The notes beneath the pieces are model-generated. The model did not search any database. It was not told where the DNA came from and saw only the letters and a list, made by a program, of their open reading frames with translations. The translations under genes and the position numbers were made by a program. Of a stretch of DNA of 64,000 nucleotides, positions 1 through 64,000 are shown piece after piece. Source of the stretch: Nanobdellota archaeon (GTDB taxonomy: Archaea; Nanobdellota; Nanobdellia; Pacearchaeales; GW2011-AR1); the NCBI GenBank assembly GCA_030647125.1, contig JAUSKC010000013.1:2249-66248 (forward strand), written 5' to 3'. Within the stretch, counting starts at the first letter, position 1; each line of letters starts with the position of its first letter.

Positions 1-723
1 AAATTCGGCCGGTTCGATCCATACCAGCCAATTGCGCAGCAAATCGATCTTCCTCCAACTTTAATAAATCGTTTCGATATAATTTTTACTCTGCGTGACA
101 TTCCAGACGCATCAAAAGATGAAAGAATTGCTATGCATGTTTTGCGCGAGCACAAGTCCGATACAAAAACAACAGTTATTCCAGTGGAATTATTCAGAAA
201 ATACGTCGCGTATGCCAAGCAAAGAATAAAACCCGAACTTTCTGAAGAAGCAATTTTAGAATTAAAAAAATTTTATGTTGATTTAAGAAACGCGCCTGTT
301 TCATCAGAATCAGGAATGCGTCCAATTCCAATTTCAGCCCGTCAATTAAACGCTTTGATAAGAATGTCAGAAGCAATGGCAAAAATAAAGTTAAATAAAA
401 ACGTGTCGAAAGAAGACGCCAAAGTTTCTATAGAAATTATGAAATATTATCTTATGCAAGTTGGATACGATTACGAATCTAAGACATTCGACATAGACAG
501 ATTTACAACCTCGATGGCATCCTCTCAAAGGTCAAAGGTCTTTTTAGTGCGAGACATAATAACTTCATTGGAAGAAAAATTAGGAAAATTAATTCCGGTT
601 GAAGAAGTCGAAAATGCGCTTGATGGAAAAATGACAAAAGCCGAAATTGAAGAGGCATTAACAAAATTAAAATCATCTGGGGATGTCTTCAATCCGCGTA
701 GGGGCTACGTGCAGAAAACTTAA
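1..723 (+). CDS. mcm: MCM replicative helicase, C-terminal part (5' end outside window)
   Basis: Frame 1 is open from nt 1 (KFGRFDPYQPIAQQIDLPPTLINRFDIIFTLRDIP, the MCM AAA+ arginine-finger region). It runs into listed ORF 133..723 and ends at TAA 721-723. Confidence 0.85.
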   Translation, partial: KFGRFDPYQPIAQQIDLPPTLINRFDIIFTLRDIPDASKDERIAMHVLREHKSDTKTTVIPVELFRKYVAYAKQRIKPELSEEAILELKKFYVDLRNAPVSSESGMRPIPISARQLNALIRMSEAMAKIKLNKNVSKEDAKVSIEIMKYYLMQVGYDYESKTFDIDRFTTSMASSQRSKVFLVRDIITSLEEKLGKLIPVEEVENALDGKMTKAEIEEALTKLKSSGDVFNPRRGYVQKT

Positions 724-803
724 CCTCATAAAAACTTATAAATAAACTAAGTTTTTCCAAATTACAAAGGAAGTTGAATGTCAAGAAACCTTAGTGTCTT
801 ACA

Positions 804-1436
804 ATGGCAATAGAAACACAGCAATTCAAAAGAAACGTTGCATATAAATTCCGAATCGGAGATTTGCTAATTGGAAAACCTGTATTAGATGGAGAAAAAT
901 TCACCTTCTTGGAATTGGGAAACAAACAAATTGTAAGAGTAAATATCATTGGAAACATAGTAGACCGTTATGATTCTCAAGGCGAAAAGAAATACACTTT
1001 CTTAACTTTGGATGACGGTTCAGGACAAATTTCATTAAAAACATTTGGAGATGACATAGAAAAATTCAAAAACTTCACACAAGGCCTAACTGTTGCAATC
1101 ATTGGCGTCTTAAGATACTTCAACAATCAACTCTATATCTCTCCAGAAATAATAAAAGAACAAGACCCAAAATATTTACTCGTGAGAAAACTTGAACTAG
1201 AAAAAGAACGCTCTTCAAATTTCACACCTATGCAAAGAGAGCAAATAACCGCTGTAAGAGATAACATCTTGGATAAAATAAGAGATGCAGAAAACGCCGG
1301 AGGAATTGACAAAGAGGACTTGATAATGCAGCTCCGCAATTTCTCACCAGACATAATAAATCAAGAGATAAAAAAACTTCTTGAAGACGGAATTATATTC
1401 GAACCGCGCCCAGGTAAAGTTAGATGGTTGGGATAA
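804..1436 (+). CDS. OB-fold ssDNA-binding protein, RPA32/Stn1-like, with C-terminal winged helix
   Basis: OB pattern VRVNIIGNIV..YTFLTLDDGSGQISLKTF..VAIIGVLRYF, plus a C-terminal wH-like tail (LLEDGIIFEPRPGKVR). It lies directly downstream of mcm. Confidence 0.5.
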   Translation: MAIETQQFKRNVAYKFRIGDLLIGKPVLDGEKFTFLELGNKQIVRVNIIGNIVDRYDSQGEKKYTFLTLDDGSGQISLKTFGDDIEKFKNFTQGLTVAIIGVLRYFNNQLYISPEIIKEQDPKYLLVRKLELEKERSSNFTPMQREQITAVRDNILDKIRDAENAGGIDKEDLIMQLRNFSPDIINQEIKKLLEDGIIFEPRPGKVRWLG

Positions 1437-1437
1437 C

Positions 1438-1953
1438 TTAATTTCTTATATCAAAATCTTGATAATCTATTTTAACCGGCTTGCCATTTTGAAGGAGTTG
1501 AACAAGTTCCGCTCTTCCCGAATTTGTAACATCAACTTCAACAGTAATATTTTGTGTTGGAATCTCAGCGTTCCTCTCAAAGAAATATTGTTCAATCCCA
1601 TATTCAACATTAGCTCTGTTACCATAAATATATGTGACCTTGCCCTTGATAAAATCCCCTTGCGAGGGTCTGCTTTTTGAACTATCAACAAGTCTCCAAA
1701 TCCCCTCGGCATCTTCTTTTAATTTAACATAAACAGTATCCCCTGATTCAAGATTAGTTGAATTTAATATAGATATCTCATAATTTATCTGCATATATTG
1801 CCCCCTTAATGGATCAAAAGGATCAACAGGCCTCGTATCAAGAACAATCTTCTTTCCAGTAAGGTGCGGCCATTCATTGTATAATAAAAAAGAAACAACT
1901 ACTAAAAGAACGACAAGCGACACAATAATTACAGATATTAATTGTTTTTTCAT
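1438..1953 (-). CDS. GDYXXLXY-family membrane-anchored protein
   Basis: N-terminal TM helix followed by RPVDPFDPLRGQYMQINYEIS (family signature, here GQYMQINY). There is a 4-nt ATGA overlap with the upstream membrane gene. Confidence 0.6.
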   Translation of the reverse strand: MKKQLISVIIVSLVVLLVVVSFLLYNEWPHLTGKKIVLDTRPVDPFDPLRGQYMQINYEISILNSTNLESGDTVYVKLKEDAEGIWRLVDSSKSRPSQGDFIKGKVTYIYGNRANVEYGIEQYFFERNAEIPTQNITVEVDVTNSGRAELVQLLQNGKPVKIDYQDFDIRN

Positions 1954-3569
1954 ATTTCTTGTTGAGCCTCAATTATAAGATTTTTTCTCCATTTTGGAAT
2001 TAACCATGCTCCTAAAATTAATATCATTCCACCCAATATTGCCAGTATACTAAAAGCAAGATAACCTGAAAAATTCATCCAAAATCCAATATATCTAGAA
2101 ATAATTTCTAATATAAATGCTATTAATCCAAGATTAATTATCTTAGTTGAACCTACAAATTGGCCATACCATAAAATTAAGATAATAAATCCTATAAAAA
2201 ATACATTTATAATTAACCATAAAACCCAAACTCCAAAAGGCATTAAATTATCTTCTCCAATAATACTTCCTATATAACCTCCTGCACCCCAGCTACAACC
2301 AGTTTCACTTAAACAACTATCTTTTTGATTATTATGAGTTCTACAAGTATTGTATAAAGAGTCAGATGCAAGTTCTTTATATTCCCTTTCACATCTTCCT
2401 CCAATCAAAATACATTTCGCCCCAGAAGGAGCAGAATTACAAGAGGATTCATTTAAGTTATAACAATCAAATTCCTGACAATAGCCTGCATTAGGAACAT
2501 TTGCATTATTTTGAGATTGCCATTTACAGCCCAATGTTGAAAGAGCTGCATTACACAGAGATTCCGTATCATAATTATAACAATTTTGAATCTCACAATA
2601 ACCTACTCCATTATCTCGCACAATCCACCCACAATTAAGATCAGCAGGTGCGCTATTGCATTCAGCCAATTTTTCAAAATTGTAACACTGTGTAGGAGAA
2701 CATGCACCAATCGCGCCTGCTGCAGATTTAGTGAACAATGCAAGAATAAAAAGAAGTATAAACACTCCAATAAATATCAATATTTCCTTAACATTCAATT
2801 CTCTTTTGCTTGCAGCAAATAAAATGGAAAGAATAAAAATAGCATAAGAAATCACTATAAATAAAATTAAGAATAAAGAAAACGCGCTTGCATCAAATTC
2901 ATAAGCTCCTAAAAGAGGTTGTATGCTCTGAAAACTAAGAATATAAAAGATAACAAGGAAATAAAACACTGTCCAAAATCTATACAAATTTGCAAAAGGA
3001 TGTTTTATTGCTTTATGAAAGATATTCAACCCATATAATAAAAGCCCCATGGTTAAAAATATAAAAACAAAAATTATAACCATCGCACTACCATCACGAA
3101 TTGCGTCTTCAACAGTAACCATATACTGCATAATCAACCACGGAAAAAAAAGAACAATTCCACCAAGTAAATTTTCTGGGGAATTTAACACATAAGCAAT
3201 AAAAATTAAAAAAAACCAACAAAAAAGAAAAAGCCAGGTCACCCCTTGAAGAGTAACATTAGTTGAATAAATTTGAGCAATTAGAAAAACACTTAAAACA
3301 TACAGGCCGCCCCCAAGTAAAATTAAAGCTCTTGCAATATATTCATGCTCTTGTGTTCTGATTAAAACTCCAACAATAAAAGCAAGTAAAGTAGAAAAAA
3401 CTAAAATAGACACTTTAAGAAAATCTGGAATATCATGCCAATTGTAAGCAATAATCCACGCAACCCCAACGAGAACCAAAATAGCCCCAATAATCGAAAC
3501 TATATTCAAGAAGAAAGACCCTTTCTTATCATTCTTTATCCATGTCATAATAAAAATAAGTTTCTGCAC
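1950..3569 (-). CDS. Polytopic membrane protein, DUF2157-like, with a Cys-rich repeat loop
   Basis: Many hydrophobic helices and an N-terminal AWIIAYNWHDIPDF segment like DUF2157 partners of GDYXXLXY genes. Residues 290-426 are hydrophilic and contain 16 Cys. Confidence 0.55.
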   Translation of the reverse strand: MQKLIFIMTWIKNDKKGSFFLNIVSIIGAILVLVGVAWIIAYNWHDIPDFLKVSILVFSTLLAFIVGVLIRTQEHEYIARALILLGGGLYVLSVFLIAQIYSTNVTLQGVTWLFLFCWFFLIFIAYVLNSPENLLGGIVLFFPWLIMQYMVTVEDAIRDGSAMVIIFVFIFLTMGLLLYGLNIFHKAIKHPFANLYRFWTVFYFLVIFYILSFQSIQPLLGAYEFDASAFSLFLILFIVISYAIFILSILFAASKRELNVKEILIFIGVFILLFILALFTKSAAGAIGACSPTQCYNFEKLAECNSAPADLNCGWIVRDNGVGYCEIQNCYNYDTESLCNAALSTLGCKWQSQNNANVPNAGYCQEFDCYNLNESSCNSAPSGAKCILIGGRCEREYKELASDSLYNTCRTHNNQKDSCLSETGCSWGAGGYIGSIIGEDNLMPFGVWVLWLIINVFFIGFIILILWYGQFVGSTKIINLGLIAFILEIISRYIGFWMNFSGYLAFSILAILGGMILILGAWLIPKWRKNLIIEAQQEI

Positions 3570-3595
3570 TTTTTAAATTTGTTGAAAAATCAAAA

Positions 3596-3787
3596 CTATT
3601 CAAGATTGTGCCTTCTTTCGGCCTCTGCAATAATATCAATAAAAAGAGAAGAGAATAAACCAAATGCGCTGGCAAACAGACCAAAAACATCCAAAAAATC
3701 TACTTGTATTAATTGTAATGTAAGATAAATAAAAATAAAGAACTCAATAATCTTAGAAAATATCTTTAATCTGTCAATAGAAATCAT
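3596..3787 (-). CDS. small hypothetical membrane protein (63 aa)
   Basis: ORF only. It has a hydrophobic core and lies directly upstream of the DUF2157-like gene on the same strand. Confidence 0.35.
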   Translation of the reverse strand: MISIDRLKIFSKIIEFFIFIYLTLQLIQVDFLDVFGLFASAFGLFSSLFIDIIAEAERRHNLE

Positions 3788-3788
3788 T

Positions 3789-3893
3789 TTATAAAAGACT
3801 TCTAATTATTGCAAAGACCAGCAAAGCAAGAGCCAGAAACCCAATAATCCAAGCAACCCATTGCAAAACAGAAATCTTCTCTTTCTTTGGCAT
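3789..3893 (-). CDS. small hypothetical membrane protein (34 aa, not in ORF track)
   Basis: ATG 3891-3893 to TAA 3789-3791 gives MPKKEKISVLQWVAWIIGFLALALLVFAIIRSLL, a single TM helix. No clear SD sequence. Confidence 0.3.
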   Translation of the reverse strand: MPKKEKISVLQWVAWIIGFLALALLVFAIIRSLL

Positions 3894-4095
3894 AAACAAT
3901 AAAAGAGTTTGTTCTTTTTAAATTTGTCCTCTCTTACGCATTTTATCAAAATTCAATCTATAATAATTAGAAAAAATCAAAGCCGCAATTCCTGCATGAA
4001 TAAACTTTCATAGGAAAATCTAATCTCCCATTTTTAAAAGAATCAATAATTTTATTCATAAAAATTCAAAGAGAAATTAATATTTAATTTTATTG

Positions 4096-4395
4096 TTATT
4101 CTTGATATCTCTTCTTAACAGTTACTTCTTCTTTAAGAACACCTTCATAAGCCTTAGCCAATTGAACCGCCATGTCAAAATAAACAGGACTATAAACGCT
4201 TACTCTTGGATGAATTAAATTGCCAAAATGAATAATTGGAGATCTTTCCTGTCCTCTATACACTCCTATATAATCACTGGAATCTTGAGTTGTTAAAAAC
4301 CCATTACCCACAAGTTCCTTAGTAAGTTCAACTAAACGACTATAATTATCCCTTTCTTGAATATCTTCTTTTGTTAAACCTTCTATTTTAACCAT
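4096..4395 (-). CDS. hypothetical protein (99 aa)
   Basis: Clean ORF with ordinary composition. No motif recognised. Confidence 0.45.
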   Translation of the reverse strand: MVKIEGLTKEDIQERDNYSRLVELTKELVGNGFLTTQDSSDYIGVYRGQERSPIIHFGNLIHPRVSVYSPVYFDMAVQLAKAYEGVLKEEVTVKKRYQE

Positions 4396-4455
4396 CTATT
4401 TTTAATAAAATACTTATTTATAAAAATTTATATACTATCTCAAAAACAGATTATC

Positions 4456-4866
4456 ATGGAAAGCTACGAACAAATGCTCAATGACGCGTTCTCAAAAATA
4501 AAGCAGCCGCAAGGAACTGGCGAACGTTTTGAAATCCCTACAGCCGAAGGCCGATTTGAAGGGAAAAAAACAATCATAACAAATTTCGCGCAGTTAGTTG
4601 ATATTTTAAGAAGGCCAAAAGAACACTTTGCAAAATTTCTTTCAAAAGAAACAGCAACTCAAACGCAAATAGACGGAGACCGTCTAATATTAAACAACAA
4701 AGTCCCTTCTTCAAAGATAAATCAAAAAATTGAACAATACACAAAAGAGTTCGTTCTTTGCAATGAATGTGGAAAACCCGACACTGAATTAACAAAAGAA
4801 GACAGAATAACAATAAAACACTGTCTTGCATGCGGCGCAAAGCACCCCGTAAGATCAAAAATTTAA
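4456..4866 (+). CDS. eif2b: translation initiation factor aIF-2 beta subunit
   Basis: FAKFLSKETATQ..IDGDRLILNNK core and the C-terminal zinc ribbon VLCNECGKPDT...CLACGA. Confidence 0.9.
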   Translation: MESYEQMLNDAFSKIKQPQGTGERFEIPTAEGRFEGKKTIITNFAQLVDILRRPKEHFAKFLSKETATQTQIDGDRLILNNKVPSSKINQKIEQYTKEFVLCNECGKPDTELTKEDRITIKHCLACGAKHPVRSKI

Positions 4867-4969
4867 TTGCACAAACTAGTTTTCTCGCACAATAACCTTT
4901 AAATAAACACCTTTTCTACTAAAATTAGATTCATTGAATCCTAAGCAATAAAATAAAGAAGGAGGAAAA

Positions 4970-5110
4970 ATGGAAGCATACTGTGTTAAGTGTAAAGCAA
5001 AAAGAGAGATGAAAGACGGAAAAGAGTCAAAAACCGTTAAAGGCGTACGCATGATGAAAGGCAAGTGCCCTAAATGTGATACAACAATGTGCCGAATTCT
5101 CGGCAAGTAA
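4970..5110 (+). CDS. small zinc-ribbon protein (46 aa, DUF5679-like; not in ORF track)
   Basis: GGAGG at 4961-4965, then ATG 4970. The product is MEAYCVKCKAKREMKDGKESKTVKGVRMMKGKCPKCDTTMCRILGK (CxxC...CxxC), ending at TAA 5108-5110. Confidence 0.6.
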   Translation: MEAYCVKCKAKREMKDGKESKTVKGVRMMKGKCPKCDTTMCRILGK

Positions 5111-5181
5111 ACAATTTATTTTTATTTTTTACTATCTTTTTTAATCACAAAACTTAAAACCCCCAATCTTTTTCTCCAATT

Positions 5182-5481
5182 ATGATTTCAGTAAAAATTC
5201 ATAGATCTTACAGAGAGGTTGTTGCAATTGCCGATTCTGACTTAATTGGAAAAATCTTTGAAGAGGGAAACTTGCAGCTCAACGTCAAAGAAAATTTCTA
5301 CAAAGACAAAGAGCTTAATTTTGAAGAGGCAGTTGAGTTAATGATAGACCAAAAAAAAGAAGACGCAACTTTCAATATTATTGGGAAAAACGCAGTCAGC
5401 GCCGCGCTTGAAGCAGGAATCATATCTGAAGAAGGAATAAACGAAGTTCAGGACATTCCGTTCGCACTTGTACTTCTTTAA
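5182..5481 (+). CDS. DUF424-family archaeal protein
   Basis: MISVKIHRSYREVVAIADSDLIGKIFEEGNLQLNV matches the DUF424 N-terminal pattern, and the size is typical. Confidence 0.55.
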   Translation: MISVKIHRSYREVVAIADSDLIGKIFEEGNLQLNVKENFYKDKELNFEEAVELMIDQKKEDATFNIIGKNAVSAALEAGIISEEGINEVQDIPFALVLL

Positions 5482-5520
5482 TCTAAAAAAACTTATAAAC
5501 CATATTTAAATCCATTTATT

Positions 5521-5874
5521 ATGCCTGAAGAATTTAATGACGAAGAATCAGAAGAAAATTTAGAAAATAGTTCTGAAAACGGAGAAATAAAAATCCGAGT
5601 AAAGCTTCCAAGAGGGGAAGAAGTAATTGGAATTATAGAACAGCGTCTTGGAGGAAATAAAATGCTTGTTAATTGTCTTGATGGAAAAACTAGAAATTGT
5701 AGAGTTCCAGGCAGATTGAAAAGGCAATTGTGGTTAAGGCCTGGAGACGTCGTCATAATAGAACCTTGGGAACTAGACAAAGAAAAAGGCGATGTAATCT
5801 TCAAATACCGCCCCGGACAAGTCGACTGGCTCAGAAGAAAAGGATATTTGGAAGCAAAATCAAATGAATTTTGA
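5521..5874 (+). CDS. eif1a: translation initiation factor aIF-1A
   Basis: S1-like OB fold: GIIEQRLGGNKMLVNCLDGKTRNCRVPGRLKRQLWLRPGDVVII. Confidence 0.9.
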   Translation: MPEEFNDEESEENLENSSENGEIKIRVKLPRGEEVIGIIEQRLGGNKMLVNCLDGKTRNCRVPGRLKRQLWLRPGDVVIIEPWELDKEKGDVIFKYRPGQVDWLRRKGYLEAKSNEF

Positions 5875-5908
5875 TAAAACTTATAACCTTTAATTTATTC
5901 TAAATAAC

Positions 5909-6436
5909 ATGATAAAAATTATTGCAGAAAAACCAAAAAGAATTTTGCTCTTGGAAAAACAGCTTGAAAGCGAACTCAAAGTCAAGATTTCAAACAAAGG
6001 AAGAGAATTCTCATTAGACGGAACTCCTGAAAGAGAATATTTTGCAGAAAAAATTATTTTAGCAATTGACTTTGGTTTTGAACATTCAGACGCAATGCTT
6101 CTCAACGACGAAGATTTCCTTTTTGAAGTTTTAAACATAAAGGAATACACAAAAAAAGATAATTTGGAAAGAATAAGAGGAAGAATAATAGGAACAGAAA
6201 GAAAAACTCTTGATACTTTGGAACAACTTACAGATTGTTTTTTCCAATTAAGAAATAATCAAGTTGCAATTATAGGCCCATCAGAAAGAATAAAATACGC
6301 GGAAGAAGCAATAATAAATTTAGTCAAAGGAACAAAACAGGCAAATGTGTATGCCCGTTTGGAAAAACACAGGCCAGAGCCAATTCTTGACCTTGGCTTA
6401 AAAGAAAAATTCAAAAAAGCAAATAAAAACTTTTAA
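5909..6436 (+). CDS. KH-domain RNA-binding protein (Dim2/Pno1-like)
   Basis: Two KH-like modules (RIIGTERKTLDTLEQLT; VAIIGPSERIKYAEEAI). The position next to aIF-1A is the usual archaeal neighbourhood. Confidence 0.6.
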   Translation: MIKIIAEKPKRILLLEKQLESELKVKISNKGREFSLDGTPEREYFAEKIILAIDFGFEHSDAMLLNDEDFLFEVLNIKEYTKKDNLERIRGRIIGTERKTLDTLEQLTDCFFQLRNNQVAIIGPSERIKYAEEAIINLVKGTKQANVYARLEKHRPEPILDLGLKEKFKKANKNF

Positions 6437-6462
6437 ATATCAATTCTCCGCAGATTATTTAT

Positions 6463-6535
6463 GTCCCGGTAGCTCAGTCGGTAGAGCACATGACTGTTAA
6501 TCATGGGGTCGTAGGTTCGAGTCCTGCTCGGGACG
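6463..6535 (+). tRNA. tRNA-Asn (GTT)
   Basis: Cloverleaf read by hand: acceptor GTCCCGG/TCGGGAC, anticodon arm CATGA-CTGTTAA-TCATG, T-loop TTCGAGT. 73 nt, no encoded CCA. Confidence 0.9.
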
Positions 6536-6572
6536 TTTTATAATTATAGAGGATAATTCTAAAGTTGAGAAA

Positions 6573-7430
6573 TCAATTTAACATTTTGTTATATGCTTGA
6601 GCTGCTTCTGCTTGATCTTTTGGCGTTGAACCAGCCCCATTTGGAAACATCAAAGCCCTGCCAACATTAACAATTAACCGTTCTCTACTGAATTGTTTTT
6701 TCAAAAGATCAACTTCACCGCCCTGAGCTCCAACACCTGGAACAAGAATTAATCCATTGTAAATTCCAGAAACATTTTGTATTTCATAACCTTTAATATG
6801 ATTTTTATCACTTGGAGCGCCAATAACTAATCCATCAACTCCAGCAGCTTCTGATCTTTTAGCTATATCAACATATTTTCTTACGCAAAGTTTATCATCT
6901 ATAAGTTTTAAATCAACACCAGCTGGAATAGGATAACTAGCTTCAATCCAAGAATTTTTTTCCTTTTCAAACTCAGGATTACTCATAATGCACATACTAA
7001 TTAATCCCAAATCGCGTTTATGTGCTTGTAAAGCTGCTTCTTCTAAATTTCCAGCAAATGGAGAAAAAGTCACAGCATCATAAGCTTTATCTTGTGTAAA
7101 ACAAAAACCACTATCATTAGTTGAACCAATATCTCTTCTCTTAGAATCTTCAATAACAACTAATCCTTTCGAATGAGCTAAATAAACAATTTCACCCAAA
7201 GATTCAACATCATCTATTCCTTCCCAATAATTTGTATTTGGCTTCAAAGCCACACAAAAAGGAGCAACAGCTTCGATATACTTTAAAGCCCAATCTCTTT
7301 TATTCACTCCTTTAGGCAATACGTCCTTTCCTTCTCTCGACCCATATTCAGCAGGATCTAACCCCGCACATAAAATGCTTCCTCCTTCCTGAACTCTTTC
7401 GATATATTTTTGTTGAAAATTGTTTTCCAT
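6573..7430 (-). CDS. pyrF: orotidine-5'-phosphate decarboxylase, type 2
   Basis: ILCAGLDP and IEDSKRRDIGSTN motifs. The start was moved to the ATG at 7428-7430 (MENNFQQ), which removes the overlap with pyrE. Confidence 0.75.
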   Translation of the reverse strand: MENNFQQKYIERVQEGGSILCAGLDPAEYGSREGKDVLPKGVNKRDWALKYIEAVAPFCVALKPNTNYWEGIDDVESLGEIVYLAHSKGLVVIEDSKRRDIGSTNDSGFCFTQDKAYDAVTFSPFAGNLEEAALQAHKRDLGLISMCIMSNPEFEKEKNSWIEASYPIPAGVDLKLIDDKLCVRKYVDIAKRSEAAGVDGLVIGAPSDKNHIKGYEIQNVSGIYNGLILVPGVGAQGGEVDLLKKQFSRERLIVNVGRALMFPNGAGSTPKDQAEAAQAYNKMLN

Positions 7431-7431
7431 T

Positions 7432-8127
7432 TTAATTAAGTCCCAATCTCCTTTTAACTTCATTTGAACCATACCTACTTAAATAATCTTTAACTGAACC
7501 CAAATATTCTGATTTAGTTTCTTCTAAATATTCTAAAATATCAAAAATAGAGATATAAGAAAGAACAGGAACTCCTGTGCTTTTAGTGAACAATTCCGTC
7601 GCGCTCACCCCATCATTTACAGATTCGCATCTGTCTAATAAAATATAACACCCATCAATAGAAACATTATTCGCTGCCGCTTTAATTAATTCAACTGCCT
7701 CTTGTTTTGTTTCACCTGTAGTAAGAACATCTTCAGTAATTATCACATGGTCATTATCTTTAATACTTCCAACAACTTTTGCCGACAAGCCACCTTTTGT
7801 TCCTTCACCATGATCTTTCACTTCTTTTCTGTCATAAGCATATCTAACATTTCTCCCGTAACTCCACAAGGAAGAAGCTGCCGCGCTGGACAAAGTTATT
7901 CCTTTGTATGCCGGACCAAATATCAAGCTGAGTTCTCTAGGAGAATCGTGTCTCTGAATCATAGAAGCAAAAACATTTCCAATATAAGAAATGCTTTCTC
8001 CGTCATCATAATTTCCTGCATTAAAAAACATTGGGGATATCCGCCCGCTTTTCAAACGAAACTCACCAAATCTTAAAACATCTTTTCGAATAGAAAACTC
8101 AATAAACTCTTTTTTATAATCATCCAT
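7432..8127 (-). CDS. pyrE: orotate phosphoribosyltransferase
   Basis: FGEFRLKSGRISPMFFN and the PRPP-binding loop VIITEDVLTTGET. Confidence 0.85.
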   Translation of the reverse strand: MDDYKKEFIEFSIRKDVLRFGEFRLKSGRISPMFFNAGNYDDGESISYIGNVFASMIQRHDSPRELSLIFGPAYKGITLSSAAASSLWSYGRNVRYAYDRKEVKDHGEGTKGGLSAKVVGSIKDNDHVIITEDVLTTGETKQEAVELIKAAANNVSIDGCYILLDRCESVNDGVSATELFTKSTGVPVLSYISIFDILEYLEETKSEYLGSVKDYLSRYGSNEVKRRLGLN

Positions 8128-8212
8128 TATTCACAAAAAGAAAGTAATCGTTTATAAAAATTCTCGTTCTTAAAAACAAACATTTTTTAACCACTTTTAT
8201 CCAATAAATTTT

Positions 8213-8488
8213 ATGAAAAAACAATTTTTCACACTATCAAAATGGGTAATAGTTTCAACAGTGATTTTATTCATTTTAAATGTAATTCTCATACTTCAAC
8301 TTATTCCTGTTCTTGAGTCTCAAACATTAAATGCTAAAATAGTAAATGCAATAGTTTCACCACCAAATTTTATAATAGAAGATCTTTTAGGAATTAACAG
8401 CATTAAATTTTTTGATATTTTAACTTGGATACTTCAATTTATTTACGATTACATTCTAATCCTTATCATAAGATATATAATAAAATGA
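8213..8488 (+). CDS. hypothetical small membrane protein
   Basis: ORF with hydrophobic helices. ATGA overlap with the mnmA start. Confidence 0.4.
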   Translation: MKKQFFTLSKWVIVSTVILFILNVILILQLIPVLESQTLNAKIVNAIVSPPNFIIEDLLGINSIKFFDILTWILQFIYDYILILIIRYIIK

Positions 8489-9594
8489 AAACCAAAATAT
8501 TGCTGGCAATGTCCGGAGGTGTCGATTCCAGTGTTGCTGCACTTTTATTAAAAAAGCAGGGCTATGAGATAATAGGAGCGTTCATGAAAAATTGGTCTGA
8601 CACAAAAGATCCTTTGACCGGAGAATGTAACTGGAGAAGCGAGCGCACCCAAGCAATAAAAATTGCTTCAATTCTTAACATCCCACTAATAACTTTGGAC
8701 TTTGAAAAGCAATACAAGTCCCAAGTTGTAGATGAAATGTTCAAAAAATATAAATTAGGAATAACTCCAAATCCCGACGTGGACTGCAATAACAAAGTAA
8801 AGTTCCCTTTATTATGGAAAGCTGCAAAAAAATTAAATTGTGATTTAATCGCAACAGGCCATTATGCTTGTATAAAAGAAATAAAAAACAAAATAGAACT
8901 GCACAGAGCAAAAGATGAATCAAAAGACCAATCATATTTTATTTACCGGTTAAAGGAGTTCGATCTTTCACACACTTTATTCCCTATAGGTAACTATACA
9001 AAAAAGCAAATTCGTGAAATAGCAGAAAAAAACAAATTTCCTAATTACAATAAAAAATCAACCGTAGGAATTTGCTTCATTGGAAAAGTAAATCTTAAGA
9101 ACTTTTTGAAAAATAAAATTAAGCCAAAAAAAGGCAACATATTAAATCCTGAAGGAAGAATAATAGGAACTCACGACGGAATTTATTATTATACAATAGG
9201 GCAAAGAATCGGCCCGAGATTCGGAATTAATATCAACAAAGGAATTTACGACTCAAACCCGTCCCAAATGAGTCGTTGGTATGTCGCAAAAAAAGATGTA
9301 AAAACAAACACACTAACAGCCGCTCCGGAAGGGCATAAAATATTATTAAGAAGAAATATAATAATAAAAGATGCACACTGGATTAACAATGAATTATCAA
9401 AAACAAAATCTCATAAGGTCTTTTCAAGAATACGCCAAGTTGGAGAATTAATTCCTTCAATTTTGAAATACAATTCAAAATCTAAAAAATGGAATGTAAC
9501 TCTAAACAAAGCAATAACCGGAATCAGCGAAGGCCAGGCAGTAGTTCTTTACCAAAAAACAAAATGCATTGGCGGCGGAGTGATATCTTTTTGA
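8485..9594 (+). CDS. mnmA: tRNA-specific 2-thiouridylase MnmA (bacterial-type)
   Basis: PP-loop KILLAMSGGVDSSVAA. The start was set at ATG 8485 (MKTKILLAMSGG). Confidence 0.85.
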   Translation: MKTKILLAMSGGVDSSVAALLLKKQGYEIIGAFMKNWSDTKDPLTGECNWRSERTQAIKIASILNIPLITLDFEKQYKSQVVDEMFKKYKLGITPNPDVDCNNKVKFPLLWKAAKKLNCDLIATGHYACIKEIKNKIELHRAKDESKDQSYFIYRLKEFDLSHTLFPIGNYTKKQIREIAEKNKFPNYNKKSTVGICFIGKVNLKNFLKNKIKPKKGNILNPEGRIIGTHDGIYYYTIGQRIGPRFGININKGIYDSNPSQMSRWYVAKKDVKTNTLTAAPEGHKILLRRNIIIKDAHWINNELSKTKSHKVFSRIRQVGELIPSILKYNSKSKKWNVTLNKAITGISEGQAVVLYQKTKCIGGGVISF

Positions 9595-9632
9595 ATATAA
9601 AAAGTTAAATAATAAAGTTTTATACCAAATTA

Positions 9633-10235
9633 ATGAAAAATAAATTGGAAAGGTTTTGGCACTATTGGACTGACAAAATACATCTTTCGGATCACAAAGA
9701 AACACGATCATATCCCACATCTGGAGATGGTCACAGCTTCAGAGATAGTTATGAAACAGAAGAAATTATTACCCCTATTTACGGAACAAGATTAGGAACA
9801 CTAGTAACAGGGGTCATTACAACTGCCCTTTTTGCAGGATTAGGACTTCTCATTTATACTGGAATAAAAGATAAAAGATTACAAGAAAGATCATATGAAG
9901 AAAACAAATCACTCACAACAAAAGTATATTCAAAAGCTTGGGGGGATGATTACATCTTAAATGAAGAAGAAACGCGACAATTAATTAGGGACTTAAAAAT
10001 ACCTTATCCAGAAGAAAAACCGCTTAGCTATGCTAAAAAAAGTAAATGGAAACATTATTTTCCAAATGGAAGTTACCGTGAATTTGACCATATCACTACT
10101 CATACTCTTGAACTAGAACTTCACCCAACAACAAAAGGAGCTAACTGGGAAATCTCAAACATATTCCTTAAAGAAAATGAAAGAGGAGAAATAACTCATG
10201 AAGCACTTAAAAACTATATAAATAAAAATCAATAA
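9633..10235 (+). CDS. hypothetical protein with one central TM helix
   Basis: ORF only. TM segment LGTLVTGVITTALFAGLGLLIYTGI. Confidence 0.4.
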   Translation: MKNKLERFWHYWTDKIHLSDHKETRSYPTSGDGHSFRDSYETEEIITPIYGTRLGTLVTGVITTALFAGLGLLIYTGIKDKRLQERSYEENKSLTTKVYSKAWGDDYILNEEETRQLIRDLKIPYPEEKPLSYAKKSKWKHYFPNGSYREFDHITTHTLELELHPTTKGANWEISNIFLKENERGEITHEALKNYINKNQ

Positions 10236-10274
10236 ACTCAAAACATTTTTAATCTGATGTTTCTTATATAAATC

Positions 10275-10838
10275 ATGGAATTAAAAACAGCAATTCAAAA
10301 ACGGCACAGCACCCACAAATTCTCATCAAAAAAACCTGACTGGAGAGATATTATTGAATCACTTGACTATTCGCGTTTCGCACCGATGGCCGGAGACATT
10401 TATAATTTAAAATGGATATTAATAGAAGACAAAGAAAAAATCCAAAAGATTGCGAAAGCTGCGCAGCAAAATTTCATTGCAACCGCGCACTACCTTGTCG
10501 TCGCTTGTTCAGAACCAAAACTAACAGTTAATGCTTACGGTGAGAGAGGAGAAAAATACACTCGCCAGCAAGCCGGAGCGGCAATTCAAAATTTCCTTCT
10601 TGCGTTAGAAGAAAGAGGCCTGGCAACTTGTTGGATAGGACATTTCGTTGATAATCAAATTCAAAATATCCTTCACATTCCAGGAGACATAGAAATAGAA
10701 GCAGTCTTCCCTATCGGATACGAATATCCTGGCATTCACAGAAGAAAAAGAAAAATCGAACTTGACAGAATAACTTATTATCATAAGTGGAAAGAAGAAA
10801 AAATGAGGCGCCCTCCAGAGCCAAGAAGAAACGCGTAA
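10275..10838 (+). CDS. nitroreductase-family protein
   Basis: RHSTHKFSSKKP start motif and overall nitroreductase-fold pattern (QQAGAAIQNFLLALEERGLATCWIG). Confidence 0.7.
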   Translation: MELKTAIQKRHSTHKFSSKKPDWRDIIESLDYSRFAPMAGDIYNLKWILIEDKEKIQKIAKAAQQNFIATAHYLVVACSEPKLTVNAYGERGEKYTRQQAGAAIQNFLLALEERGLATCWIGHFVDNQIQNILHIPGDIEIEAVFPIGYEYPGIHRRKRKIELDRITYYHKWKEEKMRRPPEPRRNA

Positions 10839-10875
10839 TTCTAAAAATAACAATCTTCCAATATAAAATTCTAAA

Positions 10876-11172
10876 TTAATAATCAACTATTTCCGGGAAA
10901 AAATAAGCCAGTATAAAGAAAAACAAAATAAAAGAAACAATTGAAATAATAATTTTAAAAGTAAGCCCCATTTTTTTATTAACGTTATTCAGAATAAAAA
11001 AAACAACTATACTTAACATAAAAGAAATAAGAAGATGCGGCATCAAAAATCTTAATTCACTATCAAACACAGTTACATATCTACCTATAGGCCCCCAGCA
11101 ACCTGTGACTGCCTTCCCGCCCAGCGGGCATCCTTCATGAAGTTCAATGAAACTCATACAAAACCTAGGCAA
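10876..11172 (-). CDS. hypothetical membrane protein
   Basis: ORF only, with two C-terminal hydrophobic helices. True start uncertain (alternative ATG at 11155-11157). Confidence 0.35.
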   Translation of the reverse strand: MPRFCMSFIELHEGCPLGGKAVTGCWGPIGRYVTVFDSELRFLMPHLLISFMLSIVVFFILNNVNKKMGLTFKIIISIVSFILFFFILAYFFPEIVDY

Positions 11173-11249
11173 CTATAAATTATAAACATTACTAATAAAT
11201 TAAAAAAATAAAAAGCCGAGGAAAAACCTCGGCATTAAAATAACTATAA

Positions 11250-12344
11250 TTATCTCCAAACCTCTATTCCAAGGTCTGAAATTTCTTTCGCAGGTGCTTT
11301 ATGACCACCGCGCATGAAGTCATCTCTATCTCTACCTAAGACATAAGGTGACTTAACACCAGTCATAATAGTTATTACTCGAACTTTACCAGCAAACTCT
11401 TTACTGATTCTTGCTCCAATAATAACGTTAGCATCAGAGCTCAAACTTTCCGAAACAGTTCTACCAATAATGTCAAACTCTTCCAATTTCAAATCAGGTC
11501 CGCAAGTTATATGAATCAATGCTCCAGTCGCACCCTTATAATCCACGTCAAGTAGAGGATGTGTAAGTGCCTGTTTTACTGCTTCATCAACTTTATTAGA
11601 ACTTGAATCACTTTCACCAATGCCAATAACTGCAACTCCACCGTCTTTCATGATTGCAGAAACATCTGCGTAATCAAGATTAATCAACGAAGGCAATGTA
11701 ATCGTCTCAACAATACCTTTAATCATCGTCGAAACCAACTCGTTAGCAACAGCAAAAGCTTGTTCAATTGGCAATTGTCCAGCAATATCAACTAATCTAT
11801 TATTATCCAAAACAATACATGTGTCTGTAACTTCCCTTAATTCTTGAAGACCAAATTCAGCTTTGTCTATTCTAGCTTTTTCAGCTTCGAAAGGCATAGT
11901 CACAACACCAATAACAACAGCTCCTGTTTCTTTTGCAATTTGAGCTACAACCGGTGCACTTCCTGTACCAGTTCCGCCACCCATTCCTGCAAGAACGAAA
12001 ACCATATCAGCGCCGCCAACAGCTTTTTTTATTTCAACCAATGCTTCTTTAGCTGCTTCTCTTCCTTTTTGAGGAACACCACCAGCTCCTAAACCTCTTG
12101 TGAGTTCTTTACCGATAAGAATTTTATCGTCGGCTTTTGAAACACTCAAGTGCAAAGCATCAGTATTAGCTGCGTAAACAGTAGCTCCTTGAACTCCTTT
12201 ATTAAAAAGCCAAGTAGTCATGTTACATCCGCAACCACCGCAACCAACAACTTTAATGTTAGCTTTACCAGCTCTTAACTCGTCAAAGTTAATGCTGTGC
12301 GTAGCGCTATTTTGAACCGCTTCTTTTGCAAAATCTAATACCAT
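11250..12344 (-). CDS. ftsZ: cell division GTPase FtsZ
   Basis: Tubulin signature GMGGGTGTGSAPVVA, plus NTDALHL and GLGAGG. GGAGG SD upstream. Confidence 0.95.
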   Translation of the reverse strand: MVLDFAKEAVQNSATHSINFDELRAGKANIKVVGCGGCGCNMTTWLFNKGVQGATVYAANTDALHLSVSKADDKILIGKELTRGLGAGGVPQKGREAAKEALVEIKKAVGGADMVFVLAGMGGGTGTGSAPVVAQIAKETGAVVIGVVTMPFEAEKARIDKAEFGLQELREVTDTCIVLDNNRLVDIAGQLPIEQAFAVANELVSTMIKGIVETITLPSLINLDYADVSAIMKDGGVAVIGIGESDSSSNKVDEAVKQALTHPLLDVDYKGATGALIHITCGPDLKLEEFDIIGRTVSESLSSDANVIIGARISKEFAGKVRVITIMTGVKSPYVLGRDRDDFMRGGHKAPAKEISDLGIEVWR

Positions 12345-12621
12345 TCTTTTTTGTTTTACCTCCTTTCATCCATTTTGTTTATATAACTTCTACAAAGTTA
12401 TTTATTTTCATAGTCTAAAGTTTTTAAGCCTATTCGTGCTCGAAGATATAGTTTTTTCTCTCTATATCCAAAAGTTTAAATAGCTGACAAACTTCCAACT
12501 ATTAAGAAAAATACATAATCTCGATAGTTCATCTTTCCCCCGAATGATGAATTATCTTTTAAATTATAAGTTTTAACAAGTTGTTCTTTATATAGTTTAT
12601 GTTTAGAAAAAAAATTCTTAT

Positions 12622-13023
12622 TCAAACCTTAACCCTTTTTATTTCCTTAACCTTATCAAAATCAGAATCATCAGATATCATTGAATCACATCCATTTAAT
12701 ATTGCTGTAGCAGCATGAATAGCATCGCGCGGTTTTAATCCATATTTCTTAACTAATTCCTGCGCATAGCTAATAGTTTTTTTATTAACATCCAAAAAAA
12801 CCAAATTAGGAATAGATAAAAATTTCCTCCCTTCATCTATTGAATGCTCTTGCCCATAAAATTTTCTAATAACATGCACGATCTCATCCCAAGTCAAAAG
12901 GGAAGTGACTGCAGAAATTTTTTTATTAATAATCATTTTAATAAACCCTCGCGATTTGACAGAACGCGCATCTTTTTGGATAAGGGCGTGAACAAAGATA
13001 TTGCTATCAATATACTCGTTCAT
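12622..13023 (-). CDS. vapC: PIN-domain ribonuclease toxin (VapC-like)
   Basis: N-terminal YIDSNIF acidic motif, a C-terminal SDDSDF acidic cluster, and PIN-like size. Overlaps the upstream antitoxin gene. Confidence 0.7.
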   Translation of the reverse strand: MNEYIDSNIFVHALIQKDARSVKSRGFIKMIINKKISAVTSLLTWDEIVHVIRKFYGQEHSIDEGRKFLSIPNLVFLDVNKKTISYAQELVKKYGLKPRDAIHAATAILNGCDSMISDDSDFDKVKEIKRVKV

Positions 13024-13255
13024 ATTCTTCGTCTAAGATTTTCTTTAATTCTTTGGTCGTAAGTCTCTTCTTCAATTTAGGCAGGCTAAAAAGATCTTCG
13101 AGGAATTTCTCAGTATCTTCTTCCTTTTTTAAAAGAACTTCATTATCTCTAACTTCAAAAACTACCTTTTTCCCATTATTTATACCAAGCATATCCCTAA
13201 TATCTTTAGGAATAACAACCTGTCCTTTCTCTCCAACATCTCTTACAATTCTCAT
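13007..13255 (-). CDS. vapB: AbrB/SpoVT-type antitoxin (VapB-like)
   Basis: GQVVIPKDIRDMLGI swapped-hairpin motif. 17-nt overlap with the PIN gene. Confidence 0.7.
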   Translation of the reverse strand: MRIVRDVGEKGQVVIPKDIRDMLGINNGKKVVFEVRDNEVLLKKEEDTEKFLEDLFSLPKLKKRLTTKELKKILDEEYERVY

Positions 13256-13311
13256 AAGGTATTTAGTAGGAATTACTATTTAAACTTTTTCCTACCATTA
13301 ATTCCTACTTT

Positions 13312-13986
13312 CTAAATCTTCTTCAAAATTTTAACCTCAATTCCATTTTCTTCACAAATTTCTTTGAACTCTTCTGCATCAGATTCGGATCCAACAACAC
13401 TTCCATAATGCATTGGAATTGCTAAATTTGGTTTTATTATCGACGCTGCTTCCGCGGCCTCTTCAGCGCTCATAGTAAATCTCCCCCCAATAGGAAGCAA
13501 AGCAATAAATGTCTTGTCCGGCTGTTTATGCCCAGTAAGTTTCTGCATTTCCGGTATAACATCTGTATCACCGGCATGATAAATCACAACTCCATTTACT
13601 TTAACTAAATAACCCACCCAACCTTCTTCCTTAGGATGAAAACTTTTATCAACATTGTAAGCCGGAACTGTATAAATCCTAGTATCTCCAACTTCATATT
13701 CCTGCCCCGGCTCTACAATTTCAATTTTTATAGGAACATCAAAACGCATAATCTTGCTCTGGGCGTCAGCCGTACAAAAAACTCGCGTTCCTTCCTTAAC
13801 AATTTTATTTAAATCAACAATTGAACAATGATCTTGATGGCCGTGTGTAATCAAAATTATGTCTGCTTTTTCCATATCATCTTTTATATTAAAAGGATCT
13901 ATGTAAATTACTCTGGAATTTTTTATCAAAAACCCTGACTGCCCAAGCCACTCCAATTTTACCTCTCCAATTTCCATGTCCTCCAA
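13312..13986 (-). CDS. metallo-beta-lactamase-fold hydrolase (UPF0173-like)
   Basis: LITHGHQDHC metal-binding motif, size about 224 aa. Ends in TAG. Confidence 0.8.
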   Translation of the reverse strand: MEDMEIGEVKLEWLGQSGFLIKNSRVIYIDPFNIKDDMEKADIILITHGHQDHCSIVDLNKIVKEGTRVFCTADAQSKIMRFDVPIKIEIVEPGQEYEVGDTRIYTVPAYNVDKSFHPKEEGWVGYLVKVNGVVIYHAGDTDVIPEMQKLTGHKQPDKTFIALLPIGGRFTMSAEEAAEAASIIKPNLAIPMHYGSVVGSESDAEEFKEICEENGIEVKILKKI

Positions 13987-14065
13987 AAACCTCGAGTCCT
14001 TAAAAGGTTTATGAATAACAAGGGTTAGGATGGATTATTTCTATTAAAAATATTATAACGATTCC

Positions 14066-14100
14066 AAAAAGAGGTGATAATTATCGTTGAGGTGAGTGGA
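14066..14100 (+). promoter_or_regulatory. conserved intergenic motif AAAAAGAGGTGATAATTATC (copy 1)
   Basis: A 20-nt core identical to 26699..26718 and similar to 37677..37692. About 80 nt upstream of the next + strand gene. Confidence 0.4.
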
Positions 14101-14162
14101 TAGGAGAATTAATAAAAAGTTAAAAGGAATAACCTTAAAAAAGAAAATTTACTAAAACAAAA

Positions 14163-14528
14163 ATGGGAAAAGAAAAGTTCTGGGGGAAAACGGCATCTAT
14201 TGATCTTCATGGCTGCAATGATTTAATTAAAAATCCAGAAAAGATAAAGGAATTTGTAATTAAATTATGTAAAGAAATAGATATGGAACGTCACGGTGAC
14301 GTAATAATTGACAGATTTGGTGACGGTAAATTAGAAGGATGGTCGTGTTTGCAGTTTATAGAGACATCTTCAATAACTTGTCATTTTGACGAGCAAATGG
14401 GAGAAACAAACCGCGCTTTCATTGATATTTTTTCATGCAAGGACTTTGATGAAAACAAAGCAGTTCAATTCAGCAAGAGGTTCTTCGACGCAAAGAATTT
14501 CAAAATAAGATGTTTTATCAGGGATTAA
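14163..14528 (+). CDS. S-adenosylmethionine decarboxylase-like protein (SpeH family)
   Basis: IDLHGCN, FIETSSITCHFDE (compare ESHISIHTWPE) and DIFSCKDF (compare DVFTCG). The residue before the putative pyruvoyl Ser is Thr, not Glu. Confidence 0.5.
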   Translation: MGKEKFWGKTASIDLHGCNDLIKNPEKIKEFVIKLCKEIDMERHGDVIIDRFGDGKLEGWSCLQFIETSSITCHFDEQMGETNRAFIDIFSCKDFDENKAVQFSKRFFDAKNFKIRCFIRD

Positions 14529-15844
14529 ATCTTTTCAAACATCTCTGCAATCTTCAGCATCTTTTCATCTTCAAACTTATTGCACATAATTTGCATACCT
14601 ACAGGAATTCCTTTAATTTTCCCAGAAGGAATAGAAACAGCGCAACATCCTGCAAGATTAGCCGGAATAGTTAAAGCATCATAACTATACATTTCTTCAA
14701 CTGATATTCTTTCCCCAATTTTGTGAGGAAGTCGCGGCACCGTCGGCAAGATAATGCAATCAACACTTTCAAACGCTTTAGAAAATTCATCTCCAATAAT
14801 TTTCTTTACTTTTAATGCTGTATTATAATATCTTCCTTTATATTCCGCTTTGCTAATTTCCGAACCTCCAAGAACACGGCGCAAAACTTCAGGTCCAGCA
14901 GCTTCTTCAATCTTTTTTCCATAACGTCTTCCATCAAACTTACGTGTCCCTGAAAAAAATTCAACATAAACCAAAGGATAATACGTCTCAACAGCTAATT
15001 CAATATTTTTAATCTTAACTTTTTTAATTTCAAATCCATACTTTTTCCTTGCATCTTCAACTTTCTCATCAAATAATTTTCTTATCTCTGGTTCAACATT
15101 CAACCCGCTAATATCAAGAACCCCTACTTTAATTTTCTTGTTGGGGTGGGTGGTCGGGGAGTGGACGGAGGGATTGTTATCCATTATAGAATCCTTTTCA
15201 TCTTTTCCTTTAATTACTGAAAGCATTAAACCAGCGTCGGAAACGTCCGATGCCAAAGGCCCAATTTGATCCAAAGACATTGATAAATCAATTAACCCAT
15301 AACGTGAAACACTTCCATAAGAAGGCTTAAGTCCGACGACGCCGCAATGAGATGCAGGATTTCTAATTGAGCCGCCAGTATCACTTCCCAAAGATATATC
15401 AACAAATCCAGCAGCAACGGCAGCAGCGCTTCCCGAAGATGAACCCCCAGGAATTTTTCCGATAGCAGACGGATTTTGCACCGGTCCAAAAGCGGACGTC
15501 TCTCCAGAACCTCCGCTTGCAAACTCATCCATATTCAGCATTCCAATAATAAGCCCATCTTCTTTTTTTATTTTAGAAACAACAAAAGCGTCATACGGAG
15601 CAACATAATCCTCAAGAACTTTTGATGCGCATGAAATCTTCATCCCATGAACATTTATATTTGCCTTTATTCCAATAATTTTTCCTGCAAGTTTTCCGCC
15701 AACACCTTTTTTTATTCTTTCATCAATTCGCTTCGCTTCTTCAATTAATTCCTTTTCAGAACGCAACTCTAAAAATATATTTAACTTTTTATTTTCTTTT
15801 TTAATGAGTTCAAGTTTTTGCTGTAAGTTTTGTAACGTGCTCAT
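14525..15844 (-). CDS. gatA: Asp/Glu-tRNA amidotransferase subunit A
   Basis: Amidase signature GGSSSGSAAAVAAG and GSDTGGSIRNPAS. Confidence 0.9.
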   Translation of the reverse strand: MSTLQNLQQKLELIKKENKKLNIFLELRSEKELIEEAKRIDERIKKGVGGKLAGKIIGIKANINVHGMKISCASKVLEDYVAPYDAFVVSKIKKEDGLIIGMLNMDEFASGGSGETSAFGPVQNPSAIGKIPGGSSSGSAAAVAAGFVDISLGSDTGGSIRNPASHCGVVGLKPSYGSVSRYGLIDLSMSLDQIGPLASDVSDAGLMLSVIKGKDEKDSIMDNNPSVHSPTTHPNKKIKVGVLDISGLNVEPEIRKLFDEKVEDARKKYGFEIKKVKIKNIELAVETYYPLVYVEFFSGTRKFDGRRYGKKIEEAAGPEVLRRVLGGSEISKAEYKGRYYNTALKVKKIIGDEFSKAFESVDCIILPTVPRLPHKIGERISVEEMYSYDALTIPANLAGCCAVSIPSGKIKGIPVGMQIMCNKFEDEKMLKIAEMFEKI

Positions 15845-16245
15845 TTAATATCCCCCTTTTCTATTAAAAATTTTATATTGGGTGCAACTTTATATTTTCC
15901 TTTTTTAATTTCTCTTATATCAAGCCACTTAACTTCTTGCGTCGGAGGAATTGGTCTAACATCTTTTTTATTTAACAATTTAGCAAGATAATGTATAAGC
16001 AAGATAACCATCTTCTCTCCTGTTTGAGGATTTTTCCAAATAATCATTGGATTCAAAGGTCTAATTATTTCTATTTCAGCATTATTCTCTTCTTTAGTTT
16101 CTCTATGGCATGCCTCTTCTAAACTTTCAACCCCCTCTTCAACTGTTCCGCCAGGCAATTTATAAAAATCATCTTTATTATCTTTATTTACAAGTAACTT
16201 TCCCTCTTCTATTATCACAGGACCCGAAGCAATTATATATTTCAT
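15841..16245 (-). CDS. NUDIX hydrolase
   Basis: Nudix box GGTVEEGVESLEEACHRETKEENN. 4-nt overlaps with both neighbours. Confidence 0.8.
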   Translation of the reverse strand: MKYIIASGPVIIEEGKLLVNKDNKDDFYKLPGGTVEEGVESLEEACHRETKEENNAEIEIIRPLNPMIIWKNPQTGEKMVILLIHYLAKLLNKKDVRPIPPTQEVKWLDIREIKKGKYKVAPNIKFLIEKGDIK

Positions 16246-16475
16246 CTTACTCTTTTCTCAACCCCGTACAATCTTGTTAAATATTCTAATCCTATTTTAT
16301 ATTCTTCTGAACCAGAATCAAATCTTTTTTCTAATCTGGTTTTATGGTGTTTAAATCTAGCAACACGATCAGAACTTTCCCTCAAAAAATCCATTGAGGG
16401 GAAGAGTCTACTATCACAGAAATGATCTCTCAATCCTTCAGACATTCCCCTATAAAGCTCTTCTAATTCTACCAT
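16242..16475 (-). CDS. hypothetical protein (77 aa)
   Basis: ORF lying between the gatC-like and NUDIX genes in the same operon-like string. Confidence 0.4.
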   Translation of the reverse strand: MVELEELYRGMSEGLRDHFCDSRLFPSMDFLRESSDRVARFKHHKTRLEKRFDSGSEEYKIGLEYLTRLYGVEKRVR

Positions 16476-16732
16476 CCTTTCTTCTCCGCAATTATAAAGT
16501 CCTTATTTTTATTAGGCGCATTTGAAAACATAATTTCTCTGTCAATAGGAACTTTTTCAGCCGAACCTTCTTTTCTCTCGCCGTTTCCTCGTTCAATCAT
16601 AGGTTCTTCTACTCTATCAAGGCCTAATTTCTCCAATTTTGAAGAAAAAGAATCCATAATCTTCTTTGATTCTTTTTTTATCTGTTCTTTTTCAGGTTCA
16701 GAAACCTTCTTCCATAAAAACCCTTCAGTCAT
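16469..16732 (-). CDS. gatC: GatC-like amidotransferase subunit
   Basis: The C-terminal FSNAPNKNKDFIIAEK resembles the GatC tail (NAP..DGY..VP). Size 87 aa, same strand and cluster as gatA. Confidence 0.5.
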   Translation of the reverse strand: MTEGFLWKKVSEPEKEQIKKESKKIMDSFSSKLEKLGLDRVEEPMIERGNGERKEGSAEKVPIDREIMFSNAPNKNKDFIIAEKKGW

Positions 16733-16734
16733 AA

Positions 16735-17628
16735 TTAACCAATAAACCTCATACTTTTAATTTTTCCTATTCTATCATCAACTTCAACAATCGCCGCCTT
16801 TCCTTTTTCTCCATCTCCTGGATTGATAATAGGAACTCCATATAATTTTTTCATCCCTCTGTATTCATGCATATGTCCGCAAAAAACAGAAACAGGTTTA
16901 TATTTCTTAATCGCTTCTGAATAAAATCTGACACCAGCACTCTCTCTATCCATTGGATTATTTTTATCTTTAATTATATCAAAAATTCCTTTCGGTGGAT
17001 AATGAAAAACAAAAATCTTAGGCAGTTTTTTATCTGTCTTCTTTAGCAAACTAAAAAACTTTGTCCTCATTTTAAGATGTCTTTTATACCTTTTCATAAT
17101 ATCTTCACGTTCACTTTTAAATGTCTTTTTCTTAAAAAACGCATCAATATCCATATACCCGCCAAACCCAATAATATCAAAACCACCAAATTCTTTTTTA
17201 CCATAATTAATTATATTAACATTTTTCAATTTCTTCAGAAACAAGGCGTTCTTTTCTTTTCTTTTCTCTTTAAAATAAGGGGTGCTGTACCAATCATCAT
17301 CTGTATTGCCAAACACAATATAAGTTGGCTTATTTAACGAATCCAAAGTTTTCAAAACTTTCTTTGTCATTTCAAAATCTTTTTTTAATAAATATTTTAA
17401 CTTCTTCTTTCCAAAGAACTCTTCTGGAGAAATTCTTTCATCCCCTCGCTTTAATCGCCTGAACAAATCTAGGATATACGGCCGCCATTCGTTAATTCCC
17501 CCATAATCTCCAACACCAACAATTAAATCAAAATCTTCTTTTTCCAACTTACTTTTCAGCTTCGAAGGAAAAACTCCTTGAAAATCTCCACAAACCAAAA
17601 TCCTAACCATAAATAAAAAAGTTATCAC
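16735..17628 (-). CDS. calcineurin-like metallophosphoesterase
   Basis: ILVCGDFQG, GVGDYGG, VFGNTDDD and CGHMHE motifs. The listed start is GTG; an ATG alternative lies at 17608-17610. Confidence 0.7.
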   Translation of the reverse strand: MITFLFMVRILVCGDFQGVFPSKLKSKLEKEDFDLIVGVGDYGGINEWRPYILDLFRRLKRGDERISPEEFFGKKKLKYLLKKDFEMTKKVLKTLDSLNKPTYIVFGNTDDDWYSTPYFKEKRKEKNALFLKKLKNVNIINYGKKEFGGFDIIGFGGYMDIDAFFKKKTFKSEREDIMKRYKRHLKMRTKFFSLLKKTDKKLPKIFVFHYPPKGIFDIIKDKNNPMDRESAGVRFYSEAIKKYKPVSVFCGHMHEYRGMKKLYGVPIINPGDGEKGKAAIVEVDDRIGKIKSMRFIG

Positions 17629-17700
17629 AAACTTAAAAACCTAACTACTATCTAAAAACATTAAAAATTATTTAAAAAATAAAAATAAAAATAAATTTAT

Positions 17701-17802
17701 TTACCAATCTGCTTCGTCATCGCTTGAGTCATCTTCATCATCGTCATCTTCATCTTCATCTTCTGACTCATCAATCTTTTTGTCTTCTTCACTCTTAGGC
17801 AT
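17701..17802 (-). CDS. very acidic micro-protein (33 aa, not in ORF track)
   Basis: AGGAG 8 nt upstream of ATG 17800-17802. The product is MPKSEEDKKIDESEDEDEDDDDEDDSSDDEADW, ending at TAA. Confidence 0.35.
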   Translation of the reverse strand: MPKSEEDKKIDESEDEDEDDDDEDDSSDDEADW

Positions 17803-17891
17803 TTTACAACTCCTATTTTAATTAAAACCTACTAATCCAAATTGTTTTTAAACGTTTCTATAATCTTTTCAATAACAAAAACATTTAAGAA

Positions 17892-19280
17892 CTATTTCTT
17901 CGAACTCTTGGGCTTTGAATTCTTTTTCACAATCTCTATATGCGTTTCTTTCAGTTGAATCGGCTCAACTTCCGAAGGTGAACCGTCCATTGGATTTTGC
18001 GCGGCCTTATTTTTTGGAAATGCAATTACTTCTCTTATATCATTAAATCCTAACATCAATGCAACCAATCTGTCAAAACCTAAACCCATTCCGCCGTGAA
18101 CAGGCCCACCATATTCGTAAGCGTCAAGCAAAAAACCAAATTTCTTTCGTGCGGACTCTTTGCTCATCCCTATAATTTTCATAACTTTCTCTTGTAATTC
18201 AGGATTGTTAATTCGAATGCTTCCCGAACCAAGTTCAGTTCCATTAAGTACAAGGTCAAACAAATCCCCCAAAACTTTCCCTGGTTCTTTTTCTAAATAT
18301 TTTATATGTTCTTTTTTAGGCGAAGTGAAAATGTGATGTTCCGGCTCCCATTTTTTTTCATCTTTATTATAAGAAAACAATGGAAAATCAACAACCCAGC
18401 AAAATGCAAATTCTTTTGGATTGCTTTTGTCTTTTCTCAAGTCTGGCTTATCCGTTCCGTATTTTTTCTTTGCTTCTTCATGAGTTAGAATTTTAAAATC
18501 ACTAAGTTGAATTCCTAAAATCTTTTTAAAAATATGTTTATACAATCCCTCAACAAATCCTAAAATATCTTTCTGTTCAACAAAACTCATTTCCAAATCC
18601 ATTTGCGTATGTTCTGGCTGTCTGTCTGCCCTCAAATCTTCATCTCGCAAACAGCGCGCGAACTGATAATATTTGTCAAACCCCGCAATCATTAAAATTT
18701 GTTTATACAACTGCGGCGATTGAGGCAATGCATAAAACTTTCCTTCATTAACACGAGAAGGAACAATATAATCACGTGCGCCTTCCGGCGTCGGCTTAAC
18801 AAGCAAAGGCGTTTCAATTTCCAAGAAATCGTTCTCAATAAAATACTCTCTCGCTGCTTGAGCGACTTTAGCTCTGAATGCCAAATTTCTTTGCATCTCC
18901 GGCCTTCTTAAATCCAAGAAACGATATTTCATTCTTATATCATCCCCTGCAACTTCATTCTCATTAATTTTTATAGGTGGAACTTTCGCCTCGTTGATAA
19001 TCTCAATTTTCTCGGCAAAAACTTCAATTTCTCCCGTATGCAATTCCTTATTTTCAGTCCCTGGCTTTCTATTCTTAACTTCCCCAGAAACAGAAACAAC
19101 AAATTCATTCCTTAATCCGTGCTCACCCTTGAAAACAATCTGCATTTTCCCATACCTGTCACGCAAATCAATAAAACTAATTTTTCCATGCTCGCGAATA
19201 GTATCAACCCATCCACAAAGTTTAACTTTCTTCCCAACATCTTTTCGTGTCAGTTCTCCACAAGTATGCGTCCTTAACAT
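17892..19280 (-). CDS. aspS: aspartyl-tRNA synthetase, bacterial-type but lacking the GAD insertion
   Basis: MLRTHTCGEL start, class II motifs (FRDEDLRADRQPEHTQ-like; GGMGLGFDRL). YGTDKPDLR is followed after 12 aa by FCWVVDFPLF. Confidence 0.9.
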   Translation of the reverse strand: MLRTHTCGELTRKDVGKKVKLCGWVDTIREHGKISFIDLRDRYGKMQIVFKGEHGLRNEFVVSVSGEVKNRKPGTENKELHTGEIEVFAEKIEIINEAKVPPIKINENEVAGDDIRMKYRFLDLRRPEMQRNLAFRAKVAQAAREYFIENDFLEIETPLLVKPTPEGARDYIVPSRVNEGKFYALPQSPQLYKQILMIAGFDKYYQFARCLRDEDLRADRQPEHTQMDLEMSFVEQKDILGFVEGLYKHIFKKILGIQLSDFKILTHEEAKKKYGTDKPDLRKDKSNPKEFAFCWVVDFPLFSYNKDEKKWEPEHHIFTSPKKEHIKYLEKEPGKVLGDLFDLVLNGTELGSGSIRINNPELQEKVMKIIGMSKESARKKFGFLLDAYEYGGPVHGGMGLGFDRLVALMLGFNDIREVIAFPKNKAAQNPMDGSPSEVEPIQLKETHIEIVKKNSKPKSSKK

Positions 19281-19310
19281 AATAAATCAATAAACAAGTA
19301 ATTTATAAAT

Positions 19311-19529
19311 TTAATTAGAATCTAAAGAAGAATCAAGCCCTTTCTGTTTCATCCTTTGTTCCCTCATTAACTTTCGCCCGGCCTCAATATATCCCCTTGG
19401 AGTATAAAAAATAATTGTCTCAGTTTCCTGCCGTGGCAAACTTTCTCTTTCACCCTGTTTAACATTACTATAATCCTTTCTAAAAAGCCGCACAAATCTA
19501 CTTAAATAATCCATAAAAACAATAATCAT
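19311..19529 (-). CDS. hypothetical protein (72 aa)
   Basis: ORF only. Confidence 0.3.
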   Translation of the reverse strand: MIIVFMDYLSRFVRLFRKDYSNVKQGERESLPRQETETIIFYTPRGYIEAGRKLMREQRMKQKGLDSSLDSN

Positions 19530-19613
19530 TTATTATTCTTAAAGATTTATATTTATTTTAAAATAGATAATAAAAAACATAAAAAGATTTAAACATAAAA
19601 GTTCTACAAAGTT

Positions 19614-20006
19614 ATGGTATATAGTTTGGAACTTCTTTCTACAGCAGTAAATGAAGGTTATATGCCAGATATAGAGGGGTTAGCTAAAAAAATTGATGAA
19701 CCAAAATTATCTATAGTGGGTTTAGATGAAGTATTAAAATTCATAGCAAATTATGAACCAATGTGGCATGAGGTGGGCAATCAAGATCTTGAAAGACAAT
19801 TAGAAACATTCAAAGGAAAACAACCATTATATTTAGATAGTGAACATACTCAAAGAAATCCTAATTTAAATCATTCGGATTATTTGTTTGTGTTTAAAGA
19901 GTTCATGAAAACATGGGCAGCACGTAAAAACAAAGGATCTCCAGAAGAGAATTGGTATCAAATGCAGGAAGAATTGGCAGATCTAATTTTTGAGAGTTAT
20001 AGATAA
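19614..20006 (+). CDS. hypothetical protein (130 aa)
   Basis: ORF only, with ordinary soluble composition. Confidence 0.4.
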   Translation: MVYSLELLSTAVNEGYMPDIEGLAKKIDEPKLSIVGLDEVLKFIANYEPMWHEVGNQDLERQLETFKGKQPLYLDSEHTQRNPNLNHSDYLFVFKEFMKTWAARKNKGSPEENWYQMQEELADLIFESYR

Positions 20007-20010
20007 ATAA

Positions 20011-20169
20011 TTATTTCAATAACTTTTCAATAATCTGCATCGCATCTTTCCCAGAAATCTTGCCTTTAAACTCTTTCATCACCAAACCCATATAAGCATT
20101 AGCATTCAATCCTGGCTTGCTCTTTATTATCTTATGAATTTTCTCTTCAACATATTCAGTATTAATCTT
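20011..20169 (-). other. gatE: in-frame continuation of gatE after an internal TAG (52 codons, GatB/YqeY-type tail)
   Basis: Same frame as gatE. It reads KINTEYVEEKIHKIIKSKPGLNANAYMGLVMKEFKGKISGKDAMQIIEKLLK then TAA 20011-20013, with no start codon or SD of its own at its 5' end. Confidence 0.7.
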
Positions 20170-21519
20170 CTAAATTTTTAATGCATCCTCCAAACTTTCA
20201 CCAGAAACAATTTTCTCAAAAACATTCCGAACATCGCTTTCCTCAAGTTTCCCTTCTCTAACTTTCTCCAAGACATCAGAAATAACTTCTTTACCAAATT
20301 TCTTTTCAACATCGAACTCGTTTAAATTTTCCCTCACAGCAATTTCCGTCGGAAGAACAAGCAAAACCTTGGCAACAAAATTTGCATTAGGATAAATCTT
20401 CATCAACTCTCCAAACTCTTTAACTTGATTTCTCTTGAAAAGCAATTTAATCATTTCCTCATTAAGTCCTTCCCGTCTTAAGTCCTCTTCAATTTCCACT
20501 TTTAATTTAGGCAACGTCTTCTTTGCTTCATTAATCAAATCCCTATGTATCTTTAACAAAGGTAAATCCGTTTCAGGATACATACGAGCAGCCCCGGGCA
20601 TTGGCCTTAAAAATTCACTCGTTCCGTCTGGCAAAGCGCGTCGCACTTCAGAAACAACTTTCATTTTTCCAAGAATTAATCTTTCTTGTCTTTCAATTTC
20701 TTTGTTAACAGTAGTAATCATCATTGAAGGATCTTGAAAACCTTTTATTTCAATTCGTGCGCCTTTTGAAATAGAAACATTAACATCTTGTCTTATAGTT
20801 CCAATTCCTCTTTTAACTTTACACGAACGTAAAATCTCTCCAATTTTTAGCGCAGCTTCACGAACTTGCGCAGCACTTTTCAAATCCGGCGCGGTAGCAA
20901 TTTCAACTAAAGGAATTCCCAATCTATCTAACCTATAACGCACTTCTTTCTCATTTTCAAAGATCTTTCGCGCAGAGTCCTCTTCCAAACAAATTGTGTC
21001 AATTCTAACTTTTCCTTCAGACGTTTCAATATAACCATCACGAGCAATTAAAACCGTCCTTTGAAATCCGGAAGTGTTAGAACCATCAACAACTGTCTTT
21101 CTCATAATTTGTGTCAATGTCTGTATCTCACAATTCAAAAGCAAAGCAATTTGCAACGCAATTTTGAGCGCCTCTTCATTAATTTGATACGGCGGCTCTT
21201 CATCTAATTCAACCAGCGACGTCGTTCCAGAATGAACTTCATAAACAAACTCTTTATCTAAAGAAACTTGATAGAGTGCAGCTTCATCAACTTCACCAGA
21301 TTCTCCAGCAACGGCATGAAGTTTTCTCCTTACAAGATAATTCGGCTCATCACTTCTCAAAATGGAAGGCGCACGAGAAAATAATTTATGAGTGTCAAGT
21401 TGCTGATGAATTTCTAGCCCTGCTTTAAAACCGAGATTTTTATAATCGAGGTTTTTTGCTGAAAAATCTTTTGATTTTTCTTGCTTAAAACCTAATTTAG
21501 TATAATCTTCTTTATCCAT
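20170..21519 (-). CDS. gatE: Glu-tRNA(Gln) amidotransferase subunit E (as terminated by TAG 20170-20172)
   Basis: GFKAGLEIHQQLDT, LDRLGIPLVEIAT and GTIRQDVNVSI motifs of the GatB/E family. Adjacent to gatD. Confidence 0.85.
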   Translation of the reverse strand: MDKEDYTKLGFKQEKSKDFSAKNLDYKNLGFKAGLEIHQQLDTHKLFSRAPSILRSDEPNYLVRRKLHAVAGESGEVDEAALYQVSLDKEFVYEVHSGTTSLVELDEEPPYQINEEALKIALQIALLLNCEIQTLTQIMRKTVVDGSNTSGFQRTVLIARDGYIETSEGKVRIDTICLEEDSARKIFENEKEVRYRLDRLGIPLVEIATAPDLKSAAQVREAALKIGEILRSCKVKRGIGTIRQDVNVSISKGARIEIKGFQDPSMMITTVNKEIERQERLILGKMKVVSEVRRALPDGTSEFLRPMPGAARMYPETDLPLLKIHRDLINEAKKTLPKLKVEIEEDLRREGLNEEMIKLLFKRNQVKEFGELMKIYPNANFVAKVLLVLPTEIAVRENLNEFDVEKKFGKEVISDVLEKVREGKLEESDVRNVFEKIVSGESLEDALKI

Positions 21520-21550
21520 AATAAAAAGAAAATAAAAGAATTAATAAAAG

Positions 21551-22129
21551 TTACTTATGAGCATCTAACCCTAAATAAGTAACCAATCCGCCATTCTCTC
21601 CTCTAAAAAACTGTACATCATCAAAAAGTAAATGCATAGTAGATAATCCTAATCCTTGATTTTCAGGATAAGGTCGGGATTTATCAGAAAATTTATAAAA
21701 ACTTGTAATTAAAGGATAAGTCGATTGTCTAAACCTTAATATATACGGAACAAAGTCCTGATTAATTACTCCTCCTTCATCTCCAATAAGAAATAATGCA
21801 GAATCTTCAGAAATTTTGGAAGCAAGGAGAATTTTCTTAGTTTTATCTTTGTGATTTCCATGTTGGTATGCATTCCTTACAGCTTCATGAACTCCTGCAA
21901 GAATCTTTCGTGGAAATCTCTGATCTCTAAGCCCATCTCCAAATTGATAACTATGTGAATATAATCCTTTTTCAGAAGAGGGATAAAAAGATTTATCCTC
22001 AAAATCAGGTGAGATAACTATAGGTGGAATTTTAAGTTGTGATAAAATAACATCTTTAGTAAACATTTCTCTAACTAAAGAATTCCTAAAATCTAAATTC
22101 AAAAGTTCATTATCATGAATATGTCTCAT
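21551..22129 (-). CDS. GHKL/HATPase_c-like ATP-binding protein
   Basis: N-box HEAVRNAYQHGN, G1-like IGDEGGVI and G2-like NQGLGLSTM. No sensor or DHp domain is visible. Confidence 0.5.
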   Translation of the reverse strand: MRHIHDNELLNLDFRNSLVREMFTKDVILSQLKIPPIVISPDFEDKSFYPSSEKGLYSHSYQFGDGLRDQRFPRKILAGVHEAVRNAYQHGNHKDKTKKILLASKISEDSALFLIGDEGGVINQDFVPYILRFRQSTYPLITSFYKFSDKSRPYPENQGLGLSTMHLLFDDVQFFRGENGGLVTYLGLDAHK

Positions 22130-22218
22130 AATAAAATAACTATTTCACATCTTAAAAACCTTTCTAAAGTAACCCCTTATAAGTTACAACCAAACACGAA
22201 GAATCAAAGAATCAAAAA

Positions 22219-23502
22219 TCACCCTTCAAGCATTTTATTAAACTCATGAGCAAAGTTATGAAGCATTTTCTCTTTTACAACTTCTTTGCTTTTTGCCCAC
22301 TCACTATGCCCTAAAATCCATCCTAATTTTACCAAGGCCGCTTCACTCAACATGTCTTCAAGGTAAATTATTCCTGTCTCCAAAAGTTCTCTTCCATTAC
22401 TATATACTAAAGGATCAACTCGGCCGTTAATGCACTGTGATGTCGCACAAACCACAATTTTTTTCTGAACTTCTTTTAACTTTTTAGTCCATCCATGTCT
22501 TGCTCTTGATGTAGGCGCGTGACCAAGACCAGACATTTCAAGAACTAAGCCTTTGTAACCATTTTTAACATAATAATCTAGGACGTTGGCCTCTTGTCCA
22601 GGATAAATTTTCAAAAGCCCAACTTTCTCTTCAAATTTATTATCAACCTTAACTTTGCTATTATTTCTCCTATTAAAATTACTCATAATTTCAATTCCAT
22701 CTTGAGTAACTTTAGCAAATGGTTTCCCGTTAACAACTTTAAAGGCGTCCCTTCTTGAAGTATGCAACTTTCTTACTTTAGTTCCAGGCATAGCATAACA
22801 AAATTCATCACTTTCATTTGCATGTCCAACAAGCATAACTTCAGCAATCTCAGAAGTTGCAGCAACCGCAGCGCATACTAAATTTAAATTAGCGTCGCTG
22901 CTAGCACGATCAATTGACCTTTGTGAATAAGTTAATACAACTGGCTTGTTTAACTTCCCTAAGAAAAAACTCAAGGCCGCGGAAGTATAATGCAAAAAGT
23001 CAGTCCCGTGAGTAATAATAACTCCTTGAATATTTGTATCATTTAATAATTCAGAAACAACTTTAGCAATTTTTTGCCAGTCCTTGTAATCCATGTCTTC
23101 TGAGGCCTTCATAAACGGTCGCTCCAAACGAAGAACGTTCACTTTATCAAAGATTCCTGGATAATATTTAAATAAACTTTCAGGTGTGTCAAGCCAATCA
23201 ACTCCTCCTTTCTTCGGATTTAAGCGAGCTGCAATTGTTCCTCCAGTAATTACCATAGCAATATTTGGCTTTCCACTTGACTTTTTCAATTCAACTTTTT
23301 CTTCAGCATCGCGCGCTTTTTCAACAAGTTTAATCTCCAAAATTTCTTTTCTCGGAAAGCCAATATTATACCCATTTCCAAGCTTAAGCAAAACAATATT
23401 CTTGTCAGACTCGGGCGATTCAATCAAAGTCCCTTCATAAATTTCTTTAACGAAGTGAATTTCAACTTCGTCCCCTGCCTTAATTCCAGAATCAATTTTC
23501 AT
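22219..23502 (-). CDS. gatD: Glu-tRNA(Gln) amidotransferase subunit D
   Basis: Asparaginase-type AMVITGGTIAA and ITHGTD motifs. The start was set at ATG 23500-23502 (MKIDSGIKAGDEV); the listed ORF extends to 23538. Confidence 0.88.
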   Translation of the reverse strand: MKIDSGIKAGDEVEIHFVKEIYEGTLIESPESDKNIVLLKLGNGYNIGFPRKEILEIKLVEKARDAEEKVELKKSSGKPNIAMVITGGTIAARLNPKKGGVDWLDTPESLFKYYPGIFDKVNVLRLERPFMKASEDMDYKDWQKIAKVVSELLNDTNIQGVIITHGTDFLHYTSAALSFFLGKLNKPVVLTYSQRSIDRASSDANLNLVCAAVAATSEIAEVMLVGHANESDEFCYAMPGTKVRKLHTSRRDAFKVVNGKPFAKVTQDGIEIMSNFNRRNNSKVKVDNKFEEKVGLLKIYPGQEANVLDYYVKNGYKGLVLEMSGLGHAPTSRARHGWTKKLKEVQKKIVVCATSQCINGRVDPLVYSNGRELLETGIIYLEDMLSEAALVKLGWILGHSEWAKSKEVVKEKMLHNFAHEFNKMLEG

Positions 23503-23642
23503 ATCCAAAACAAAAATTCCAACTATAAAAAGTTTCATCTTTAATGTTTCTTCAATATTTCTTCAATGCCAAATCAGAATAGTTACTCCGTGTAAGTAAC
23601 TACAATAGAAACATTTATAAATGCCTAAAACGGGAAATAAAC

Positions 23643-23987
23643 ATGACAAACATAGGAAAAGGAATCACAGGTGGATTAGTATTAGCTTTGCTATCAGTTG
23701 GAACATTCTCTTTAGTAAAAGGAACTGAAATGGCTTCAGAAAGACAAGCAAGATCAGAATTAAGAGAAGTAATTGACACTCCAGAGGAAAGGGTAAGATT
23801 AGCAACAATGTTGGAAAATCAACCAGAAACATGGTATGTCTTAAACAAATTAAAAAAACAATATCCTTCTCTAAAAAATTCTGACCAGAATAGAATAGTT
23901 TACGAATTGGACCAATTAAGAAATTATGATTTAGGAAAAATGAATCAAGATGACTACAATGTTCATGTAGCTGCAAGAGATTTTTAA
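23643..23987 (+). CDS. hypothetical membrane-anchored protein (114 aa)
   Basis: ORF with an N-terminal TM helix (GITGGLVLALLSVGTFSLV). Confidence 0.4.
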   Translation: MTNIGKGITGGLVLALLSVGTFSLVKGTEMASERQARSELREVIDTPEERVRLATMLENQPETWYVLNKLKKQYPSLKNSDQNRIVYELDQLRNYDLGKMNQDDYNVHVAARDF

Positions 23988-24028
23988 TCCCTAAAAACCT
24001 TAATAAATCCTTTTTATCTTTCTAATTA

Positions 24029-25384
24029 ATGGTTAAGATTGGTTTGGAAATTCACGGTTATCTTGAAACAAAAGAAAAATTATTCTGTTCGTGTGTTGCC
24101 GAGCACGGAGCAAAATTCTCAAAACCAAATACAAACATATGTCCAATATGTACCGGACAACCCGGAAGCAAACCAATGTTACCAAACGCGGCAGCAATAG
24201 ACAAAGCAATTCAAATTGCATTAATTTTAAACTGCAAAATAAATGAAAAATTAATCTGGCAAAGAAAACATTACTCTTGGCCTGATCTGCCAAAAGGTTA
24301 TCAAAATACTTTATCCGGTCCTCATGCATTCCCTATAGGTATTAACGGAAAATTTGAAGGAATAAAAATTACTGAAGTTCATCTTGAAGAAGACCCTGCT
24401 GCTTGGAATCCAAAAACTGGAGAAATCGATTACAATCGTTCCGGCTCTCCATTAATAGAAATTGTTACAGAACCTGACTTCACATCCTCATCACAAGTTG
24501 TTGAATGGTTGATAACTCTAAAATCAACTTTGTCTTACATAAAAGCTTTGGACCGTTCTTCCGGACTAAAAGCAGATGTAAACGTTTCCATAAGCGGCGG
24601 AGCAAGAGTTGAAATAAAGAATGTAAATTCTATTTCAAACATAAAAACCGCTATAGAGCATGAACTCGCGCGTCAAGAACGTTCTCTTCCAAAAAAACAA
24701 GAAACACGCGCATTTAATGAGTTAGACAACACTACGACCCACATGCGTTTTAAAGAAGAAGCAGAGGATTATCGTTTCATTTCAGATCCCGACTTGCCTA
24801 TAATAAAAATAGATTCTAAAACAATAAAAAGAATAAAAGAAAATCTTCCAGAGACACCAAAAGAAAAATTAAACAAATTAATAAAAAAATACAAGATACC
24901 AAAGGACTCAACAGAGGTTTTGACAAAGAATTTGGACATGGTTGAATTATTTGAAATCGTCTCCTCCCGTATTTCACCACAACTGGCCTTAAATTGGATA
25001 ACCATAGAACTTCAAAGGGTTTTAAATTACAATAAGAAACTTTTGGATGAAGTTGAAATTATCCCCGAACATATTATAGAACTTTTAGAGTTAGTTCAAA
25101 CTAAGAAAATAACTGAATTAAAAGCAAAAGAAATCTTGAATAAGTTCGTCCCAAAATCCTTTTCACCACTTTCAGAAGCAACAAAAAACGCTACAATTTC
25201 AGATGAGAAAGAAATAGAAAAGATTGCATTAAAAGTAATTTCCGAAAACAAAAAAGCTGTTAATGATTACAAAGCAGGCGAAGAAAAAGCAATTAATTTC
25301 TTAATAGGCCAAGTCATGCGCATCTCAAACAAGCGCGCGGACTTTGCAACAGCAAAAAGAATTCTAGAAAAGAACTTAAAATAA
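24029..25384 (+). CDS. gatB: Asp/Glu-tRNA amidotransferase subunit B
   Basis: KIGLEIHGYL, CPICTGQPGSKP, DVNVSI and the C-terminal YqeY-type tail FLIGQVMRISNKRAD. Confidence 0.9.
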   Translation: MVKIGLEIHGYLETKEKLFCSCVAEHGAKFSKPNTNICPICTGQPGSKPMLPNAAAIDKAIQIALILNCKINEKLIWQRKHYSWPDLPKGYQNTLSGPHAFPIGINGKFEGIKITEVHLEEDPAAWNPKTGEIDYNRSGSPLIEIVTEPDFTSSSQVVEWLITLKSTLSYIKALDRSSGLKADVNVSISGGARVEIKNVNSISNIKTAIEHELARQERSLPKKQETRAFNELDNTTTHMRFKEEAEDYRFISDPDLPIIKIDSKTIKRIKENLPETPKEKLNKLIKKYKIPKDSTEVLTKNLDMVELFEIVSSRISPQLALNWITIELQRVLNYNKKLLDEVEIIPEHIIELLELVQTKKITELKAKEILNKFVPKSFSPLSEATKNATISDEKEIEKIALKVISENKKAVNDYKAGEEKAINFLIGQVMRISNKRADFATAKRILEKNLK

Positions 25385-26533
25385 TTAAACCAACTTTAAA
25401 ATATTCAATAATTCATAAACAACCCCCGAAACAAAAATCAATCCTATAATCCATAAAATTATAGAAGGAATTTTAAGTTCATACTCTGGTTTTCTATTCC
25501 CTTTTTTGCGCGCACGCGCAAACATTAGCAAAATCAAAATCCCAATAGAACCCCCGGAAATTACTCCTCCAATAGATAAAATCTTAATAAAAGAATCAAA
25601 TCCTATAAAATTCAAAAAGATAAAAAGAACCAAAGGCAAAAGTGTAACATAAAGCCACGACTTTTTCCAACTCTCTCCGTAATCCAATCCAAACATATCT
25701 TTCAAGGCCACAGACAAAGCAACATATGAAGTCCCCATAGTTACAATTCCAAGAAGAACAACAAACTTCCCTAATGAAAAAGTGGATATTTCACTTACAT
25801 CATTTCCATAAACTCCGACGATAACAAAAGAAAAGACTGTATAAACAATCATTGCAATAACCAAACCTAATATTAAAGATCTCTTTACTAATCTTTCACT
25901 GCCTTTCAAATGCCTTTCAACTTCAGGCATGGCAGTAAAACCAAGATAAGAAAAAAGAACAACCCCAAAAGGAACAAAAAAATTGTTAAAATAAATTGGC
26001 TTAAAATTATCAAAATCAACTCTCGGAAGATTAATCAAAGAAACTATCACAATCAATCCTAAAAATACTATTGAGCCATAATCCAAGAATTTTTTCATTT
26101 CCCTGACTCCATGAGAAATTATAAAAAACATAAAAACCCAAAGTCCTATTCCGAAAAACAAAACATACTTTACTTCCCCAAAGAAAAGAAAGCTTAATGA
26201 TTCGCTGACTCCAAAAAGATAAGCCAAAACCGCGGAATAAACTTCAAAAAGCAAAGCATAAAACATAAAGATTTTCCCTTTGCTTCCCAAATAAATGCTT
26301 GCATAGCCAGTAAGCTGATGCTCTCCTTTTGTTCTCAAAGAAACTTCACCAAGCATTAAAAACAAAAACAAAACCATTAAACCAACAAAAAGAATATAAA
26401 ACATTCCTATAGCAAAGCCAGATTTAACAATTACTGAAGGAATTCCAAGGAAACCTGCACCAATCACAGTTCCAATCATAATTGCTACCGCTGTAAATGT
26501 CTTTTTGAAATCACTCTTTTGTTCCATCTTCAT
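25385..26533 (-). CDS. amino-acid permease-like transporter
   Basis: About 11 hydrophobic helices and a TAVAIMIGTVIGAGFLGIP motif. The start was trimmed to ATG 26531-26533 because the listed N-terminus overlaps tRNA-Arg. Confidence 0.65.
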   Translation of the reverse strand: MKMEQKSDFKKTFTAVAIMIGTVIGAGFLGIPSVIVKSGFAIGMFYILFVGLMVLFLFLMLGEVSLRTKGEHQLTGYASIYLGSKGKIFMFYALLFEVYSAVLAYLFGVSESLSFLFFGEVKYVLFFGIGLWVFMFFIISHGVREMKKFLDYGSIVFLGLIVIVSLINLPRVDFDNFKPIYFNNFFVPFGVVLFSYLGFTAMPEVERHLKGSERLVKRSLILGLVIAMIVYTVFSFVIVGVYGNDVSEISTFSLGKFVVLLGIVTMGTSYVALSVALKDMFGLDYGESWKKSWLYVTLLPLVLFIFLNFIGFDSFIKILSIGGVISGGSIGILILLMFARARKKGNRKPEYELKIPSIILWIIGLIFVSGVVYELLNILKLV

Positions 26534-26535
26534 AA

Positions 26536-26607
26536 CGAGCCCGGGAGGAATCGAACCCCCATCATCAGGGCCGAAACCTGACATTCTATCCGTTAAACTA
26601 CGGGCCC
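26536..26607 (-). tRNA. tRNA-Arg (TCG)
   Basis: Reverse complement GGGCCCGTAGTTTAACGGATAGAATGTCAGGTTTCGGCCCTGATGATGGGGGTTCGATTCCTCCCGGGCTCG. Anticodon loop TTTCGGC. Confidence 0.8.
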
Positions 26608-26696
26608 TTGCAAAAACCAAAAATCTAAACTTTTTAATGTTTGAGGTTTAAGATATTAATAAAATAAACTTGGTCTTTGTAAATATTATCTTTAAT

Positions 26697-26730
26697 AAAA
26701 AAAGAGGTGATAATTATCATTGGGATGAAT
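26697..26730 (+). promoter_or_regulatory. conserved intergenic motif AAAAAGAGGTGATAATTATC (copy 2) with perfect palindrome TGATAATTATCA
   Basis: Core identical to 14066..14085. The 12-nt palindrome is at 26708..26719, about 90 nt upstream of the protease gene. Confidence 0.4.
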
Positions 26731-26807
26731 AATTGGGGAGTGGAAGGGGGGATAAGTAAAACAAAATTATTCACATAATTTTTATACCCATATTTCTTCA
26801 TTAATAA

Positions 26808-27665
26808 ATGGCCTTGAAAAAACATCACAAAATTCTTATTGGAAGTTTCACAACAATTGTAATTATCTTTATGATCGCTTCCGGAATTTTAATTTACATG
26901 CTTTACTCTGACTTAAACATTAAATATAATGAAATAAATCAGAATATTGAATCTTACCAATTATTAACAACATCCCAAATAAATGAGCTTACAAAAAATA
27001 TTCAGCAAACCCAGTTATCTGTCTCATCTATAAATCAAACTTTTAACAATCAAATTGATTTGTTAAGGGCCTCTACAAGTTCCGACTTTTCAAAAATAAT
27101 TGGAGAGGCAGTTAAATCAGTTGTAACAGTAAGAACAGACGTCGCTCAAGCGACAGGATTTATAATTGATGAAAGTGGCTATGTAGTTACAAATGCGCAC
27201 GTTCTCTCGGGAGGCCATCAACTAATGACTATTGACTACAATCAGCAAGAAAGAACCACAAGATTAATTGGTTACGATAAAGATTTGGACATTGCTTTGC
27301 TTAAACTTCCAAAAGGAGATTATGATTACTTAACTCTCGCCGATTCTGATCAAGTGGAAGTTGGACAAAAAGTTATTGCAATAGGAAATCCTTTGGGCTT
27401 GCAATTCTCTGTTTCAGAAGGAATTGTCTCAGCAGTAAATAGACAAGGTAGCAATGCCTTAGATGCATACATACAAACCGATGCCGCATTAAATCCTGGA
27501 AATTCAGGCGGTCCGCTAATTGACTCAAACGGTGAAGTCATAGGAATCAACAATTTTAAAATATCATCAGGAGAATCATTAGGTTTTTCATTAGAATCAA
27601 ACTACATAAAAGAAGCAGTAAATCGAATAGCGCAGCAACAATTAAATCAAACTTTAATTAACTAA
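26808..27665 (+). CDS. membrane-anchored trypsin-like serine protease (HtrA/DegP core, no PDZ)
   Basis: TNAHV, DLDIALLKL and GNSGGPL catalytic-triad motifs, with an N-terminal TM helix. Confidence 0.8.
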   Translation: MALKKHHKILIGSFTTIVIIFMIASGILIYMLYSDLNIKYNEINQNIESYQLLTTSQINELTKNIQQTQLSVSSINQTFNNQIDLLRASTSSDFSKIIGEAVKSVVTVRTDVAQATGFIIDESGYVVTNAHVLSGGHQLMTIDYNQQERTTRLIGYDKDLDIALLKLPKGDYDYLTLADSDQVEVGQKVIAIGNPLGLQFSVSEGIVSAVNRQGSNALDAYIQTDAALNPGNSGGPLIDSNGEVIGINNFKISSGESLGFSLESNYIKEAVNRIAQQQLNQTLIN

Positions 27666-27710
27666 AAATTTAAAAACCACATAATTCTAAAAACCAAATG
27701 GAGAGCAAAA

Positions 27711-28022
27711 TTGCTGGTCAAACAAGGCCTGATTATATTCCTTGTCGAATACGCGCGTTTATCTAGTTCTAGCTCAATAAAAGAAGCGATAGAATCAATA
27801 TTTTCAATTGCAGTGTATGATTATTTAGGAAGTCACGCCAACGAACTTGATGGAGAAAAATCGCGACTTGAAGCAATTGCACAAGAATTCTTAAAACTTG
27901 AAGAAAGAACAGAAACTAGGAAATTAATACTTGAAATAACTAAAGGAAAACATAAGAAATTATACCAAAAACTCAAACCCTTTTTACTTCCTTTGATATA
28001 CGAAGACAGAAATAAAGATTAA
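27711..28022 (+). CDS. hypothetical protein (TTG start)
   Basis: ORF only, with a non-ATG start. Confidence 0.3.
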   Translation: MLVKQGLIIFLVEYARLSSSSSIKEAIESIFSIAVYDYLGSHANELDGEKSRLEAIAQEFLKLEERTETRKLILEITKGKHKKLYQKLKPFLLPLIYEDRNKD

Positions 28023-28052
28023 TTTTAAATAAGAACAAAACATAGCAAGACA

Positions 28053-29474
28053 ATGAAAAAAGAAACACAAGGAATAACTGTAAAAAAAGAAAACCTTGTT
28101 GATTGGTATTCTGAAGTTGTTCAAAAAGCTGAGCTCGCTGATTACGCACCAATAAAGGGCTTCATGATTATAAGGCCAAATGCATATTCAATATGGCAAA
28201 ACATTCAAGATTATTTTAATAAAGTCTTAGAAAAAAAAGGAGTAAGAAATGCTTACTTTCCTCTTTTAATCCCAGAATCATTTTTTAAAAAAGAAGCAAA
28301 ACATGCAGAGGGTTTTAATCCAGAACTAGCTTACATTAAAAATACCGACGAAGGGGAGAAACTTGCCTTGCGCCCAACTTCTGAAACTATCATGTATGAT
28401 TCATATTCAAAATGGATTCGTTCCTGGAGAGACCTACCATTAAAAATTAATCAATGGTGTAACGTCATTCGCTGGGAAGTTAAACAAACAAAACCTTTCT
28501 TAAGAACTCGTGAATTCTTATGGCAGGAAGGACATTGTGTTTTTTCAACCGAAAACGAAGCGGAAGAAAATATGAATGAAATGGCTGAAGAATATAAAAA
28601 AATGGTAGAAGAAATTTTAGCAATTCCTGTTTTAATTGGTAAGAAATCTGAAGGAGAAAAATTTGCAGGGGCGCAAACAACAATGACAATAGAATCCTTA
28701 ATGCCCGACGGAAAGGCCTTGCAAATGGGCACCTCTCATAATTTAGGACAAAACTTTGCAAAGGCCTTCAATGTAAAATTCAAAGACCAAAATGAAAAAG
28801 AACAATACGGATGGCAAACATCATGGGGATTTTCAACCAGACTTATTGGCGCATTAACAATGGTGCATGGCGACGATAAAGGCCTTGTCCTGCCTCCAAA
28901 GATTGCACATAATAAATTAGTAATAATTCCAATACTATTCGACAAAACATCTGAAAAGGTCTTGAAGAAATCAAAAGAAATAGAAAAGAAACTAGCAAAA
29001 TTCAATCCAATAGCTGATTACAGAACTGATTACTCTCCTGGTTGGAAATATCATGAATGGGAAATGAAAGGAATTCCATTAAGAATAGAAATAGGCCCTA
29101 ATGACTTAGCAAAAAAACAAGTTGTTATAGTAAGACGCGATACAAATGAAAAGATCTCAGTTCCAGAAAAGAATATAGAAAAAGAAGTTCCAAAACTTCT
29201 TGATGAAATTCAGAAAAACTTATTTAACAAAGCAAAGAAATTCCTTGACTCAAGAATTGACAAGGCAGAAACATTAAAAGAGCTAAAAGAAAAAATTAAA
29301 TTAGGAAAAATAGTAAAGGCATATTTCATAGACGATGGCAAAACCGAAGATTACATAAAAGAAGCAACAGAAGGATCTACATCCCGTCTTATTGAATTTT
29401 CAAAAACAGCAGGAATATGCATTCACACCGGCCAAAAAACAAACACTATAGGTTATTTCTCAAAATCATATTAG
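28053..29474 (+). CDS. proS: prolyl-tRNA synthetase, archaeal/eukaryotic type
   Basis: WYSEVVQKAELADY, LRPTSET and the C-terminal ...YFSKSY ending in Tyr. Confidence 0.9.
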   Translation: MKKETQGITVKKENLVDWYSEVVQKAELADYAPIKGFMIIRPNAYSIWQNIQDYFNKVLEKKGVRNAYFPLLIPESFFKKEAKHAEGFNPELAYIKNTDEGEKLALRPTSETIMYDSYSKWIRSWRDLPLKINQWCNVIRWEVKQTKPFLRTREFLWQEGHCVFSTENEAEENMNEMAEEYKKMVEEILAIPVLIGKKSEGEKFAGAQTTMTIESLMPDGKALQMGTSHNLGQNFAKAFNVKFKDQNEKEQYGWQTSWGFSTRLIGALTMVHGDDKGLVLPPKIAHNKLVIIPILFDKTSEKVLKKSKEIEKKLAKFNPIADYRTDYSPGWKYHEWEMKGIPLRIEIGPNDLAKKQVVIVRRDTNEKISVPEKNIEKEVPKLLDEIQKNLFNKAKKFLDSRIDKAETLKELKEKIKLGKIVKAYFIDDGKTEDYIKEATEGSTSRLIEFSKTAGICIHTGQKTNTIGYFSKSY

Positions 29475-29498
29475 CACACAAAACCCTTTAACATAACA

Positions 29499-29517
29499 CT
29501 CGTTATTGAAATAACGA
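29499..29517. terminator. hairpin directly after proS
   Basis: CTCGTTAT-TGA-ATAACGAG, 8-bp arms, 25 nt past the proS stop. A terminator role is only a guess. Confidence 0.25.
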
Positions 29518-29919
29518 GGACGTTCCTCATTCAGCTAATCTTTACCGTGACCGTTCAAAGTCAAAACCAAGTCGTGCTCCATTCTAAGAGTCACTTCCAA
29601 AAGCCGGTTCAATTCTCTTTCAACAGCTGTTCTTTCTTGTGTTTCCATTTCTTCTTTTTCCATTTTCAGGTTTTTCCATATCCCTTGATGGAATAAAATT
29701 TCTCTGAATTAAGCTAGAATCTTTCCTCAACTTAATCCAGAATTTTATATCCGAACTAAATCAAGGTTGTTTTAATTTTAGGACAGACCAAGCTAAAGCC
29801 GACATACATATTCCATCTATGCGCCTTAAACTTAGCTTCCATAACAAGGATAAAACATTTCACTTTTTATACTTTTCCATAATTGATTAATTAGTATAGA
29901 GTAGTAAAAGAAATTTTCA

Positions 29920-30363
29920 CTAATTCAAACATTTAGGAAGTTTAACTTTATTTCTTTTCCTTCTTGTGATAAAACTATAAATTAAATCTGTAAAACATTC
30001 AACTTCTCCATCTTCCAAACTAACTCTTTTGAACCTTTTATTTGATTCTTCAACAGATTTTACTCTTTGTGAAAATCCTTTACTCAAATCTTTACCTGAA
30101 AAATAAGGTTTTTTATCTTTTTCAAAAGGAATAATCATCACTCTTCCTTCTAATGTTTCAATAACATCTCCCCTACCTAAACGAATTCCGTTATCATTAC
30201 TTATTATTACTGCAGCAAGATCGTAAATATTATACATAGAAAAAATTGTACCGTCCTCGCATTCAAAATAATAAGAATAAGGATGCCCATCTTCTTCATC
30301 GACAGGAAGTTTCTTATACAGAACGTAAGTGTCTCGTCTCACAAATGCCCAACAAAAAAACAC
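29920..30363 (-). CDS. hypothetical protein (147 aa)
   Basis: ORF only. No motif recognised. Confidence 0.4.
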   Translation of the reverse strand: MFFCWAFVRRDTYVLYKKLPVDEEDGHPYSYYFECEDGTIFSMYNIYDLAAVIISNDNGIRLGRGDVIETLEGRVMIIPFEKDKKPYFSGKDLSKGFSQRVKSVEESNKRFKRVSLEDGEVECFTDLIYSFITRRKRNKVKLPKCLN

Positions 30364-30393
30364 TATATATAGATTATTATAAAAAAGTAGATA

Positions 30394-31437
30394 TCAAATC
30401 CCTTTTTCAATTCTCTCTCTAAATAATTCTAAATCCTCCAAGCGCACTTTCGCCCCGACGGCATCTTCATGCCCTCCCCCAGTTGCGCCTTCTAATCCAT
30501 CAATCGCTTTAAGAATAACCTTCTTAACGTTTTTCCCTCGAACAGAAATATTTGCTTTAATTCCTGTAACATAAACAACAATAACTATTTTTTCTGGAAA
30601 CAAGTACATTAATTCATTTGACAAATCAGAACTTATGCTCAAATCCCCTCCATACTGGAAAAACAAAATCTTATTTTCTTTATTGTAAACCTCTTTTGCT
30701 TTTTCAATTAATTTTCTATAACGCACCTCAATTTGGTCGAACTTGCTATGCATAGAATAATTTTTATTATTTGATTCTAGAACATCTCCCGGACTTCGCG
30801 CTTTCATAAGATATTTTATCATTGAAACAACATTTGTCGTGCTGTCTTTCAAGCCAAAATTAAAAATTCGCGCAACTCTTCCAATTTCAGTGGTGTAAAA
30901 AACTTCAAAAGCATTTTTTGTCTTAACTCCCAATTCAGGGAAGTTCTTTAAAAAATCCTTGTAAAAGGAAGGCATATAACTGTCAGAAATGCACCCTACA
31001 ACCGCAATCCACAAGTCCTCTTTTCTTGTTTTTTTAACAACTTGCCAGCACAAAGCCGTCGTCGGTTCAGAACTCTTTTTCTTGTTCAAAACTGGATTAT
31101 AATAATGCACAAATTCAGGAACAACAGAATCAACATCATGATGATCAATCCACACAACAGGGATATTAACTTTTTCAACTTCATCAAAAAATTCCTTTGA
31201 CACAAGCGGCTTATCAAGAATAAAAATATAATCAGCTTTTAATTCCACAACTCTCCTAAAATAATCCTTAGACATTTCCGGGAACGAACGAACTGGAACT
31301 CCCTTGCCTCTTCCTAAAAACCTTTGCAGCAGCAAAAAAGCGCTTAGTCCATCCGCATCATTGTCAAAAAAGAAAACTGGATTTTGCGCTTTGGCCAAAT
31401 GCCCGTTAATTTCATCAACTTGTTTTTTCGTTAACAT
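30394..31437 (-). CDS. stand-alone DHH/DHHA1 phosphoesterase (NrnA/Pde2-like)
   Basis: FFFDNDADG (motif I), WIDHHD (DHH) and ATGGGHEDAVGA (DHHA1 GGGH). The start overlaps the disA stop as TAATG. Confidence 0.8.
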   Translation of the reverse strand: MLTKKQVDEINGHLAKAQNPVFFFDNDADGLSAFLLLQRFLGRGKGVPVRSFPEMSKDYFRRVVELKADYIFILDKPLVSKEFFDEVEKVNIPVVWIDHHDVDSVVPEFVHYYNPVLNKKKSSEPTTALCWQVVKKTRKEDLWIAVVGCISDSYMPSFYKDFLKNFPELGVKTKNAFEVFYTTEIGRVARIFNFGLKDSTTNVVSMIKYLMKARSPGDVLESNNKNYSMHSKFDQIEVRYRKLIEKAKEVYNKENKILFFQYGGDLSISSDLSNELMYLFPEKIVIVVYVTGIKANISVRGKNVKKVILKAIDGLEGATGGGHEDAVGAKVRLEDLELFRERIEKGI

Positions 31438-32540
31438 TATATCTTCTTACCAACCATAATCTTTTCTTTCAAGCTGTTAATCTCTTTATTGAAAAATTCA
31501 ACCATCTCTTCGCTTCCAAAGATTTCCAAAAGCTCGTCGTTATCAGCTGCTAGAGTTCTGTCAAGCGTTTTGAACTTTGAAATTAAAGCGGTTGTATATC
31601 GCTCAAGCAAATTTGTTCTCCCCAAGATTCTCAAGCCCGAAGGACTGACTGATTCGTCATGCAGCTCTTCAAAAAGCATTCGTGAAATATTATTACTCTC
31701 GAGCAGAAAATCAAAATTAAATTTATCTAAAGTATTCGCCTTATTATTCCATTCATTTCCAAAATAATCTTTTAAAAGAATTTCCTCCTCTTTTCCTAAA
31801 TTTCCTGTCAATTCTTTAAGTCGCATACTTACAATCATCCCTTCCTTTCCAAGTTCAATCAAATATCTTTTTACAATTTCAGAAATTCTTTTTATAATTT
31901 CAAGTCGCTGCAAAACATTCGAAACATCTTCTATAGTTACCAACCCATTAATTTCAAGAATGTTAAAATTAGACATTAAATCATTAAAAGTCTCCCTTTG
32001 TTTTTCCAGAATTTGCAACGTCTCAGCCGCTCTTCTTAAAATTTCAGAGCTGTGATCAAGTTCATATTTCATATCACTATAATACAAAGAAATTTTATTT
32101 TTTCTTTCAGAGACAGCAATTACAATTGTTTTTGCTTTCTTCGCGGTCCTTTCAGCCGCCTTATGCCGCGTTCCCGTCTCTCTCGTCGGAATGTCAACTC
32201 CAGGGAAAAGCAAGGTATTTCCAAATAAAATTCTTTTTCCGTCATTGCTTAAAATTATTGCCCCATCCATCTTGCACAATTCAACCAACTTTTGCGCGCT
32301 GAATTTTGAATTTATTTTAAAACCCCCATCTGCAAGATCAAGAACATTTCCATTGTCAAAGACAATCAGCGCACCCATTCTTGCTCTTAACAAATCATCC
32401 AACCCCGTCCTTAATGAAGTTCCTGGCGCGAACATCTTAAGCACGTCGACAAAGTCCTTTTCTTTTTCAAAATTCTTAAGAGGATTCTCTGTAACAACAA
32501 TCTCCTGCACCTCTTTAATATCAGAATTATTTTCTTCCAT
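31437..32540 (-). CDS. disA: DisA-type diadenylate cyclase (DNA integrity scanning protein)
   Basis: GALIVF, ELCKMDGAIILSNDGKRIL and TRETGTRHKAAERTAKKAKTIVIAVSERKNKISLY, nearly colinear with bacterial DisA. Size 367 aa. Confidence 0.85.
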   Translation of the reverse strand: MEENNSDIKEVQEIVVTENPLKNFEKEKDFVDVLKMFAPGTSLRTGLDDLLRARMGALIVFDNGNVLDLADGGFKINSKFSAQKLVELCKMDGAIILSNDGKRILFGNTLLFPGVDIPTRETGTRHKAAERTAKKAKTIVIAVSERKNKISLYYSDMKYELDHSSEILRRAAETLQILEKQRETFNDLMSNFNILEINGLVTIEDVSNVLQRLEIIKRISEIVKRYLIELGKEGMIVSMRLKELTGNLGKEEEILLKDYFGNEWNNKANTLDKFNFDFLLESNNISRMLFEELHDESVSPSGLRILGRTNLLERYTTALISKFKTLDRTLAADNDELLEIFGSEEMVEFFNKEINSLKEKIMVGKKI

Positions 32541-32615
32541 AATAAATTCAATAGTCCCTTATATTTAAATTTTATTAAACTTAAACCTTAAAAACGCATT
32601 CTAACTAAAAAAATC

Positions 32616-33617
32616 ATGGATTTGAAGAAAAAAATTGAAAATGCAAGAAAAGCCGTCTTCAAAAAAGCTGAGCAAGTACAAGGAGTCAAGATTCAAGGCC
32701 CGGATTTTAACAAAGAACTTTCAACAGAAGAAATTCTCAACTCTTACGAAGGAATAGGTTTCCAGGCATCAAATTTGGCGAAAGCAATAAAACTAGTTAA
32801 AAAAATGCGCGAAGAAAAAGCGACAATCTTTCTTGCGTACACTTCAGGGATGATAAGTTCAGGAATTAGGGATGTAATCCGTTACCTCGTGCAAAACAAG
32901 TTTGTCGACGTTCTTATAACAACCACTGGCGGTCTGGAAGAGGACTTGATAAAATGCTTAAAGCCGTTTGTCCTAGGAAAATTCGACGAGCCAGGAAAGA
33001 ATTTAAGAGAAAAAGGAGTTAACAGAATTGGAAATATCTTCGTGCCAAACGATCGTTATGTAATGTACGAGGATTGGATAAACCCCCAACTAAAAGAAAT
33101 TCTAAAAATGCAGAAATCAGGCGAAAACATAACTCCTTCAAAAATTGTCTCGTTTTTGGGAGAAAAGATAAACAATCCCGAATCGGTCTATTACTGGGCT
33201 GCAAAAAATAAAATTCCTGTCTTCATGCCTGCTCCTTTAGATGGTTCAACTGGAGACATGGTTTATTTCTTTAAGCAGTCAAATCCTGAATTCAAAATTG
33301 ACGTAACGGATGATTTAAAACAATTAATTGATATTGCAATAAACGCTGACAAAACAGGAATGATAATTTTAGGTGCAGGAGTAATAAAACACGCTGTCTG
33401 CAATGCAAACCTTTTCCGTGATGGAGCGGACTACGCTGTTTACATAAACGCCGCGCAAGAATTTGACGGCTCCGACTCGGGAGCAACTCCTGAAGAAGCG
33501 ATCTCATGGGGTAAAATCAAAGGCAACAAAGATAATTACGTAAAGATCTATTCAGATGCAACTCTTGTTTTTCCTTTAATTGTCGCATCAGCATTCAATA
33601 AGAGTAGTAAAAAATAA
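32616..33617 (+). CDS. dys: deoxyhypusine synthase
   Basis: GFQASNLAKAI, IFLAYTSGMISSG and VDVLITTTGGLEEDLIK motifs. Confidence 0.9.
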   Translation: MDLKKKIENARKAVFKKAEQVQGVKIQGPDFNKELSTEEILNSYEGIGFQASNLAKAIKLVKKMREEKATIFLAYTSGMISSGIRDVIRYLVQNKFVDVLITTTGGLEEDLIKCLKPFVLGKFDEPGKNLREKGVNRIGNIFVPNDRYVMYEDWINPQLKEILKMQKSGENITPSKIVSFLGEKINNPESVYYWAAKNKIPVFMPAPLDGSTGDMVYFFKQSNPEFKIDVTDDLKQLIDIAINADKTGMIILGAGVIKHAVCNANLFRDGADYAVYINAAQEFDGSDSGATPEEAISWGKIKGNKDNYVKIYSDATLVFPLIVASAFNKSSKK

Positions 33618-33671
33618 CCCATATTAAAGCAACAAAATCTTTTTAAACACAAATCAATCACTAGTTTTACA

Positions 33672-33872
33672 ATGAACAAATGGGCTGAAATACTAGTCGG
33701 ATTAATTCTGATTGCAGCAGCAATTCTCGTATGGGGATTCTCACCTCAATGGGGAAGCTTCTGGAATTTTGGAAACGCAGCATGGGAATTTTTCAAAGGA
33801 GGATTAATTTGGTTTGTAATCCTCATTGGACTTTTATTCCTTATGCTCGGAATTTCTGATTTAAAAGAATAA
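33672..33872 (+). CDS. small membrane protein (66 aa)
   Basis: Two hydrophobic helices. ORF only. Confidence 0.45.
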   Translation: MNKWAEILVGLILIAAAILVWGFSPQWGSFWNFGNAAWEFFKGGLIWFVILIGLLFLMLGISDLKE

Positions 33873-33907
33873 TTCTAAAAATCTAAAAAATAAAATAGAT
33901 AATCTTC

Positions 33908-34120
33908 TTACTGAAAAGTTCTTATCAAAACCCAAACTCCGCCAATTGCAATCAATAAATAAATTATTGCAGCAACCCAAGGCAATCCACTAAGAAACAA
34001 ACTTACCAAATCCCAACTATAATCAATTGCGCCAAAACTTTTCAAACCAACTAAACCCCAGTTTAAAGCGCCGACCGCGGCAAGAATCATTAAAGTTTTA
34101 TCTAACCAACCCATCTTCAC
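33908..34120 (-). CDS. DUF378-family small membrane protein
   Basis: AAVGALNWGLVGL motif typical of DUF378. Confidence 0.6.
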   Translation of the reverse strand: MKMGWLDKTLMILAAVGALNWGLVGLKSFGAIDYSWDLVSLFLSGLPWVAAIIYLLIAIGGVWVLIRTFQ

Positions 34121-34168
34121 ACTCCTAAATTAACTATAAATTAACAAAAATAAAAAAACCAAATTTGT

Positions 34169-34315
34169 TTACTCTGAACCAAATCCGCCAATTACCGCTA
34201 AAACACCACCAACCAAAGGTAGCCAGTAATGGTTATTAGCATCAGTTGCGACAAATTGACCAACAACAGCAACAATACCACCAACAACAGCAGTCCATTT
34301 TCCCCACGCAGCCAT
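34169..34315 (-). CDS. small Gly-rich membrane protein (48 aa, not in ORF track)
   Basis: GGAGG 9 nt upstream of ATG 34313-34315. The product is MAAWGKWTAVVGGIVAVVGQFVATDANNHYWLPLVGGVLAVIGGFGSE. Confidence 0.45.
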   Translation of the reverse strand: MAAWGKWTAVVGGIVAVVGQFVATDANNHYWLPLVGGVLAVIGGFGSE

Positions 34316-34377
34316 CTTATTTAACCTCCATTTTAATTTTATTAAAAATAATAAGAAAAACCCATATATAAATATAA

Positions 34378-34986
34378 CTAATTTCCAGCAATACTAATTA
34401 AAATTCCTTCAATTATCGCAGCGACAATCAAAAGAGGAATCACAATTAAAATAAAAACCCTTAATGAATTAACAAAATAATATTTCCAATCTTTGTCGTT
34501 TCTTTCGATAAAGAACAATCCAAGCCGCAAGCCAAGCCCAAATGAAATGAAAACTGCAGGCAATTCAAAAATTCCATGAGGAAAAAGCCGCCACAAACTA
34601 AAAATGCTTTCTTTTCCTATTACAATCTTCGACACAAATCCCAATAAATAACCATTAAACACCGTCGCTAAAAACGGAAACAATCCTAAAAGTGCCCCAA
34701 AAACAATTCCAAAGAAACTCGCCTGCAAATTATTCCAAAAGATAAATCCAATCAAATCAAGCCCTTTCAACCCTTCTGTTTTCGCAACAAGCTCTTTCAA
34801 AACATCCATAAGTTTCCCTTCAAGTCCAAAAGGCACCGGGAAGAACAATCCAATTAAAGAAAAAAGAAAAAACAGGATTACAATACTCCAAATATATTTT
34901 TGTGATTCTTTAATATAATTCCAAGAAAGTTTATATTGGCCTAATAAAGAAGTTTTTTTCTTTTTTAAGATTCTTTTATTTGCCAT
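34378..34986 (-). CDS. SpoIIM-like (DUF95) membrane protein
   Basis: NNLQASFFGIVFGALLG, NGYLLGFV and PHGIFELPAVFIS motifs. Confidence 0.65.
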   Translation of the reverse strand: MANKRILKKKKTSLLGQYKLSWNYIKESQKYIWSIVILFFLFSLIGLFFPVPFGLEGKLMDVLKELVAKTEGLKGLDLIGFIFWNNLQASFFGIVFGALLGLFPFLATVFNGYLLGFVSKIVIGKESIFSLWRLFPHGIFELPAVFISFGLGLRLGLFFIERNDKDWKYYFVNSLRVFILIVIPLLIVAAIIEGILISIAGN

Positions 34987-35070
34987 AAATTAATTTAGTA
35001 AAAATCATTTATTAATGTTGTTAATTAATATTATCAAATTCTAAAAAAGAGGGGATGATATATAAATTAT

Positions 35071-35757
35071 TTAACTAAACATTTTTGAAATATTCTTAAC
35101 TTTATTTGGATATTTGTTTCTTAAATAAATTCCGTAAATCAAACCAACAATTAAACCGCCGAAATGTGCTGTGTTTCCAATTGGAATTTGCTGTCCTCCG
35201 AAAGCAATCGGAGTAACTGAAATTAACCAAAGCAAAACCAAAAGCCCGGGCGCAGCATATTTCATTTTGACAGGAATCGGAATGAACATTACATAAACTG
35301 GAAGATCTGGAGTAATAAGAACTAACATCCCCACCAAAGCAAAAATTGCCCCTGACGCACCCACCGCATAAGCAGACATATCTGAAGTGAAAAACATTGA
35401 AGATAAAACAAAAAATAATCCAGCCAAAATTCCTGAAATCATATAAAACCAAAAGTATCTCTTTCTTCCTATAATTCTTTCAACTAAGCCGCCTATAAAA
35501 AATAACGAGATCATATTTGCAAACAAATGAAAAAAACCCCCGTGCATAAACATACTAGTCAAGAATGTCCAAAGATATTTTCCTTGCAGAATATTAGACG
35601 GACGAAGAGCAATGTAATCAATTGGAATCTTCCCTGTAAGAACTAAAACACTGAACAAACCAAAACAAAGAACGGTTACTAAAATTAAAATAGCGTTAAC
35701 ACTCAAAATAGAAAAAATATTTCTCTTTCGTTGTGGATAAATTTGATAAATAGCCAT
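35071..35757 (-). CDS. rhomboid intramembrane serine protease
   Basis: FMHGGFFHLFANM, GASGAIFAL (catalytic Ser) and AHFGGLIVG (catalytic His). Confidence 0.85.
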   Translation of the reverse strand: MAIYQIYPQRKRNIFSILSVNAILILVTVLCFGLFSVLVLTGKIPIDYIALRPSNILQGKYLWTFLTSMFMHGGFFHLFANMISLFFIGGLVERIIGRKRYFWFYMISGILAGLFFVLSSMFFTSDMSAYAVGASGAIFALVGMLVLITPDLPVYVMFIPIPVKMKYAAPGLLVLLWLISVTPIAFGGQQIPIGNTAHFGGLIVGLIYGIYLRNKYPNKVKNISKMFS

Positions 35758-35789
35758 ATTAATTATTACAAAAGAATAATTTTAAACCT

Positions 35790-36542
35790 TCACTTTTTTT
35801 TCTTTTTAATTTTACTAGTTTTCTTTGCCGATTTCTTTGAATTTTTCTTACTATTTTTCACTTGTTTTTTAGGAACTTTCTTTTCAATTTTCTTAGCTTT
35901 TTCCCGAATAGCATCTCTTTCAGCTTTCTTCTCCGCTTTTTTTACAGCCTTTTGTTTTTCTTCTTTTTTTACTTCTTTGTCCCTTTCCTTTCCCTTTTTT
36001 CCTTTTTCAATTTCAATTTCAACATCAATTCCTTTAAGTTCTTCCTTCAATTTTTCTTTTTTCCTTTCAAGATCTTTCAAAACTTTTGTATTGTCATGAA
36101 TAACAAGCAGCTTCCCACTTTCAGGACAGATAAAATTATAAGACAATGCTACTTCTTCAGTATATTCAACGCCGGTAATTTCAGAATAATAATACGTTTT
36201 GTTTTCCCTACTTTCAATTTGTCTGTCAATATTCTCTATTTTTCTTTGCATCATTCCTTTCAAAAATTCTAATGCTTTCAGAACTTCAATTCTCCAAAAG
36301 TAAGTATACCATCCTTTTTTCTTGTCCTTTTTTCTCATAGACGAAACAAGGCCATGTTCCGAAAGTTTATACAAAAGATTTCGCGTCTGATTTATTGTGA
36401 TATCAAGTTTTTTAGCAATTATAAATTCATTAACATGTTTCTTGCTGTCTAATAAATCTGCTATGGTCTCATACTGTTTTCCTATAACTGTCGCAACAAC
36501 TTCCTGGAGAATAATTTTTAACATTGTATTTTCAAAATTCAT
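35790..36542 (-). CDS. tfe: transcription factor E alpha (TFE) with degenerate zinc ribbon and Lys-rich tail
   Basis: wH segment EFIIAKKLDITINQTRNLLYKLSEHGLV...GWYTYFWRI. The ZR-equivalent region YYYSEITGVEYTEE..FICPESGKLL lacks 3 of the 4 Cys. Confidence 0.65.
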   Translation of the reverse strand: MNFENTMLKIILQEVVATVIGKQYETIADLLDSKKHVNEFIIAKKLDITINQTRNLLYKLSEHGLVSSMRKKDKKKGWYTYFWRIEVLKALEFLKGMMQRKIENIDRQIESRENKTYYYSEITGVEYTEEVALSYNFICPESGKLLVIHDNTKVLKDLERKKEKLKEELKGIDVEIEIEKGKKGKERDKEVKKEEKQKAVKKAEKKAERDAIREKAKKIEKKVPKKQVKNSKKNSKKSAKKTSKIKKKKK

Positions 36543-36633
36543 TAATATAAAAACTTTACTTTATACACTAAAAAAATAAAAGTTTAAAAACATATGTTCT
36601 GTATCATACATATTAAAAAGAGAGTTTTAAAAA

Positions 36634-37236
36634 ATGGGGTTATTCGGGAAAAAAGAATCTGAAAGGAACATAAACGAGGAGGACCAAGCTCCTTCCTTGC
36701 CACGCCTGCCAGAGCTGCCGTCACTACCCGATTTTCCAGACGACAATTACAATAAAGAACCGCTGCAGCAACTTCCTTCTTATCCTTCAAACGCAACCGC
36801 TGATGCTTTCTCTCAAAACGCGATCAAAGACGCCATTGAAGGGGAAGAAGAGGAATGGAATGCTTCAGGTAATTCTACCGAGTATAGTCACGAAGAAATG
36901 CCTGAAGCTTCAAAAAAAATGAAAACAAAGGAAATACCAATGGTAAAAGGATTTAGCAAAAAATCAACTTACCAAATACCAAAAGGATTCAGCGAGGCAG
37001 CAAGAAAAGTAAAGGAAATAGAACCAATATTTATTCGCTTGGATAAATTTGAGGACTCACTAAAAGTTTTTCATGATACTCATGAAAAAATAAATGAAAT
37101 AGAAAAAATGCTCCATGAAATAAAGGCCTTAAAAGAGGAAGAAGAAAAAGAAATTGAATATTGGGAACAGGAATTAATAAACACAAAATCCCAAATAGAA
37201 AAAATCAACGACGATTTGTTTTCTAAGGTCGAATAA
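36634..37236 (+). CDS. hypothetical Pro-rich / coiled-coil protein
   Basis: ORF with MGLFGKK start, an LPRLPELPSLPDFPDD stretch and a C-terminal heptad-rich region. Confidence 0.4.
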   Translation: MGLFGKKESERNINEEDQAPSLPRLPELPSLPDFPDDNYNKEPLQQLPSYPSNATADAFSQNAIKDAIEGEEEEWNASGNSTEYSHEEMPEASKKMKTKEIPMVKGFSKKSTYQIPKGFSEAARKVKEIEPIFIRLDKFEDSLKVFHDTHEKINEIEKMLHEIKALKEEEEKEIEYWEQELINTKSQIEKINDDLFSKVE

Positions 37237-37237
37237 A

Positions 37238-37630
37238 ATGTCAGAGCAAAATCCAATTTATGTAATGTTTGAATACGAAGAAGCACTAAATAAAAAAAAG
37301 AATTTTCTCTTAATCGAGCAAAATCTTCTAAAAATTGCATTAACAATAAAAAACTACAAACTCTTACGTCTAGAGGAATTAAAAACAAAAGCAAAAATGC
37401 AGAAAACTTTGAGAGAAGTTCTAACCAATCTAACAAAACTCACTAATGACTTGCCTAAGATAAAAACTCCAAATGTTCTAAAGCATCATTTTGAACAATA
37501 TGAATCTGTTGAAGAGCAAAAGATCTCACCAAGAGAAAAGATAAAGACATCAAAAGAAATTAATGAAGACGAAGATATTGAATCCCAGATTCGTGAAATT
37601 CAAAACAAGCTAAAGCAGTTGAGGATTTAG
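37238..37630 (+). CDS. hypothetical coiled-coil protein
   Basis: ORF starting 1 nt after the previous stop. Helical, charged composition. Confidence 0.4.
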   Translation: MSEQNPIYVMFEYEEALNKKKNFLLIEQNLLKIALTIKNYKLLRLEELKTKAKMQKTLREVLTNLTKLTNDLPKIKTPNVLKHHFEQYESVEEQKISPREKIKTSKEINEDEDIESQIREIQNKLKQLRI

Positions 37631-37760
37631 ATAATTCTTTTGAAAGTTGACAATTAATAAACATCAGCAATCAAACGAAAAAGAGGTGATAAAATACATT
37701 AGGAGGACTAAATTACAACCAAGACATTATTTTTATAAACTAAATACTCATTTCTAAATT

Positions 37761-39548
37761 ATGATAACTCGTCAAGAATTAATAAAGAAATATATTGAAT
37801 TTTTTAAGCATAAAGGGCATAAGCACATCCCTTCTGCATCGCTTATTCCTGAAAATGACCCTACAGTTTTATTCACAACAGCAGGAATGCACCCTTTAGT
37901 TCCTTTTCTTTTAGGACAATCACATCCTTTGGGAAAACGCCTTGTATCAGTTCAAAAATGTATCAGAACAGGCGACATTGAAGAAGTAGGGGACAAAGTT
38001 CATCACACTTTTTTTGAAATGTTGGGCAACTGGTCTTTAGGGGATTATTTTAAAGAAGACGCAATAAAATTCTCTTTCGAGTTCCTGACAAAAGAACTAA
38101 AAATTCCTTTAGAAAAATTAGCAGTAACTTGCTTTGTTGGAGATAAAAACGCAGGAAAAGATATTGAGTCCTCAAAAATCTGGAAATCTCTAGGAATCAA
38201 AGATGAAAGAATTGCTTTCTTGCCTAAAGAAAAAAATTGGTGGGGTCCCGCTGGCTTAACAGGCCCGTGTGGTCCTGATACAGAAATGTTTTATTGGAAG
38301 TCCAAAACAAAAAAAGTTCCAAAGGTCTTCAATCCTGAAGATGAAAATTGGGTTGAAATTTGGAATGATGTTTTTATGCAATACAACAAAAACAAATCCG
38401 GAAAGTACGAGCCATTAAAACAAAAAAATGTTGATACTGGAATGGGAGTTGAAAGAACTTTAACAATCTTAAATGAATTGGAAGACAATTATCAAAGTTC
38501 AATCTTCAAACCAATAATTTCTGAAATTGAAAAGATATCAAAAAAGAAATACAAATCATCAGATTCTGACGACGATAAGTCAATGAGAATTGTAGCAGAC
38601 CATATTAGAACAGCAACATTTATACTTGGAGAAGAAAAACACCTAACGCCTTCTAACACCGACCAAGGTTACGTTTTAAGAAGATTAATCCGAAGAGCAA
38701 TCCGTTTTGGAAGACAACTTGGCATAAAAGAAAATTTCACTTCACAAATTTCAAAAATAATAGTTCATGAATATACAGACTATCCAGAATTAGCAAGAAA
38801 TCACAAGTCAATAACTTCCGCACTTGATGAAGAAGAATTGCGTTTCCTTGAAACGCTTGAAAAAGGCCTAAAAAAGTTTAACCAATTTGTAGAGGAATTC
38901 AAAAAAATAATTCCCGGAAAAGAAGCTTTCTTATTATTTCAGTCATACGGATTTCCAATTGAAATGACTCAAGAACTAGCCGATGAAAAAGGAATTGAAG
39001 TCGACTTGGAAGAATATAATGAAGAATTCAAGAAACATCAAGATCTATCACGAACAATGTCCGCCGGCCGTTTCAAATCCGGACTTGCTGACGATTCAGA
39101 GGCAACTAAAAAACTTCACACTGCAACACACTTGCTAAATGAAGCGCTAAGACAAGTTCTAAAAGATAACAACATAAAACAGCGCGGTTCTAACATAACT
39201 CCAGAACGTTTGCGTTTTGACTTTAACTTTTCAAGAAAATTAACAGATGACGAACTAAAAAAAGTTGAGCAATGGGTAAATGACAAAATAAAAAAATCTC
39301 TTCCAGTAACAAGAGAAGAAATTCCTTTGACACAAGCAATGGCATCAGGAGCACAATCAGAATTCGGCTCAAAATATCCTGAACTAGTGTCTGTTTACAC
39401 AATAGGAAATCCAAAATCATTTATTTCAAAAGAAATCTGCACAGGCCCCCACGTTTCAAACACTTCAGAAATTGGGAATTTCAGAATAATAAAAGAAGAA
39501 TCCAGCGCAGCTGGAATCCGTCGTATCAAAGCAGTTATAAGTAATTAA
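37761..39548 (+). CDS. alaS: alanyl-tRNA synthetase, short form (catalytic plus editing domains, no C-Ala domain)
   Basis: FTTAGMHPLVPF, QKCIRTGDIEEVGD..HHTFFEMLGNWS and editing-site HTATHLL. 595 aa. Confidence 0.9.
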   Translation: MITRQELIKKYIEFFKHKGHKHIPSASLIPENDPTVLFTTAGMHPLVPFLLGQSHPLGKRLVSVQKCIRTGDIEEVGDKVHHTFFEMLGNWSLGDYFKEDAIKFSFEFLTKELKIPLEKLAVTCFVGDKNAGKDIESSKIWKSLGIKDERIAFLPKEKNWWGPAGLTGPCGPDTEMFYWKSKTKKVPKVFNPEDENWVEIWNDVFMQYNKNKSGKYEPLKQKNVDTGMGVERTLTILNELEDNYQSSIFKPIISEIEKISKKKYKSSDSDDDKSMRIVADHIRTATFILGEEKHLTPSNTDQGYVLRRLIRRAIRFGRQLGIKENFTSQISKIIVHEYTDYPELARNHKSITSALDEEELRFLETLEKGLKKFNQFVEEFKKIIPGKEAFLLFQSYGFPIEMTQELADEKGIEVDLEEYNEEFKKHQDLSRTMSAGRFKSGLADDSEATKKLHTATHLLNEALRQVLKDNNIKQRGSNITPERLRFDFNFSRKLTDDELKKVEQWVNDKIKKSLPVTREEIPLTQAMASGAQSEFGSKYPELVSVYTIGNPKSFISKEICTGPHVSNTSEIGNFRIIKEESSAAGIRRIKAVISN

Positions 39549-39553
39549 AATCT

Positions 39554-39997
39554 CTAAAGAGCAACTACAACTTCATTAAGATGATGACTATAATACTTTT
39601 GAGCTTCTTCTTCAGCTTGATCTAAAATAGCTCTAATCCATCCATTACTCTCTTCTTTATGTAGTTCTGCATAATTTCTAGCATACCATATATCAAACCG
39701 AGTTATTTGACCAGAATCATTATAACCTTCTTCAGCACTATCCAAATCAGAATAATTATTATAAATCATAAAACCACTAAGCCATATAGCTTGGTGCAAC
39801 ATTCTATGATGTAAACCAAGAGGAATAGCGGAATCAATTCTTCCAATTAAATTAGAATGATAAAATTCAACTTCATTTTTAGAAGCCCTAGGAGTATCCC
39901 TAATCTCTCCCATTATTTTCATAAATTCTCTTGTAATTTCAGAATTAACATTCATATTATAAAAAATCAAAGTTAAGAACTTAATAAATATTTGCAA
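39554..39997 (-). CDS. hypothetical protein (147 aa)
   Basis: ORF only. An alternative start lies at MNVNSE (39953-39955). Confidence 0.4.
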   Translation of the reverse strand: MQIFIKFLTLIFYNMNVNSEITREFMKIMGEIRDTPRASKNEVEFYHSNLIGRIDSAIPLGLHHRMLHQAIWLSGFMIYNNYSDLDSAEEGYNDSGQITRFDIWYARNYAELHKEESNGWIRAILDQAEEEAQKYYSHHLNEVVVAL

Positions 39998-40009
39998 TAT
40001 TCCTAAAAA

Positions 40010-43000
40010 TCATTCCAAATAAATCCCCGGCTTGCCCGGCTTAACTTTTTTGCTTTTTCCGTCCGGATCATATTTATCTTTATCATTAACAGCATAAACT
40101 TTTATATCAAGACCTGTTCGTTTTTTCAACTCATCAACGCTATCAACAAAATTCTTCTTTTCGTTAGGCAAAACATAAACCCAACATTTTGAAACTTCTT
40201 TTCCTTCCCGTTCTTTTATAATTTTAACAACGTGATTTATATCTTCAACAAGCTTTGCAACATCTTGCTCTTGCTTTTCCAAACTCTCATTAATCTTCGC
40301 TTCTTCAACTTTAGGCCATTCAGATGAAGAAATCAGACCAACACCTCCTATTTTCTCCCACATTTCTTCAGCTATGTGCGGGCAAAAAAGAGACAAAAGT
40401 TTCAAACCCTTTTCCAAAACTAATCTATCAGTTTCCAGAGGCAAAGAATTAAACAATTCCCTGACTTTTATAATTGCTAAGTTATATTTGAAATTTTCAA
40501 TCTGGTTCGTCATTTCTTTAATAATCTTATTCAATTTGCTTTCAATTTTAGCGTCTGATTTCTTAACAATCTTAACATTTTGAAAATAATCATAAACTTT
40601 ATTCAAGAATTTGAAGCTTCCAACAAGAACATTCTCATCCCAAAGAGTATCATTTTCAGGAGAAGCCAAACTCATTAAAGCCAAACGCAAAGAGTCCGCG
40701 CCATACTTCTTAATAATATCCAAAGGATTAATCACATTACCTAACGACTTTGACATCTTCTGCCCATCAGCGCCATGCAAAAGCCCTTGATTAAACAATT
40801 TAATAAACGGCTCATCAATTTCAGGAATCAAATCTAAATCCCTCAAGGCCTTTGTAAAAAAACGCGCGTAAATCAAATGCATCGTCGCATGTTCCGCGCC
40901 TCCAATATATTGATCAACAGGCATCCAGTATTTTACTTTATCAATTTCAAAAGGTTTTTTTGAATTTTCCGAGTCCAGATATCTCAAATAATACCAACTC
41001 GAATCAAAGAAAGTATCCATCGTGTCCGTCTCTCGTTTGGCTTTTCCATTACATGAAGGACATTTTACATTAATCCATTTTTCATTTGTTTTCAAAGGAT
41101 TTCCTTTTCCAAATTTAACTTTTTCAGGAAGAACAATAGGCAAGTCACTTTCTTTAATAGGAATAATTCCACACTTATCACAATAAACAACTGGAATAGG
41201 AGTTCCCCAATAACGCTGACGTGAAACCAACCAATCTCTTAATTTAAAATTAACAACCTTGCGTCCTAATTTTTTCTTTATTAAAAATTTAGTAATTTCT
41301 TCTTTAGCTTTTTCACTTTCCACTTCATCAAATTCATCCGAATTAATTAACCATCCTTCTCCAGTATAAGCTTTCGACTCTTTTGTAAAATCAATTTCTC
41401 CTTCCCTTGGCTGAATCACTGCCTTAATTTCAATATTGTATTTTCTTGCAAACAAATAATCCCTTTGGTCGTGAGCAGGCACAGCCATAACCATTCCACT
41501 CCCATAATCAGCGACGACAAAATTGCCGGCATAAACCGGAACTTTTTTATTATTTACAGGGTTTACAGCATAACTTCCTGTAAAGACACCTTCTTTGTCA
41601 AGTTCTTCAAGTTGTTTTTCAGAAACGCCTTTTAATTTTTTCAAGAATTTTTCTACTTCTTTCTTTTGTTTGTTAGAAACTAATTCCATAAGTCGCGGAT
41701 GCTGCGCTGAAACAACCATAAAAGTCACTCCGTAAATAGTATCTGGCCTTGTCGTAAATATAGACCACTTTTCATTTCCAATAATTTCATTTAAAAGTTC
41801 AGGAAATTCTCCTGTTCCCATATCATATATAGTATAATGCCCATGATTTTTTAATTCAATAATTTCGCCGCCCAAAGAATCATGAAAGATCTTAACGCTT
41901 TTCTTACCATCGGCTTCCTCATTATTTGCAGTAAAAATAATTACTTCACCAACTCTATCTTTAATTCCCAAGTCAATATTATAATCATAAAAATCTTTTG
42001 GAGCATTACCAGATTTAGCAATTTTCCAAGGTGCGACTAAAATTAGTTTTTTAATTTTCTTTTTAGTATCACCAAGCCATCTTACTAAAAATGCACAGCC
42101 GCAACTATGTCCAATTAAAACAGAATTCTCATCTATTTTATTTTTTTCGAATTCTTTCTTCCAATTATAATAATCAGCTTTCCAGGCCTCGGGCATTAAA
42201 GGAGAAAAAACCTTAATCTTTCTTTCCTCAAGTTTCTTTTTAATCCAAGGAATCCAATGTTTATCATAAGTTCTTTTTTCTTGAGAATACTCCGCTTTTT
42301 CAGCAGACGGACAACCATGAACAATCACAACATTAGAAAGTTTATTTGAATTTTCAATCTCAAACAAAATCTCCGTCCCTTCCGAACGTCCAATCCAATT
42401 CTTCTGCATCAACTTAATTCTTTCAGGCCAATATAACTTGTCAACCTTATCCAAAAGCTCGTCAGCATAATTTGTCGTTTTGATAAACCATTGTTCAAGT
42501 TGCTTGATTTCAACAGGTGTTTCAGGATGTCTCCAGCAACAACCACCATGAACTTGCTCATTCGCTAAAACCGTCTCACATTTACCACACCAATTAACCG
42601 GCGACTTTTTTCTATAAATTAAACCTTTTTCATAAAGTTTAAGAAAAAAATATTGATTCCATTTATAATATTCCGGCTTTGACGTCACAATCATTTTACT
42701 CCAATCGTAACTCAATCCTAACTTATGCTGTTGATTTACAAAATTTTTTATAGAATTTTCAGTGTACTTTCTAGGATGTTCCCCTGCTTTTATCGCCGCA
42801 TTTTCAGCAGGCAATCCAAAAGCATCGTAACCCATTGGATAAAGAACATTCATCCCTTGCATTCTCTTGAAGCGCGCATAAATATCCCCTATAGTATAAT
42901 TCAAAGCATGGCCCATATGCAGTCCAGCTGCCGATGGATACGGAAACATTTCAAGAACATAAAACTTCTTTTTCTTTTTCGTGCCTGCGGCGTCCGGGGA

Positions 43001-43072
43001 TACTTCAAAGACCTTCTTTTTTTCCCACTTACTCTGCCATTTTGTTTCTATCTTTTTAAAATCATAAACCAT
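40010..43072 (-). CDS. leuS: leucyl-tRNA synthetase, bacterial-type, with a nested alpha/beta-hydrolase domain
   Basis: HMGH (aa 52-55), WIGRSEG (aa 226-232), TTRPDT (aa 440-445), MAVPAHDQRD and KMSKS. 1020 aa. Confidence 0.9.
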   Translation of the reverse strand: MVYDFKKIETKWQSKWEKKKVFEVSPDAAGTKKKKKFYVLEMFPYPSAAGLHMGHALNYTIGDIYARFKRMQGMNVLYPMGYDAFGLPAENAAIKAGEHPRKYTENSIKNFVNQQHKLGLSYDWSKMIVTSKPEYYKWNQYFFLKLYEKGLIYRKKSPVNWCGKCETVLANEQVHGGCCWRHPETPVEIKQLEQWFIKTTNYADELLDKVDKLYWPERIKLMQKNWIGRSEGTEILFEIENSNKLSNVVIVHGCPSAEKAEYSQEKRTYDKHWIPWIKKKLEERKIKVFSPLMPEAWKADYYNWKKEFEKNKIDENSVLIGHSCGCAFLVRWLGDTKKKIKKLILVAPWKIAKSGNAPKDFYDYNIDLGIKDRVGEVIIFTANNEEADGKKSVKIFHDSLGGEIIELKNHGHYTIYDMGTGEFPELLNEIIGNEKWSIFTTRPDTIYGVTFMVVSAQHPRLMELVSNKQKKEVEKFLKKLKGVSEKQLEELDKEGVFTGSYAVNPVNNKKVPVYAGNFVVADYGSGMVMAVPAHDQRDYLFARKYNIEIKAVIQPREGEIDFTKESKAYTGEGWLINSDEFDEVESEKAKEEITKFLIKKKLGRKVVNFKLRDWLVSRQRYWGTPIPVVYCDKCGIIPIKESDLPIVLPEKVKFGKGNPLKTNEKWINVKCPSCNGKAKRETDTMDTFFDSSWYYLRYLDSENSKKPFEIDKVKYWMPVDQYIGGAEHATMHLIYARFFTKALRDLDLIPEIDEPFIKLFNQGLLHGADGQKMSKSLGNVINPLDIIKKYGADSLRLALMSLASPENDTLWDENVLVGSFKFLNKVYDYFQNVKIVKKSDAKIESKLNKIIKEMTNQIENFKYNLAIIKVRELFNSLPLETDRLVLEKGLKLLSLFCPHIAEEMWEKIGGVGLISSSEWPKVEEAKINESLEKQEQDVAKLVEDINHVVKIIKEREGKEVSKCWVYVLPNEKKNFVDSVDELKKRTGLDIKVYAVNDKDKYDPDGKSKKVKPGKPGIYLE
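41768..42340 (-). other. RBBP9/YdeN-type serine hydrolase domain inserted in LeuRS (aa ~245-435)
   Basis: VVIVHG..HWIPWIKKKL..VLIGHSCGC (GxSxG, Ser codon 42104-42106)..LILVAPW..NHGHY, colinear with B. subtilis YdeN as I recall it. Confidence 0.7.
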
Positions 43073-43146
43073 ATCAAAGCAAGAAAATCTTAATTTAAAT
43101 TACTTTCCAAAAGAACATTTAAATAACAAAATATACTATTACAACT

Positions 43147-43668
43147 ATGAACAAAATACACGCGCACCTTTCAGGAAACTCTGTGACTTCAAATTCATCA
43201 GACGCTTACACTTTGCAGCAAAAAAGTTCGTTTGGCGAGCGAGTTGAAAATAAAGTGCAATACTCCGCAGTCGAGGCCTTATATTTAGCAGAAAGAAATA
43301 AACTTGAAATATTCGACTCAAAAAATAAAAGTTTATCCATAGATCATTTGCAAAAAAGATTCCAGCAAATTGACAAGAAATTCAAATTAAAATATATTGT
43401 CTTCAAGGACTTACGAAATAAAGGTTACATTGTAAAAACTGCATTAAAATTTGGGGCGGAATTCCGTGTCTATCCAAAAGGAAGTTCTCCAGGCAAAACC
43501 CACTCAAAATGGATTGTTTTCACAGACCACGAATCAAAGAGCTTTAACTGGCATGAATTTTCTTCAAAAAATAGGGTTGCACACTCCACAAAAAAGAATC
43601 TCTTGCTTGCAATTGTTGATGAAGAATCAGATGTCACATATTATGAGATTAAATGGATTAAACCATAA
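43147..43668 (+). CDS. endA: tRNA-splicing endonuclease
   Basis: LRNKGYIVKTALKFGAEFRVYPKG, HSKWIV and RVAHSTKK (Tyr/His/Lys catalytic pattern). Confidence 0.85.
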   Translation: MNKIHAHLSGNSVTSNSSDAYTLQQKSSFGERVENKVQYSAVEALYLAERNKLEIFDSKNKSLSIDHLQKRFQQIDKKFKLKYIVFKDLRNKGYIVKTALKFGAEFRVYPKGSSPGKTHSKWIVFTDHESKSFNWHEFSSKNRVAHSTKKNLLLAIVDEESDVTYYEIKWIKP

Positions 43669-43747
43669 ACAACATTGAAAATGTTTTTGTCATCATAACA
43701 AGCTTTAAAACATCAAAGATGTTTTCGTCATCAGGAAAGCTTTATAA
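43668..43747 (+). repeat. two units of the TTTAAAA / AAAACA-hairpin / CGTCATCAGGAAA intergenic repeat
   Basis: Hairpins AACATT-GAA-AATGTT (43671-43685) and AAAACATC-AAA-GATGTTTT (43707-43725), then CGTCATCAGGAAAGC and TTTATAA 29 nt before ATG 43770. Confidence 0.6.
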
Positions 43748-43769
43748 TTATTCTATATCTTCCTAATTT

Positions 43770-44675
43770 ATGGGACGCGATGCAACACTGATAAAAGATA
43801 AAATAATGAGCACGCTAAAATACAGAGGTCCGTCTCTGCCCGTGCATATTGCAAACGCAACCGGCCAAAGCATGCTCTTCTCAGGAGCATTTCTTTCAGA
43901 ACTTCTCGCGGAAAAAAAGATAAAAATCTCAGACATGAAAGTAGGTTCATCGCCAATTTACTTTCTTGAAGGACAAGAGCCGCAGCTTGAAAATTTTACA
44001 AAATACTTGAAGGGCAAGGAAAGGGAGGCTTTTGAAATATTAAAAGAAAAAAAATTCCTTAGGGATAAAAATCTGTCACCAGTAATTCGTATAGCTCTCC
44101 GCTCAATAAAGGACTTTGCAGTCCCTCTAAAATACAATGAAGAAATTTATTGGAAATATTATACAATTCCAACTTCAACTTTCAGTCCTGATATTTTTGC
44201 GCCAGAAAGAATTCATATAAAACAACCTGAGGAAAAAATAGTAAAACAAGAAACTGAAGAAAAAGAGGTGATAACATCGTCAGAGGAGGAAAAAGAGGTA
44301 ATAATATTACCAGAAGAAAAACCTAAAATTCACAAAACAAAAAAGCAAGCAAAGAAAAAGAAAACAGCAAAACAAGATGACAAATTTTTTAACAAAGTGA
44401 AAGACTATTTATCAAGCAAATCAATTGAAATCATCGGAATGGAGGGAATGACAAAAAATGATTTGACTTTAAAAGTCAAGGCAAAAAATAAAGAGAAGTT
44501 ATTAATTGCTTATAACAAGAAAAAAATTAGTGAGACAGAAATAATTAGAGCTCATAAAAAAGCTGAAGAAGCCAGATTGCCTTATATTATCTTAACAATG
44601 GGAGAAACACCTAAGAAAACAATAAGTTTAATGGACGCTCTAAAAACATTGGAAACAATAGAAAAAATTGAATAA
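43770..44675 (+). CDS. hypothetical protein with an N-terminal winged-helix-like domain and acidic/Lys-rich linker
   Basis: ORF. The N-terminal RGPSLPVHIANATG..KVGSSPIYFL looks wHTH-like. No firm family assignment. Confidence 0.4.
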   Translation: MGRDATLIKDKIMSTLKYRGPSLPVHIANATGQSMLFSGAFLSELLAEKKIKISDMKVGSSPIYFLEGQEPQLENFTKYLKGKEREAFEILKEKKFLRDKNLSPVIRIALRSIKDFAVPLKYNEEIYWKYYTIPTSTFSPDIFAPERIHIKQPEEKIVKQETEEKEVITSSEEEKEVIILPEEKPKIHKTKKQAKKKKTAKQDDKFFNKVKDYLSSKSIEIIGMEGMTKNDLTLKVKAKNKEKLLIAYNKKKISETEIIRAHKKAEEARLPYIILTMGETPKKTISLMDALKTLETIEKIE

Positions 44676-44711
44676 CCAAAGGTTTTTAAGGGAAAGTCAC
44701 AATTCAAAAAT

Positions 44712-44921
44712 ATGGGAAAGATTAAAGGAAAAATGGTAAAAAGAGCCTCAGAACAATTTATAAAATTAGGCGTGCCTTTTACATATGAATTTGAATTCAA
44801 TAAAAAAGTTCTTGGAAATGAAATGCCATCAAAAAAAATTCGTAATCAAACTGCTGGCTATCTTGCACGATTAAAAAAGATGGAATCAAAAAAGAAGGTA
44901 AAAATAGAAAAAATATTGTAA
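44712..44921 (+). CDS. rps17e: ribosomal protein S17e
   Basis: MGKIKGKMVKRASEQFI...NKKVL...SKKIRNQTAGYL matches the eS17 pattern. Confidence 0.8.
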   Translation: MGKIKGKMVKRASEQFIKLGVPFTYEFEFNKKVLGNEMPSKKIRNQTAGYLARLKKMESKKKVKIEKIL

Positions 44922-45118
44922 AATAATTCTATCATAAACTATTTAAACTTCAACTGCATAAGAAACTTATGAAAAGCTTTGATAAATCTGTTTTAGGCAT
45001 GATTTTATCTGAGCTAGTGGTCTCGTACTAATTGTGCGGGGCTATAAATTCTAAAATTTTATGGATTTTCAGCCCTTTTGCTTAAGACGTGACCGCCGCA
45101 AACTATAAGGAGGAAAAA

Positions 45119-45331
45119 ATGAAAGAATACAACCTAGAAACGTACAAAACTTTTTACGTCCCATCAAAAGATGGAAATGGAAGAACACAACCCTATTCCG
45201 AAGCTGAAAATGATTGGAAAGTAATGATGGACAAACAGGAAGAAGCATTAAGAAGTTTTAACATAATAGAAGCTAGAATGCCAGAAAAACCGAGACCGGC
45301 ACTAGAAAGAACAATAACGGAAAGAGAATAA
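45119..45331 (+). CDS. hypothetical protein (70 aa)
   Basis: AAGGAGG at 45107-45113 precedes ATG 45119. The listed ORF begins earlier at a GTG. Confidence 0.4.
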   Translation: MKEYNLETYKTFYVPSKDGNGRTQPYSEAENDWKVMMDKQEEALRSFNIIEARMPEKPRPALERTITERE

Positions 45332-45556
45332 TTATTTTTTATTTAATTTATCTATTTTCTTTTCTATTCTTTTTATATCATTGCTCATTTCTTCTAAAAG
45401 TTTTCTTCTTTTTCTATTGAAATATAAAGTAGCTATTTCTGCAATTATAAAAAATAGAATAACAACACCTACTGCTTGCAGAAACAAAACCACATTTCCC
45501 AAACTGATAATTAAATCAGGCAAATCTGCAGGTACGTTACTAATTTCAACAACCAT
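45332..45556 (-). CDS. hypothetical membrane-anchored coiled-coil protein (74 aa)
   Basis: ORF with one TM helix and a charged C-terminal helix. Confidence 0.4.
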   Translation of the reverse strand: MVVEISNVPADLPDLIISLGNVVLFLQAVGVVILFFIIAEIATLYFNRKRRKLLEEMSNDIKRIEKKIDKLNKK

Positions 45557-45603
45557 ATATAAAAATAGGGTGGATATTATTTAAACCTAACCACTAACCT
45601 CAA

Positions 45604-45748
45604 ACCTTTAAAACAACTTGTTTGTTTTCGTCTTCCTTATTTCCTTAAAACAATTTATTGTTTTCGTCAGTCAGGAAACCTTTAAAACAACTTGTTTGTT
45701 TTCGTCATCCAGAAAACCTTTTAAATATTGTTTCTCGTTTCATTTGTT
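45604..45748 (+). repeat. tandem array (about 74-nt period, four sub-units) of the TTTAAAA/hairpin/CGTCA repeat
   Basis: 45604-45632 and 45678-45706 are identical 29-mers (ACCTTTAAAACAACTTGTTTGTTTTCGTC). Sub-units at 45645 and 45716 are degenerate copies. Confidence 0.75.
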
Positions 45749-45750
45749 AT

Positions 45751-45765
45751 GGCTCTGTAGCTCAG
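45751..45765 (+). repeat. orphan duplicate of the tRNA-Met 5' end
   Basis: GGCTCTGTAGCTCAG is identical to 45800-45814. Including the preceding AT (45749-45750), the 17-mer repeats at 45798-45814. Confidence 0.8.
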
Positions 45766-45799
45766 AGGAAAACCCTCGTTCGCTACATCGCTAAACAAT

Positions 45800-45871
45800 G
45801 GCTCTGTAGCTCAGCGGTAGAGCGCGGCTCTCATAAGGCCGAGGCCGGGAGGTCAGCACTCCTCAGAGCCA
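45800..45871 (+). tRNA. tRNA-Met (CAT) with a non-canonical T-loop
   Basis: Acceptor GGCTCTG/CAGAGCC and anticodon loop CTCATAA. The T-arm GGGAG-GTCAGCA-CTCCT has G54/G58 instead of T54/A58. Confidence 0.7.
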
Positions 45872-46225
45872 TTATTTATTAACAAAAATCCTAAACCCAT
45901 CATCTTCCTTCCTCGGCAAGATATGAAAATGCACATGATTAACTTCTTGTCCACCTGCCTTAAAATTATTAGAAACAACATTAAAACCTTCACATTTCAA
46001 TTCCTTACCAAGTTTAGCGTAAGTATTCTTAACACAATCAATTAATTCTGTTCCTAACGACGACGGCATATCAAGAACATTTTTAAAATGCTTTTTTGAA
46101 ATAACTAAAGAATGGCCCTCCACCTTTGGATGAGCATCTTTTATCGAAAAGAAATTTTCATTTTCATAAATTCGTGGAACACGAACTTCACCAAAAGCAA
46201 TCTTACAAAATATACAATCATCCAT
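45872..46225 (-). CDS. HIT-family (histidine triad) hydrolase
   Basis: CIFCKI N-terminus and NHVHFHILPR triad. The start was set at ATG 46223-46225 (MDDCIFCKI). Confidence 0.8.
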   Translation of the reverse strand: MDDCIFCKIAFGEVRVPRIYENENFFSIKDAHPKVEGHSLVISKKHFKNVLDMPSSLGTELIDCVKNTYAKLGKELKCEGFNVVSNNFKAGGQEVNHVHFHILPRKEDDGFRIFVNK

Positions 46226-46483
46226 AAAAAACAAAGAAACTAGAAATATAAAAACCTTATCATAAAAAACCACAAAACAATAAAAAAAATAAAAAACAAT
46301 TTAAAGAGTTTATCTCTTTTTCTTTTTAGCTGCCTTTTTCTTTGCCATATTTTAAATCACCTCTTTTTTTACTAATAAAATTAATGATTGTTCATTTATA
46401 AAATTTATCTTTTACAAAAATTTCACAAGATTATAAAAAAGATTAGAAATAAAATCACCGTCGGTAAAATAAAACAACACAAT

Positions 46484-48370
46484 TTAAACCAATTTCCCAG
46501 AATCTTCAAACTCCTTTTCTCCATCAATTAACTGTCTTAACACATTTTTCAAATCTTTTATCTTTACTCTTATTTGTTTTGTAGTATCACGCTCGCGAAT
46601 AGTAACATCTTGTTGTTTTGTTGAATCCTCGTCGATAGTTATGCAATATGGAGTCCCAGCCTCATCATTTCGAGCGTATCTCCTTCCAATGCTACCACTT
46701 TTATCATAAATAACATTCCACTCTTTTCTCAAATCTTCCAAGATTTCGCGGCAAATATCTTCATATTCATCTTTTTTTATTATAGGAAATATTGCGGCCT
46801 TAACTGGTGCCAACCTTGGATTTAATTTTAAAATAACATTCTGCCTTTTCTCGTCGGGAGAATAAGCGCTAAACATAAAAACCAAAAACGCCCTTTCAAA
46901 TCCCAATGATGGTTCACATACTACTTGAGGCAAAATCTTCTTACCGGTTTTCTCGTCCAGAATGTGTAAATCCTTTCCAGAGAATTTTTCATGTTGAGAC
47001 AAATCAAAATTCCCCCTATCTGCAAAGCCTAAAAGTTCTTTCCACCCGAAAGGAAATTCATATTCTAAATCCCATGTGTCTTGAGAATAATGCGCTTTCT
47101 CTTCCGAAACATGCTGCCTTATTCTGAATTTATCTTTATTTGCGCCAAGAGAAATAAACCACAAATATTCATTTGCTATCCAATAAGCATGCCATTTGTT
47201 TTTTATAACATGTGATTCAAGCGCCTCTTTTAATTTCATTTTCCTCGCGTCCTCATTCCCCTTTTGCATCTCCGAAGAATAAATCATAATTTCCACATCA
47301 GGAATTTTATAAGGGCATTCATCTTCAGGATTTACAAAATACTCAATTTCCATTTGTTCAAATTCCCTACATCTAAATAAAAAATCTCTCGGGGCAATTT
47401 CATTTCTAAAAGCCTTTCCTTGCTGCGCAATTCCACACGGAAGTTTCAATCGTGCATTGTCAAAAACAAGTTTGAAATCAGCAAATATCAACTGCGCAGT
47501 TTCCGGCCTCAAATATGCCTTTACAGAATCTTCAACAACAGGGCCAACTTGCGTCGTGAACATCGGATTAAATTCTCCTTTAATTTCATAATTAGAATTA
47601 TTTTCATATTTCTTCACTTCGTATTTATCAACTTTAAACTTCTCCTTTGTTTTTTTATTTACAACTGCGACATCAACAAAACTTGCAACATGCCCACTCG
47701 CTTCCCAAACTTTCGGGTTCGTCACAATCGCTCCGTCAATTCCCACAATATCATCCCGTTGATAAACATGATATTTCCACCATTCATTTTTCAAGTTCTT
47801 TTTCATTTCAGCCCCAAGAACTCCAAAATCCCAAAATCCAGACAGACCCCCATAAATCTCCCCAGAAGGATAAACAAATCCTTTTCTTTTACAAAATGCA
47901 GCCATTTCATCAACTGATATTTCAGAACTATTTTTTACCTTGTTATTTCCTATAAGATTATTTCTTGGTTTATAATTTATAAGAAATTCCTTACCTAAAT
48001 CTGTAAGAAAGTAACCACCATCTCTATTATCTTTTTTAATATAATTTTTATCAGCCAACTTATTTAATATTAAACTAACTTCAGATTTATCGAGAGATAA
48101 TTCTTTACCAATAAATTCTGGATAACCTATATGATCATCACACATATAAACTATCTTATATGCAATTTCCTCATCGATTATAATATCTTTATCTTCTATT
48201 TTTGTTTTCTTGTTAACCATATTTTCAAATTTCCGTTTGGCTTCTTCCTTGTTTTTGCCCAGGTACGCGACGTTTTTAGATTTAACTTTTTCCCCTTCTC
48301 TTACTGACTCGCGCATATAATAATATTCCCCGCCGTTGATTTTCTTCCGGACTATGTAAGCCATAAACAA
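46484..48370 (-). CDS. glyS: glycyl-tRNA synthetase (alpha2 type) with an approximately 150-aa N-terminal extension
   Basis: The core starts at SVDEMAAFCKRKGFVYPSGEIYGGLSGFWDFG, with class II motifs downstream. The extension contains YYYMRESVREGEKVKSKNVAYLG and a wHTH-like segment. Confidence 0.9.
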   Translation of the reverse strand: MFMAYIVRKKINGGEYYYMRESVREGEKVKSKNVAYLGKNKEEAKRKFENMVNKKTKIEDKDIIIDEEIAYKIVYMCDDHIGYPEFIGKELSLDKSEVSLILNKLADKNYIKKDNRDGGYFLTDLGKEFLINYKPRNNLIGNNKVKNSSEISVDEMAAFCKRKGFVYPSGEIYGGLSGFWDFGVLGAEMKKNLKNEWWKYHVYQRDDIVGIDGAIVTNPKVWEASGHVASFVDVAVVNKKTKEKFKVDKYEVKKYENNSNYEIKGEFNPMFTTQVGPVVEDSVKAYLRPETAQLIFADFKLVFDNARLKLPCGIAQQGKAFRNEIAPRDFLFRCREFEQMEIEYFVNPEDECPYKIPDVEIMIYSSEMQKGNEDARKMKLKEALESHVIKNKWHAYWIANEYLWFISLGANKDKFRIRQHVSEEKAHYSQDTWDLEYEFPFGWKELLGFADRGNFDLSQHEKFSGKDLHILDEKTGKKILPQVVCEPSLGFERAFLVFMFSAYSPDEKRQNVILKLNPRLAPVKAAIFPIIKKDEYEDICREILEDLRKEWNVIYDKSGSIGRRYARNDEAGTPYCITIDEDSTKQQDVTIRERDTTKQIRVKIKDLKNVLRQLIDGEKEFEDSGKLV

Positions 48371-48435
48371 AACACGAAAAACTATTTTAAAGATTTATGC
48401 AAATATTTAAAACCGCAAAAAGATAATAACTAAAC

Positions 48436-48657
48436 ATGGGATTCCTTGATTCAATAGAAAAAACAGTCAACACAGTAACAAGAACTACAAATGTTGTAGA
48501 TAGAGGAACCGCGCAAGCAAAAAAGGTCAAAGGTATGGCCTCAAGTGCAGCAAAGGCTTTAGCCAAAAAATGCAAAATTTGTAAAGCTGAACTAAAATCA
48601 GATTTGGAAAAGCAAAAAGGTATTTGTTCTAACTGCGCATTAAAGAATATGAAATGA
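48436..48657 (+). CDS. small CxxC...CxxC protein (73 aa)
   Basis: ORF with KCKICKAEL...GICSNCAL. It competes with antisense ORF 48387..48683; the + strand product looks more protein-like. Confidence 0.4.
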   Translation: MGFLDSIEKTVNTVTRTTNVVDRGTAQAKKVKGMASSAAKALAKKCKICKAELKSDLEKQKGICSNCALKNMK

Positions 48658-48664
48658 TTATTAA

Positions 48665-48982
48665 TTACTCTTTCTTTTCCCAACGATTATCATCACGGCC
48701 GTAACATTTATCCATCTTCCTTTTCCAGAACTCATCTAAATTAATTTTATGATAATTAGCCATACAAATCATCGCAAAGATAACATCACAAATTTCCTCT
48801 CCTACATCTGCAGTATCTTTATCTGACTTTTTGATTCTCGGGCCATACCTATTATTTATCTCTCTTGAAAGCTCACCCAGTTCTTCAGCTGCTTGCGCAA
48901 TAATTGCTAAAGGAGGATAATACCCAATCTTATACTGACTGACCCATTTATCAACATCTTTTTGAATATCTTCTAGCGACAT
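48665..48982 (-). CDS. MazG-like nucleotide pyrophosphohydrolase
   Basis: AAEELGELSREI and EEICDVIF metal-binding EExxE/D-type helices. Size 105 aa. Confidence 0.7.
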   Translation of the reverse strand: MSLEDIQKDVDKWVSQYKIGYYPPLAIIAQAAEELGELSREINNRYGPRIKKSDKDTADVGEEICDVIFAMICMANYHKINLDEFWKRKMDKCYGRDDNRWEKKE

Positions 48983-49035
48983 AAAAACAAAAAGCAGAAA
49001 TGGTTTTTATTAATTGTTATTATCAATTATATTAA

Positions 49036-49449
49036 TTATTCTCCAATAATCTTAATCAAAACTCTTTTTTTCCTTTGCCCGTCAAACTCCCCATAGAAAA
49101 TCTGTTCCCACGGCCCGAAATCCAATTTTCCTTTTGTAATCGCGCACGTAACTTCCCTTCCCATAACCGTTCTCCATAAATGCGAATAAGCATTATTTTC
49201 TCCAGTTAAATTATGATTATACTTTCCGTCGACAGGCGCAAGCTTTTCAAGCCATTCTATAAAATCTTTTTTTAATCCTTTTTCTTCATCGTTTATAAAA
49301 ACCGACGACGTTATATGCATTGTATTAACAAGAACAATTCCTTCGCTTATTCCTGAGCTCCAAATCGCTTCCTGAACTTCCGCAGTTATATTGACAAACT
49401 CGTGCTTCTTCTTAGTTTCTAAAGTAAGGTAGCGAGTGTATGATCTCAT
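49036..49449 (-). CDS. YjbQ/UPF0047-family protein
   Basis: [31 protein letters not shown] and [13 protein letters not shown] motifs. Confidence 0.8.
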
Positions 49450-49450
49450 A

Positions 49451-49523
49451 AGCGTAGACCCGGAATTGAACCGGGGGATATTCGGGCTGCAACCGAACGC
49501 GTTAACCTCTTCGCCATCTACGC
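49451..49523 (-). tRNA. tRNA-Cys (GCA)
   Basis: Reverse complement GCGTAGATGGCGAAGAGGTTAACGCGTTCGGTTGCAGCCCGAATATCCCCCGGTTCAATTCCGGGTCTACGCT. Anticodon loop TTGCAGC. Confidence 0.85.
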
Positions 49524-49615
49524 ATTTATGATTTTCCTAAATCCAACTCTTATTTAAAGATATTGATGAACTTAATAGAAACATTTTAAATAGATATTTT
49601 TAATTGATATTCTAT

Positions 49616-49666
49616 GCCCTGATTCGGCCAAGCATGGACGAAGCAGGGTGAACGAATGAAATTCGT
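49616..49666 (+). promoter_or_regulatory. two-hairpin structured element immediately 5' of tRNA-Arg(TCT)
   Basis: Hairpin A (49616-49649) is GCCCTG-a-TTCG-g-CCA[AGCA]TGG-a-CGAA-g-CAGGGT. Hairpin B (49652-49666) is ACGAAT-GAA-ATTCGT. A TATA-like TTTTAAATAG lies about 25 nt upstream. Confidence 0.5.
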
Positions 49667-49668
49667 AA

Positions 49669-49743
<75 letters not shown>

Positions 49744-49751
49744 TACTTAAA

Positions 49752-50651
49752 TCAAACCTTAACTTCCATTAAATCTCGCGCAAGCTCAGAATTTTTAAAT
49801 TTCTTTCGCGCTTCTTCCAGAATAATTTTTGGGTTATTATAACGAGGACTCAAGTGAGTCAAATAAACTTTCCCGACTTGCGCCTTCTTGGCAATTTCTG
49901 CAACTTGCGAAGCAGTCATATGCTTTTTTTCTTCAGCATGATCTTTCAATTCATCAGAAAAACTCGTTTCAATAATTAGGACGTCCGCCTCTTTAACAAA
50001 TGGAACAATTTTTGCATTTATCTTTGTATCCATAACTATAGAAACTTTCTTTCCTTTTTCCAAGTAGGTTAGCTCCTTGAATTTTAACTTCTTCCCGTCA
50101 ACGAGAGCATCTTTTCCTTCTTTTAATTTTTGCAAATGCGGCCCGGCCATAATTTTTAATTTTCCTAATTTATTCTTATCAATCCTTCTTTGCCCTTTCA
50201 AAACAAAATTGTATGCATTGCAAGGCGGCCCGTGCTCCATCCTTCTTGACTCTATGAAAAATTCTTTTTCATCAAGTGCAACACCATCTTTAACTTCATG
50301 AATTTCAAGGTCTATATTCTCAGCAAAAACAAAAACCTCAAACATTTTTTTAATAAAATTCTTAGTTCCTTCCGGTCCGTAAATTTCTAATTTTTTATTA
50401 TACCCAGACGAAGCCAATGTTTGTATCAAACCAGGCAAACCGAGAACATGATCTCCATGCCAATGACTTATGAAAATTTTATCAACCTTCCCTGGATTCA
50501 AATTAGCATATCTAAATTGTCTTTGTGTTCCCTCGCCGCAATCAAATAAAAACCCGTTTCCATCATACTCCAAAAACGTCGCAGGGGTATTTCTTGCTTT
50601 CGATGGAATAGAACTTCCCGTACCCAAGAATATTAATTTAATTTCTTTCAT
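49752..50651 (-). CDS. rnz: ribonuclease Z
   Basis: FLGTGSSIPS, FDCGEGTQRQ and ISHWHGDHVLGLPGL motifs. Confidence 0.9.
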   Translation of the reverse strand: MKEIKLIFLGTGSSIPSKARNTPATFLEYDGNGFLFDCGEGTQRQFRYANLNPGKVDKIFISHWHGDHVLGLPGLIQTLASSGYNKKLEIYGPEGTKNFIKKMFEVFVFAENIDLEIHEVKDGVALDEKEFFIESRRMEHGPPCNAYNFVLKGQRRIDKNKLGKLKIMAGPHLQKLKEGKDALVDGKKLKFKELTYLEKGKKVSIVMDTKINAKIVPFVKEADVLIIETSFSDELKDHAEEKKHMTASQVAEIAKKAQVGKVYLTHLSPRYNNPKIILEEARKKFKNSELARDLMEVKV

Positions 50652-50750
50652 AATTTATAGAAAGAAAATCTATTTTTATAACTTCCCAAAGTTCCGACTA
50701 TCATCAACACGCTAAGAAACATACCCTAGCGAAATAAATGGGAAAAAAGC

Positions 50751-51002
50751 TTACTCTTTCTTTAAAGAAGTTGAAGCGGGGGAAATAAAAATTATCGTGT
50801 CTCCTCTCAAAAAAGTCAGACCGACGCTTCTTTTTATTTCATTGTTTTGCATTTCTTTCGTATTATCCAACACCAAGTTGATGTGGATATCAAAAGCCAA
50901 CAAAGTTCCAACGAACTGCTTGTCGCCTTTCAAATGCACTAAAACTTCTTTACCTTTAGAGTTGTTAAGCAAATCCAAAGGTCTTTCGATTCCGTTAACC
51001 AT
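50751..51002 (-). CDS. Sm-like (LSm/SmAP) protein
   Basis: Sm1/Sm2 pattern: VLVHLKGDKQFVGTLLAFDIHINLVLDN ... FLRGDTIIFISP. Confidence 0.8.
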   Translation of the reverse strand: MVNGIERPLDLLNNSKGKEVLVHLKGDKQFVGTLLAFDIHINLVLDNTKEMQNNEIKRSVGLTFLRGDTIIFISPASTSLKKE

Positions 51003-51135
51003 AAAGTTGAATTATTTATTTTGTTTTTAAACATTTTGGTCCAAAATAAACCAAAACTTATTTAAACCAACCCTAGCATAAAATCTTACACGAAGTGGGT
51101 TGCAGGATTCATAAAAACCCGTTGGTGATTTTTAC

Positions 51136-51504
51136 ATGACAACACGAAAAGGAAGAAAAATCTCTGGAGGAAAGTACATCCAAAACAGAAAGAAGAAGAA
51201 ATACGAGCTAAAAGGTCAAAAGATAAATGTTAAACTTGGCGACGATAAAAGGAAAAATTATAGAACAATGGGTGGAAATCAAAAAACAAAATTGCTGAGA
51301 GCAAAAACAATTAACGTAAAGGTCTCTGAAAAGCAAATTAAGAAAGCTGAGATTCAGAATGTTCTTGAAACACCTTCAAACAGATTCCTTGCCCGTCAAA
51401 ATATTCTTACAAAAGGTACCATAGTTCTGACAAACCTTGGAAAGGTAAGAATAACAAACCGCCCGACGCAAGACGGTGTTCTTAATGGAACAATAATTTC
51501 ATAA
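51136..51504 (+). CDS. rps8e: ribosomal protein S8e
   Basis: GRKISGGKY...RKKKKYELKG...GGNQKTKLLRAKTINV...RQNILTKGTIV pattern of eS8. Confidence 0.85.
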   Translation: MTTRKGRKISGGKYIQNRKKKKYELKGQKINVKLGDDKRKNYRTMGGNQKTKLLRAKTINVKVSEKQIKKAEIQNVLETPSNRFLARQNILTKGTIVLTNLGKVRITNRPTQDGVLNGTIIS

Positions 51505-51529
51505 GTAATTCTAAAGGTTTATAAACACG

Positions 51530-51547
51530 TATATACATATGTATATA
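51530..51547. promoter_or_regulatory. perfect 18-bp AT-rich palindrome abutting the next start codon
   Basis: TATATACATATGTATATA. Its last base is the A of ATG 51547. Confidence 0.4.
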
Positions 51548-51789
51548 TGAGAAAAACAAATAATACTAAAAAGGCAAATAAAAGAATTGAAATAACTAAA
51601 AAAGAAATAAAGATAAATCTGGAAAAATTGCATAAAGATGTTGAAAAAGCATACGATACAATGAGAAAAATTCTTCCTGAAGCAATACTAAAAAACCAGG
51701 AAGTTAGGCCTTTTGGAAACGCAGCGCATATAATTCTGCCGAAAGAATATATAAACAAAAAAGTAACAGTTATAGTTAAGAAGGACTAA
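51547..51789 (+). CDS. DUF2080-like small protein
   Basis: The C-terminal VRPFGNAAHIILPKEYINKKVTVIV resembles the DUF2080 (AbrB-like) motif. Confidence 0.5.
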   Translation: MRKTNNTKKANKRIEITKKEIKINLEKLHKDVEKAYDTMRKILPEAILKNQEVRPFGNAAHIILPKEYINKKVTVIVKKD

Positions 51790-51851
51790 AATTTCTATAG
51801 AAACCTTTTTAAACCCAACTCCTTTATAAATTTTACGGAAATATATCTAAA

Positions 51852-52784
51852 ATGGCCTTCGTCAAAAAATGTCCTGAATGTGGAAGCATAAATTTAACAC
51901 ACGATTCTCATTTGGGAGAAATTGTCTGTAACGATTGTGGTTTTGTCGTCGAAGATCAAATGGTTGACACAGGTATTGACTTATCTGGAAAATTTGATAA
52001 ATCCGAGAAAAAAGGCCGTTCAGGAGCCCCAATTTCTATGCAAAAATTTGACAAGGGACTGACAACCAATGTCGGAGAAATTTCAGACATTTATCGTTTG
52101 GAACCAGGCCAAACAAGAAAATTCTTGCGTCTTAAGAAATGGCAAGAACGTGTCTCAACTTCTATTGAAAGAAATCTTCGTCTTGCAATGGCTGAATTAA
52201 GAGTCATCGCTTCTTATCTAAACTTACCTAATGTTGTGCGAGACGAAGCAGCAAGAATTTATAATTATGTTCTTCAAAGAGGGCTTGTCCGAGGACGTTC
52301 TATGGAATCAGTAATTGCAGCTTGCTTGTACGCTGCCTGCCGTTCTTATAACATCCCAAGAACTTTGGATGAAATGGCAACTGCATCCGACGTCGAAAGA
52401 AAAGAAATAGGCCGAACTTACAGATTTATAATAAGAAAATTAGGGATAACTGTAAAACAATCCTCTCCAAAGGACTACATCTCACGTTTTTCATCTGTCC
52501 TTAAACTTTCTCCAAAAACACAAAACGATGCATTAAAGGTCTTGAGGGACGCTGAAGAAGTTGAACTTACTTCAGGACGTGGCCCTGCAGGAATAGCAGC
52601 TGCAGCTTTATACGTTGCTGCATTAATGAACGATGAAAAGAAAACACAAAGAGAAGTTGCCGACATTGCAGGAATAACTGAAGTTACAATTCGTAACAGA
52701 TACAAAGAATTAATTGAGCGCTTAAAACTTGAAGATAAAATAAAGCAAAAAGAACGCGAGTTAGAAACAAAGAAAAAGAAATAA
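51852..52784 (+). CDS. tfb: transcription initiation factor TFB (TFIIB)
   Basis: N-terminal zinc ribbon CPECGS...CNDCG, B-reader, two cyclin repeats and a helix-turn-helix QREVADIAGITEVTIRNRYKEL. Confidence 0.95.
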   Translation: MAFVKKCPECGSINLTHDSHLGEIVCNDCGFVVEDQMVDTGIDLSGKFDKSEKKGRSGAPISMQKFDKGLTTNVGEISDIYRLEPGQTRKFLRLKKWQERVSTSIERNLRLAMAELRVIASYLNLPNVVRDEAARIYNYVLQRGLVRGRSMESVIAACLYAACRSYNIPRTLDEMATASDVERKEIGRTYRFIIRKLGITVKQSSPKDYISRFSSVLKLSPKTQNDALKVLRDAEEVELTSGRGPAGIAAAALYVAALMNDEKKTQREVADIAGITEVTIRNRYKELIERLKLEDKIKQKERELETKKKK

Positions 52785-52827
52785 CACTAAGTTTTTATAC
52801 TTCTTAAAAGAATTAAATTTAATCTTT

Positions 52828-52907
52828 GCGGCATTCAACGGAGGCAATTAAAAAATGCCGCTGAACAGTGCTTTGAGGAAGTTCGAAAGAAACCAGTGGG
52901 TGTCTTT
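52828..52907 (+). promoter_or_regulatory. hairpin with conserved loop plus 42-nt conserved extension (module copy 1)
   Basis: Stem GCGGCATT/AATGCCGC (52828-35 / 52854-61), loop CAACGGAGGCAATTAAAA. Extension 52866-52907 matches 62993-63034 at 40 of 42 positions. Confidence 0.65.
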
Positions 52908-52910
52908 CAT

Positions 52911-52994
52911 GCGGGTGTGCCGGAGCGGTCAAACGGGCTGGATTTAGGCTCCAGTAGCTTAGTGCTTGCGCAGGTTCGATTCCTGTCATCCGCA
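52911..52994 (+). tRNA. tRNA-Leu (TAG)
   Basis: Acceptor GCGGGTG/CATCCGC, anticodon arm CTGGA-TTTAGGC-TCCAG, long variable arm, T-loop TTCGATT. 84 nt. Confidence 0.85.
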
Positions 52995-53059
52995 CTTGTT
53001 TTAACTAATTAATGACTACAGTAATAAACTTTATAAATAAAGAATGAGATAGAAAACAA

Positions 53060-54382
53060 ATGATATTCAAAAGAAAAACCAAAACAAGAAATTATTTTTT
53101 CCCAAAAAAAATGAGTGGCATAAAAAAAGCAGCTATAGGGGCATTGGCTCTTGGAGCAACAGGATTAGGATTATGGATTTATAGTATAAATTCAGATTTC
53201 GAAAAACATTTCGGAAACCATCAAAGCATACAAAGAATAGATTACTCTTCACAAATTCCCTCTTCTCTTAAAGGATTAAATTTTCCTCAAAAATACGACG
53301 CATTAACTTCACACTCACAAGAAAAAACAACATCACACTCTCTTGAACAAAAAGTTGCACTAGCAAAACCAACTCCAACTTATACTCCAATACCAGAGCC
53401 AACAACAACGCCTAAGACAGAACCAACTCTTAAATATATTATATTAAAAACAGCAAATAAAAGCCTTACATCACCTTCAATACCTCCAGTAGTTTTACCG
53501 ACGCCAAAACCGACAGTAACTCCTACTCCAACACCAATGGCAACTCCTATTCCAACTTATACTCCCACTCCTAGAGCTACACCAACGCCAAGTCTTACAC
53601 CAATTCCAACACCAACGCCAACACCTATTCCTTCAAAAGAAAAAACAAATGGGCCTTCAATTTACACAGTTGCCCTAGCAAATATTGCAGCGGTAAAGGA
53701 ATTAGCACAAAGAGGAAATGAAAGAGTAAAAGAAACATTCTCTTATCTAGGAAAAAAACTAAAAGAAACAGAAGATAACAGGTATAACATAAACAGAAAA
53801 GACATAAGATTATCTACTGAAACAACAAATAGTGTTATTGTAGGAGAACCTAACAGAGTAATGGGAACTCCTTATTTCTATCAATCTATAGGAGAAAATG
53901 GAGTTTCAGTCAATGGAAAGAAAGTTGAAAAAGGATTAGAATTTTTAGCAAGAGAATATGATGAAAATCTTGAAATAATTAGAAATGGGAAAGATATTGA
54001 CTTTGATAGTCCAAGGAAACTTGTTTACGTTCCAATATCAAAAGATGAAAAGGGAATTTGGCATGTCGATTATGACTCTCAATTAGAAGAACATGATATT
54101 TATACTGCAAGACCAATAACTGATAAAGATGTAAAAGATTTTATAGTAATTCCAAAACACGAAAATGATTTGTTAACAGATAAAGATGCAAAGCCAAAAG
54201 AAAAATCATTTTATCTATTTGCAAACGGAACAAGAATTAGCATTCCTGAAATAAAAAGCCCGTCGGGAAATGATTACATCCCACAACATATCTTAATTCC
54301 TAAACCTGCAAAAGAGGTCTATCAGCCAGCAACAGGAAAAATAGGAAAAAGAGGAAATGTCTACATTCCTGTATTACAATAA
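53060..54382 (+). CDS. membrane-anchored surface protein with Pro/Thr-rich linker
   Basis: N-terminal TM helix (AAIGALALGATGLGLWIYSI), PT-rich tract at aa ~103-193 (nt 53366-53640), and a C-terminal roughly 245-aa globular part of unknown family. Confidence 0.6.
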   Translation: MIFKRKTKTRNYFFPKKMSGIKKAAIGALALGATGLGLWIYSINSDFEKHFGNHQSIQRIDYSSQIPSSLKGLNFPQKYDALTSHSQEKTTSHSLEQKVALAKPTPTYTPIPEPTTTPKTEPTLKYIILKTANKSLTSPSIPPVVLPTPKPTVTPTPTPMATPIPTYTPTPRATPTPSLTPIPTPTPTPIPSKEKTNGPSIYTVALANIAAVKELAQRGNERVKETFSYLGKKLKETEDNRYNINRKDIRLSTETTNSVIVGEPNRVMGTPYFYQSIGENGVSVNGKKVEKGLEFLAREYDENLEIIRNGKDIDFDSPRKLVYVPISKDEKGIWHVDYDSQLEEHDIYTARPITDKDVKDFIVIPKHENDLLTDKDAKPKEKSFYLFANGTRISIPEIKSPSGNDYIPQHILIPKPAKEVYQPATGKIGKRGNVYIPVLQ

Positions 54383-54390
54383 CTAAGCCA

Positions 54391-57300
54391 CTAAACTATT
54401 TGGGTAACCGAATTCGTTGCACTAGAACTATACTCATTATAATACTTAATAACATTAGGGACATGAGTACTTTTTGCACGGATTAACTTTTCTTCCTTAA
54501 CCTTCCCATTTAAATTTTGTACACATTGATCATAATTAATAAAAGTTCCACCAACTTTACAATTACTAACAACAACAGAAGGACCGACATTGTAAGCTAA
54601 AGCCAAAATTCTTGGATTAGTTATTTGATAATTACTCCTTAAACAAGAAACATAACAAGTTCCAACTAAAATATTTCTCCTGTTAGCAATTCCATTAATA
54701 TCAGTCGTACTAGCAAATTGTGAAAGCAATTGCGCTCTGCTCGTAGACAAAGTAGAATAACCTATATTACTCAAATCAGCCGAACATGAAGGAACACAAA
54801 TCCCATCGATAGAATGAGTATTAAGATTAACAAAATCACTTAACATGCCATCTTCTTTTGCAGGAGTCAACTGCATTAAACCGATATCAGGAGTGCTTGC
54901 TGGATTCCAATCACTCTCTTGTGTTATTAAGGCCCTCACAAAATTTGCATTAACATTATATTTACCAGTTACTTCAATAACATAACTTGTCAAAGCGCTT
55001 TCAACATCACTATTGCTCGTAGAAATACGAACATTCTGACTATCAGAACTTAAAACATCATAATTTAAATTAATGCTATCAAAACTTGAAGTAGTTGCAG
55101 TTACTCCTCCACTAGTTCCTGTTTCAGTCGTCGTTCCGCTCGTCTGCGAATTAACAATCATATCAACAACTCCAAGCAAATCAGAATTTGTAACACTTGA
55201 ACTAAAAGTATTAGAAGTAACAGGAATATCTTTCAAATTCTCCCCATCATCAACTTTCCAGACCCCATCATAATAAAAATGATAACTTGTTGAACCGGAA
55301 GTCGCGCTAAAATAAAAGTCCCCTATGCCCAAACTTTGCGAACTTACAATTATATTTGCAATAGATTGTTTATTTTCATTAGTTAAACCAACAAAAGGAT
55401 CAGAAAATGTTCCACTTCCCGTAGTCGACACACCGCCGCCAACTTGATTTGTACTTAGTATGGTCTGTTGTGAAATAGCTTTATTATTTTCATCCTCAAA
55501 ATCCTGCGTCGCCAAAATTCCATAAGCTACTGCTCTCAAGAACAATATCTGTACCTTATTTGTATCCAACAACGATTGAGAAATTAAATTCTCAGTAATG
55601 TAACTTATTTTTTCAGCCGGACTCATTGCATTAATTTTATTCAATTCCATGTTTATATCAAATGAACTCGTCTGACCCAAAGCATTTATAACACTCGAAG
55701 ATAAACCTTGCAATGTATCGTTCTCAATTCCTATTCCTTTAATTGCTTGCTTAACGCTTTGCGTATCAATATAACAATTTAATCCTGCCGTCCCGCAACT
55801 TCCAACTTGAACCCAACGAGCATTTGCCCCTCCATCCAAAGGATCAGTTCCTTTTCCTGGGCTTGAAGTAGAACACACACGAACAATTCCTTGATTGTAC
55901 AATTGCGGATTCAAAACTTGATTCGCGCCTTCTTGAACATTTGGCTGAACTAAACTATAAACACTCGGCGTTCCTGAAACACACTCTTGTTCAGTTTTTA
56001 CTGTCTGCGTCGCTTGCTCTTTCAAATACTGATCATTCAAATAATTCAAAGCAAATGAAGTTGTAACTTTTTGGAAGCCGCAATCATCTTTTCCGTTGAC
56101 AGAAATACACATCTGTTGATATCCTGTCGGAGCAAGAATATCTTTTGTTTCTGATGCCGAGCCGCCACGTTTAATATAACCAGAATCAACAACTAAAAGT
56201 TGATTTGTCTGGTAATAAGAGCTTCCAACTGGCGCCTTCAAGTAAACTTGGAAATAAGCACCTTGATCATTTCCAGAATAAATATGATAAAAGACCTTAT
56301 ACTGCGAAGTTGAAGGCACTGTAGCCGTTGTGTAAGGAATTTCGCTGAACCATCCTTGATATTGATTTGGTGAATCAGGAGCAAGCAAGTTATCTAAGAA
56401 TTTTCCACTATTAGGGTAATTTGCCGACGCGAACGCCTTACAAACTGTGCTTCCAACTTCATTTGTCGACCTAGCTTGGAACGCCTTATACGATTGAGCT
56501 CCATAATAATTAACCATATAATCAATTGAATTCTGCGCATTTGTCCAAGCACTTTGAATTCCTAAATATTCTCCACCGCCATGCGACGTCTTTCCTGAAA
56601 CAACTTCCAAAAGTTTCGGAACTAAAAGATTTGCAACTGGAATTGATTGTCTCCACAAAAATTCACACATATAAATACTATTAATCTCGTCACAAATTCC
56701 AACAGTTCTCCCAGTATCTAAATTATCTTGCAAACACATTTGATAATCTTTCATTACAGAAATTAAATCATCAACTCCTGCTTTAACTCCAGTTAAACAA
56801 ATAGGAACTTTAACTTCCGGGAAATTAGGCAAGCAAAGAGCGACACTTCCTATAATTCCGGATTGAATAACATTATCAACATGGTACGAACCACCTAAAT
56901 CACATCTTGAAGATGGACAAATTACCGGGTCGCAAACATTAAATAATAAATTACAATTTGCAGGACTCATGAAATCAGTGCATTCAATATCCGGAACATT
57001 TGTAGCTGGATTTCCAACTTTAATTGTCTGTCCGTTAATAACAACTTGAGTTACTCCTGCCTTGTATTGTCTGCTAGCTTGAGTAATTGCATTTATCGCT
57101 TGCCTTACTAAACTTTGAGTTTGCCCTTCAGTAAGCCCTGGGAAAGATCCGTAAATCGCTCCAGTTCCAGGATTAAATTCTGTGCAAGTGTCATCGCCAA
57201 ATCCTGAATCAGCTTGTGCTCTCCCATTAGCACCAACATTACAAAGCAAGAAACTTGCAGGAGCTCCTGATTGATCATACGTCGCTGTAGCTCCTCCAAC

Positions 57301-60300
57301 ACCAGCAATGTTAGCCAAAGCGCCAGGCAAAGTCTGTTTAGTATAAGTATACCACCCATTGCTCAAATCAAATGGAACTTGTGCAGGCATTCCTTTGTAA
57401 GGTGCTGTTTCAAAATACTTTACTTGTGCATCAATAAATTTATTATTATAACTTGAACTATCATACTTTACAAAAACAGGATATCTTGATTTCACAAGCT
57501 TAGTATTTTCATCGCTTGCAGCTCCGCCAGCTAAATCATAAACATTATCTGGAACATAATTTCCATTCCCAGCATCCTTCAAACTGACAATATATTCTCC
57601 ACTACTTACAATGGCTCCTGCAACAGGCGTTCCAGAAATTATTCCATAACTATTCGCTCCTGCAACTGCTCCATTATAAACTCCTGGCTTCAAATCTTTA
57701 TCCACAAAAACATTAAAGTTAAGTCCGTTTATTCCTTTGCCCGCAGCTTCACTTACACTATTTGTTATCTTTGTATATGTCTCGCTTCGTGTCTGAATTG
57801 TTTTTAACGTCGAATACAAATTCGCTTTGGCAATTTGTTCTAATTCAGGACTAGGATTGTTTGCCAAAACCGCATTCCACGTCGATATATCTCGAGCTTC
57901 GCTTAACTGAACTTGCCCATCACTATACCCTTTTTGTGTAAAAACACTTTTTACTTCGGCAACATCAATATTATTATTTTGATTATTAGGATCTGTAATA
58001 ACTGCAGGCAAACCACTTGCAATTTGTTGTAATTGTGTTCCTGCATTGCTGTCAGTTACAGGATTTTTACTATACTCTGTAATAATTTGGCTTAATTTAT
58101 CAACATCAGTATTTATCTCGTCATTATTTTCAAGCAGACACGTGCTTACACTAGAATATTTTTTCTGGCTGAATAATTGTTGACATTTAGAATTCCATCC
58201 TCCAGGCCCAGTCATCACGTTTTGTCTAGCAATTGCTTTTCCTCCAGTATTGCTTATGAAATTTGAAACTGTCAAGAAAGCCCCCGTCGTCAAACACGCT
58301 GCCTTAAACCCTGTAACAACTGTTCCAAGATTCTTAGAAATTCCTTCCCATTTGGCAATGCTTTGATTCAAATTATTAATTTTAGATTGAATCTGATCCG
58401 GCGCAAGTTGAATTGCCCGCTTTTCAATTCCAAGTTTAAAACTAAAATTCGCTTGTGAATTAACATTATTTATTTCAGGAATTAAAGATACCTTTGCAAC
58501 TTTATGCAGATTAATTCCTGTTAAAATAATTGTTTTATCCCCAACAGCAACGGCTTTGTTCTTTTGAAGAATAAGATTCTGATTAGACGCAAATCCTGCT
58601 TTATCATCTTTTATAGTTGAAACAGCCTTAACACTTACAGTCGCCGTATTATCATCTAAATTAACTAACTGAATAAATTCGCCGCTGGAAGAATCTTCAT
58701 GCTTTTGTTCCTTTCCAAGTTGCACACTTTCACTCCCAAACAATATATTCGCGCTGTAATCATTCGGCGACGGCTCAACAACATCATTTAATCCAATTGT
58801 CGTAGCAACTCCATTAATCAATAATGTTTTTGAACTTGCTGCCCCATTTGACAAAGCTAAAGTGTCTCCGCACTGATTTTGAACTTGAACTAATAAAGGC
58901 GATGTTGAATAAAGTTGCACGAAACGTCCGCAAAGTTCAGTTGCTTTAGAATATTCATGAACTCCAAATGCAAGTTTTATTGCAGCAAACAAAGAACTCT
59001 CTCCATAAGTTACTCCTCCATTATTTACACTTCCATAAGAACTGACTATTCTATTATAATCACTCAATGCCTTAAAAAAATTGCTTCCTTGCTTATTGCT
59101 GAAATCAAATTTATTAACTCCAGTAGAATATCCCACAACTTTTAAATCACTTCCAAAAACACTCGTCGATAATTTAATCTTTGGATCAACTGTCTGCGCC
59201 GCTCCAAAAGGAACAACTTCTCCTCCCAATATACTAAAAGAAGAAATATCTCCTGCTCTAAATTTAGAATTAATTGTATTTGTAATTGTGCTTAAAGTTG
59301 AGGCCTCTAAATTTGAATTTGTTGTCTCATAAAGATAAACATACAAATCACCTGTGTTCATAGAATCAAGATTTGGTTTTCCACTAGCATCCTTTGAATA
59401 AGAACCAGTATAAACTAAATATGCATTCTGGCCATTTATAGAATGAACTAACTCGCCAACATTCTTCACAATAGGATTGCCCCCTACATCAAGTTTCACC
59501 GACGGACTTGTTATCAAATCAAAACTCTGACTTCCACTATCAGTTGTACATCTTACACTTACTCTCTTATTCAACCCTTGTTTTAGGACATTATAGGCCT
59601 GGCATCTATTTTCTGCAAAACTTTGTCCTTCTGACAAATCAAATACATTTCCATTGATTTCTACTTTTGCAATTGTGCCCGGATTTTGTATATCATCTAA
59701 ATGAACTCTCATATAAGCATTACAATAAAATCCTGGAATTGCAATCTGGCCAGAACTTGCTCCCTTTTGCAAAGTCACACTATAAGTTCTTTGTGTCTTA
59801 TCAGCATAAACAGAAATTGTCGCGTCGTTATTTGTAACATCATTCACTCTCAAATATCCTCTCCCATTCCAAAATCCATACCCAACAAAATTATTATTCC
59901 AATCACTTTCACTTAAAACCGGAAGAACGTATTGTGATTGACCTATGCCAAACGCTTTTTGAATATCATAACGAATCGTCGCTGTCAAGTTTCCTTCGAC
60001 AAAATCTGGCATTGCAGATTCATTTTGTTGTTGTTTCAAAACAATAACTGCATAACCAACATTGCTCAAAACAGGAGAATTTAATAAAGTCCCGCTTGAA
60101 TACGACAAAGCAGCCCTTGCAGGATAAAATCCTATTCCTGAAATAGCAGCCGGCCTTTGTGTTCCTGAAGAAAAACCAATATCCATATGCTCAATTGCCT
60201 TAACGTCAATTAATGGATTTATTTTAGTTGCAACTATCGGACAAAAAACAGGAACATTTTCTTCTTCTAGCAAATCGCTTCTTACCACCATTGGTGTACA

Positions 60301-60510
60301 TCCAAGTGGAGCAATCTGCAAAATAAAATCAGCCCCATTAGCATCACACCTTATATTTGAATACTGCCCGACATTTAATCCTTGAGAATTCAAATAATTA
60401 AAAGCATCCGGCTGAGAATACTGAACATAAGAGCTTGTATAACCAGAAACAAAATTAAATAATAAAATCCCATATAAAAAAATTGTTAAAAAGATAAATT
60501 TTTTATTCAT
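54391..60510 (-). CDS. giant secreted Cys-rich protein (2039 aa) with C-terminal lytic transglycosylase (SLT) domain
   Basis: Sec-type signal MNKKFIFLTIFLYGILLFNFVSG. Uninterrupted 6.1-kb ORF. The C-terminus carries ITQESDW (Glu codon 54916-54918), IGLMQL and LALAYNVGP, which are SLT motifs I-III. Confidence 0.85.
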   Translation of the reverse strand: MNKKFIFLTIFLYGILLFNFVSGYTSSYVQYSQPDAFNYLNSQGLNVGQYSNIRCDANGADFILQIAPLGCTPMVVRSDLLEEENVPVFCPIVATKINPLIDVKAIEHMDIGFSSGTQRPAAISGIGFYPARAALSYSSGTLLNSPVLSNVGYAVIVLKQQQNESAMPDFVEGNLTATIRYDIQKAFGIGQSQYVLPVLSESDWNNNFVGYGFWNGRGYLRVNDVTNNDATISVYADKTQRTYSVTLQKGASSGQIAIPGFYCNAYMRVHLDDIQNPGTIAKVEINGNVFDLSEGQSFAENRCQAYNVLKQGLNKRVSVRCTTDSGSQSFDLITSPSVKLDVGGNPIVKNVGELVHSINGQNAYLVYTGSYSKDASGKPNLDSMNTGDLYVYLYETTNSNLEASTLSTITNTINSKFRAGDISSFSILGGEVVPFGAAQTVDPKIKLSTSVFGSDLKVVGYSTGVNKFDFSNKQGSNFFKALSDYNRIVSSYGSVNNGGVTYGESSLFAAIKLAFGVHEYSKATELCGRFVQLYSTSPLLVQVQNQCGDTLALSNGAASSKTLLINGVATTIGLNDVVEPSPNDYSANILFGSESVQLGKEQKHEDSSSGEFIQLVNLDDNTATVSVKAVSTIKDDKAGFASNQNLILQKNKAVAVGDKTIILTGINLHKVAKVSLIPEINNVNSQANFSFKLGIEKRAIQLAPDQIQSKINNLNQSIAKWEGISKNLGTVVTGFKAACLTTGAFLTVSNFISNTGGKAIARQNVMTGPGGWNSKCQQLFSQKKYSSVSTCLLENNDEINTDVDKLSQIITEYSKNPVTDSNAGTQLQQIASGLPAVITDPNNQNNNIDVAEVKSVFTQKGYSDGQVQLSEARDISTWNAVLANNPSPELEQIAKANLYSTLKTIQTRSETYTKITNSVSEAAGKGINGLNFNVFVDKDLKPGVYNGAVAGANSYGIISGTPVAGAIVSSGEYIVSLKDAGNGNYVPDNVYDLAGGAASDENTKLVKSRYPVFVKYDSSSYNNKFIDAQVKYFETAPYKGMPAQVPFDLSNGWYTYTKQTLPGALANIAGVGGATATYDQSGAPASFLLCNVGANGRAQADSGFGDDTCTEFNPGTGAIYGSFPGLTEGQTQSLVRQAINAITQASRQYKAGVTQVVINGQTIKVGNPATNVPDIECTDFMSPANCNLLFNVCDPVICPSSRCDLGGSYHVDNVIQSGIIGSVALCLPNFPEVKVPICLTGVKAGVDDLISVMKDYQMCLQDNLDTGRTVGICDEINSIYMCEFLWRQSIPVANLLVPKLLEVVSGKTSHGGGEYLGIQSAWTNAQNSIDYMVNYYGAQSYKAFQARSTNEVGSTVCKAFASANYPNSGKFLDNLLAPDSPNQYQGWFSEIPYTTATVPSTSQYKVFYHIYSGNDQGAYFQVYLKAPVGSSYYQTNQLLVVDSGYIKRGGSASETKDILAPTGYQQMCISVNGKDDCGFQKVTTSFALNYLNDQYLKEQATQTVKTEQECVSGTPSVYSLVQPNVQEGANQVLNPQLYNQGIVRVCSTSSPGKGTDPLDGGANARWVQVGSCGTAGLNCYIDTQSVKQAIKGIGIENDTLQGLSSSVINALGQTSSFDINMELNKINAMSPAEKISYITENLISQSLLDTNKVQILFLRAVAYGILATQDFEDENNKAISQQTILSTNQVGGGVSTTGSGTFSDPFVGLTNENKQSIANIIVSSQSLGIGDFYFSATSGSTSYHFYYDGVWKVDDGENLKDIPVTSNTFSSSVTNSDLLGVVDMIVNSQTSGTTTETGTSGGVTATTSSFDSINLNYDVLSSDSQNVRISTSNSDVESALTSYVIEVTGKYNVNANFVRALITQESDWNPASTPDIGLMQLTPAKEDGMLSDFVNLNTHSIDGICVPSCSADLSNIGYSTLSTSRAQLLSQFASTTDINGIANRRNILVGTCYVSCLRSNYQITNPRILALAYNVGPSVVVSNCKVGGTFINYDQCVQNLNGKVKEEKLIRAKSTHVPNVIKYYNEYSSSATNSVTQIV

Positions 60511-62387
60511 TGAAACTCAACCCCCAATCCATTGTTATCATATAAAATATAATTTTCTTGTAACCGCTCAATGCTATTTGGTACAGGAAGTGAACTTGCA
60601 CTTATAACAATTTTATCTGAGTCCTGCAATTCAGATTGTGAAACGTAATAATCTTGCTTTCCTCCTCCAGATAAAACATTCGTTAAACTTTGCTCCGGAT
60701 AATTGATATCAAAACATTTTTCTTGTGTAAATCCAAACAAGCCTCCAACTCCCGACGCTGGAACATCAACACACTGCTGCTGCGTGCTTTCAGGAATAGA
60801 CATGCTTGAATTTTGATAAATAACCACTTGAATATTATACTGCCCTTCACTCAACTCAACACTGTTCTGTCTAGGGAAAACTGCAGTCACTGCACTTCCA
60901 TTTTCTTTATTGAAAGAAATAATTGCATCTCCTCCATAATCCTTTCCATCAACTTTTAATTCCAAATTCTTGCTATACAACTTGCTTAAAACAATATCAA
61001 CTTGGCCTGATTGTGCCTGCGTTACCACATACGTTCCATCTTCATAACCATCGGTCTGCGCAACAACTTTTCCATTAACACATTGAGGAATCTTTCCGTC
61101 CAAATGCCCCCCTTTTGTCTGTCCTATATCACATTGAGTTCCAAAACATTCGAACGAAACATTTGCATCAACCTTATTCAAATTGCTATCATAAACATTT
61201 ACTCCAACATTTGAGTTTGCATACTCGCACAACGAAGTGTCCGTCCCTACTGCTACCGCCCCTACTAAAGATTTCCGAGGATGATTTCCTTGAATTACAA
61301 CTGCAATAGGAAACTGGAAAATAGCGCCGGTAGGATCGTCATAAATCTGAACTAAGACAGGATATTTAACATCATAAACAAAATGGTACGGAACATAACA
61401 AAAGCCCAAAGCCCCCAAACCTTGTTGATTTCCAACCGGATCCGCTTGAAGAACATTCCCATTAGAAGGACTAACTTCGTAAACATGAGGCCAATTCTTA
61501 GACGTTAAGAATTTAACATTTGTATTCGTTCCCAAATCCTCAACAAAATACTGATCTTTCTTACTATTCAAACTATAATCTCCTCCCTTAACTTTAATTG
61601 CTACAATGTTCGCATCAAGTCCGTTTCCTAAATTTTCTAAGACGTCCTCTGCAATCCATGTTTTAGGTGCGCACTGAATTTCAACTCCATCTACCGGAGC
61701 ATAAAGTCTCAAAATATCCAAAGTTCTATTTTCTAAAAATAAATATTTCTGCTCATTGTTATAGACCTTTAATGCATCCGAATACATACTTCCAATGTTT
61801 GAATTAATTGAAATTTTATGGTTTCTTACAAGAACACTTTCATTCCCTTTTCTAATCACTAAATCCATTACCATATCAATTTGAACTTTGCTATCAGAAA
61901 TACTAACATCCGCTTTGGGCTTAGACATATTAATAACCAAACCATCACTATAAAATTCAGAAAAATCACAACTTCTAGCTCGTGCTTCAATAAATTTTGA
62001 TAAATCATTTTCCATACTTGTCATTGAAGGAACTTGTTGTTTCTCAACTCCATTACCTGAAACGTAATACCAATAAGGAATAGGGTTGCCAAGAAAATCC
62101 AACTGCGATGAAAAAGGCGAGAAGCGTGAGCCCGGATAAAATTGAGGCATATAAATATAACCGCCTTGACTTCCAAGAACATTAATTCCTGTCTTCAAAT
62201 CATTTTGCAAACAATTTTGGAAATTAGTGTAGGCAGGTTGCAAATCAGAAGGAATATTGTTGTTACTTACATCAGCAAAAAAAACAAAATACGCTATTAC
62301 GCCAGCAACAATAACTATTCCAAGAATAATAAATATTGTCGCCTGCGCCCTGTTATTTCTAGCAAAATCTCTCCCCTTTTCGAACAT
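60507..62387 (-). CDS. 626-aa surface protein with class III (type IV pilin-like) signal peptide
   Basis: The N-terminus ...ARNNRAQATIFIILGIVIVAGVIAYFVFF fits the [KR][GA]|Q + hydrophobic pattern. The remainder is beta-rich and Cys-containing. ATGA overlap with the giant gene. Confidence 0.75.
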   Translation of the reverse strand: MFEKGRDFARNNRAQATIFIILGIVIVAGVIAYFVFFADVSNNNIPSDLQPAYTNFQNCLQNDLKTGINVLGSQGGYIYMPQFYPGSRFSPFSSQLDFLGNPIPYWYYVSGNGVEKQQVPSMTSMENDLSKFIEARARSCDFSEFYSDGLVINMSKPKADVSISDSKVQIDMVMDLVIRKGNESVLVRNHKISINSNIGSMYSDALKVYNNEQKYLFLENRTLDILRLYAPVDGVEIQCAPKTWIAEDVLENLGNGLDANIVAIKVKGGDYSLNSKKDQYFVEDLGTNTNVKFLTSKNWPHVYEVSPSNGNVLQADPVGNQQGLGALGFCYVPYHFVYDVKYPVLVQIYDDPTGAIFQFPIAVVIQGNHPRKSLVGAVAVGTDTSLCEYANSNVGVNVYDSNLNKVDANVSFECFGTQCDIGQTKGGHLDGKIPQCVNGKVVAQTDGYEDGTYVVTQAQSGQVDIVLSKLYSKNLELKVDGKDYGGDAIISFNKENGSAVTAVFPRQNSVELSEGQYNIQVVIYQNSSMSIPESTQQQCVDVPASGVGGLFGFTQEKCFDINYPEQSLTNVLSGGGKQDYYVSQSELQDSDKIVISASSLPVPNSIERLQENYILYDNNGLGVEFQ

Positions 62388-62428
62388 AATTAAAATATGA
62401 AAATTACTTATATAAACATTATGATAAA

Positions 62429-62500
62429 TGGCCCTGCGCGGAATTGAACCGCGGTCTCATCCACGTCAAGGATGCGTCTTAGCCGTTGGACTACAAGGCC
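62429..62500 (-). tRNA. tRNA-Val (GAC)
   Basis: Reverse complement GGCCTTGTAGTCCAACGGCTAAGACGCATCCTTGACGTGGATGAGACCGCGGTTCAATTCCGCGCAGGGCCA. Anticodon loop TTGACGT. Confidence 0.85.
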
Positions 62501-62594
62501 ATAAAATTAATTATAAAAACAATTCATAAATCTTTCTTTTATCATTAAAGATTTTACCAATTAACTTTAAAAACCCATCCCATCTATTAAAAAA

Positions 62595-62912
62595 ATGAAA
62601 CTACCGAAACAAGTAATGCGTTTCAATCCATACTTAAGAAAGAGAACTTTGCATAAAATAAAGATAGTTAGCACAGGAAATAAAAGAGGAACTTTAACAC
62701 GTGGTTCGATTAATCGTGCAAAATTAAGGGGCCTTGGAAGAGGGATAGGAAATAAAGGAAAATGGGGTTCAAAACCTGCTGTCTCTAAATTCAAAAGAAA
62801 AGCAAAGACAACAAAAACAATGAACATAATGTATACTTGTATTGAATCTGGAAAATCACACTATAGAAAATCAAGGAGAAATCAAAGAACTGGTAAAATC
62901 CAGCAAGAATAA
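62595..62912 (+). CDS. very basic 105-aa protein, weakly ribosomal-protein-L34e-like at its N-terminus
   Basis: TATA-like TTTAAAAA about 25 nt upstream of the ATG. PYLRKRTLHKIKIVSTGN loosely parallels RYRSRSLRRVYRKTPGG of eL34, but the Cys ligands are absent. Competing antisense ORFs exist. Confidence 0.35.
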   Translation: MKLPKQVMRFNPYLRKRTLHKIKIVSTGNKRGTLTRGSINRAKLRGLGRGIGNKGKWGSKPAVSKFKRKAKTTKTMNIMYTCIESGKSHYRKSRRNQRTGKIQQE

Positions 62913-62958
62913 AGATGAAAAATCAAATTCAATTAAATAAAGTTGGTAGTAGAAACTT

Positions 62959-63034
62959 GCGATTTCACCAGAGGCAATTAGAAATCGCCGTTCAGTGCTT
63001 TGAGGAAGTTCAAAAGAAACCAGCGGGTGTCTTT
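62959..63034 (+). promoter_or_regulatory. hairpin with conserved loop plus 42-nt conserved extension (module copy 2)
   Basis: Stem GCGATTT/AAATCGC (62959-65 / 62982-88), loop CACCAGAGGCAATTAG. The extension ends 3 nt before ATG 63038 of rps3ae. Confidence 0.65.
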
Positions 63035-63037
63035 TAA

Positions 63038-63574
63038 ATGGCTCAAGCAAAAAAGAAAAAAAAGTTTTTTGAAGTTGAAATTCCTTTGATAGGCAAAGTA
63101 ACACAGCTTCTCGCTTATGAAATGTCTGAATTAAACGGACGAATAATTAATTATGACTTAACCAGACAACTGCGTGGAAAAAGCATGGTCTTGCAATTAA
63201 AAGTTTCCGCAGACGATAAAAAAGCAACAACAACTCCAACAAAAGCGCAAGTTCTACCATACTTTTTAAGAAGGATGATGAGAAAAGGAACAAATTACAT
63301 TGAGGACTCATTTTCAACTAATACCTCCGACGCTAAAGTAACAATAAAGCCATTCTTAATAACAAGAAGAAAGGTCTCACGGGCTGTAAGAAAAGCTCTT
63401 AGAGAAAAAGCCCGAGCAGAATTAATAAGCTATTCTCAAGCACATTCCTCTGAAGAAATATTTAAAGACCTTTTATCAAACAAAATTCAAAAGGAATTGT
63501 CTTTGGTTTTAAAAAAGATTTATCCTTTGTCTCTTTGCGAAATAAGGGTTTTCAAGATAGAAAAAGCGGAATAA
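63038..63574 (+). CDS. rps3ae: ribosomal protein S3Ae (eS1)
   Basis: KKKKKFFEVEIPLIG...LNGRIINYDLTRQLRGKSMVLQLKV pattern of eS1. Confidence 0.85.
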   Translation: MAQAKKKKKFFEVEIPLIGKVTQLLAYEMSELNGRIINYDLTRQLRGKSMVLQLKVSADDKKATTTPTKAQVLPYFLRRMMRKGTNYIEDSFSTNTSDAKVTIKPFLITRRKVSRAVRKALREKARAELISYSQAHSSEEIFKDLLSNKIQKELSLVLKKIYPLSLCEIRVFKIEKAE

Positions 63575-63618
63575 AAACTCTTTTAAACCATTTAATTCTA
63601 AAACAAATATATCAAGAT

Positions 63619-63649
63619 GAGTTTCCAACGGAGGCAATGAAAGAAACTC
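63619..63649 (+). promoter_or_regulatory. hairpin with conserved loop (copy 3, no extension)
   Basis: Stem GAGTTTC/GAAACTC (63619-25 / 63643-49), loop CAACGGAGGCAATGAAA. 45 nt after the rps3ae stop and 47 nt before tRNA-Thr. Confidence 0.6.
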
Positions 63650-63695
63650 TTTCCGCGCCAAAAAGGAAAATCGAAAAAAATCTTGGTTGTTTTCA

Positions 63696-63767
63696 GCCTG
63701 CATAGCTCAGTGATAGAGCAACGCACTTGTAATGCGTAGGTCGGGGGTTTAAATCCCTCTGCAGGCT
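63696..63767 (+). tRNA. tRNA-Thr (TGT)
   Basis: Acceptor GCCTGCA/TGCAGGC, anticodon arm ACGCA-CTTGTAA-TGCGT, T-loop TTTAAAT. Confidence 0.85.
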
Positions 63768-63812
63768 TTGAACGAAGTGAGAAGCATGTAGTTAGCCAAA
63801 ACTTGTTTTGTG

Positions 63813-63828
63813 CCTCTGCAGGCTTTGA
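63813..63828 (+). repeat. orphan duplicate of the tRNA-Thr 3' end
   Basis: CCTCTGCAGGCTTTGA is identical to 63756-63771 (last 12 nt of the tRNA plus 4 nt of trailer), 57 nt downstream. Confidence 0.8.
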
Positions 63829-63857
63829 GTTTTTGAAAAAAACAATCTTCAAGAAAA

Positions 63858-63974
63858 CTACTTCACCTTAACTCTATGCTCTTCTAAACATTCATAACAC
63901 ACCCAATTCAAATAAAAAGAATCGTATTTTTTTGGCGTACCGCACTTGTCACAGAAGATTTCATCCTTATCCAT
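63858..63974 (-). CDS. small zinc-ribbon protein (38 aa, not in ORF track)
   Basis: ATG 63972-63974 to TAG 63858-63860 gives MDKDEIFCDKCGTPKKYDSFYLNWVCYECLEEHRVKVK (CxxC...CxxC). Confidence 0.35.
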   Translation of the reverse strand: MDKDEIFCDKCGTPKKYDSFYLNWVCYECLEEHRVKVK

Positions 63975-64000
63975 AATAGTCAACTTACAAACAGATTAAG

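Follow-up and report, generated by a model that had tools for sequence, protein, structure and literature searches.

Three perfect hairpins with a common loop lie on one strand of the 64,000-nt stretch of archaeal DNA analysed here (the window), each between an upstream stop codon and a downstream tRNA or ribosomal protein gene, and the question raised by this arrangement is whether the hairpins serve those genes or have some other origin. The original prediction viewed them as RNA or single-stranded DNA structures selected for a specific loop and suggested, among other roles, a processing or regulatory site in ribosomal protein and tRNA transcripts. Homologs of Rps3ae place the window in Pacearchaeota, and an identical contig is present in the sample of SRR13727527.

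Results

Structure of the repeat

All three predicted hairpins were present in the sequence with perfectly complementary arms (Table 1) and shared the loop CA(A/C)C(G/A)GAGGCAAT. Conservation of the loop was evident from 3 exact matches to the pattern CAMCRGAGGCAAT in the window, all on the + strand, compared with 0.01 expected and with none of 100 shuffles reaching 3; a one-mismatch match at 11685 lay within coding sequence and lacked a hairpin. The distances of 44–47 nt from the upstream stop codons and the identities of the downstream neighbours were likewise as predicted.

Alignment and a consensus fold indicated that the hairpin, while real, is only the first third of a larger conserved unit. 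This core of approximately 77–84 nt consists of hairpin 1, a 23-nt linker, hairpin 2 and a terminal A. Hairpin 1 begins at the first base of the element, has a stem of 7–8 bp and a loop of 14–18 nt with C(G/A)GAGGCAAT, and is followed by CGTTCAG or TGAACAG with no T run. The linker consensus is ..TTCAG.G.TT.GAGGAAG.., and hairpin 2, of approximately 10 bp, ends 0–2 nt from the last base and occurs as two main sequence variants, the first ending in TTTCTTTT and the second lacking a T run. The two hairpins have no sequence or loop in common. Left ends of the element read G-CGATTTC.. or TGGTATC.. and right ends ..GGTTTCTTTTA or ..GTCCTCGC, and no terminal inverted repeats were seen when these ends were read by eye. 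In the window, the cores end 0–2 nt before tRNA-Leu, the rps3ae ATG and tRNA-Thr.

Table 1. Positions of the three window copies and their flanking features, and copies carried in-frame by other genes
Feature	Position	Strand	Details
AT-rich spacer, tfb stop to copy 1	52785-52827	+	Candidate TATA-like boxes TTTTTATA (52792-52799) and GAATTAAATTT (52810-52820)
Copy 1 core	52828-52910	+	From sequence, alignment and consensus fold; 82 bits (model R1), 77 bits (model R2); adjoins G1 of tRNA-Leu(TAG) at 52911
Copy 1 hairpin 1	52828-52861 (52828-52835/52854-52861, loop 52836-52853)	+	Arms GCGGCATT / AATGCCGC, perfectly complementary
Copy 1 linker	52862-52884	+
Copy 1 hairpin 2	52885-52894/52899-52908	+	Loop AGTG; terminal AT 52909-52910
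AT-rich 5' extension before copy 2	62913-62958	+	Contains BRE/TATA-like CAATTAAATAA; missing at empty orthologous sites
Upstream ORF, 40 codons	62915-63037	+	Reads through all of copy 2; stop TAA 63035-63037 directly before rps3ae ATG
Copy 2 core	62959-63037	+	From alignment and consensus fold; model score 106 bits; adjoins rps3ae ATG at 63038
Copy 2 hairpin 1	62959-62988 (62959-62966/62981-62988)	+	Arms GCGATTT(C) / (G)AAATCGC, readable as 8 bp
Copy 2 linker	62989-63011	+
Copy 2 hairpin 2	63012-63021/63026-63035	+	Terminal AA 63036-63037
AT-rich spacer, rps3ae stop to copy 3	63575-63618	+	Candidate TATA-like box CTTTTAAACC (63580-63589)
Copy 3 core, diverged	63619-63695	+	From alignment and consensus fold; 50 bits (model R1); adjoins G1 of tRNA-Thr(TGT) at 63696
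Copy 3 hairpin 1	63619-63649 (63619-63625/63643-63649)	+	Arms GAGTTTC / GAAACTC, perfectly complementary
Copy 3 linker	63650-63672	+	TTCAG and GAGGAAG lost
Copy 3 hairpin 2	63673-63694	+	Terminal A 63695
In-frame copy	L053		PolB exonuclease domain
In-frame copies	L050/L056		TRM5/TYW2; the two genomes read the core in different frames
In-frame copy	L035		RsmB/F
In-frame copies	L045/L071		DUF167

The proposal that selection acts on a single-stranded hairpin presenting a specific loop was borne out by both stems, which covaried far above controls among 60 distinct copies. Pairing was retained in 95.5% of stem cells as opposed to 79.4% in shuffles and at most 59% in slid controls, and 16 of 18 stem pairs were changed on both sides, with 184 compensatory cells (none of 500 shuffles as high). 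On the model alignment, G.U exceeded A.C in the stems by 31 to 9, hand-called stems having given too few cases for this comparison, and the + (sense) strand is thus favoured as the folding strand. Hairpins were intact, with compensatory changes, even in copies within coding regions (compare L050 to L056); together with the excess of G.U, this could reflect a function in place as RNA.

The repeat was not assigned to any familiar RNA class. Visual inspection of the window sequence revealed neither C/D nor ACA boxes, motifs read in the same way did not fit a C/D box or H/ACA RNA, a K-turn or K-loop, a hammerhead or a tRNA-like minihelix for tRNase Z, and in searches of Rfam 15 only tRNAs reached the gathering score, permissive searches with the three window copies returning matches at chance level. 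An outward promoter in the 3' half of the element, considered as a cause of the fixed distance to gene starts, was also rejected, positions -35 to -20 of hairpin-2 variant 2 being GC-rich (GAGCGCGAGGAAAA) and unlike a TATA box. Pairing of GGCA in loop 1 with UGCU in the linker as a pseudoknot was not supported, since the key position is A or G in 5 of 35 copies. A compensatory-looking change in this putative pairing was noted in one diverged copy, L045b.

Distribution and evidence of mobility

Pattern scans together with the search by covariance models that the original prediction had proposed revealed approximately 85 copies, all in Pacearchaeota and related DPANN assemblies; many of these copies are kin by descent, so that such counts exceed the number of independent events. 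True matches were divided between genome contigs and metagenome contigs (approximately 30 each) from assemblies of Nanoarchaeota, Pacearchaeota or 'Woesearchaeota', with no match in the viral contigs scanned, and up to 5 contigs of a single assembly, H32-bin101_1, carry the element. No earlier description from Pacearchaeota or other DPANN archaea was found in the literature searched, and the two-hairpin repeat of approximately 80 nt is an undescribed, lineage-specific one.

Comparison of orthologous sites revealed both filled and empty states. The element is missing from the rps3ae site of four related genomes (L002, L004, L005 and L007), in which 2–3 nt separate the rps3ae ATG from the stop codon of the 105-aa ORF, and from the tRNA-Thr site of L002 and L005, while it is present at one or both of these sites in the window, L016, L070 and L077, the ortholog of copy 3 occupying positions 1732-1808 of L016. 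Orthologous sites both with and without the element were also noted at Gins51. Differing hairpin-2 variants have hit the same site at rps3ae (window and L077 as opposed to L070) and at rpl24e (L045 as opposed to L020 and L029), and nested or tandem copies occur in L021, L022/L054, L052/L079, L076 and L065. Mobile behaviour is indicated by this presence and absence at orthologous sites, by genomes with multiple copies, by nested and adjacent copies and by the occurrence of different variants at the same hot spots.

These results contradict the notion of a conserved processing or regulatory site of ribosomal protein and tRNA transcripts, given the empty rps3ae and tRNA-Thr sites of related genomes and the presence of the element before unrelated genes, within ORFs, antisense in tRNA introns and nested within itself. 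Similarly, the rule that each hairpin follows a stop codon by about 45 nt fails outside the window, where the element is fixed in position relative to the downstream gene start; the spacing from upstream stops is incidental.

The flanks of 54 copies showed no consistent target-site duplication of fixed length. ATG or TATG was present on both sides of approximately 17 of these copies, many copies in sense at a start codon have ATG on the right only, and copies within ORFs have no flank duplication except for TATG in L053. To the left of the core, TATG was found in 17/54 copies and G at -1 in 46/54, the flank being otherwise variable. Several insertions are bordered by target duplications of 9–39 nt, both duplicates of which look constrained as coding sequence, and this is not explained by simple transposition. 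The template and variable repeats of a diversity-generating retroelement were considered as a source of the duplicated C-termini and rejected, the repeats being 27–39 nt and their differences not adenine-specific. Within flanks of 8–20 kb, no transposase, integrase or autonomous parent was found beside the copies, and neither a Y1 transposase nor TnpB was found near any copy.

Insertion sites and gene starts

Approximately 40% of copies adjoin, in sense orientation, either a start codon or the 5' end of a tRNA. Among 59 copies, 21–22 lie 0–1 nt from the ATG of a long ORF in the same orientation and 3–4 adjoin a tRNA 5' end, while five are spanned by an uninterrupted ORF that reads them in-frame and stop-free (Table 1), in the case of PolB as the peptide ...NEKNYATSVGGNEK.... 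Two more are within anticodon-loop introns of tRNA-Ser (L009) and tRNA-Phe (L065), and one is on the opposite strand, 8 nt beyond the 3' end of 16S rRNA. Both orientations relative to host transcripts occur. Stop-free frames on the sense strand numbered 1.38 per core compared with 0.51 ± 0.08 in shuffles. A standard ARAGORN run was noted to miss tRNA genes with the element in an intron.

The ORF that runs through copy 2 starts at an ATG that occupies the rps3ae start position of element-free genomes. Comparable upstream ORFs pass through the core in 16 of 20 sense-start copies and end between -16 and +11 nt from the ATG of the gene. In aligned sequences of both hairpin-2 variants, removal of hairpin 2 leaves 7–8 nt between the linker GAGG and the ATG (6+1–2 nt for one, 7+0 nt for the other), and the 16S rRNA of a carrier genome has the 3' end ...GGATCACCTCCT. 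TATA-like boxes occur approximately 4–30 nt upstream of the core in many copies, at variable distance, and extensions with ATGAAATTAAATAAA recur at unrelated loci. The extension of copy 2 is a putative promoter by its sequence and has homologs in front of other cores, both at the rps3ae sites of L070 and L077 and elsewhere. The box CTTTTAAACC lies approximately 29 nt before the core of copy 3, which is the distance between the tRNA promoters of this genome and the transcript start. Judged by the TATA-like boxes upstream, pre-tRNA-Leu probably has copy 1 as its 5' leader, pre-tRNA-Thr copy 3 and rps3ae mRNA copy 2.

Discussion

Nature of the element

The three hairpins in the window are the front ends of three copies of a lineage-specific, non-coding repeat of Pacearchaeota that is probably mobile and non-autonomous, akin to Rickettsia palindromic elements (RPE), REP elements or MITEs. 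Selfish mobile DNA is the most likely identity of this repeat, rather than a signal that regulates the particular genes beside it. The conserved loop, the linker and the stems in which pairing is kept would be recognition features for an activity that copies or moves the repeat, with recognition most likely on the single-stranded sense strand. Copies would persist where harm is small, tolerated because they can be translated or removed. One such site would be directly 5' of a start codon or tRNA +1; at start codons, an upstream ORF from the old start would read through the element and stop at the real ATG, and folding of hairpin 2 would bring the linker GAGG to within 7–8 nt of that ATG. In-frame, stop-free positions in proteins, tRNA introns and positions just past RNA 3' ends would be tolerated as well. 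Several observations count against a mobile repeat of this kind: placement to within 0–1 nt of start codons is much too exact to follow readily from selection among random insertions, neither terminal inverted repeats nor a consistent target-site duplication were seen, no transposase, integrase or autonomous parent was found beside the copies, the hairpins are kept intact by compensatory changes even within coding regions, and the target duplications of 9–39 nt do not fit simple transposition. A more far-reaching but unlikely reading is that the repeat is a mobile element of a kind new to archaea, with integration directed to RNA boundaries (the starts of transcription or translation, splice sites and the 3' ends of mature RNAs). 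Its movement would depend either on an RNA intermediate processed by the tRNA splicing endonuclease and the ligase RtcB or on the transcription-initiation complex as a target. It would be rendered harmless by features of its own, namely a promoter-like extension, few stops on the sense strand, a Shine-Dalgarno split by a hairpin, and a duplicate of the gene end that replaces the displaced one and differs from it at synonymous sites.

A possible, if distinctly less probable, explanation is a portable 5' leader, or promoter-plus-leader cassette, which works as RNA for otherwise leaderless genes and is kept because it benefits or co-regulates housekeeping genes, a reading compatible with a mobile origin. 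The sense orientation of copies that abut an ATG, the excess of G.U, the recurrent extensions and the constant spacing of GAGG, considered with the 16S 3' end, are in its favour; folded hairpin 2 would place GAGG(AAG) at Shine-Dalgarno distance, and GGAGG in the loop may act as a ribosome standby site. Copy 3, which precedes a tRNA, fits as well in having lost GAGGAAG but kept both hairpins. However, close relatives express the same genes without the element, approximately half of the copies have no downstream ATG (those antisense in tRNA introns, at RNA 3' ends, in ORFs and before tRNAs), and, with TATA-like boxes at variable distance (4–21 nt) from the core, hairpin 1 would often lie outside the transcript. 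The copies in tRNA introns bear on a different and improbable explanation, namely an intron-like element cut out by the archaeal splicing endonuclease and ligase, in which a locus-specific segment pairs with the exon as a bulge-helix-bulge and mobility results from reverse splicing and copying into DNA. In L009, the 110-nt intron at position 37/38 of tRNA-Ser(GGA) consists exactly of the antisense core and a further 33 nt; a bulge-helix-bulge (two 3-nt bulges and a 4-bp helix) is present there, with UCCAA at the end of the intron paired to UUGGA of the anticodon loop beside a 3-nt bulge. Nested copies in the tRNA-Phe intron of L065, complementarity of segments left of the core to the beginning of the right flank (L011, L018, L027, L028, L034/L046 and L041) and the coding constraint apparent in C-terminal codons duplicated on both sides point the same way. 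On the other hand, a constrained in-frame scan of the duplicated FtsY and DUF-protein ends for a bulge-helix-bulge found nothing convincing, a general scan gave dozens of matches per locus in AT-rich sequence and was at noise level, in-frame and stop-free copies make splicing unneeded, and the element occurs in both orientations relative to host transcripts.

Strong conservation of structure, TATA-like boxes upstream of many copies and the TTTCTTTT end of hairpin-2 variant 1 would also be expected of an independent, multi-copy small RNA gene of approximately 60–80 nt with its own TATA box and the T-rich 3' strand of hairpin 2 as terminator. Such a gene is even harder to credit given that variant 2 is without a T run, that copies occur inside ORFs and introns, that sites are empty in relatives, that a downstream gene starting 0–2 nt after the element would be left with no promoter and that a match in Rfam is absent. 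The uniform start of the window copies 44–47 nt past a stop codon would suit a hairpin that serves the upstream genes as 3' UTR, terminator or processing site, but this is the least credible explanation and is contradicted by comparative data: no T run follows hairpin 1, outside the window the element comes after promoters, introns, coding sequence or further copies of itself, and orthologous intergenic regions are without it.

Comparison with known elements

A close parallel to a mobile repeat in these positions is with RPE, short structured selfish repeats that are found in intergenic regions, in RNA genes and, in-frame and stop-free, in unrelated housekeeping proteins (reviewed in PMC10969869). 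Like RPE, the Pacearchaeota element is short, structured and multi-copy in a reduced genome and forms in-frame, stop-free inserts (here in PolB, TRM5/TYW2, RsmB/F and DUF167). The likeness is by analogy only, as there is no relation in sequence and the host here is archaeal; the element is also smaller (approximately 80 nt compared with 100–150 nt), has two unlike hairpins in place of one long palindrome, and clusters strongly at the exact positions of start codons and of the 5' ends of tRNAs. To our knowledge, the latter is not a described feature of RPE.

REP and hairpin-ended derivatives of IS200/IS605 (palindrome-associated elements), which are moved by HUH/Y1 transposases, are small, with subterminal hairpins, conserved single-stranded motifs, strand asymmetry, no inverted repeats and no regular target duplication. 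The Pacearchaeota repeat is similar in its small size and subterminal hairpins, in its conserved single-stranded motifs, in conserving structure above stem sequence, in strand asymmetry and in the lack of visible inverted repeats. The left- and right-end hairpins of IS200/IS605 are alike, whereas those of the repeat are unlike, and the tetranucleotide of its left flank, TATG, is weakly conserved and not strict. With classical MITEs, which depend on DDE transposases and are known among archaea from Sulfolobus, Halobacterium and Haloquadratum, it shares a non-coding sequence of less than 300 bp, multiple copies, insertion polymorphism and nested or tandem copies, but it differs in having no visible terminal inverted repeats or consistent fixed-length target duplication and no known parent insertion sequence; no report of MITEs from DPANN archaea was found in the literature searched.

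Duplicated tRNA fragments remain where mobile elements have integrated into the tRNA genes of archaea (PMC3293823), and several insertions of the repeat are similarly flanked by a duplicated 5' piece of a tRNA or gene. Unlike integrative elements, the repeat encodes no recombinase. It resembles bulge-helix-bulge introns in that copies form most of two anticodon-loop tRNA introns, while most copies are outside introns and have no recognisable bulge-helix-bulge. Shine-Dalgarno leaders split by a hairpin are found in phage T4 genes 38 and 25. As in these leaders, the AUG is separated from an SD-like GAGG by a hairpin, the folding of which would cut the effective spacing to 7–8 nt; this likeness is purely geometric, and the Pacearchaeota element is also found where an AUG is absent.

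Implications

The tiny genomes of DPANN archaea are generally regarded as containing little mobile DNA. A selfish element unseen by standard annotation would mean that such genomes are reshaped before and inside core genes for replication, translation and RNA modification. Recognition of the hairpins as single strands or RNA by the mobilising activity would make that activity a mobility system new to archaea. The exact positions at start codons and tRNA +1, with upstream ORFs that read through, would amount to a natural experiment on the tolerance of leaderless genes for a leader. Consequences for gene annotation may follow as well. Several database entries for Rps3ae are 15–60 residues longer than the 178-aa protein of the window; in at least four of these loci (L002, L004, L005 and L007), where the element is absent, the over-long proteins were due to the choice by the gene caller of an upstream in-frame start codon, and the element, where it precedes rps3ae, could yield an extension of the same kind.

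Structure of the repeat

The three hairpins of the original prediction were found at their predicted positions, with perfectly complementary arms in each and with the neighbouring genes as described (TFB and tRNA-Leu, the 105-aa ORF and rps3ae, and tRNA-Thr). The loop pattern CAMCRGAGGCAAT occurred three times in 64 kb, always on the + strand, as opposed to 0.01 times expected from dinucleotide-preserving shuffles of the window; a one-mismatch loop match at 11685 was within coding sequence and lacked a stem. The hairpin observation is correct and statistically secure. Alignment of the three intergenic regions indicated that similarity extends another 45–50 nt past hairpin 1, through a 23-nt linker (copies 1 and 2, CAGTGCTTTGAGGAAGTTC; copy 3, degenerate) and a second hairpin (GAAAGA-A-ACC AGTG GGT-G-TCTTTC), in which outer pairs co-change between window copies from G-C to A-T, as does an inner G-C pair. 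Since hairpin 2 ends 2 nt before G1 of tRNA-Leu, 2 nt before the rps3ae ATG and 1 nt before G1 of tRNA-Thr, the repeat keeps a fixed distance from the start of the downstream gene and not from the upstream stop codon.

A covariance model was built from 14 ungapped copies and the two-hairpin structure, and 63 copies (60 distinct) were aligned to it for pair counts. In this structure-fitted alignment, in which many copies are related by descent, standard pairs occupied 95.5% of cells, compared with 79.4% in shuffles, and fell to 45–59% when 3' partners were slid by 1–3 columns. Changes on both sides were noted in 16 of 18 pairs, compensatory cells numbered 184 against 49 expected, and none of 500 shuffles matched any observed pairing measure. 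The variety of stems, which included GCGATTTC, GTGGTATC, GCAGTATC, CAATTTC, TTGATTTT, GCGGCATT and GAGTTTC for hairpin 1 and AAAAGAAACC..GGTTTCTTTT and GCGAGGAAAAC..GTGTCCTCGC for hairpin 2, leaves no doubt about stem covariation despite the fitted alignment. Thus, the earlier inference of selection on hairpin structure was borne out across 60 distinct copies. The excess of G.U (31) over A.C pairs (9) favours the sense strand as the folding strand. Conservation was highest in the unpaired GAGGCAAT of loop 1 and in TTCAG.G.TT.GAGGAAG of the linker.

Coordinates of features in the window and in related database loci (L numbers)
Feature	Locus and position	Strand	Remark
TFB gene	window, end 52784	+	followed by tRNA-Leu
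tRNA-Leu	window, start 52911	+	downstream of copy 1
rps3ae	window, 63038-63574	+	preceded by 105-aa ORF
tRNA-Thr	window, start 63696	+	downstream of copy 3
Upstream-ORF stop	window copy 2		TAA/ATG
Upstream-ORF stop	L077		TAATG
Upstream-ORF stop	L027b		ATGA
Upstream-ORF stop	L011b, L055b		+4 relative to gene ATG
Upstream-ORF stop	L020, L029, L045b, L074		+5 relative to gene ATG
Duplication, Gins51 start	L011, L018		33 nt
Duplication, tRNA-Lys 5' end	L015, L028		18-22 nt
Duplication	L027, L041		
Duplication, FtsY C-terminus	L036 ~2890-3065; L048 913-1085		
Duplication, small-protein C-terminus	L034 ~1100-1250; L046		
tRNA with TTTAAATA-type box	window 6463		
tRNA with TTTAAATA-type box	window 26607, 49523	-	
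tRNA with TTTAAATA-type box	L002 10713; L005 10592		

Distribution and insertion at orthologous sites

The window was placed in Pacearchaeota by its Rps3ae homologs. A degenerate DNA pattern identified 41 loci in a species-representative genome collection, of which about 30 were real, all in Nanoarchaeota, Pacearchaeota or 'Woesearchaeota' assemblies; about 11 bacterial matches, without hairpins, were due to chance. A stricter pattern gave 33 metagenome loci (30 real) and no copies in viral contigs, and a covariance-model search, suggested along with the original prediction, yielded additional, more diverged copies in the same loci. In one assembly (H32-bin101_1) the repeat was present on at least five contigs. 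No matching family was found in Rfam at gathering or permissive thresholds, and no description of the repeat in literature searches.

In four related genomes (L002, L004, L005 and L007) the gap between the 105-aa ORF and rps3ae is 2–3 nt, and in L002 and L005 tRNA-Thr directly follows rps3ae, an ordinary TATA box lying about 30 nt before the tRNA. The extra DNA at these two sites in the window and its close relative L016 amounts to about 125 nt and 77 nt. At the Gins51 start, too, the repeat is absent in L002 and L007 and present in L004/L011 and L018. By this comparison the repeat is an insertion, not a conserved signal, and its proposed role as a signal of these r-protein/tRNA transcripts in particular was not upheld, the orthologous sites being empty in relatives. 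On the best-supported reading, the copies form a new family of small, structured mobile repeats specific to DPANN archaea, combining tolerance inside genes like that of Rickettsia palindromic elements (RPE) with a striking preference for the exact 5' gene boundary.

Copies were also nested within the hairpin 1 loop (L022/L054) or at the linker/hairpin-2 border (L021) of other copies, arranged in tandem (L052/L079, L076) or, in degenerate form, repeated within one tRNA intron (L065). Small unrelated inserts were noted in the linker (L027b) and hairpin-2 loop (L046, L066). The inserts of L046 (minus strand of the locus) and L066 (~4135-4195), about 53–60 nt long, begin GAGCGATTTCACG or GAGCAATTTCACG; as they lie in hairpin 2 of two unrelated copies, they are possibly another repeat family. 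At the rps3ae start, hairpin-2 variant 1 is present in the window and L077 and variant 2 in L070, and at the rpl24e start the copy is variant-1-like in L045 but of variant 2 in L020/L029; such mixtures reflect either repeated insertion at one site or conversion of copies by one another.

Genomic context of copies

In a census of 59 copies, 21–22 adjoined, in sense orientation and within -1 to +1 nt, the start ATG of a long ORF. Behind them are diverse housekeeping genes, including by Pfam S3Ae, L24e, L37Ae, SRP54 and an OB-fold protein, and by sequence reading MCM, SMC, RNase J and a membrane protease. Three or four copies adjoined a tRNA 5' end, and five were crossed by an uninterrupted reading frame. 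In a family-B DNA polymerase (L053), the exonuclease domain contains an insert of 84 nt (28 codons), removal of which restores the polymerase sequence (...GNEKNY/VEYAKDEAELLEKF). Copies within TRM5/TYW2 methyltransferase (L050, L056) are read in different frames, both open, because of a 1-nt length difference; others lie within an RsmB/F methyltransferase (L035) and a DUF167 protein (L045/L071).

Antisense copies were noted directly past tRNA 3' ends (L069, L076) and 8 nt past a 16S rRNA 3' end (L023). In L009, an antisense core plus 33 nt constitutes exactly the 110-nt intron of tRNA-Ser(GGA) at 37/38, and pairing between the intron end and the anticodon loop follows the usual bulge-helix-bulge pattern; L065 is the equivalent case in tRNA-Phe. 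Introns of 53–190 nt are frequent in Pacearchaeota tRNA genes (L028 1282-1453, L076, L065, L010 772-897, L041 1068-1211), and such genes, missed by a standard ARAGORN run, were found only with the intron option.

Every ORF-internal, start-adjoining and tRNA-5'-adjoining copy was in sense orientation, and stop-free frames per core numbered 1.38 in sense, 0.93 in antisense and 0.51 ± 0.08 in shuffled sequences. In its open sense frames and in-frame copies inside genes the repeat is like RPE, for which such in-gene behaviour has been described (review PMC10969869).

At two loci (L047 ~815-911, minus strand; L068 890-973), a GatB/GatE-like gene behind the repeat starts with ATA or ATT (IGLEIHGYL...) where other copies have ATG, an ATG being retained left of the repeat but out of frame; this gene either uses a non-AUG start or is damaged.

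Possible expression of genes behind the repeat

In 16 of 20 sense copies at gene starts, an ATG 16–50 nt 5' of the core opens a frame of 32–47 codons through the whole core, with its stop between -16 and +11 nt from the gene ATG. Seventeen of 19 upstream ATGs at that distance were in the core-open frame, only about 46% of core frames being open, and the window ATG at 62915 corresponds to the rps3ae start in genomes without the repeat. As frames differ between loci, the act of translation rather than the peptide would matter. This upstream ORF suggests termination-reinitiation coupling that would keep the gene behind the repeat expressed.

With hairpin 2 folded, the linker GAGG as read from the sequences of both variants would be 7–8 nt from the ATG (6 nt before the hairpin and 1–2 nt after, or 7 and 0), and the 16S 3' end of a carrier genome is ...GGATCACCTCCT. 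Folding may bring GAGG near the ATG and help expression, in a geometry like that of phage T4 leaders with a hairpin-split Shine-Dalgarno sequence. Upstream of many copies lies an AT-rich extension, in which a candidate BRE/TATA-like box (ATGAAATTAAATAAA or ..TTTAAACCTCG) ends 4–21 nt before the core, or 7–29 nt in the window; with so variable a distance, hairpin 1 could lie inside or outside the transcript. A role of the repeat as a portable leader, acting at the RNA level, is possible.

Target duplications and probable mobilisation

The mechanism of mobilisation and the recoded duplications of the target are of particular interest. Direct duplications of 9–39 nt of target flank several copies, and the start of the duplicated piece recurs, as its inverse complement, in a locus-specific segment of 17–24 nt beside hairpin 1. 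The FtsY and small-protein duplications comprise the C-terminal 9–13 codons and stop, one copy on either side of the repeat, with almost exclusively synonymous differences, both stop codons kept and one E/K change common to both duplicates within each genome. The distal FtsY copy is nearly identical to the native 3' end in genomes without the insertion. In the proximal copy, which is in frame, recoding has put A/C-ending codons in place of the native G/T-ending ones. Covariation links the complementary segment to the proximal copy (GACGACAAA/TTTGTCGTC as opposed to GACAACAA/TTGTTGTC), and wobble pairing of this segment with the distal copy is still possible. No bulge-helix-bulge motifs by which the two C-terminal copies would be spliced in-frame were found in a scan. 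At archaeal tRNA genes, integration of elements carrying a copy of part of the target is known (PMC3293823), and the present duplications may be of this kind.

The layout of duplicated 5' end plus complement also occurs without the core, before tRNA-Met (window 45751-45799) and a tRNA-Thr (L016 1809-1859). The first 15 nt of this tRNA-Met (45800-45871) are exactly copied at 45751-45765, followed by a small hairpin and GCTACA complementary to the tRNA 5' end. Within 45717-45871, a TATA box (~45720-45727) is placed for transcription start at the partial copy, and therefore for a 49-nt leader.

No terminal inverted repeats were seen by eye at the repeat ends, where the initial G and the final A of the core show about 85% conservation. 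TATG forms the left flank of 17 of 54 copies, AT(G) opens the right flank in about half, and only about one third have ATG on both sides. ORF-internal copies had no target duplication except TATG in L053. The absence of terminal inverted repeats and of a regular target duplication, with the end hairpins and conserved single-stranded motifs, would fit folded-strand enzymes (HUH-type) better than DDE transposases; counting against the former, the two hairpins are unlike each other and the flank motif is weak. No candidate mobilising enzyme was seen in the flanks of copies. Precision at start codons and tRNA +1 seems to exceed that expected from selection on random insertions, and targeting of initiation complexes or RNA ends is conceivable.

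Other features of the window and related loci

RNase P RNA was not detected within the 64-kb window. Upstream of the 105-aa ORF and rps3ae, the minus strand (54391-62387) encodes a 2039-aa ORF, one ortholog of which has an SLT (lytic transglycosylase) domain, and a 626-aa ORF without a Pfam match; this synteny is conserved in L002, L005 and L007, L004 being only partly covered. The 105-aa ORF (62595-62912) is highly basic, has no Pfam match and, in all related loci retrieved through protein look-up (L002, L004, L005, L007), lies directly 5' of rps3ae; it may encode an unrecognised ribosomal or RNA-binding protein. Many Rps3ae database entries (P0002-P0009 and others) are 15–60 residues longer than the 178-aa protein of the window, an upstream in-frame start codon having been picked by gene callers in at least four such loci (L002, L004, L005, L007); the repeat before rps3ae may cause the same kind of N-terminal over-extension.

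In most tRNA genes a TTTAAATA-type box ends 22–24 nt before +1, a position that suggests leaderless transcription, as described for Nanoarchaeum equitans. For tRNA-Arg(TCT) (49585-49668), the TATA box lies about 80 nt before the gene, and there is a leader of about 59 nt with strong structure (-21.3 kcal/mol, z = -3.95; 0 of 200 shuffles folded as well), the sequence of which is unrelated to the repeat.

Follow-up and report, generated by a model that had tools for sequence, protein, structure and literature searches.

Several described systems share features with the locus reported here. Polymorphic effectors, among them Rhs/YD proteins, CdiA, and evolved VgrG, combine a conserved delivery region with swappable C-terminal domains. 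Two-component archaeal S-layers include SlaA/SlaB of the Sulfolobales and the tetrabrachion of Staphylothermus with its bound proteases. PilY1 with its minor pilins and the modular pilins of Streptococcus sanguinis are examples of pilus-tip adhesins and modular pilins, and the SPEARE proteins of Nanohaloarchaeota are giant surface proteins. The lytic transglycosylases MltC, EmtA (MltE), and Slt70, 200 to 620 aa long, do housekeeping work in the periplasm of bacteria that make murein.

A preprint implicates giant genes of Omnitrophota in cell-wall degradation (bioRxiv 10.1101/2023.11.21.568195). The closest description comes from the lineage studied here. In the passages concerned, Castelle et al. 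2021 (PMC8204110) report family "fam00969" from Pacearchaeota and Woesearchaeota, predicted extracellular proteins of up to 3,000 aa with an SLT domain, and propose that they attach to bacterial walls or degrade them. PMC8204110 credits Rinke 2013 and Castelle 2015 with earlier mentions of such proteins, and the same hypothesis is repeated for a "large lytic murein transglycosylase" in the relevant passage of Vigneron 2022 (PMC9723730). In groundwater with few non-DPANN archaea, Pacearchaeota show unusually strong attachment to hosts.

The giant protein analyzed here agrees with the published passages on fam00969 in lineage, size class, SLT domain, and predicted extracellular location, and the hypothesis is the same. 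The initial annotation could assign the architecture to no described system, but the family had been described by Castelle et al. 2021 (PMC8204110). In their passages on the family, those papers define it by SLT, whereas here SLT is an optional tail on a 1,670-aa core. The conserved core, swappable tails, constant partner, and fixed housekeeping position are new here; the same passages make no mention of an obligatory partner, a fixed chromosomal position, or tail replacement.

The giant protein and its family

The giant open reading frame lies at 54391..60510 on the minus strand, starts with ATG, and encodes 2,039 aa followed by a stop codon. The product is identical to an NCBI entry, "hypothetical protein Q7S56_01980 [Nanoarchaeota archaeon]." A Sec-type signal peptide is predicted at aa 1 to 23 (60442..60510, minus strand), with inferred cleavage between VSG and Y. 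This N-terminus, MNKKFIFLTIFLYGILLFNFVSG followed by Y, is the sole hydrophobic segment in a 19-residue Kyte-Doolittle scan of the whole protein, which consequently has no C-terminal anchor. Hydrophobic segments are found at the N-terminus in 116 of 120 giant homologues and at the C-terminus in none of the 120 checked. The composition is 10.5% S, 8.5% G, 8.4% V, 8.3% N, 7.1% T, and 5.5% Q. A single secreted, anchorless protein, as initially annotated, is thus borne out.

Residues 1 to 1670 are the conserved unit of the giant family, and SLT is not its defining part. The core (aa 24 to 1670; 55501..60441, minus strand) shows approximately 40% identity across the family, with the best-conserved blocks (aa 61 to 330, 661 to 800, and 1021 to 1590) at 51 to 53%. 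All 30 core Cys residues are invariant or at least 90% conserved across the family, which suggests an extracellular, disulfide-bonded protein. A dense Cys cluster, expected at about nt 56640 to 57000, was located at 56653..56982 (minus strand; aa 1177 to 1286, CTDFMSPANC...MCEFLW) and contains 10 invariant Cys within the most conserved core block. An invariant IEKR site lies upstream of a Gly/Ala/Thr-rich amphipathic helix, and the final conserved element is a helix, ...KVQILFLRAVAYGILA, with the family consensus KAxLLLLRGxAYxxLA. AlphaFold2 models of the core contain beta domains together with long helical regions at approximately aa 704 to 925, 1183 to 1305, and 1583 to 1690; the initial expectation of a beta-rich protein was half right, holding for the former and missing the latter. 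Fold comparison of these models gave no informative match, and neither core nor partner matched a known adhesin, pilus-tip, S-layer, or secretion fold.

Giant homologues are 1,774 to 3,243 aa long and form approximately 1,000 clusters at 50% identity, all from Nanoarchaeota, Pacearchaeota, and Woesearchaeota metagenome-assembled genomes. A phmmer search with aa 661 to 1690 against 1.84 billion representatives returned 1,182 hits (E ≤ 0.001), 1,112 of them at E ≤ 1e-10; among the matches listed (the best 150 of 1,182), all are giant family proteins. SPEARE proteins and the Omnitrophota giants share with this family the theme of very large secreted multidomain lytic proteins in host-dependent or predatory cells, and homology to either was not found among those 150 matches.

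Partner gene and locus

The partner gene (60507..62387, minus strand) encodes 626 aa with 10 invariant Cys and one N-terminal hydrophobic helix after RAQ, and its stop codon overlaps the giant ATG by 4 nt (ATGA). Its class-III-signal-like N-terminus (aa 1 to 37; 62277..62387, minus strand) consists of MFEKGRDFARNNRAQ followed by ATIFIILGIVIVAGVIAYFVFF, reading ...NNRAQ-ATIFIILGIVIVAGVIAYFVFF around the motif, where the family as a whole has the consensus KRGQVTIFIIIAIVIVAGV and shows an invariant Gln. The consensus N-terminus KRGQ-VTIFIIIAIVIV is a class-III (type-IV-pilin-like) signal; [KR][GAS]Q followed by a hydrophobic stretch is present in 102 of 120 partner homologues, and within the window (the whole 64-kb stretch of DNA analyzed) this type of N-terminus is unique to the partner. 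There are at least 2,056 partner homologues of 586 to 639 aa with approximately 50% identity. The partner has no match in Pfam (E ≤ 0.1), NCBIfam (E ≤ 0.01), PHROG, or PDB, and no pilus ATPase, platform protein, or prepilin peptidase was detected among 46 open reading frames scanned in the window. Like PilY1 and the modular pilins, the partner has a pilin-type N-terminus with a large extra domain and is coupled genetically to a large non-pilin secreted protein. Unlike them, its pilin status is defined by the N-terminal motif only, with neither a Pfam pilin domain nor machinery in the window.

A survey of homologues and neighborhoods in DPANN genomes, recommended at the outset, yielded a closed family in which, at all 83 loci examined, the partner is followed immediately by giant-core sequence; the exact 4-nt overlap is found in 39. 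The overlap and the class-III-signal-like N-terminus agree with the co-expressed, pilin-like partner of the initial annotation and point to co-translation. Archaeal genes (TFIIB, S3Ae, S8e, and L44e) adjoin the pair and support an archaeal host. The order S3Ae-L44e-partner-giant-TFIIB-S8e is kept in 37 to 62 loci per flanking marker, and the pair was found at one locus per assembly in the 80 assemblies covered. This synteny, with conservation of the pair comparable to that of tRNase Z, argues for vertical inheritance.

The SLT tail and its replacement

Profile and motif alignments identify the C-terminal region (aa 1811 to 2039; 54394..55080, minus strand) as a bona fide family-1 SLT/GH23 lytic-transglycosylase domain with its predicted catalytic Glu in place. 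Pfam SLT (PF01464) scores 27.5 bits with the whole protein and 32.7 bits with the tail alone (gathering score, 21.3), in an alignment that spans profile positions 2 to 47 of 117 only because approximately 60 aa are inserted in the catalytic domain, between GLMQ and the N-x3-G-T-x-Y motif. With this insertion and partial coverage, catalytic activity is rated as plausible, not higher. The first motif, ITQESDW (aa 1862 to 1868), contains Glu1865, the predicted catalytic acid (codon GAG; 54916..54918, minus strand). E1865-S1866 is invariant (E55/S56 of alignment A4) and aligns with the ES of MltC in a profile-to-PDB alignment; the Glu of this motif is the catalytic residue of MltC and Slt70. IGLMQL (motif II; 54868..54885, minus strand) and LALAYNVGP (motif III, AYNxG; 54580..54606, minus strand) follow. 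Residues G1877-Q1880, N1946/G1950/Y1953, and Y1973-N1974-x-G1976 are invariant in 11 tails and aligned to MltC. The three motifs, their order, the Glu codon, and the profile match are all as the initial annotation had anticipated.

Compared with the PDB, the tail-type profile matches MltC at 1.2e-22, EmtA at 3e-16, and Slt70 at 1.2e-15 (overall, 1e-22 to 1e-15), with ES, GLMQ, N-x3-G-T-x-Y, and AYNxG in common; g-type lysozymes are matched at 2e-8 in the same sequence-profile comparison, in support of a predicted goose-lysozyme-like alpha-helical fold. The giant protein differs from these three enzymes in that SLT forms the last 11% of a 2,039-aa archaeal protein and carries the insertion and extra conserved Cys (Cys1984 and Cys1996, conserved among SLT tails of the family).

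The C-terminus is a position for interchangeable tails on the conserved 1,670-aa core. The variable part begins with aa 1671 to 1810 (55081..55500, minus strand), S/T/G-rich linkers and a small module common only to the closest relative, P0002 at locus L004. A cassette at 53735..55108, made up of the SLT tail and the 3′ part of a convergent open reading frame, has no nucleotide match in L004, which is 87 to 93% identical on both sides of it and carries a glucosaminidase (GH73) tail in its place. The tail has been replaced between two giant proteins that are 88% identical.

Nucleotide similarity to L004 ends abruptly at 55109, just ahead of the SLT domain, as would be expected of a chimeric assembly or a miscalled reading frame in which a bacterial SLT gene has been fused to an archaeal one, an outcome the initial annotation had named as refuting its reading. 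This explanation is countered by the record of the identical NCBI protein on an 85-kb contig, by GH23 at the same C-terminal position in dozens of independent assemblies, by the family-specific Cys common to SLT tails, and by uniform GC across the junction with flanking synteny resuming beyond the cassette. We consider its probability negligible.

About half of the tails in the giant family are GH23, including a second subtype that matches goose-type lysozyme, and others are Amidase_2/3, VanY/M15, M23, glucosaminidase, Ank, or LRR; effector tails of relatives also include D-Ala-D-Ala or LD-carboxypeptidases. No murein hydrolase can be recognized in about half of the tails, and in a few members the tail is missing altogether, so the core must do something that does not need murein cleavage.

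The arrangement resembles Rhs/YD proteins, CdiA, and evolved VgrG in its conserved N-terminal bulk, its sharp boundary (at KAxLLLLRGxAYxxLA), and its unrelated C-terminal enzymes, and unrelated C-terminal domains are swapped between close relatives. It departs from these systems in having no sequence or fold similarity to them, in its housekeeping rather than mobile locus, and in its many non-enzymatic tails. The downstream regions, in which the giant stop codon lies 145 to 4,328 nt (in many, 145 to 300 nt) from TFIIB, contain no adjacent immunity gene or orphan cassette, and no SLT-like orphan cassette was found in the 44 searched. Neither would be required by a producer without murein.

Predicted target and role

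No murein synthesis is known from archaea of this DPANN group; the most likely target of the enzyme is therefore a bacterial partner. The foreign murein target first proposed is strengthened by the independent murein-specific catalytic domains (Amidase_2/3, VanY, M15, M23, and glucosaminidase) found at the same C-terminal position in relatives. Some GH23 enzymes act on chitin; the target might be pseudomurein, were the host a methanogen, or else chitin-like glycans or the archaeon's own wall polymer, with the enzyme as an autolysin or division factor. However, MurNAc-L-Ala amidases, the D-Ala-D-Ala carboxypeptidases VanY/M15, M23, and GH73 act on chemical features absent from pseudomurein and chitin, so the alternative tails fit murein chemistry. 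No Mur-type genes were found among the window open reading frames scanned, and a paper on pseudomurein evolution reports nothing of that sort for DPANN. We regard a target of this kind as very improbable.

We propose, with confidence evenly divided for and against, that the pair is a surface-tethered two-protein module that contacts and locally opens bacterial murein. It would be a lineage-specific, vertically inherited surface module of Pacearchaeota/Woesearchaeota-type DPANN archaea. The partner's class-III helix would stay in the membrane or enter a type-IV-pilus-like filament. The giant protein would be translated from the partner's mRNA through the ATGA overlap, exported via Sec, and freed of its signal peptide; being anchorless, it probably depends on the partner to stay at the cell surface. 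The disulfide-rich core would serve as the conserved scaffold and the C-terminus as a plug-in effector position, occupied here by an intact GH23/SLT domain (Glu1865) predicted to be a lytic transglycosylase. The enzyme would bind and locally open the bacterial sacculus at cell contact, for attachment, access, or feeding. The analysis establishes the gene structure, the identity of the domain and its motifs, how large and how taxonomically restricted the family is, the linkage to the partner, the synteny, and the swapping of tails. Surface localization, complex formation by the two proteins, enzymatic activity, a bacterial target, and a biological role as a contact or penetration device are inferred.

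The missing anchor would also suit a murein hydrolase that is shed into the medium and scavenges or attacks bacteria there, playing no part in cell contact, its core serving stability or substrate binding. Killing of bacteria by peptidoglycan hydrolases has been demonstrated for archaea of other lineages (PMC12352652), and scavenging of dead-cell peptidoglycan has been proposed in the literature for Pacearchaeota. A released enzyme is nevertheless improbable in our judgment, since a diffusible enzyme hardly calls for a conserved 1,670-aa core or for an obligatory partner that is coupled to it in translation and inserted in the membrane or a pilus, and many giant members have no hydrolase.

Retention of the core where the tail is missing or non-catalytic fits a role in envelope building, in which partner and core would make up an S-layer-like or stalk-like surface lattice of the archaeon itself, with anchor and canopy arranged as in SlaB/SlaA, and the tail would be an accessory displayed there to scavenge muropeptides. 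Every locus examined has the pair in the same housekeeping position; the pair is conserved about as well as tRNase Z, and its core is one to which no other function can be assigned. As in SlaA/SlaB and tetrabrachion, a large anchorless secreted protein is paired with a co-transcribed, smaller, membrane-inserted partner, and a hydrolase could be displayed on the scaffold. On the other side, the anchor is an N-terminal class-III-type helix rather than the C-terminal transmembrane helix of the SlaA/SlaB type, and structure comparison found no fold similarity between the giant core and known S-layer proteins. We hold this role to be rather unlikely.

Partner and core could, on a tentative and somewhat doubtful view, be an uncharacterized lineage-defining surface machine, an archaeal counterpart of contact-dependent polymorphic effectors, with the core serving as a scaffold of new fold or, perhaps, for penetration (long helices, IEKR site) and the tail matched to the wall chemistry of each archaeon's bacterial host. 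If so, the hosts of this large uncultured radiation might be predicted from its tail repertoires.

The convergent open reading frame beside the giant gene (53060..54382, plus strand) encodes 440 aa with an N-terminal transmembrane segment and a Pro/Thr-rich linker. It is variable between loci: scoring of 82 other loci, from which L004 with its partial nucleotide match was excluded, gave no full-length homologue. It is therefore probably not part of the system. At the opposite end of the pair, TTTATATA (62409..62416, minus strand) matches the TATA-box consensus of archaeal promoters; it precedes the partner ATG by 22 nt, has a tRNA-Val gene (62428-62501, minus strand) upstream of it, and is likely the operon promoter.

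The giant gene and its predicted transglycosylase domain

The initial annotation described a single large ORF encoding a secreted, Cys-rich protein with a lytic-transglycosylase (SLT) tail. The ORF was confirmed at 54391-60510 on the minus strand, with an ATG start and a product of 2,039 aa. A 19-residue hydropathy scan found a sole hydrophobic segment, N-terminal (MNKKFIFLTIFLYGILLFNFVSG/Y), and no internal or C-terminal membrane segment, in agreement with a signal peptide and no C-terminal anchor. S, G, V, N, T, and Q are abundant in the protein, as described, and its Cys cluster lies at aa 1177 to 1286 (nt 56653-56982). The motifs ITQESDW, IGLMQL, and LALAYNVGP are likewise in place, with Glu1865 encoded by codon 54916-54918. 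Genes for TFIIB, S3Ae, S8e, L44e, tRNA-splicing endonuclease, aminoacyl-tRNA synthetases, FtsZ, and GatDE surround the giant gene, and the host, with a genome GC content of ~33%, is therefore an archaeon, for which a scan for bacterial-type promoters and terminators is uninformative.

The Pfam SLT profile matched with 27.5 bits for the whole protein and 32.7 bits for the tail alone (gathering score, 21.3), the alignment ending at profile position 47 of 117 because of an insertion of ~60 aa after GLMQ. The tail was aligned with ten homologous tails of family members; E1865, S1866, G1877-L-M-Q1880, N1946, G1950, Y1953, Y1973-N1974, G1976, and Cys1984/Cys1996 are invariant. The resulting profile matched solved structures of MltC (1.2e-22), EmtA (3e-16), Slt70 (1.2e-15), and goose-type lysozymes (2e-8), with ES, GLMQ, and AYNxG in register. 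The match to PDB is strong only with this domain-only profile: the whole protein had no match among PDB sequences by phmmer, and the whole-family profile gave only weak MltC matches (E, 0.12). Since the SLT profile matches, the catalytic Glu is aligned, and the motifs are in register, the proposed identity holds; judged by sequence comparison, the C-terminal region does form a genuine GH23/SLT domain, intact at the end of an anchorless, predicted exported protein. Its family-specific cysteines and its native GC content speak against the domain having been transferred recently.

The partner gene and the housekeeping locus

The partner, an upstream ORF of 626 aa (60507-62387, minus strand), has the N terminus MFEKGRDFARNNRAQ-ATIFIILGIVIVAGVIAYFVFF, and no second hydrophobic segment was found in it. 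It has >2056 homologues; the 120 listed are 586 to 639 aa long and ~50% identical beyond the closest few. Their consensus, KRGQVTIFIIIAIVIVAGV, in which Gln is invariant, agrees with a predicted archaeal class-III (prepilin-type) signal, and 102 of the 120 have [KR][GAS]Q with a hydrophobic stretch after it. The partner had no match in Pfam, NCBIfam, PHROG, or PDB sequences, and profile-profile comparison found no common domain with the giant protein; the two are not homologous. Giant-core sequence lies directly 3′ of the partner gene in 83 of 83 loci examined, with an exact 4-nt overlap in 39 of them and in the window, showing translational coupling of the giant gene to a partner with a pilin-type N terminus.

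A distribution scan with one genome for each GTDB species yielded 386 encoded relatives; of the 80 loci kept, 79 are archaeal by label. The exception, a "Bacillota bacterium" contig (DATKUW010000047.1), carries archaeal S3Ae, S8e, L44e, and tRNase Z together with the partner-giant pair, all in the order seen elsewhere, and a TFIIB 92% identical to that of the window; it is therefore an archaeal contig misbinned in a bacterial MAG. The recurrent order is S3Ae-L44e-(tRNA or small ORF)-partner-giant-(variable gap)-TFIIB-S8e-LSM-tRNase Z. The giant-to-TFIIB gap ranges from 145 to 4,328 nt across genomes and thus marks a variable insertion site. Median identities to the window proteins are 50% for the partner, 51 to 53% for the giant core blocks, 63 to 64% for S3Ae and S8e, and 91% for TFIIB. 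Together with the recurrent synteny, these values indicate that the pair is inherited vertically and under strong constraint as a core feature of the lineage, and that it is neither mobile nor recently acquired. In PHROGs, the SLT part had only weak matches, to "lytic tail protein" and "endolysin," and a phage or tape-measure origin is ruled out by the conserved housekeeping synteny.

In the window, tRNA-Val (62428-62501, minus strand) lies between the partner gene and L44e (62595-62912, plus strand; NCBIfam E, 5e-10; conserved in 62 loci), and a TTTATATA box (62409-62416) lies between the tRNA and the partner ATG. An 86-aa ORF overlapping L44e (62567-62827, minus strand) is probably spurious. 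In L004, the locus of the closest relative, the tRNA is inverted and separated from L44e by ~5.7 kb of extra DNA (L004 2634-8424). A convergent 440-aa ORF (53060-54382, plus strand), with an N-terminal transmembrane helix and a long Pro/Thr-rich linker, ends 8 nt from the stop of the giant gene. It was ruled out as a third component for want of conservation: no full-length homologue was found in the 82 other loci scored (L004 excluded), and L004 matches it only at the tRNA-Leu/5′ end.

Conserved core, variable tails, and possible role

BLAST showed the giant protein to be colinear with 119 homologues at ~40% identity from aa 1 to ~1670, beyond which similarity ceases in nearly all of them. An artefact is a negligible prospect. 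Core alignments and AlphaFold2 models were built from 41 sequences. Blocks 61-330, 661-800, and 1021-1590 are the best conserved, variable insertions occur at aa ~396 to 477 and ~590 to 611, all 30 core cysteines are invariant or ≥90% conserved, and conservation ends with a helix whose consensus is KAxLLLLRGxAYxxLA. The model of aa 24 to 660 (pLDDT, 76.7) is beta-rich with a TPR-like helical insert. That of aa 661 to 1690 (pLDDT, 62.9) comprises a beta-hairpin, a ~220-aa helical region with ~50-residue helices, beta domains, a helical Cys-rich part, an FnIII/ApaG-like sandwich, and a helical C-terminal end. The core has no recognizable fold, a fold match is absent over ~2,300 aa of core and partner, and neither protein region matched NCBIfam or PHROGs.

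Tails were typed with Pfam, using ten tails and 53 tails from species-representative genomes. SLT was found in 17 of the 53; other tail domains are Amidase_3, Amidase_2, VanY, Peptidase_M15_4, Peptidase_M23, Glucosaminidase, Peptidase_M10, and DUF1615. A family-specific HMM and motif search put the GH23-like fraction at ~88 of 172 tails, a count that is approximate because the P and L tail sets partly overlap. Included in it is a second GH23 subtype (…QESxxxHC…GVMQIN…YNGW…); the profile of this subtype hits goose-type lysozymes with an E of ~2e-3. The closest relative (P0002, encoded at L004) is 88% identical at the amino acid level and colinear up to aa 1792, after which it carries a GH73 glucosaminidase, not SLT. 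Nucleotide similarity to L004 (87%) stops at window position 55109 and restarts at 53734, indicating that the catalytic tail was replaced as a cassette together with the 3′ part of the convergent neighbor; GC content is uniform over the junction. The family thus displays a conserved core with swappable tails, mostly of predicted murein specificity. The linker at aa 1696 to 1795, considered as a recurrent small module, is common only to the closest relative. A test for a polymorphic-toxin system was negative, with no conserved immunity-like gene downstream of the giant gene and no orphan SLT cassette in 44 downstream regions.

The initial annotation proposed a murein-directed contact device or a scavenging enzyme. 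In the model we favor, at about even chances, the partner would tether the giant protein, either to the membrane or to a filament resembling a pilus, and the tail would act at the contact site on murein belonging to a bacterial host or prey. The alternative tails are MurNAc-L-Ala amidases, D-Ala-D-Ala carboxypeptidases, M23 peptidases, and GH73 enzymes, and this murein-specific chemistry points to a bacterial target rather than to pseudomurein or chitin, leaving a non-murein target highly improbable. In groundwater at a site poor in non-DPANN archaea, Pacearchaeota are unusually strongly host attached, which fits the contact model. A released scavenging or antibacterial enzyme, a reading that the missing anchor favors and the obligatory partner does not, seems improbable. 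The main caveat comes from members lacking a hydrolase. Ankyrin, LRR, and CAP domains occur as tails in single members, ~40% of tails have no recognizable catalytic domain, and a few proteins stop right after the core, with tails of 4 aa (L055 16798-16809) and 33 aa (L006 17132-17230). The core is retained even there, so its own function must be something other than hydrolysis. Core and partner may accordingly be mainly structural (S-layer-like), with the hydrolase as an accessory; we consider this rather unlikely, though the foremost rival to the contact model.

At one related locus, L003, the giant protein has 3,243 aa with M23 and Amidase_3 domains. The interval from the giant gene to TFIIB holds a YkuD (L,D-transpeptidase-fold) gene (L003 23233-23946, minus strand) and two other large ORFs, of 412 and 699 aa; all three may be further accessory genes directed at murein.

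Family extent, published descriptions, and other genes

A word-indexed search returned 721 significant matches. The best 120 of these are 1,774 to 3,243 aa long, their named entries are all Nanoarchaeota, Pacearchaeota, or "archaeon," and one is identical to the window protein. A phmmer search with aa 661 to 1690 against 1.84 billion cluster representatives gave 1,182 matches at E ≤ 1e-3, 959 of them at E ≤ 1e-30 and only ~70 between 1e-3 and 1e-10, so there is almost no tail of weak, distant relatives. As far as such searches reach, the giant protein is a member of a large, closed, lineage-specific family of roughly 1,000 clusters.

The basic observation of a giant SLT protein is not new. The relevant passages of Castelle et al. 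(PMC8204110) already note the family with an attachment/degradation hypothesis, and comparable statements appear in passages of Vigneron 2022 (PMC9723730), a 2024 ISME J paper, and a 2024 mBio paper; the central finding and interpretation of the initial annotation are therefore already published in these passages, and the giant protein adds one member to a known family for which this hypothesis has been put forward. The same passages were not found to describe the division into core and exchangeable tail, the substitution of one tail for another among close relatives, a second subtype of GH23, the obligatory pilin-like partner coupled through ATGA, the fixed synteny with housekeeping genes, or the lack of a fold match for ~2,300 aa of conserved sequence. 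These points are incremental; they sharpen the question and open the way to experiment.

Pacearchaeota and Woesearchaeota are among the most widespread uncultured archaea, and the gene pair, predicted to be exported and found in 83 of 83 related loci with no change in its housekeeping position, offers the most concrete way into the question of their hosts and host interaction. In many genomes, the tails are predicted enzymes specific to bacterial murein, which would be direct evidence at the genome level of an archaeon-to-bacterium interaction. The pair yields testable reagents (tails and core), and because SLT is an exchangeable tail while the core and its obligatory partner are conserved, the core-partner complex, not just a "transglycosylase," is the object to study.

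Three other window genes were noted. The LeuRS ORF (40010-43072, minus strand; 1,020 aa) has a Ser_hydrolase/alpha-beta-hydrolase match (PF06821; E, 1.2e-12; aa 270 to 426) between the catalytic core and the editing domain, an unusual LeuRS insertion. At 30394-32540 (minus strand), a DisA-type diadenylate cyclase (DAC plus DisA-linker) adjoins a DHH/DHHA1 phosphoesterase; the two may make and break down c-di-AMP in this DPANN genome. The ORF at 26808-27665 (plus strand) encodes a trypsin-like (Trypsin_2) peptidase of 285 aa, possibly another exported hydrolase of this small genome.

Follow-up and report, generated by a model that had tools for sequence, protein, structure and literature searches.

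A candidate membrane-anchored partner of a giant exoprotein with exchangeable cell-wall hydrolase heads in Pacearchaeota and Woesearchaeota

What role does a protein far larger than a pilin, bearing a prepilin-like N-terminus, play beside the gene of a giant secreted protein? The question is raised by a 626-aa protein (here the partner) encoded immediately before a 2,039-aa protein (the giant) in a 64-kb stretch of archaeal DNA, the window of this analysis. The answer we prefer, at a probability of about 45%, is that the partner is a cell-proximal subunit, anchored in the membrane, on which a murein-breaching giant without an anchor of its own docks, the two genes forming a surface module restricted to Pacearchaeota and Woesearchaeota.

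The partner gene and its giant neighbor

The pair lies on the minus strand of the window:

60507..62387, minus strand: partner gene, 626 aa, ATG start, ORF called from sequence
60507..60510, minus strand: ATGA, read from sequence, in which the partner stop overlaps the giant start
54391..60510, minus strand: giant gene, 2,039 aa, 100% identical to NCBI Q7S56_01980 (Nanoarchaeota archaeon)

Both the 626-aa ORF and the overlap of its TGA with the ATG of the giant gene, as described in the initial annotation, were confirmed. The 4-nt overlap recurs in three relatives (L001, L003 and L006) and in about half of related loci, hence it is not universal; in a 93%-identical relative (L007), the ATG of the giant signal peptide lies ~130 nt downstream. 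A giant homolog directly follows the partner gene on the same strand in 83 of 83 related loci, within 200 nt in 70 of them, and the pairing persists in a partner subfamily at ~30% identity (L005). These observations support the partner as a fixed companion gene of the giant. The locus sits within conserved housekeeping synteny, with L44e-S3Ae on one flank and TFB-S8e-tRNase Z on the other, and partner identity across loci is 50%, compared with 63% for ribosomal protein S3Ae at the same loci.

More than 2,056 partner homologs were retrieved by database search, every one annotated as hypothetical and lacking a Pfam assignment; the homology search returned 5,905 clusters at E ≤ 1e-3, and the family includes 386 species representatives. 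The partner itself matches no Pfam-A family at E ≤ 1 and none of the pilin or class III models of Pfam and NCBIfam; within NCBIfam its one hit, to AlkB, is by chance. Models of the pilin and class III type are short and lineage-biased, so that a missing match is weak negative evidence. The partner belongs to an uncharacterised and very conserved family of surface proteins confined to Pacearchaeota and Woesearchaeota ('Nanoarchaeota'). Both groups are tiny symbiotic archaea.

The giant protein is divided as follows:

60442..60510, minus strand: Sec-type signal peptide, aa 1–23 (MNKKFIFLTIFLYGILLFNFVSG|Y), with the same pattern in homologs
55531..60441, minus strand: conserved trunk, aa 24 to ~1660 (~1,650 aa), from alignments and hydropathy
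56611..56982, minus strand: Cys-rich trunk core, aa 1177–1300 (…LFNVCDPVICPSSRC…), the most conserved part, a dense run of invariant columns
54571..55005, minus strand: SLT (lytic transglycosylase) head, aa ~1836–1980, from Pfam PF01464, motifs and MltC alignment

The trunk has no Pfam relative, and a PDB profile search with it was empty. The SLT head scores 27.5 bits against PF01464 (cutoff 21.3; aa 1843–1885) and, in alignment to MltC 9vi7, keeps the catalytic motifs E-S (E1865), GLMQ (1877) and AYNVG (1972; AYNxG), which together identify it as a predicted lytic transglycosylase. Hydropathy reveals no membrane segment in the giant beyond the Sec signal, so this protein would need an anchor from elsewhere. 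Among the 120 closest giant homologs, 37 carry an SLT head, nine carry heads of other families (Amidase_3, Amidase_2+M15_4, VanY, M23, M10 or others), and the remainder (~60%) have no recognised head; every head checked sits C-terminal to the trunk. What co-occurs with the partner is the ~1,650-aa trunk, with SLT as one of several interchangeable heads. The proposal of an anchored component produced together with a secreted lytic one stands with respect to the anchor signal of the partner and the Sec signal of a giant free of membrane segments, while 'lytic' fits only the head, which is unrecognised in most homologs. With no lytic head recognised in ~60% of giants, the main task of the pair may be something other than wall cutting.

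The giant appears to belong to the large murein-like lytic transglycosylases of fam00969 (PMC8204110), a correspondence drawn from the published description of that family. Similar to the proteins in this literature (Castelle et al. 2021; also Rinke 2013, Castelle 2015, Vigneron 2022), it fits in size, lineage and SLT domain. However, the papers examined cover the SLT domain, which they count as a trait that certain genomes possess, and mention neither the upstream partner nor a conserved partner-plus-trunk unit with interchangeable heads. Published work proposes that giant SLT proteins of Pacearchaeota and Woesearchaeota act against bacterial walls; Pacearchaeota are also reported to be over-represented in the size fraction above 2.5 µm, which suggests attachment to hosts.

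The class III-like signal of the partner

Two features make up the N-terminal signal:

62346..62387, minus strand: leader, aa 1–14 (MFEKGRDFARNNRA), ending R-A (-2/-1) at a putative class III cleavage site
62274..62345, minus strand: hydrophobic H-domain, aa 15–38 (QATIFIILGIVIVAGVIAYFVFFA), from hydropathy, model helix and family conservation

At MFEKGRDFARNNRA|QATIFIILGIVIVAGVIAYFVFFA, the partner has R13 at -2, A14 at -1 and Q15 at +1, then A-T-I. The 23 residues between Q15 and D39 (24 including Q15) are uncharged, hydropathy peaks at 3.03 in a 19-residue window, and the median uncharged stretch across the family is 22. In our own regular-expression transcription of the published FlaFind-type rule ([KRDE][GA][ALIFQMVED][ILMVTAS]x3), the window protein is positive for both the pattern and the ~20-residue H-domain directly after the site, and no other ATG-initiated ORF of 50 aa or more in the 64-kb window passes the pattern together with a hydrophobicity filter.

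The wider family bears out the suggested fit to the archaeal prepilin-peptidase pattern. In an alignment of 143 homologs (mean column identity 34%), Gln at +1 and Gly, Ala or Ser at -1 each occur in 138; Lys or Arg occupies -2 in 125, Thr or Ser +3 in 123, and Phe or Tyr +5 in 127 (Phe 110/138, Tyr 17/138, Glu never). The FlaFind-type pattern is found in 119 of the 143, and the family consensus is K-[K/R]-[G/A]↓Q-V-T-I-F…. The leader ranges from 3 to 30 aa and varies freely in both length and sequence, in contrast to the fixed positions -3 to -1. Positions -3 to +13 are far better conserved than the remaining sequence: Q15 is among ~40 positions with at least 90% conservation, and the hydrophobic stretch, the most conserved part of the family, shows about twice the conservation of the partner overall. 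On these alignments, the class III-like N-terminus is real, deeply conserved and no chance fit. We propose that, in the mature partner, the H-domain serves as an N-terminal anchor, either in the membrane or in a filament.

The closest parallel to the site is found in the Epd pilins of Methanococcus maripaludis, which share the basic leader, small -1 residue, Gln at +1, Ser or Thr at +3 and a hydrophobic stretch of ~20 residues. EppA, which requires Gln at +1, acts in Methanococcus on sites RAQI, KGQV, KGQL and KGQI (PMC4371748); the partner has RAQA in the window and KRGQV as the family consensus. However, unlike Epd pilins, in which +5 is Glu, as is typical of EppA substrates, the partner has Phe or Tyr at this position. 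It also differs in having a mature protein of 612 aa, a fold other than that of a pilin, and a location outside any pilus cluster, with no peptidase found in the regions scanned.

Whether this signal is cleaved divides the two best-surviving readings. The partner could carry an ordinary type II signal-anchor that resembles a class III signal and stays uncleaved, still tethering or partnering the giant and involving neither prepilin peptidase nor filament machinery. We consider this unlikely, although it is the strongest of the alternatives. A plain membrane anchor requires only hydrophobicity and flanking positive charge, whereas the small -1 residue in 138 of 143 homologs and the constant Gln at +1, kept at 34% mean identity beside a freely varying leader, point to a protease recognition site beyond a mere positive-inside anchor. 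The site also equals that of proven EppA substrates. In favor of an uncleaved anchor are the lack of any class III or pilin model match and the AlphaFold model, in which a helix at residues 12–41 is followed by a break at 42–49 and then a separate globular domain. The genomic surroundings point the same way. In the window, which covers 64 kb of this genome, Pfam analysis of ~46 ORFs and inspection of the remaining ones revealed no PilB, PilC or prepilin peptidase; a motif scan of 1.3 Mb around the 83 related loci found no class III peptidase, PilB or PilC, and none of these loci has a Walker-A GxTGSGKT ORF within ±10 kb by motif scan. According to one paper, DPANN genomes lack the components of type IV pili; if so, the partner signal might never be cleaved. 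On the other hand, archaeal pilin genes are often unlinked from their assembly machinery, and a 2026 preprint assigns an Epd-type system with its own peptidase to some DPANN; System 1 filament loci are likewise reported from some DPANN. Cleavage of the partner by a class III signal peptidase is what we infer from the conservation of the site.

The ectodomain and the relation to pili

The AlphaFold model of the partner (pLDDT 92) consists of the anchor helix, an α/β domain and generic β-sandwich domains:

61233..62255, minus strand: family-specific alpha/beta ectodomain, aa ~45–385, with motifs SQGGYI, PYWYYVSGN, LRLYAPVDG and GFCYVPYHFVY
60588..61220, minus strand: beta-sandwich region, aa ~390–600 (transthyretin / CarboxypepD_reg / CnaB-like)

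The alpha/beta ectodomain contains Cys 59, 140, 239 and 330, and a search for its structural relatives found none; the beta-sandwich region contains Cys 414, 419, 436, 539 and 558. In the deep alignment, ten partner Cys are invariant or nearly so, which is compatible with five disulfides. The ~590 aa after the signal had been described as beta-rich with paired Cys. This holds for ~390–600, which is all-beta, but ~45–385 is mixed alpha/beta, and the ten conserved Cys are compatible with pairing.

A type IV structural pilin was considered and rejected, as the model has no pilin fold (a long N-terminal α1 helix packed by its C-terminal half on a β-sheet head) and no PilB-type ATPase or PilC/TadC-type platform genes were found nearby. 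The same evidence, with neither pilus ATPase nor peptidase in the window or at the 83 loci, leaves the initial suggestion of a pilus-tip or pilus-associated adhesin without support. In its strongest form, that suggestion would make the partner a true modular pilin or tip adhesin, with its cleaved helix inserted by PilB/PilC machinery into a type IV filament and its ectodomain carrying the giant on the pilus. The signal is of class III type and, as in pilins, conservation peaks in the H-domain; modular and unusually large pilins are known (PMC8179133; 'relatively large pilins' of Haloferax), and the reported System 1 loci would give some DPANN filaments. Nevertheless, assembly genes accompany the pair at none of the 83 loci (motif scan) nor in the window, the structural matches include no type IV pilin, and the helix breaks where one long α1 would continue. 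Only one other ORF in the 1.3 Mb of related DNA bears such a class III signal, which leaves no candidate major pilin nearby, and only a tip would easily accommodate a 585-aa head with a 2,000-aa passenger. This reading is improbable.

Two other systems place large modules behind a class III signal. Similar to the Streptococcus sanguinis PilB, the partner has a class III signal followed by a large functional module; however, no recognisable pilin module separates its helix from the additional domains, and it has no pilus locus. The Sulfolobus bindosome provides precedent for large non-pilin class III substrates, namely sugar-binding proteins dependent on PibD and Bas. As in the partner, a pilin-type signal is found on a protein several times pilin size, and the bindosome works at the cell surface and is no fibre subunit. 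Unlike these proteins, the partner has no substrate-binding-protein fold or signature by Pfam or structural matches and no Bas-like assembly genes nearby, and it pairs with a giant exoprotein, whereas the bindosome pairs with an ABC transporter.

Docking, wall breaching and the remaining readings

In the preferred docking reading, a promoter just past tRNA-Val would drive both genes, probably as a leaderless mRNA. The partner would enter the membrane through its EppA-type class III signal, a class III signal peptidase would probably act at the cytoplasmic face to remove the short basic leader, and the mature protein would start at Gln15, held by the highly conserved ~22-residue hydrophobic helix, either alone or in a small bundle with its own copies or a small membrane protein. 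Outside the cell would stand the family-specific α/β domain, then the β-sandwich 'stalk' domains, with the ten conserved Cys. The giant would be exported through its normal Sec signal, without an anchor of its own, and its ~1,650-aa trunk may dock on the partner, as suggested by the universal adjacency of the genes. At its C-terminal end, the trunk would present an exchangeable head for cutting bacterial peptidoglycan, in this case a lytic transglycosylase, and together the two proteins could allow the archaeon, upon contact, to breach the wall of a bacterium that serves as host or prey.

The logic recalls that of CdiB-CdiA, two-partner secretion and polymorphic toxins, in which a partner of ~600 aa precedes a giant with a long conserved N-terminal part and a variable C-terminal effector. 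The likeness would be one of logic and not of homology: the partner model has no β-barrel, its structural matches include no Omp85 protein, and Pfam gives no hit, so that the 16-stranded barrel of TpsB/CdiB and its Omp85/POTRA architecture are missing. The heads of the giants are cell-wall hydrolases, whereas those of the toxins are intracellular toxins, and no immunity gene follows the giant. No outer membrane is known in Pacearchaeota or Woesearchaeota.

Very unlikely, in our estimate, is an envelope lattice like SlaA/SlaB of the Sulfolobales, with the partner as membrane stalk, the giant as outer surface-layer sheet and the lytic heads as decorations. The pair is universal, syntenic, part of the core genome and nearly as conserved as ribosomal proteins, and it likewise combines a membrane-anchored, β-sandwich-rich protein with a far larger, anchor-less secreted one; SlaB is even among the structural matches of the partner. 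However, that match is at the level of a generic β-sandwich (TM-scores 0.13–0.17). The anchor of SlaB is a C-terminal helix following a coiled coil, at the opposite end from that of the partner, which has no such succession of β-sandwich, coiled coil and C-terminal TM helix. S-layer proteins are usually fast-evolving and Cys-poor, whereas the giant trunk holds an almost invariant Cys-rich core, and swappable enzymatic heads are foreign to S-layers. Least probable is a maturation or export helper, in which the partner acts as a membrane-bound chaperone, disulfide-folding or release factor rather than a permanent anchor: the coupled gene just before the giant, as for helpers in two-partner systems, the Cys-rich extracellular nature of both proteins and the room for an activity in an α/β domain of no known fold relative are outweighed by the absence of thioredoxin-like, protease and chaperone signatures from the partner and by the stalk-like β-sandwich domains, of the kind that structural surface proteins typically have, that make up about half of it.

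A bolder extension of the docking reading is possible but doubtful. Partner and trunk might form the core of an unrecognised archaeal machine that breaches walls on contact and is shared by essentially every member of the Pacearchaeota and Woesearchaeota. In such a machine, class III-processed partner helices would make up the base as a short bundle resembling a type IV filament, perhaps together with a conserved 63–66-aa membrane protein, and the trunk would be a reach-out arm with polymorphic murein-hydrolase heads. If so, these archaea would usually have bacteria as hosts or prey, and the presence or absence of GH23/SLT, now used as a trait, would under-report the system.

The region upstream of the pair holds two further features:

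62428..62501, minus strand: tRNA-Val (anticodon GAC), from ARAGORN
62408..62416, minus strand: TATA-box-like archaeal element TTTATATAA, read from sequence

The tRNA lies 40 nt from the partner ATG and not 42 nt as first given. The center of TTTATATAA is ~25 nt upstream of the ATG, and by the spacing of TATA box and start site common to archaeal promoters, the partner transcript is probably leaderless, starting at or next to the ATG. The two extra small genes present upstream in most relatives, for a 63–66-aa two-TM protein and a 45-aa ORF, are absent at the window locus, which counts against the docking reading; a tRNA occupies the equivalent position at the related locus L001.

Partner gene and its class III-type signal

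The initial annotation described a 626-aa open reading frame, the partner, whose stop codon overlaps the start of a 2,039-aa gene, the giant, and the sequence agrees (window coordinates):

54391-60510, minus strand: giant ORF, 2,039 aa (ORF reading)
60507-62387, minus strand: partner ORF, 626 aa, ATG start (ORF reading)
62428-62501, minus strand, shared with the partner: tRNA-Val(GAC) (ARAGORN)

The overlap is an ATGA tetranucleotide in which the TGA of the partner meets the ATG of the giant. The tRNA-Val gene does lie close upstream of the partner ATG, as described, but at 40 nt by ARAGORN rather than 42 nt. This spacer holds TTTATATAA, centered 25 nt 5' of the ATG. On a leaderless transcript, the TATA box of an archaeon is expected at about this distance; TTTATATAA may be such a TATA-box-like element, and the partner transcript is probably leaderless. 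Both genes have a GC content of 36%, versus 34% for the window, and are native genes with a base composition like that of their surroundings.

The partner N-terminus reads MFEKGRDFARNNRA ahead of the putative cleavage site and QATIFIILGIVIVAGVIAYFVFFA after it, with Arg at -2, Ala at -1, and Gln at +1 followed by 23 further uncharged residues. It is the sole ORF in the window that passes a FlaFind-style pattern and hydrophobicity filter. Conservation of the signal was counted in an alignment of 143 full-length family members with a mean column identity of 34%, among whose best-conserved features the site ranks.

Residues at the putative processing site of the partner family (number of members, alignment of 143)
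Position -3: K, 102
Position -2: K/R, 125
Position -1: G/A/S, 138
Position +1: Q, 138/143
Position +3: T/S, 123
Position +5: F/Y, 127

Each of the twelve positions after the site is mostly a single hydrophobic residue, and the leader ahead of it, 3 to 30 residues long, is unconserved. To judge from this alignment, the signal is genuinely of class III type and under functional constraint, and the prepilin-like N-terminus first proposed for the partner is upheld, in an EppA-like form. An uncleaved signal anchor, which would leave the docking role discussed below unchanged, could keep the same hydrophobic stretch, but a plain anchor has no need of the small residue at -1 or the invariant Gln at +1, both of which favor a protease recognition site. 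This alternative is rather unlikely, and the leader is presumably cleaved.

The partner site has the same form as those of the Epd pilins of Methanococcus maripaludis, which EppA cuts at RAQI, KGQV, KGQL, and KGQI with Gln at +1 required (PMC4371748). One clear difference is at +5, where EppA substrates have Glu and the partner family has an aromatic residue. A search of the window and of 1.3 Mb from related loci found one other ORF with a partner-type signal. This 272-aa ORF, directly 3' of the giant in related locus L062 (18726-19544; signal KRGQVTIFIII), is a distant paralog with 24% identity to the first ~170 residues of the partner (E 2e-6), and its family comprises 4 database clusters.

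Conservation of the partner-giant pair

When one genome was scanned per species, at least 386 species representatives were found to contain a relative of the partner, and all are labeled Pacearchaeota, Woesearchaeota or Nanoarchaeota save for one mis-binned contig. The exception (L065, DATKUW010000047.1, 'Bacillota bacterium') has the partner-giant pair alongside archaeal S3Ae, L44e, and TFB, which marks it as archaeal DNA mis-binned into a bacterial MAG. A 90%-clustered database holds >2,000 homologs, all 'hypothetical', none with a Pfam domain, and named as Nanoarchaeota, Pacearchaeota or 'archaeon'. A profile search of 50%-identity cluster representatives returns 5,905 clusters at E<=1e-3, of which 710 reach E<=1e-30.

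Comparisons of these loci provide evidence that the two genes travel together. First, on contigs of 401 kb and 347 kb, the gene after the partner homolog, of 2,006 or 2,334 aa, overlaps it by 4 nt. Second, this arrangement recurs with more distant partners, at 37% and ~30% identity. Third, in 83/83 non-redundant loci the partner is followed, in its own orientation, by a homolog of the giant's N-terminus, at <200 nt in 70 and <1.5 kb in 13; this census was made by tblastn, as a strict-regex census undercounted and was dropped. The giant has a classical Sec signal (…FNFVSG|Y) and no further hydrophobic segment, and once exported it would have to be held at the cell by something else. Together with the invariable adjacency, this bears out the earlier suggestion of an anchored component paired with a secreted one.

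The setting of the pair is conserved as well, with L44e and S3Ae divergent upstream and TFB, S8e, and tRNase Z downstream. Partner identity is 50% across loci where ribosomal protein S3Ae reaches 63%. For a surface protein this degree of conservation is uncommon; it suggests that the partner belongs to a machine under constraint and is not an adhesin in rapid evolution. The ATGA overlap is common among relatives, though not universal. In the 93%-identical locus L007 (JBBSYJ010000019.1), a ~130-nt insertion separates the partner stop from the giant's signal-peptide ATG (10324-10460), and either the ATGA coupling is lost or the giant has a 45-codon N-terminal extension instead. The same locus contains ~5.8 kb of extra DNA between L44e and tRNA-Val (~2534-8321) relative to the window. 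In L016, L033, and L047, a gene of 235-288 aa (e.g. MEKDNLKVTSKIIVFQNKKIRRIWHNNEWYF…) splits the pair by ~0.9-1.2 kb.

Two small genes recur upstream of the partner, as in the related loci L001 and L003:

L001, 9579-9770, and L003, 9542-9742, same strand as the partner: gene for a 63-66-aa two-TM protein
L001, 9874-10011, and L003, 9874-10011: 45-aa ORF

The two-TM gene lies ~200 nt 5' of the partner, on its strand, in ~60/73 related loci, and the 45-aa ORF, which by sequence has a ribbon-helix-helix-like look, overlaps the partner start in 34. Both may belong to the partner-giant operon. They are absent from the window and L007, where tRNA-Val abuts the partner.

Partner fold, giant architecture, and a putative docking role

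Searches of Pfam, NCBIfam, and PDB sequences place the partner in no family, with zero matches to Pfam and NCBIfam models, pilin models included; weak matches to AlkB, RNA polymerase alpha, and PARP14 are at chance level. An AlphaFold model from the 143-sequence alignment (pLDDT 92.1, pTM 0.76) supersedes one from 35 close homologs (pLDDT 71). It comprises a helix at 12-41, a break at 42-49, a helix at 50-73, a mixed α/β region to ~385, β-sandwich domains at ~390-600, and a final helix. The partner thus presents a single N-terminal anchor helix and a cysteine-conserving, extracellular-type ectodomain with stalk-like β-sandwich domains. Whole-chain TM-scores against structural matches are <=0.19, no type IV pilin is among those matches, and structure comparison found no relative of the N-terminal α/β domain.

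The partner had been proposed to be a pilus-tip adhesin, which is not borne out by the evidence at hand, as it has no pilin fold match, no Pfam or NCBIfam match, and no pilus genes nearby. Pfam searches of ORFs in the 64-kb window found no PilB, PilC or peptidase A24 genes, and a scan for motifs over the 1.3 Mb surrounding the 83 related loci gave no candidate for a secretion ATPase or A24 peptidase. The remainder of the window is housekeeping in character, with aminoacyl-tRNA synthetases, GatDE/GatCAB, FtsZ, TFB, TFE, a rhomboid protease, and a DisA-type cyclase. The literature is divided on whether these archaea possess pilus or class III machinery: one preprint states that DPANN genomes lack type IV pilus components, whereas a 2026 preprint describes an Epd-type 'system 1', its own peptidase included, in some DPANN. 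The evidence points away from the partner as a pilin or pilus-tip protein, and a true pilus-borne modular pilin is improbable.

The giant consists of a trunk of ~1,650 residues, 38-51% identical in alignments, with an almost invariant Cys-rich core at ~1177-1300, followed by a variable C-terminus, the head. The trunk has no relatives in Pfam or the PDB, including by PDB profile search, and partner and giant show no homology (hhalign probability 0.7%). In the window, the head is a lytic transglycosylase (SLT) domain above the Pfam threshold that keeps the E-S, GLMQ, and AYNxG motifs. Among the 120 closest giant homologs, SLT is present in 37, at times with M10, M23, GDSL or polysaccharide deacetylase; nine have other domains (Amidase_3, Amidase_2+M15_4, VanY, M23+Amidase_3, M10, PF07759, PF04536); and 74 have no recognizable head. 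The L001 and L003 giants have no Pfam match at all. Direct scans place heads C-terminal to the trunk, as with Amidase_3 at 1729-1925 of 2,167 aa and VanY at 2595-2728 of 2,776 aa.

It is plausible, at a probability of roughly 45%, that the partner is a class III-processed, membrane-anchored docking subunit for a giant that presents its head to the bacterial wall. A class III peptidase would take off the leader so that the mature partner begins at Gln15, and the conserved helix would hold it in the membrane, singly or as a small bundle. The giant trunk would dock on the partner ectodomain, and the assembly would offer the head to the bacterial cell wall upon contact. In function, the Sulfolobus bindosome proteins come closest as a precedent, with class III signals on large non-pilins; the SlaA/SlaB and CdiB/CdiA pairs are comparable in logic only. 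An S-layer-like lattice of partner and giant would also suit an anchored and secreted pair, but is still less probable than a pilin, and a maturation helper, which the strict adjacency would also allow, is the least probable role for the partner.

Giants appear to correspond to the proteins described in some Pacearchaeota and Woesearchaeota as 'large murein-like lytic transglycosylase' (fam00969), for which bacterial wall attack has been proposed (PMC8204110, PMC9723730, PMC10936187); the transglycosylase is reported absent from one study's Pacearchaeota (PMC11537232). Class III signals on non-pilins were also known. The literature searched on these giants mentions neither the partner nor a partner-trunk unit with swappable heads. 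Three things are new relative to it: the partner family, the EppA-type signal that this family carries in DPANN, and its co-occurrence with the trunk, not with the lytic domain. These results point to a conserved unit other than the giant 'murein transglycosylase' noted in some genomes, namely a two-gene pair of class III-signal partner and ~1,650-aa trunk, always in the same core-genome location and with interchangeable peptidoglycan-cutting heads. Few uncultured archaea are as widespread as Pacearchaeota and Woesearchaeota. The pair offers concrete, testable targets in the cleavage of the signal, the interface of partner and trunk, and the action of the heads on sacculi, and it could serve as a marker in antibody work, in cryo-ET or in predicting host range. 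The finding would extend class III signals to new non-pilin cargo in DPANN archaea.

Other features of the window

A 440-aa ORF convergent with the giant (53060-54382, plus strand) belongs to no Pfam family; it combines a single TM segment at its N-terminus with a stretch rich in Pro and Thr, and is another uncharacterized surface protein adjoining the partner-giant module. The 1,020-aa leucyl-tRNA synthetase (40010-43072, minus strand) contains an α/β-hydrolase stretch at aa 270-426 (Ser_hydrolase, PF06821, E 1.2e-12) directly preceding the editing domain (PF13603, aa 433-597), an unusual insertion for LeuRS. A DisA-type diadenylate cyclase (DAC + DisA-linker; 31437-32540, minus strand) lies immediately 5' of a DHH/DHHA1 phosphoesterase (30394-31437, minus strand), and the two look like a compact make-and-break pair for cyclic-di-AMP.
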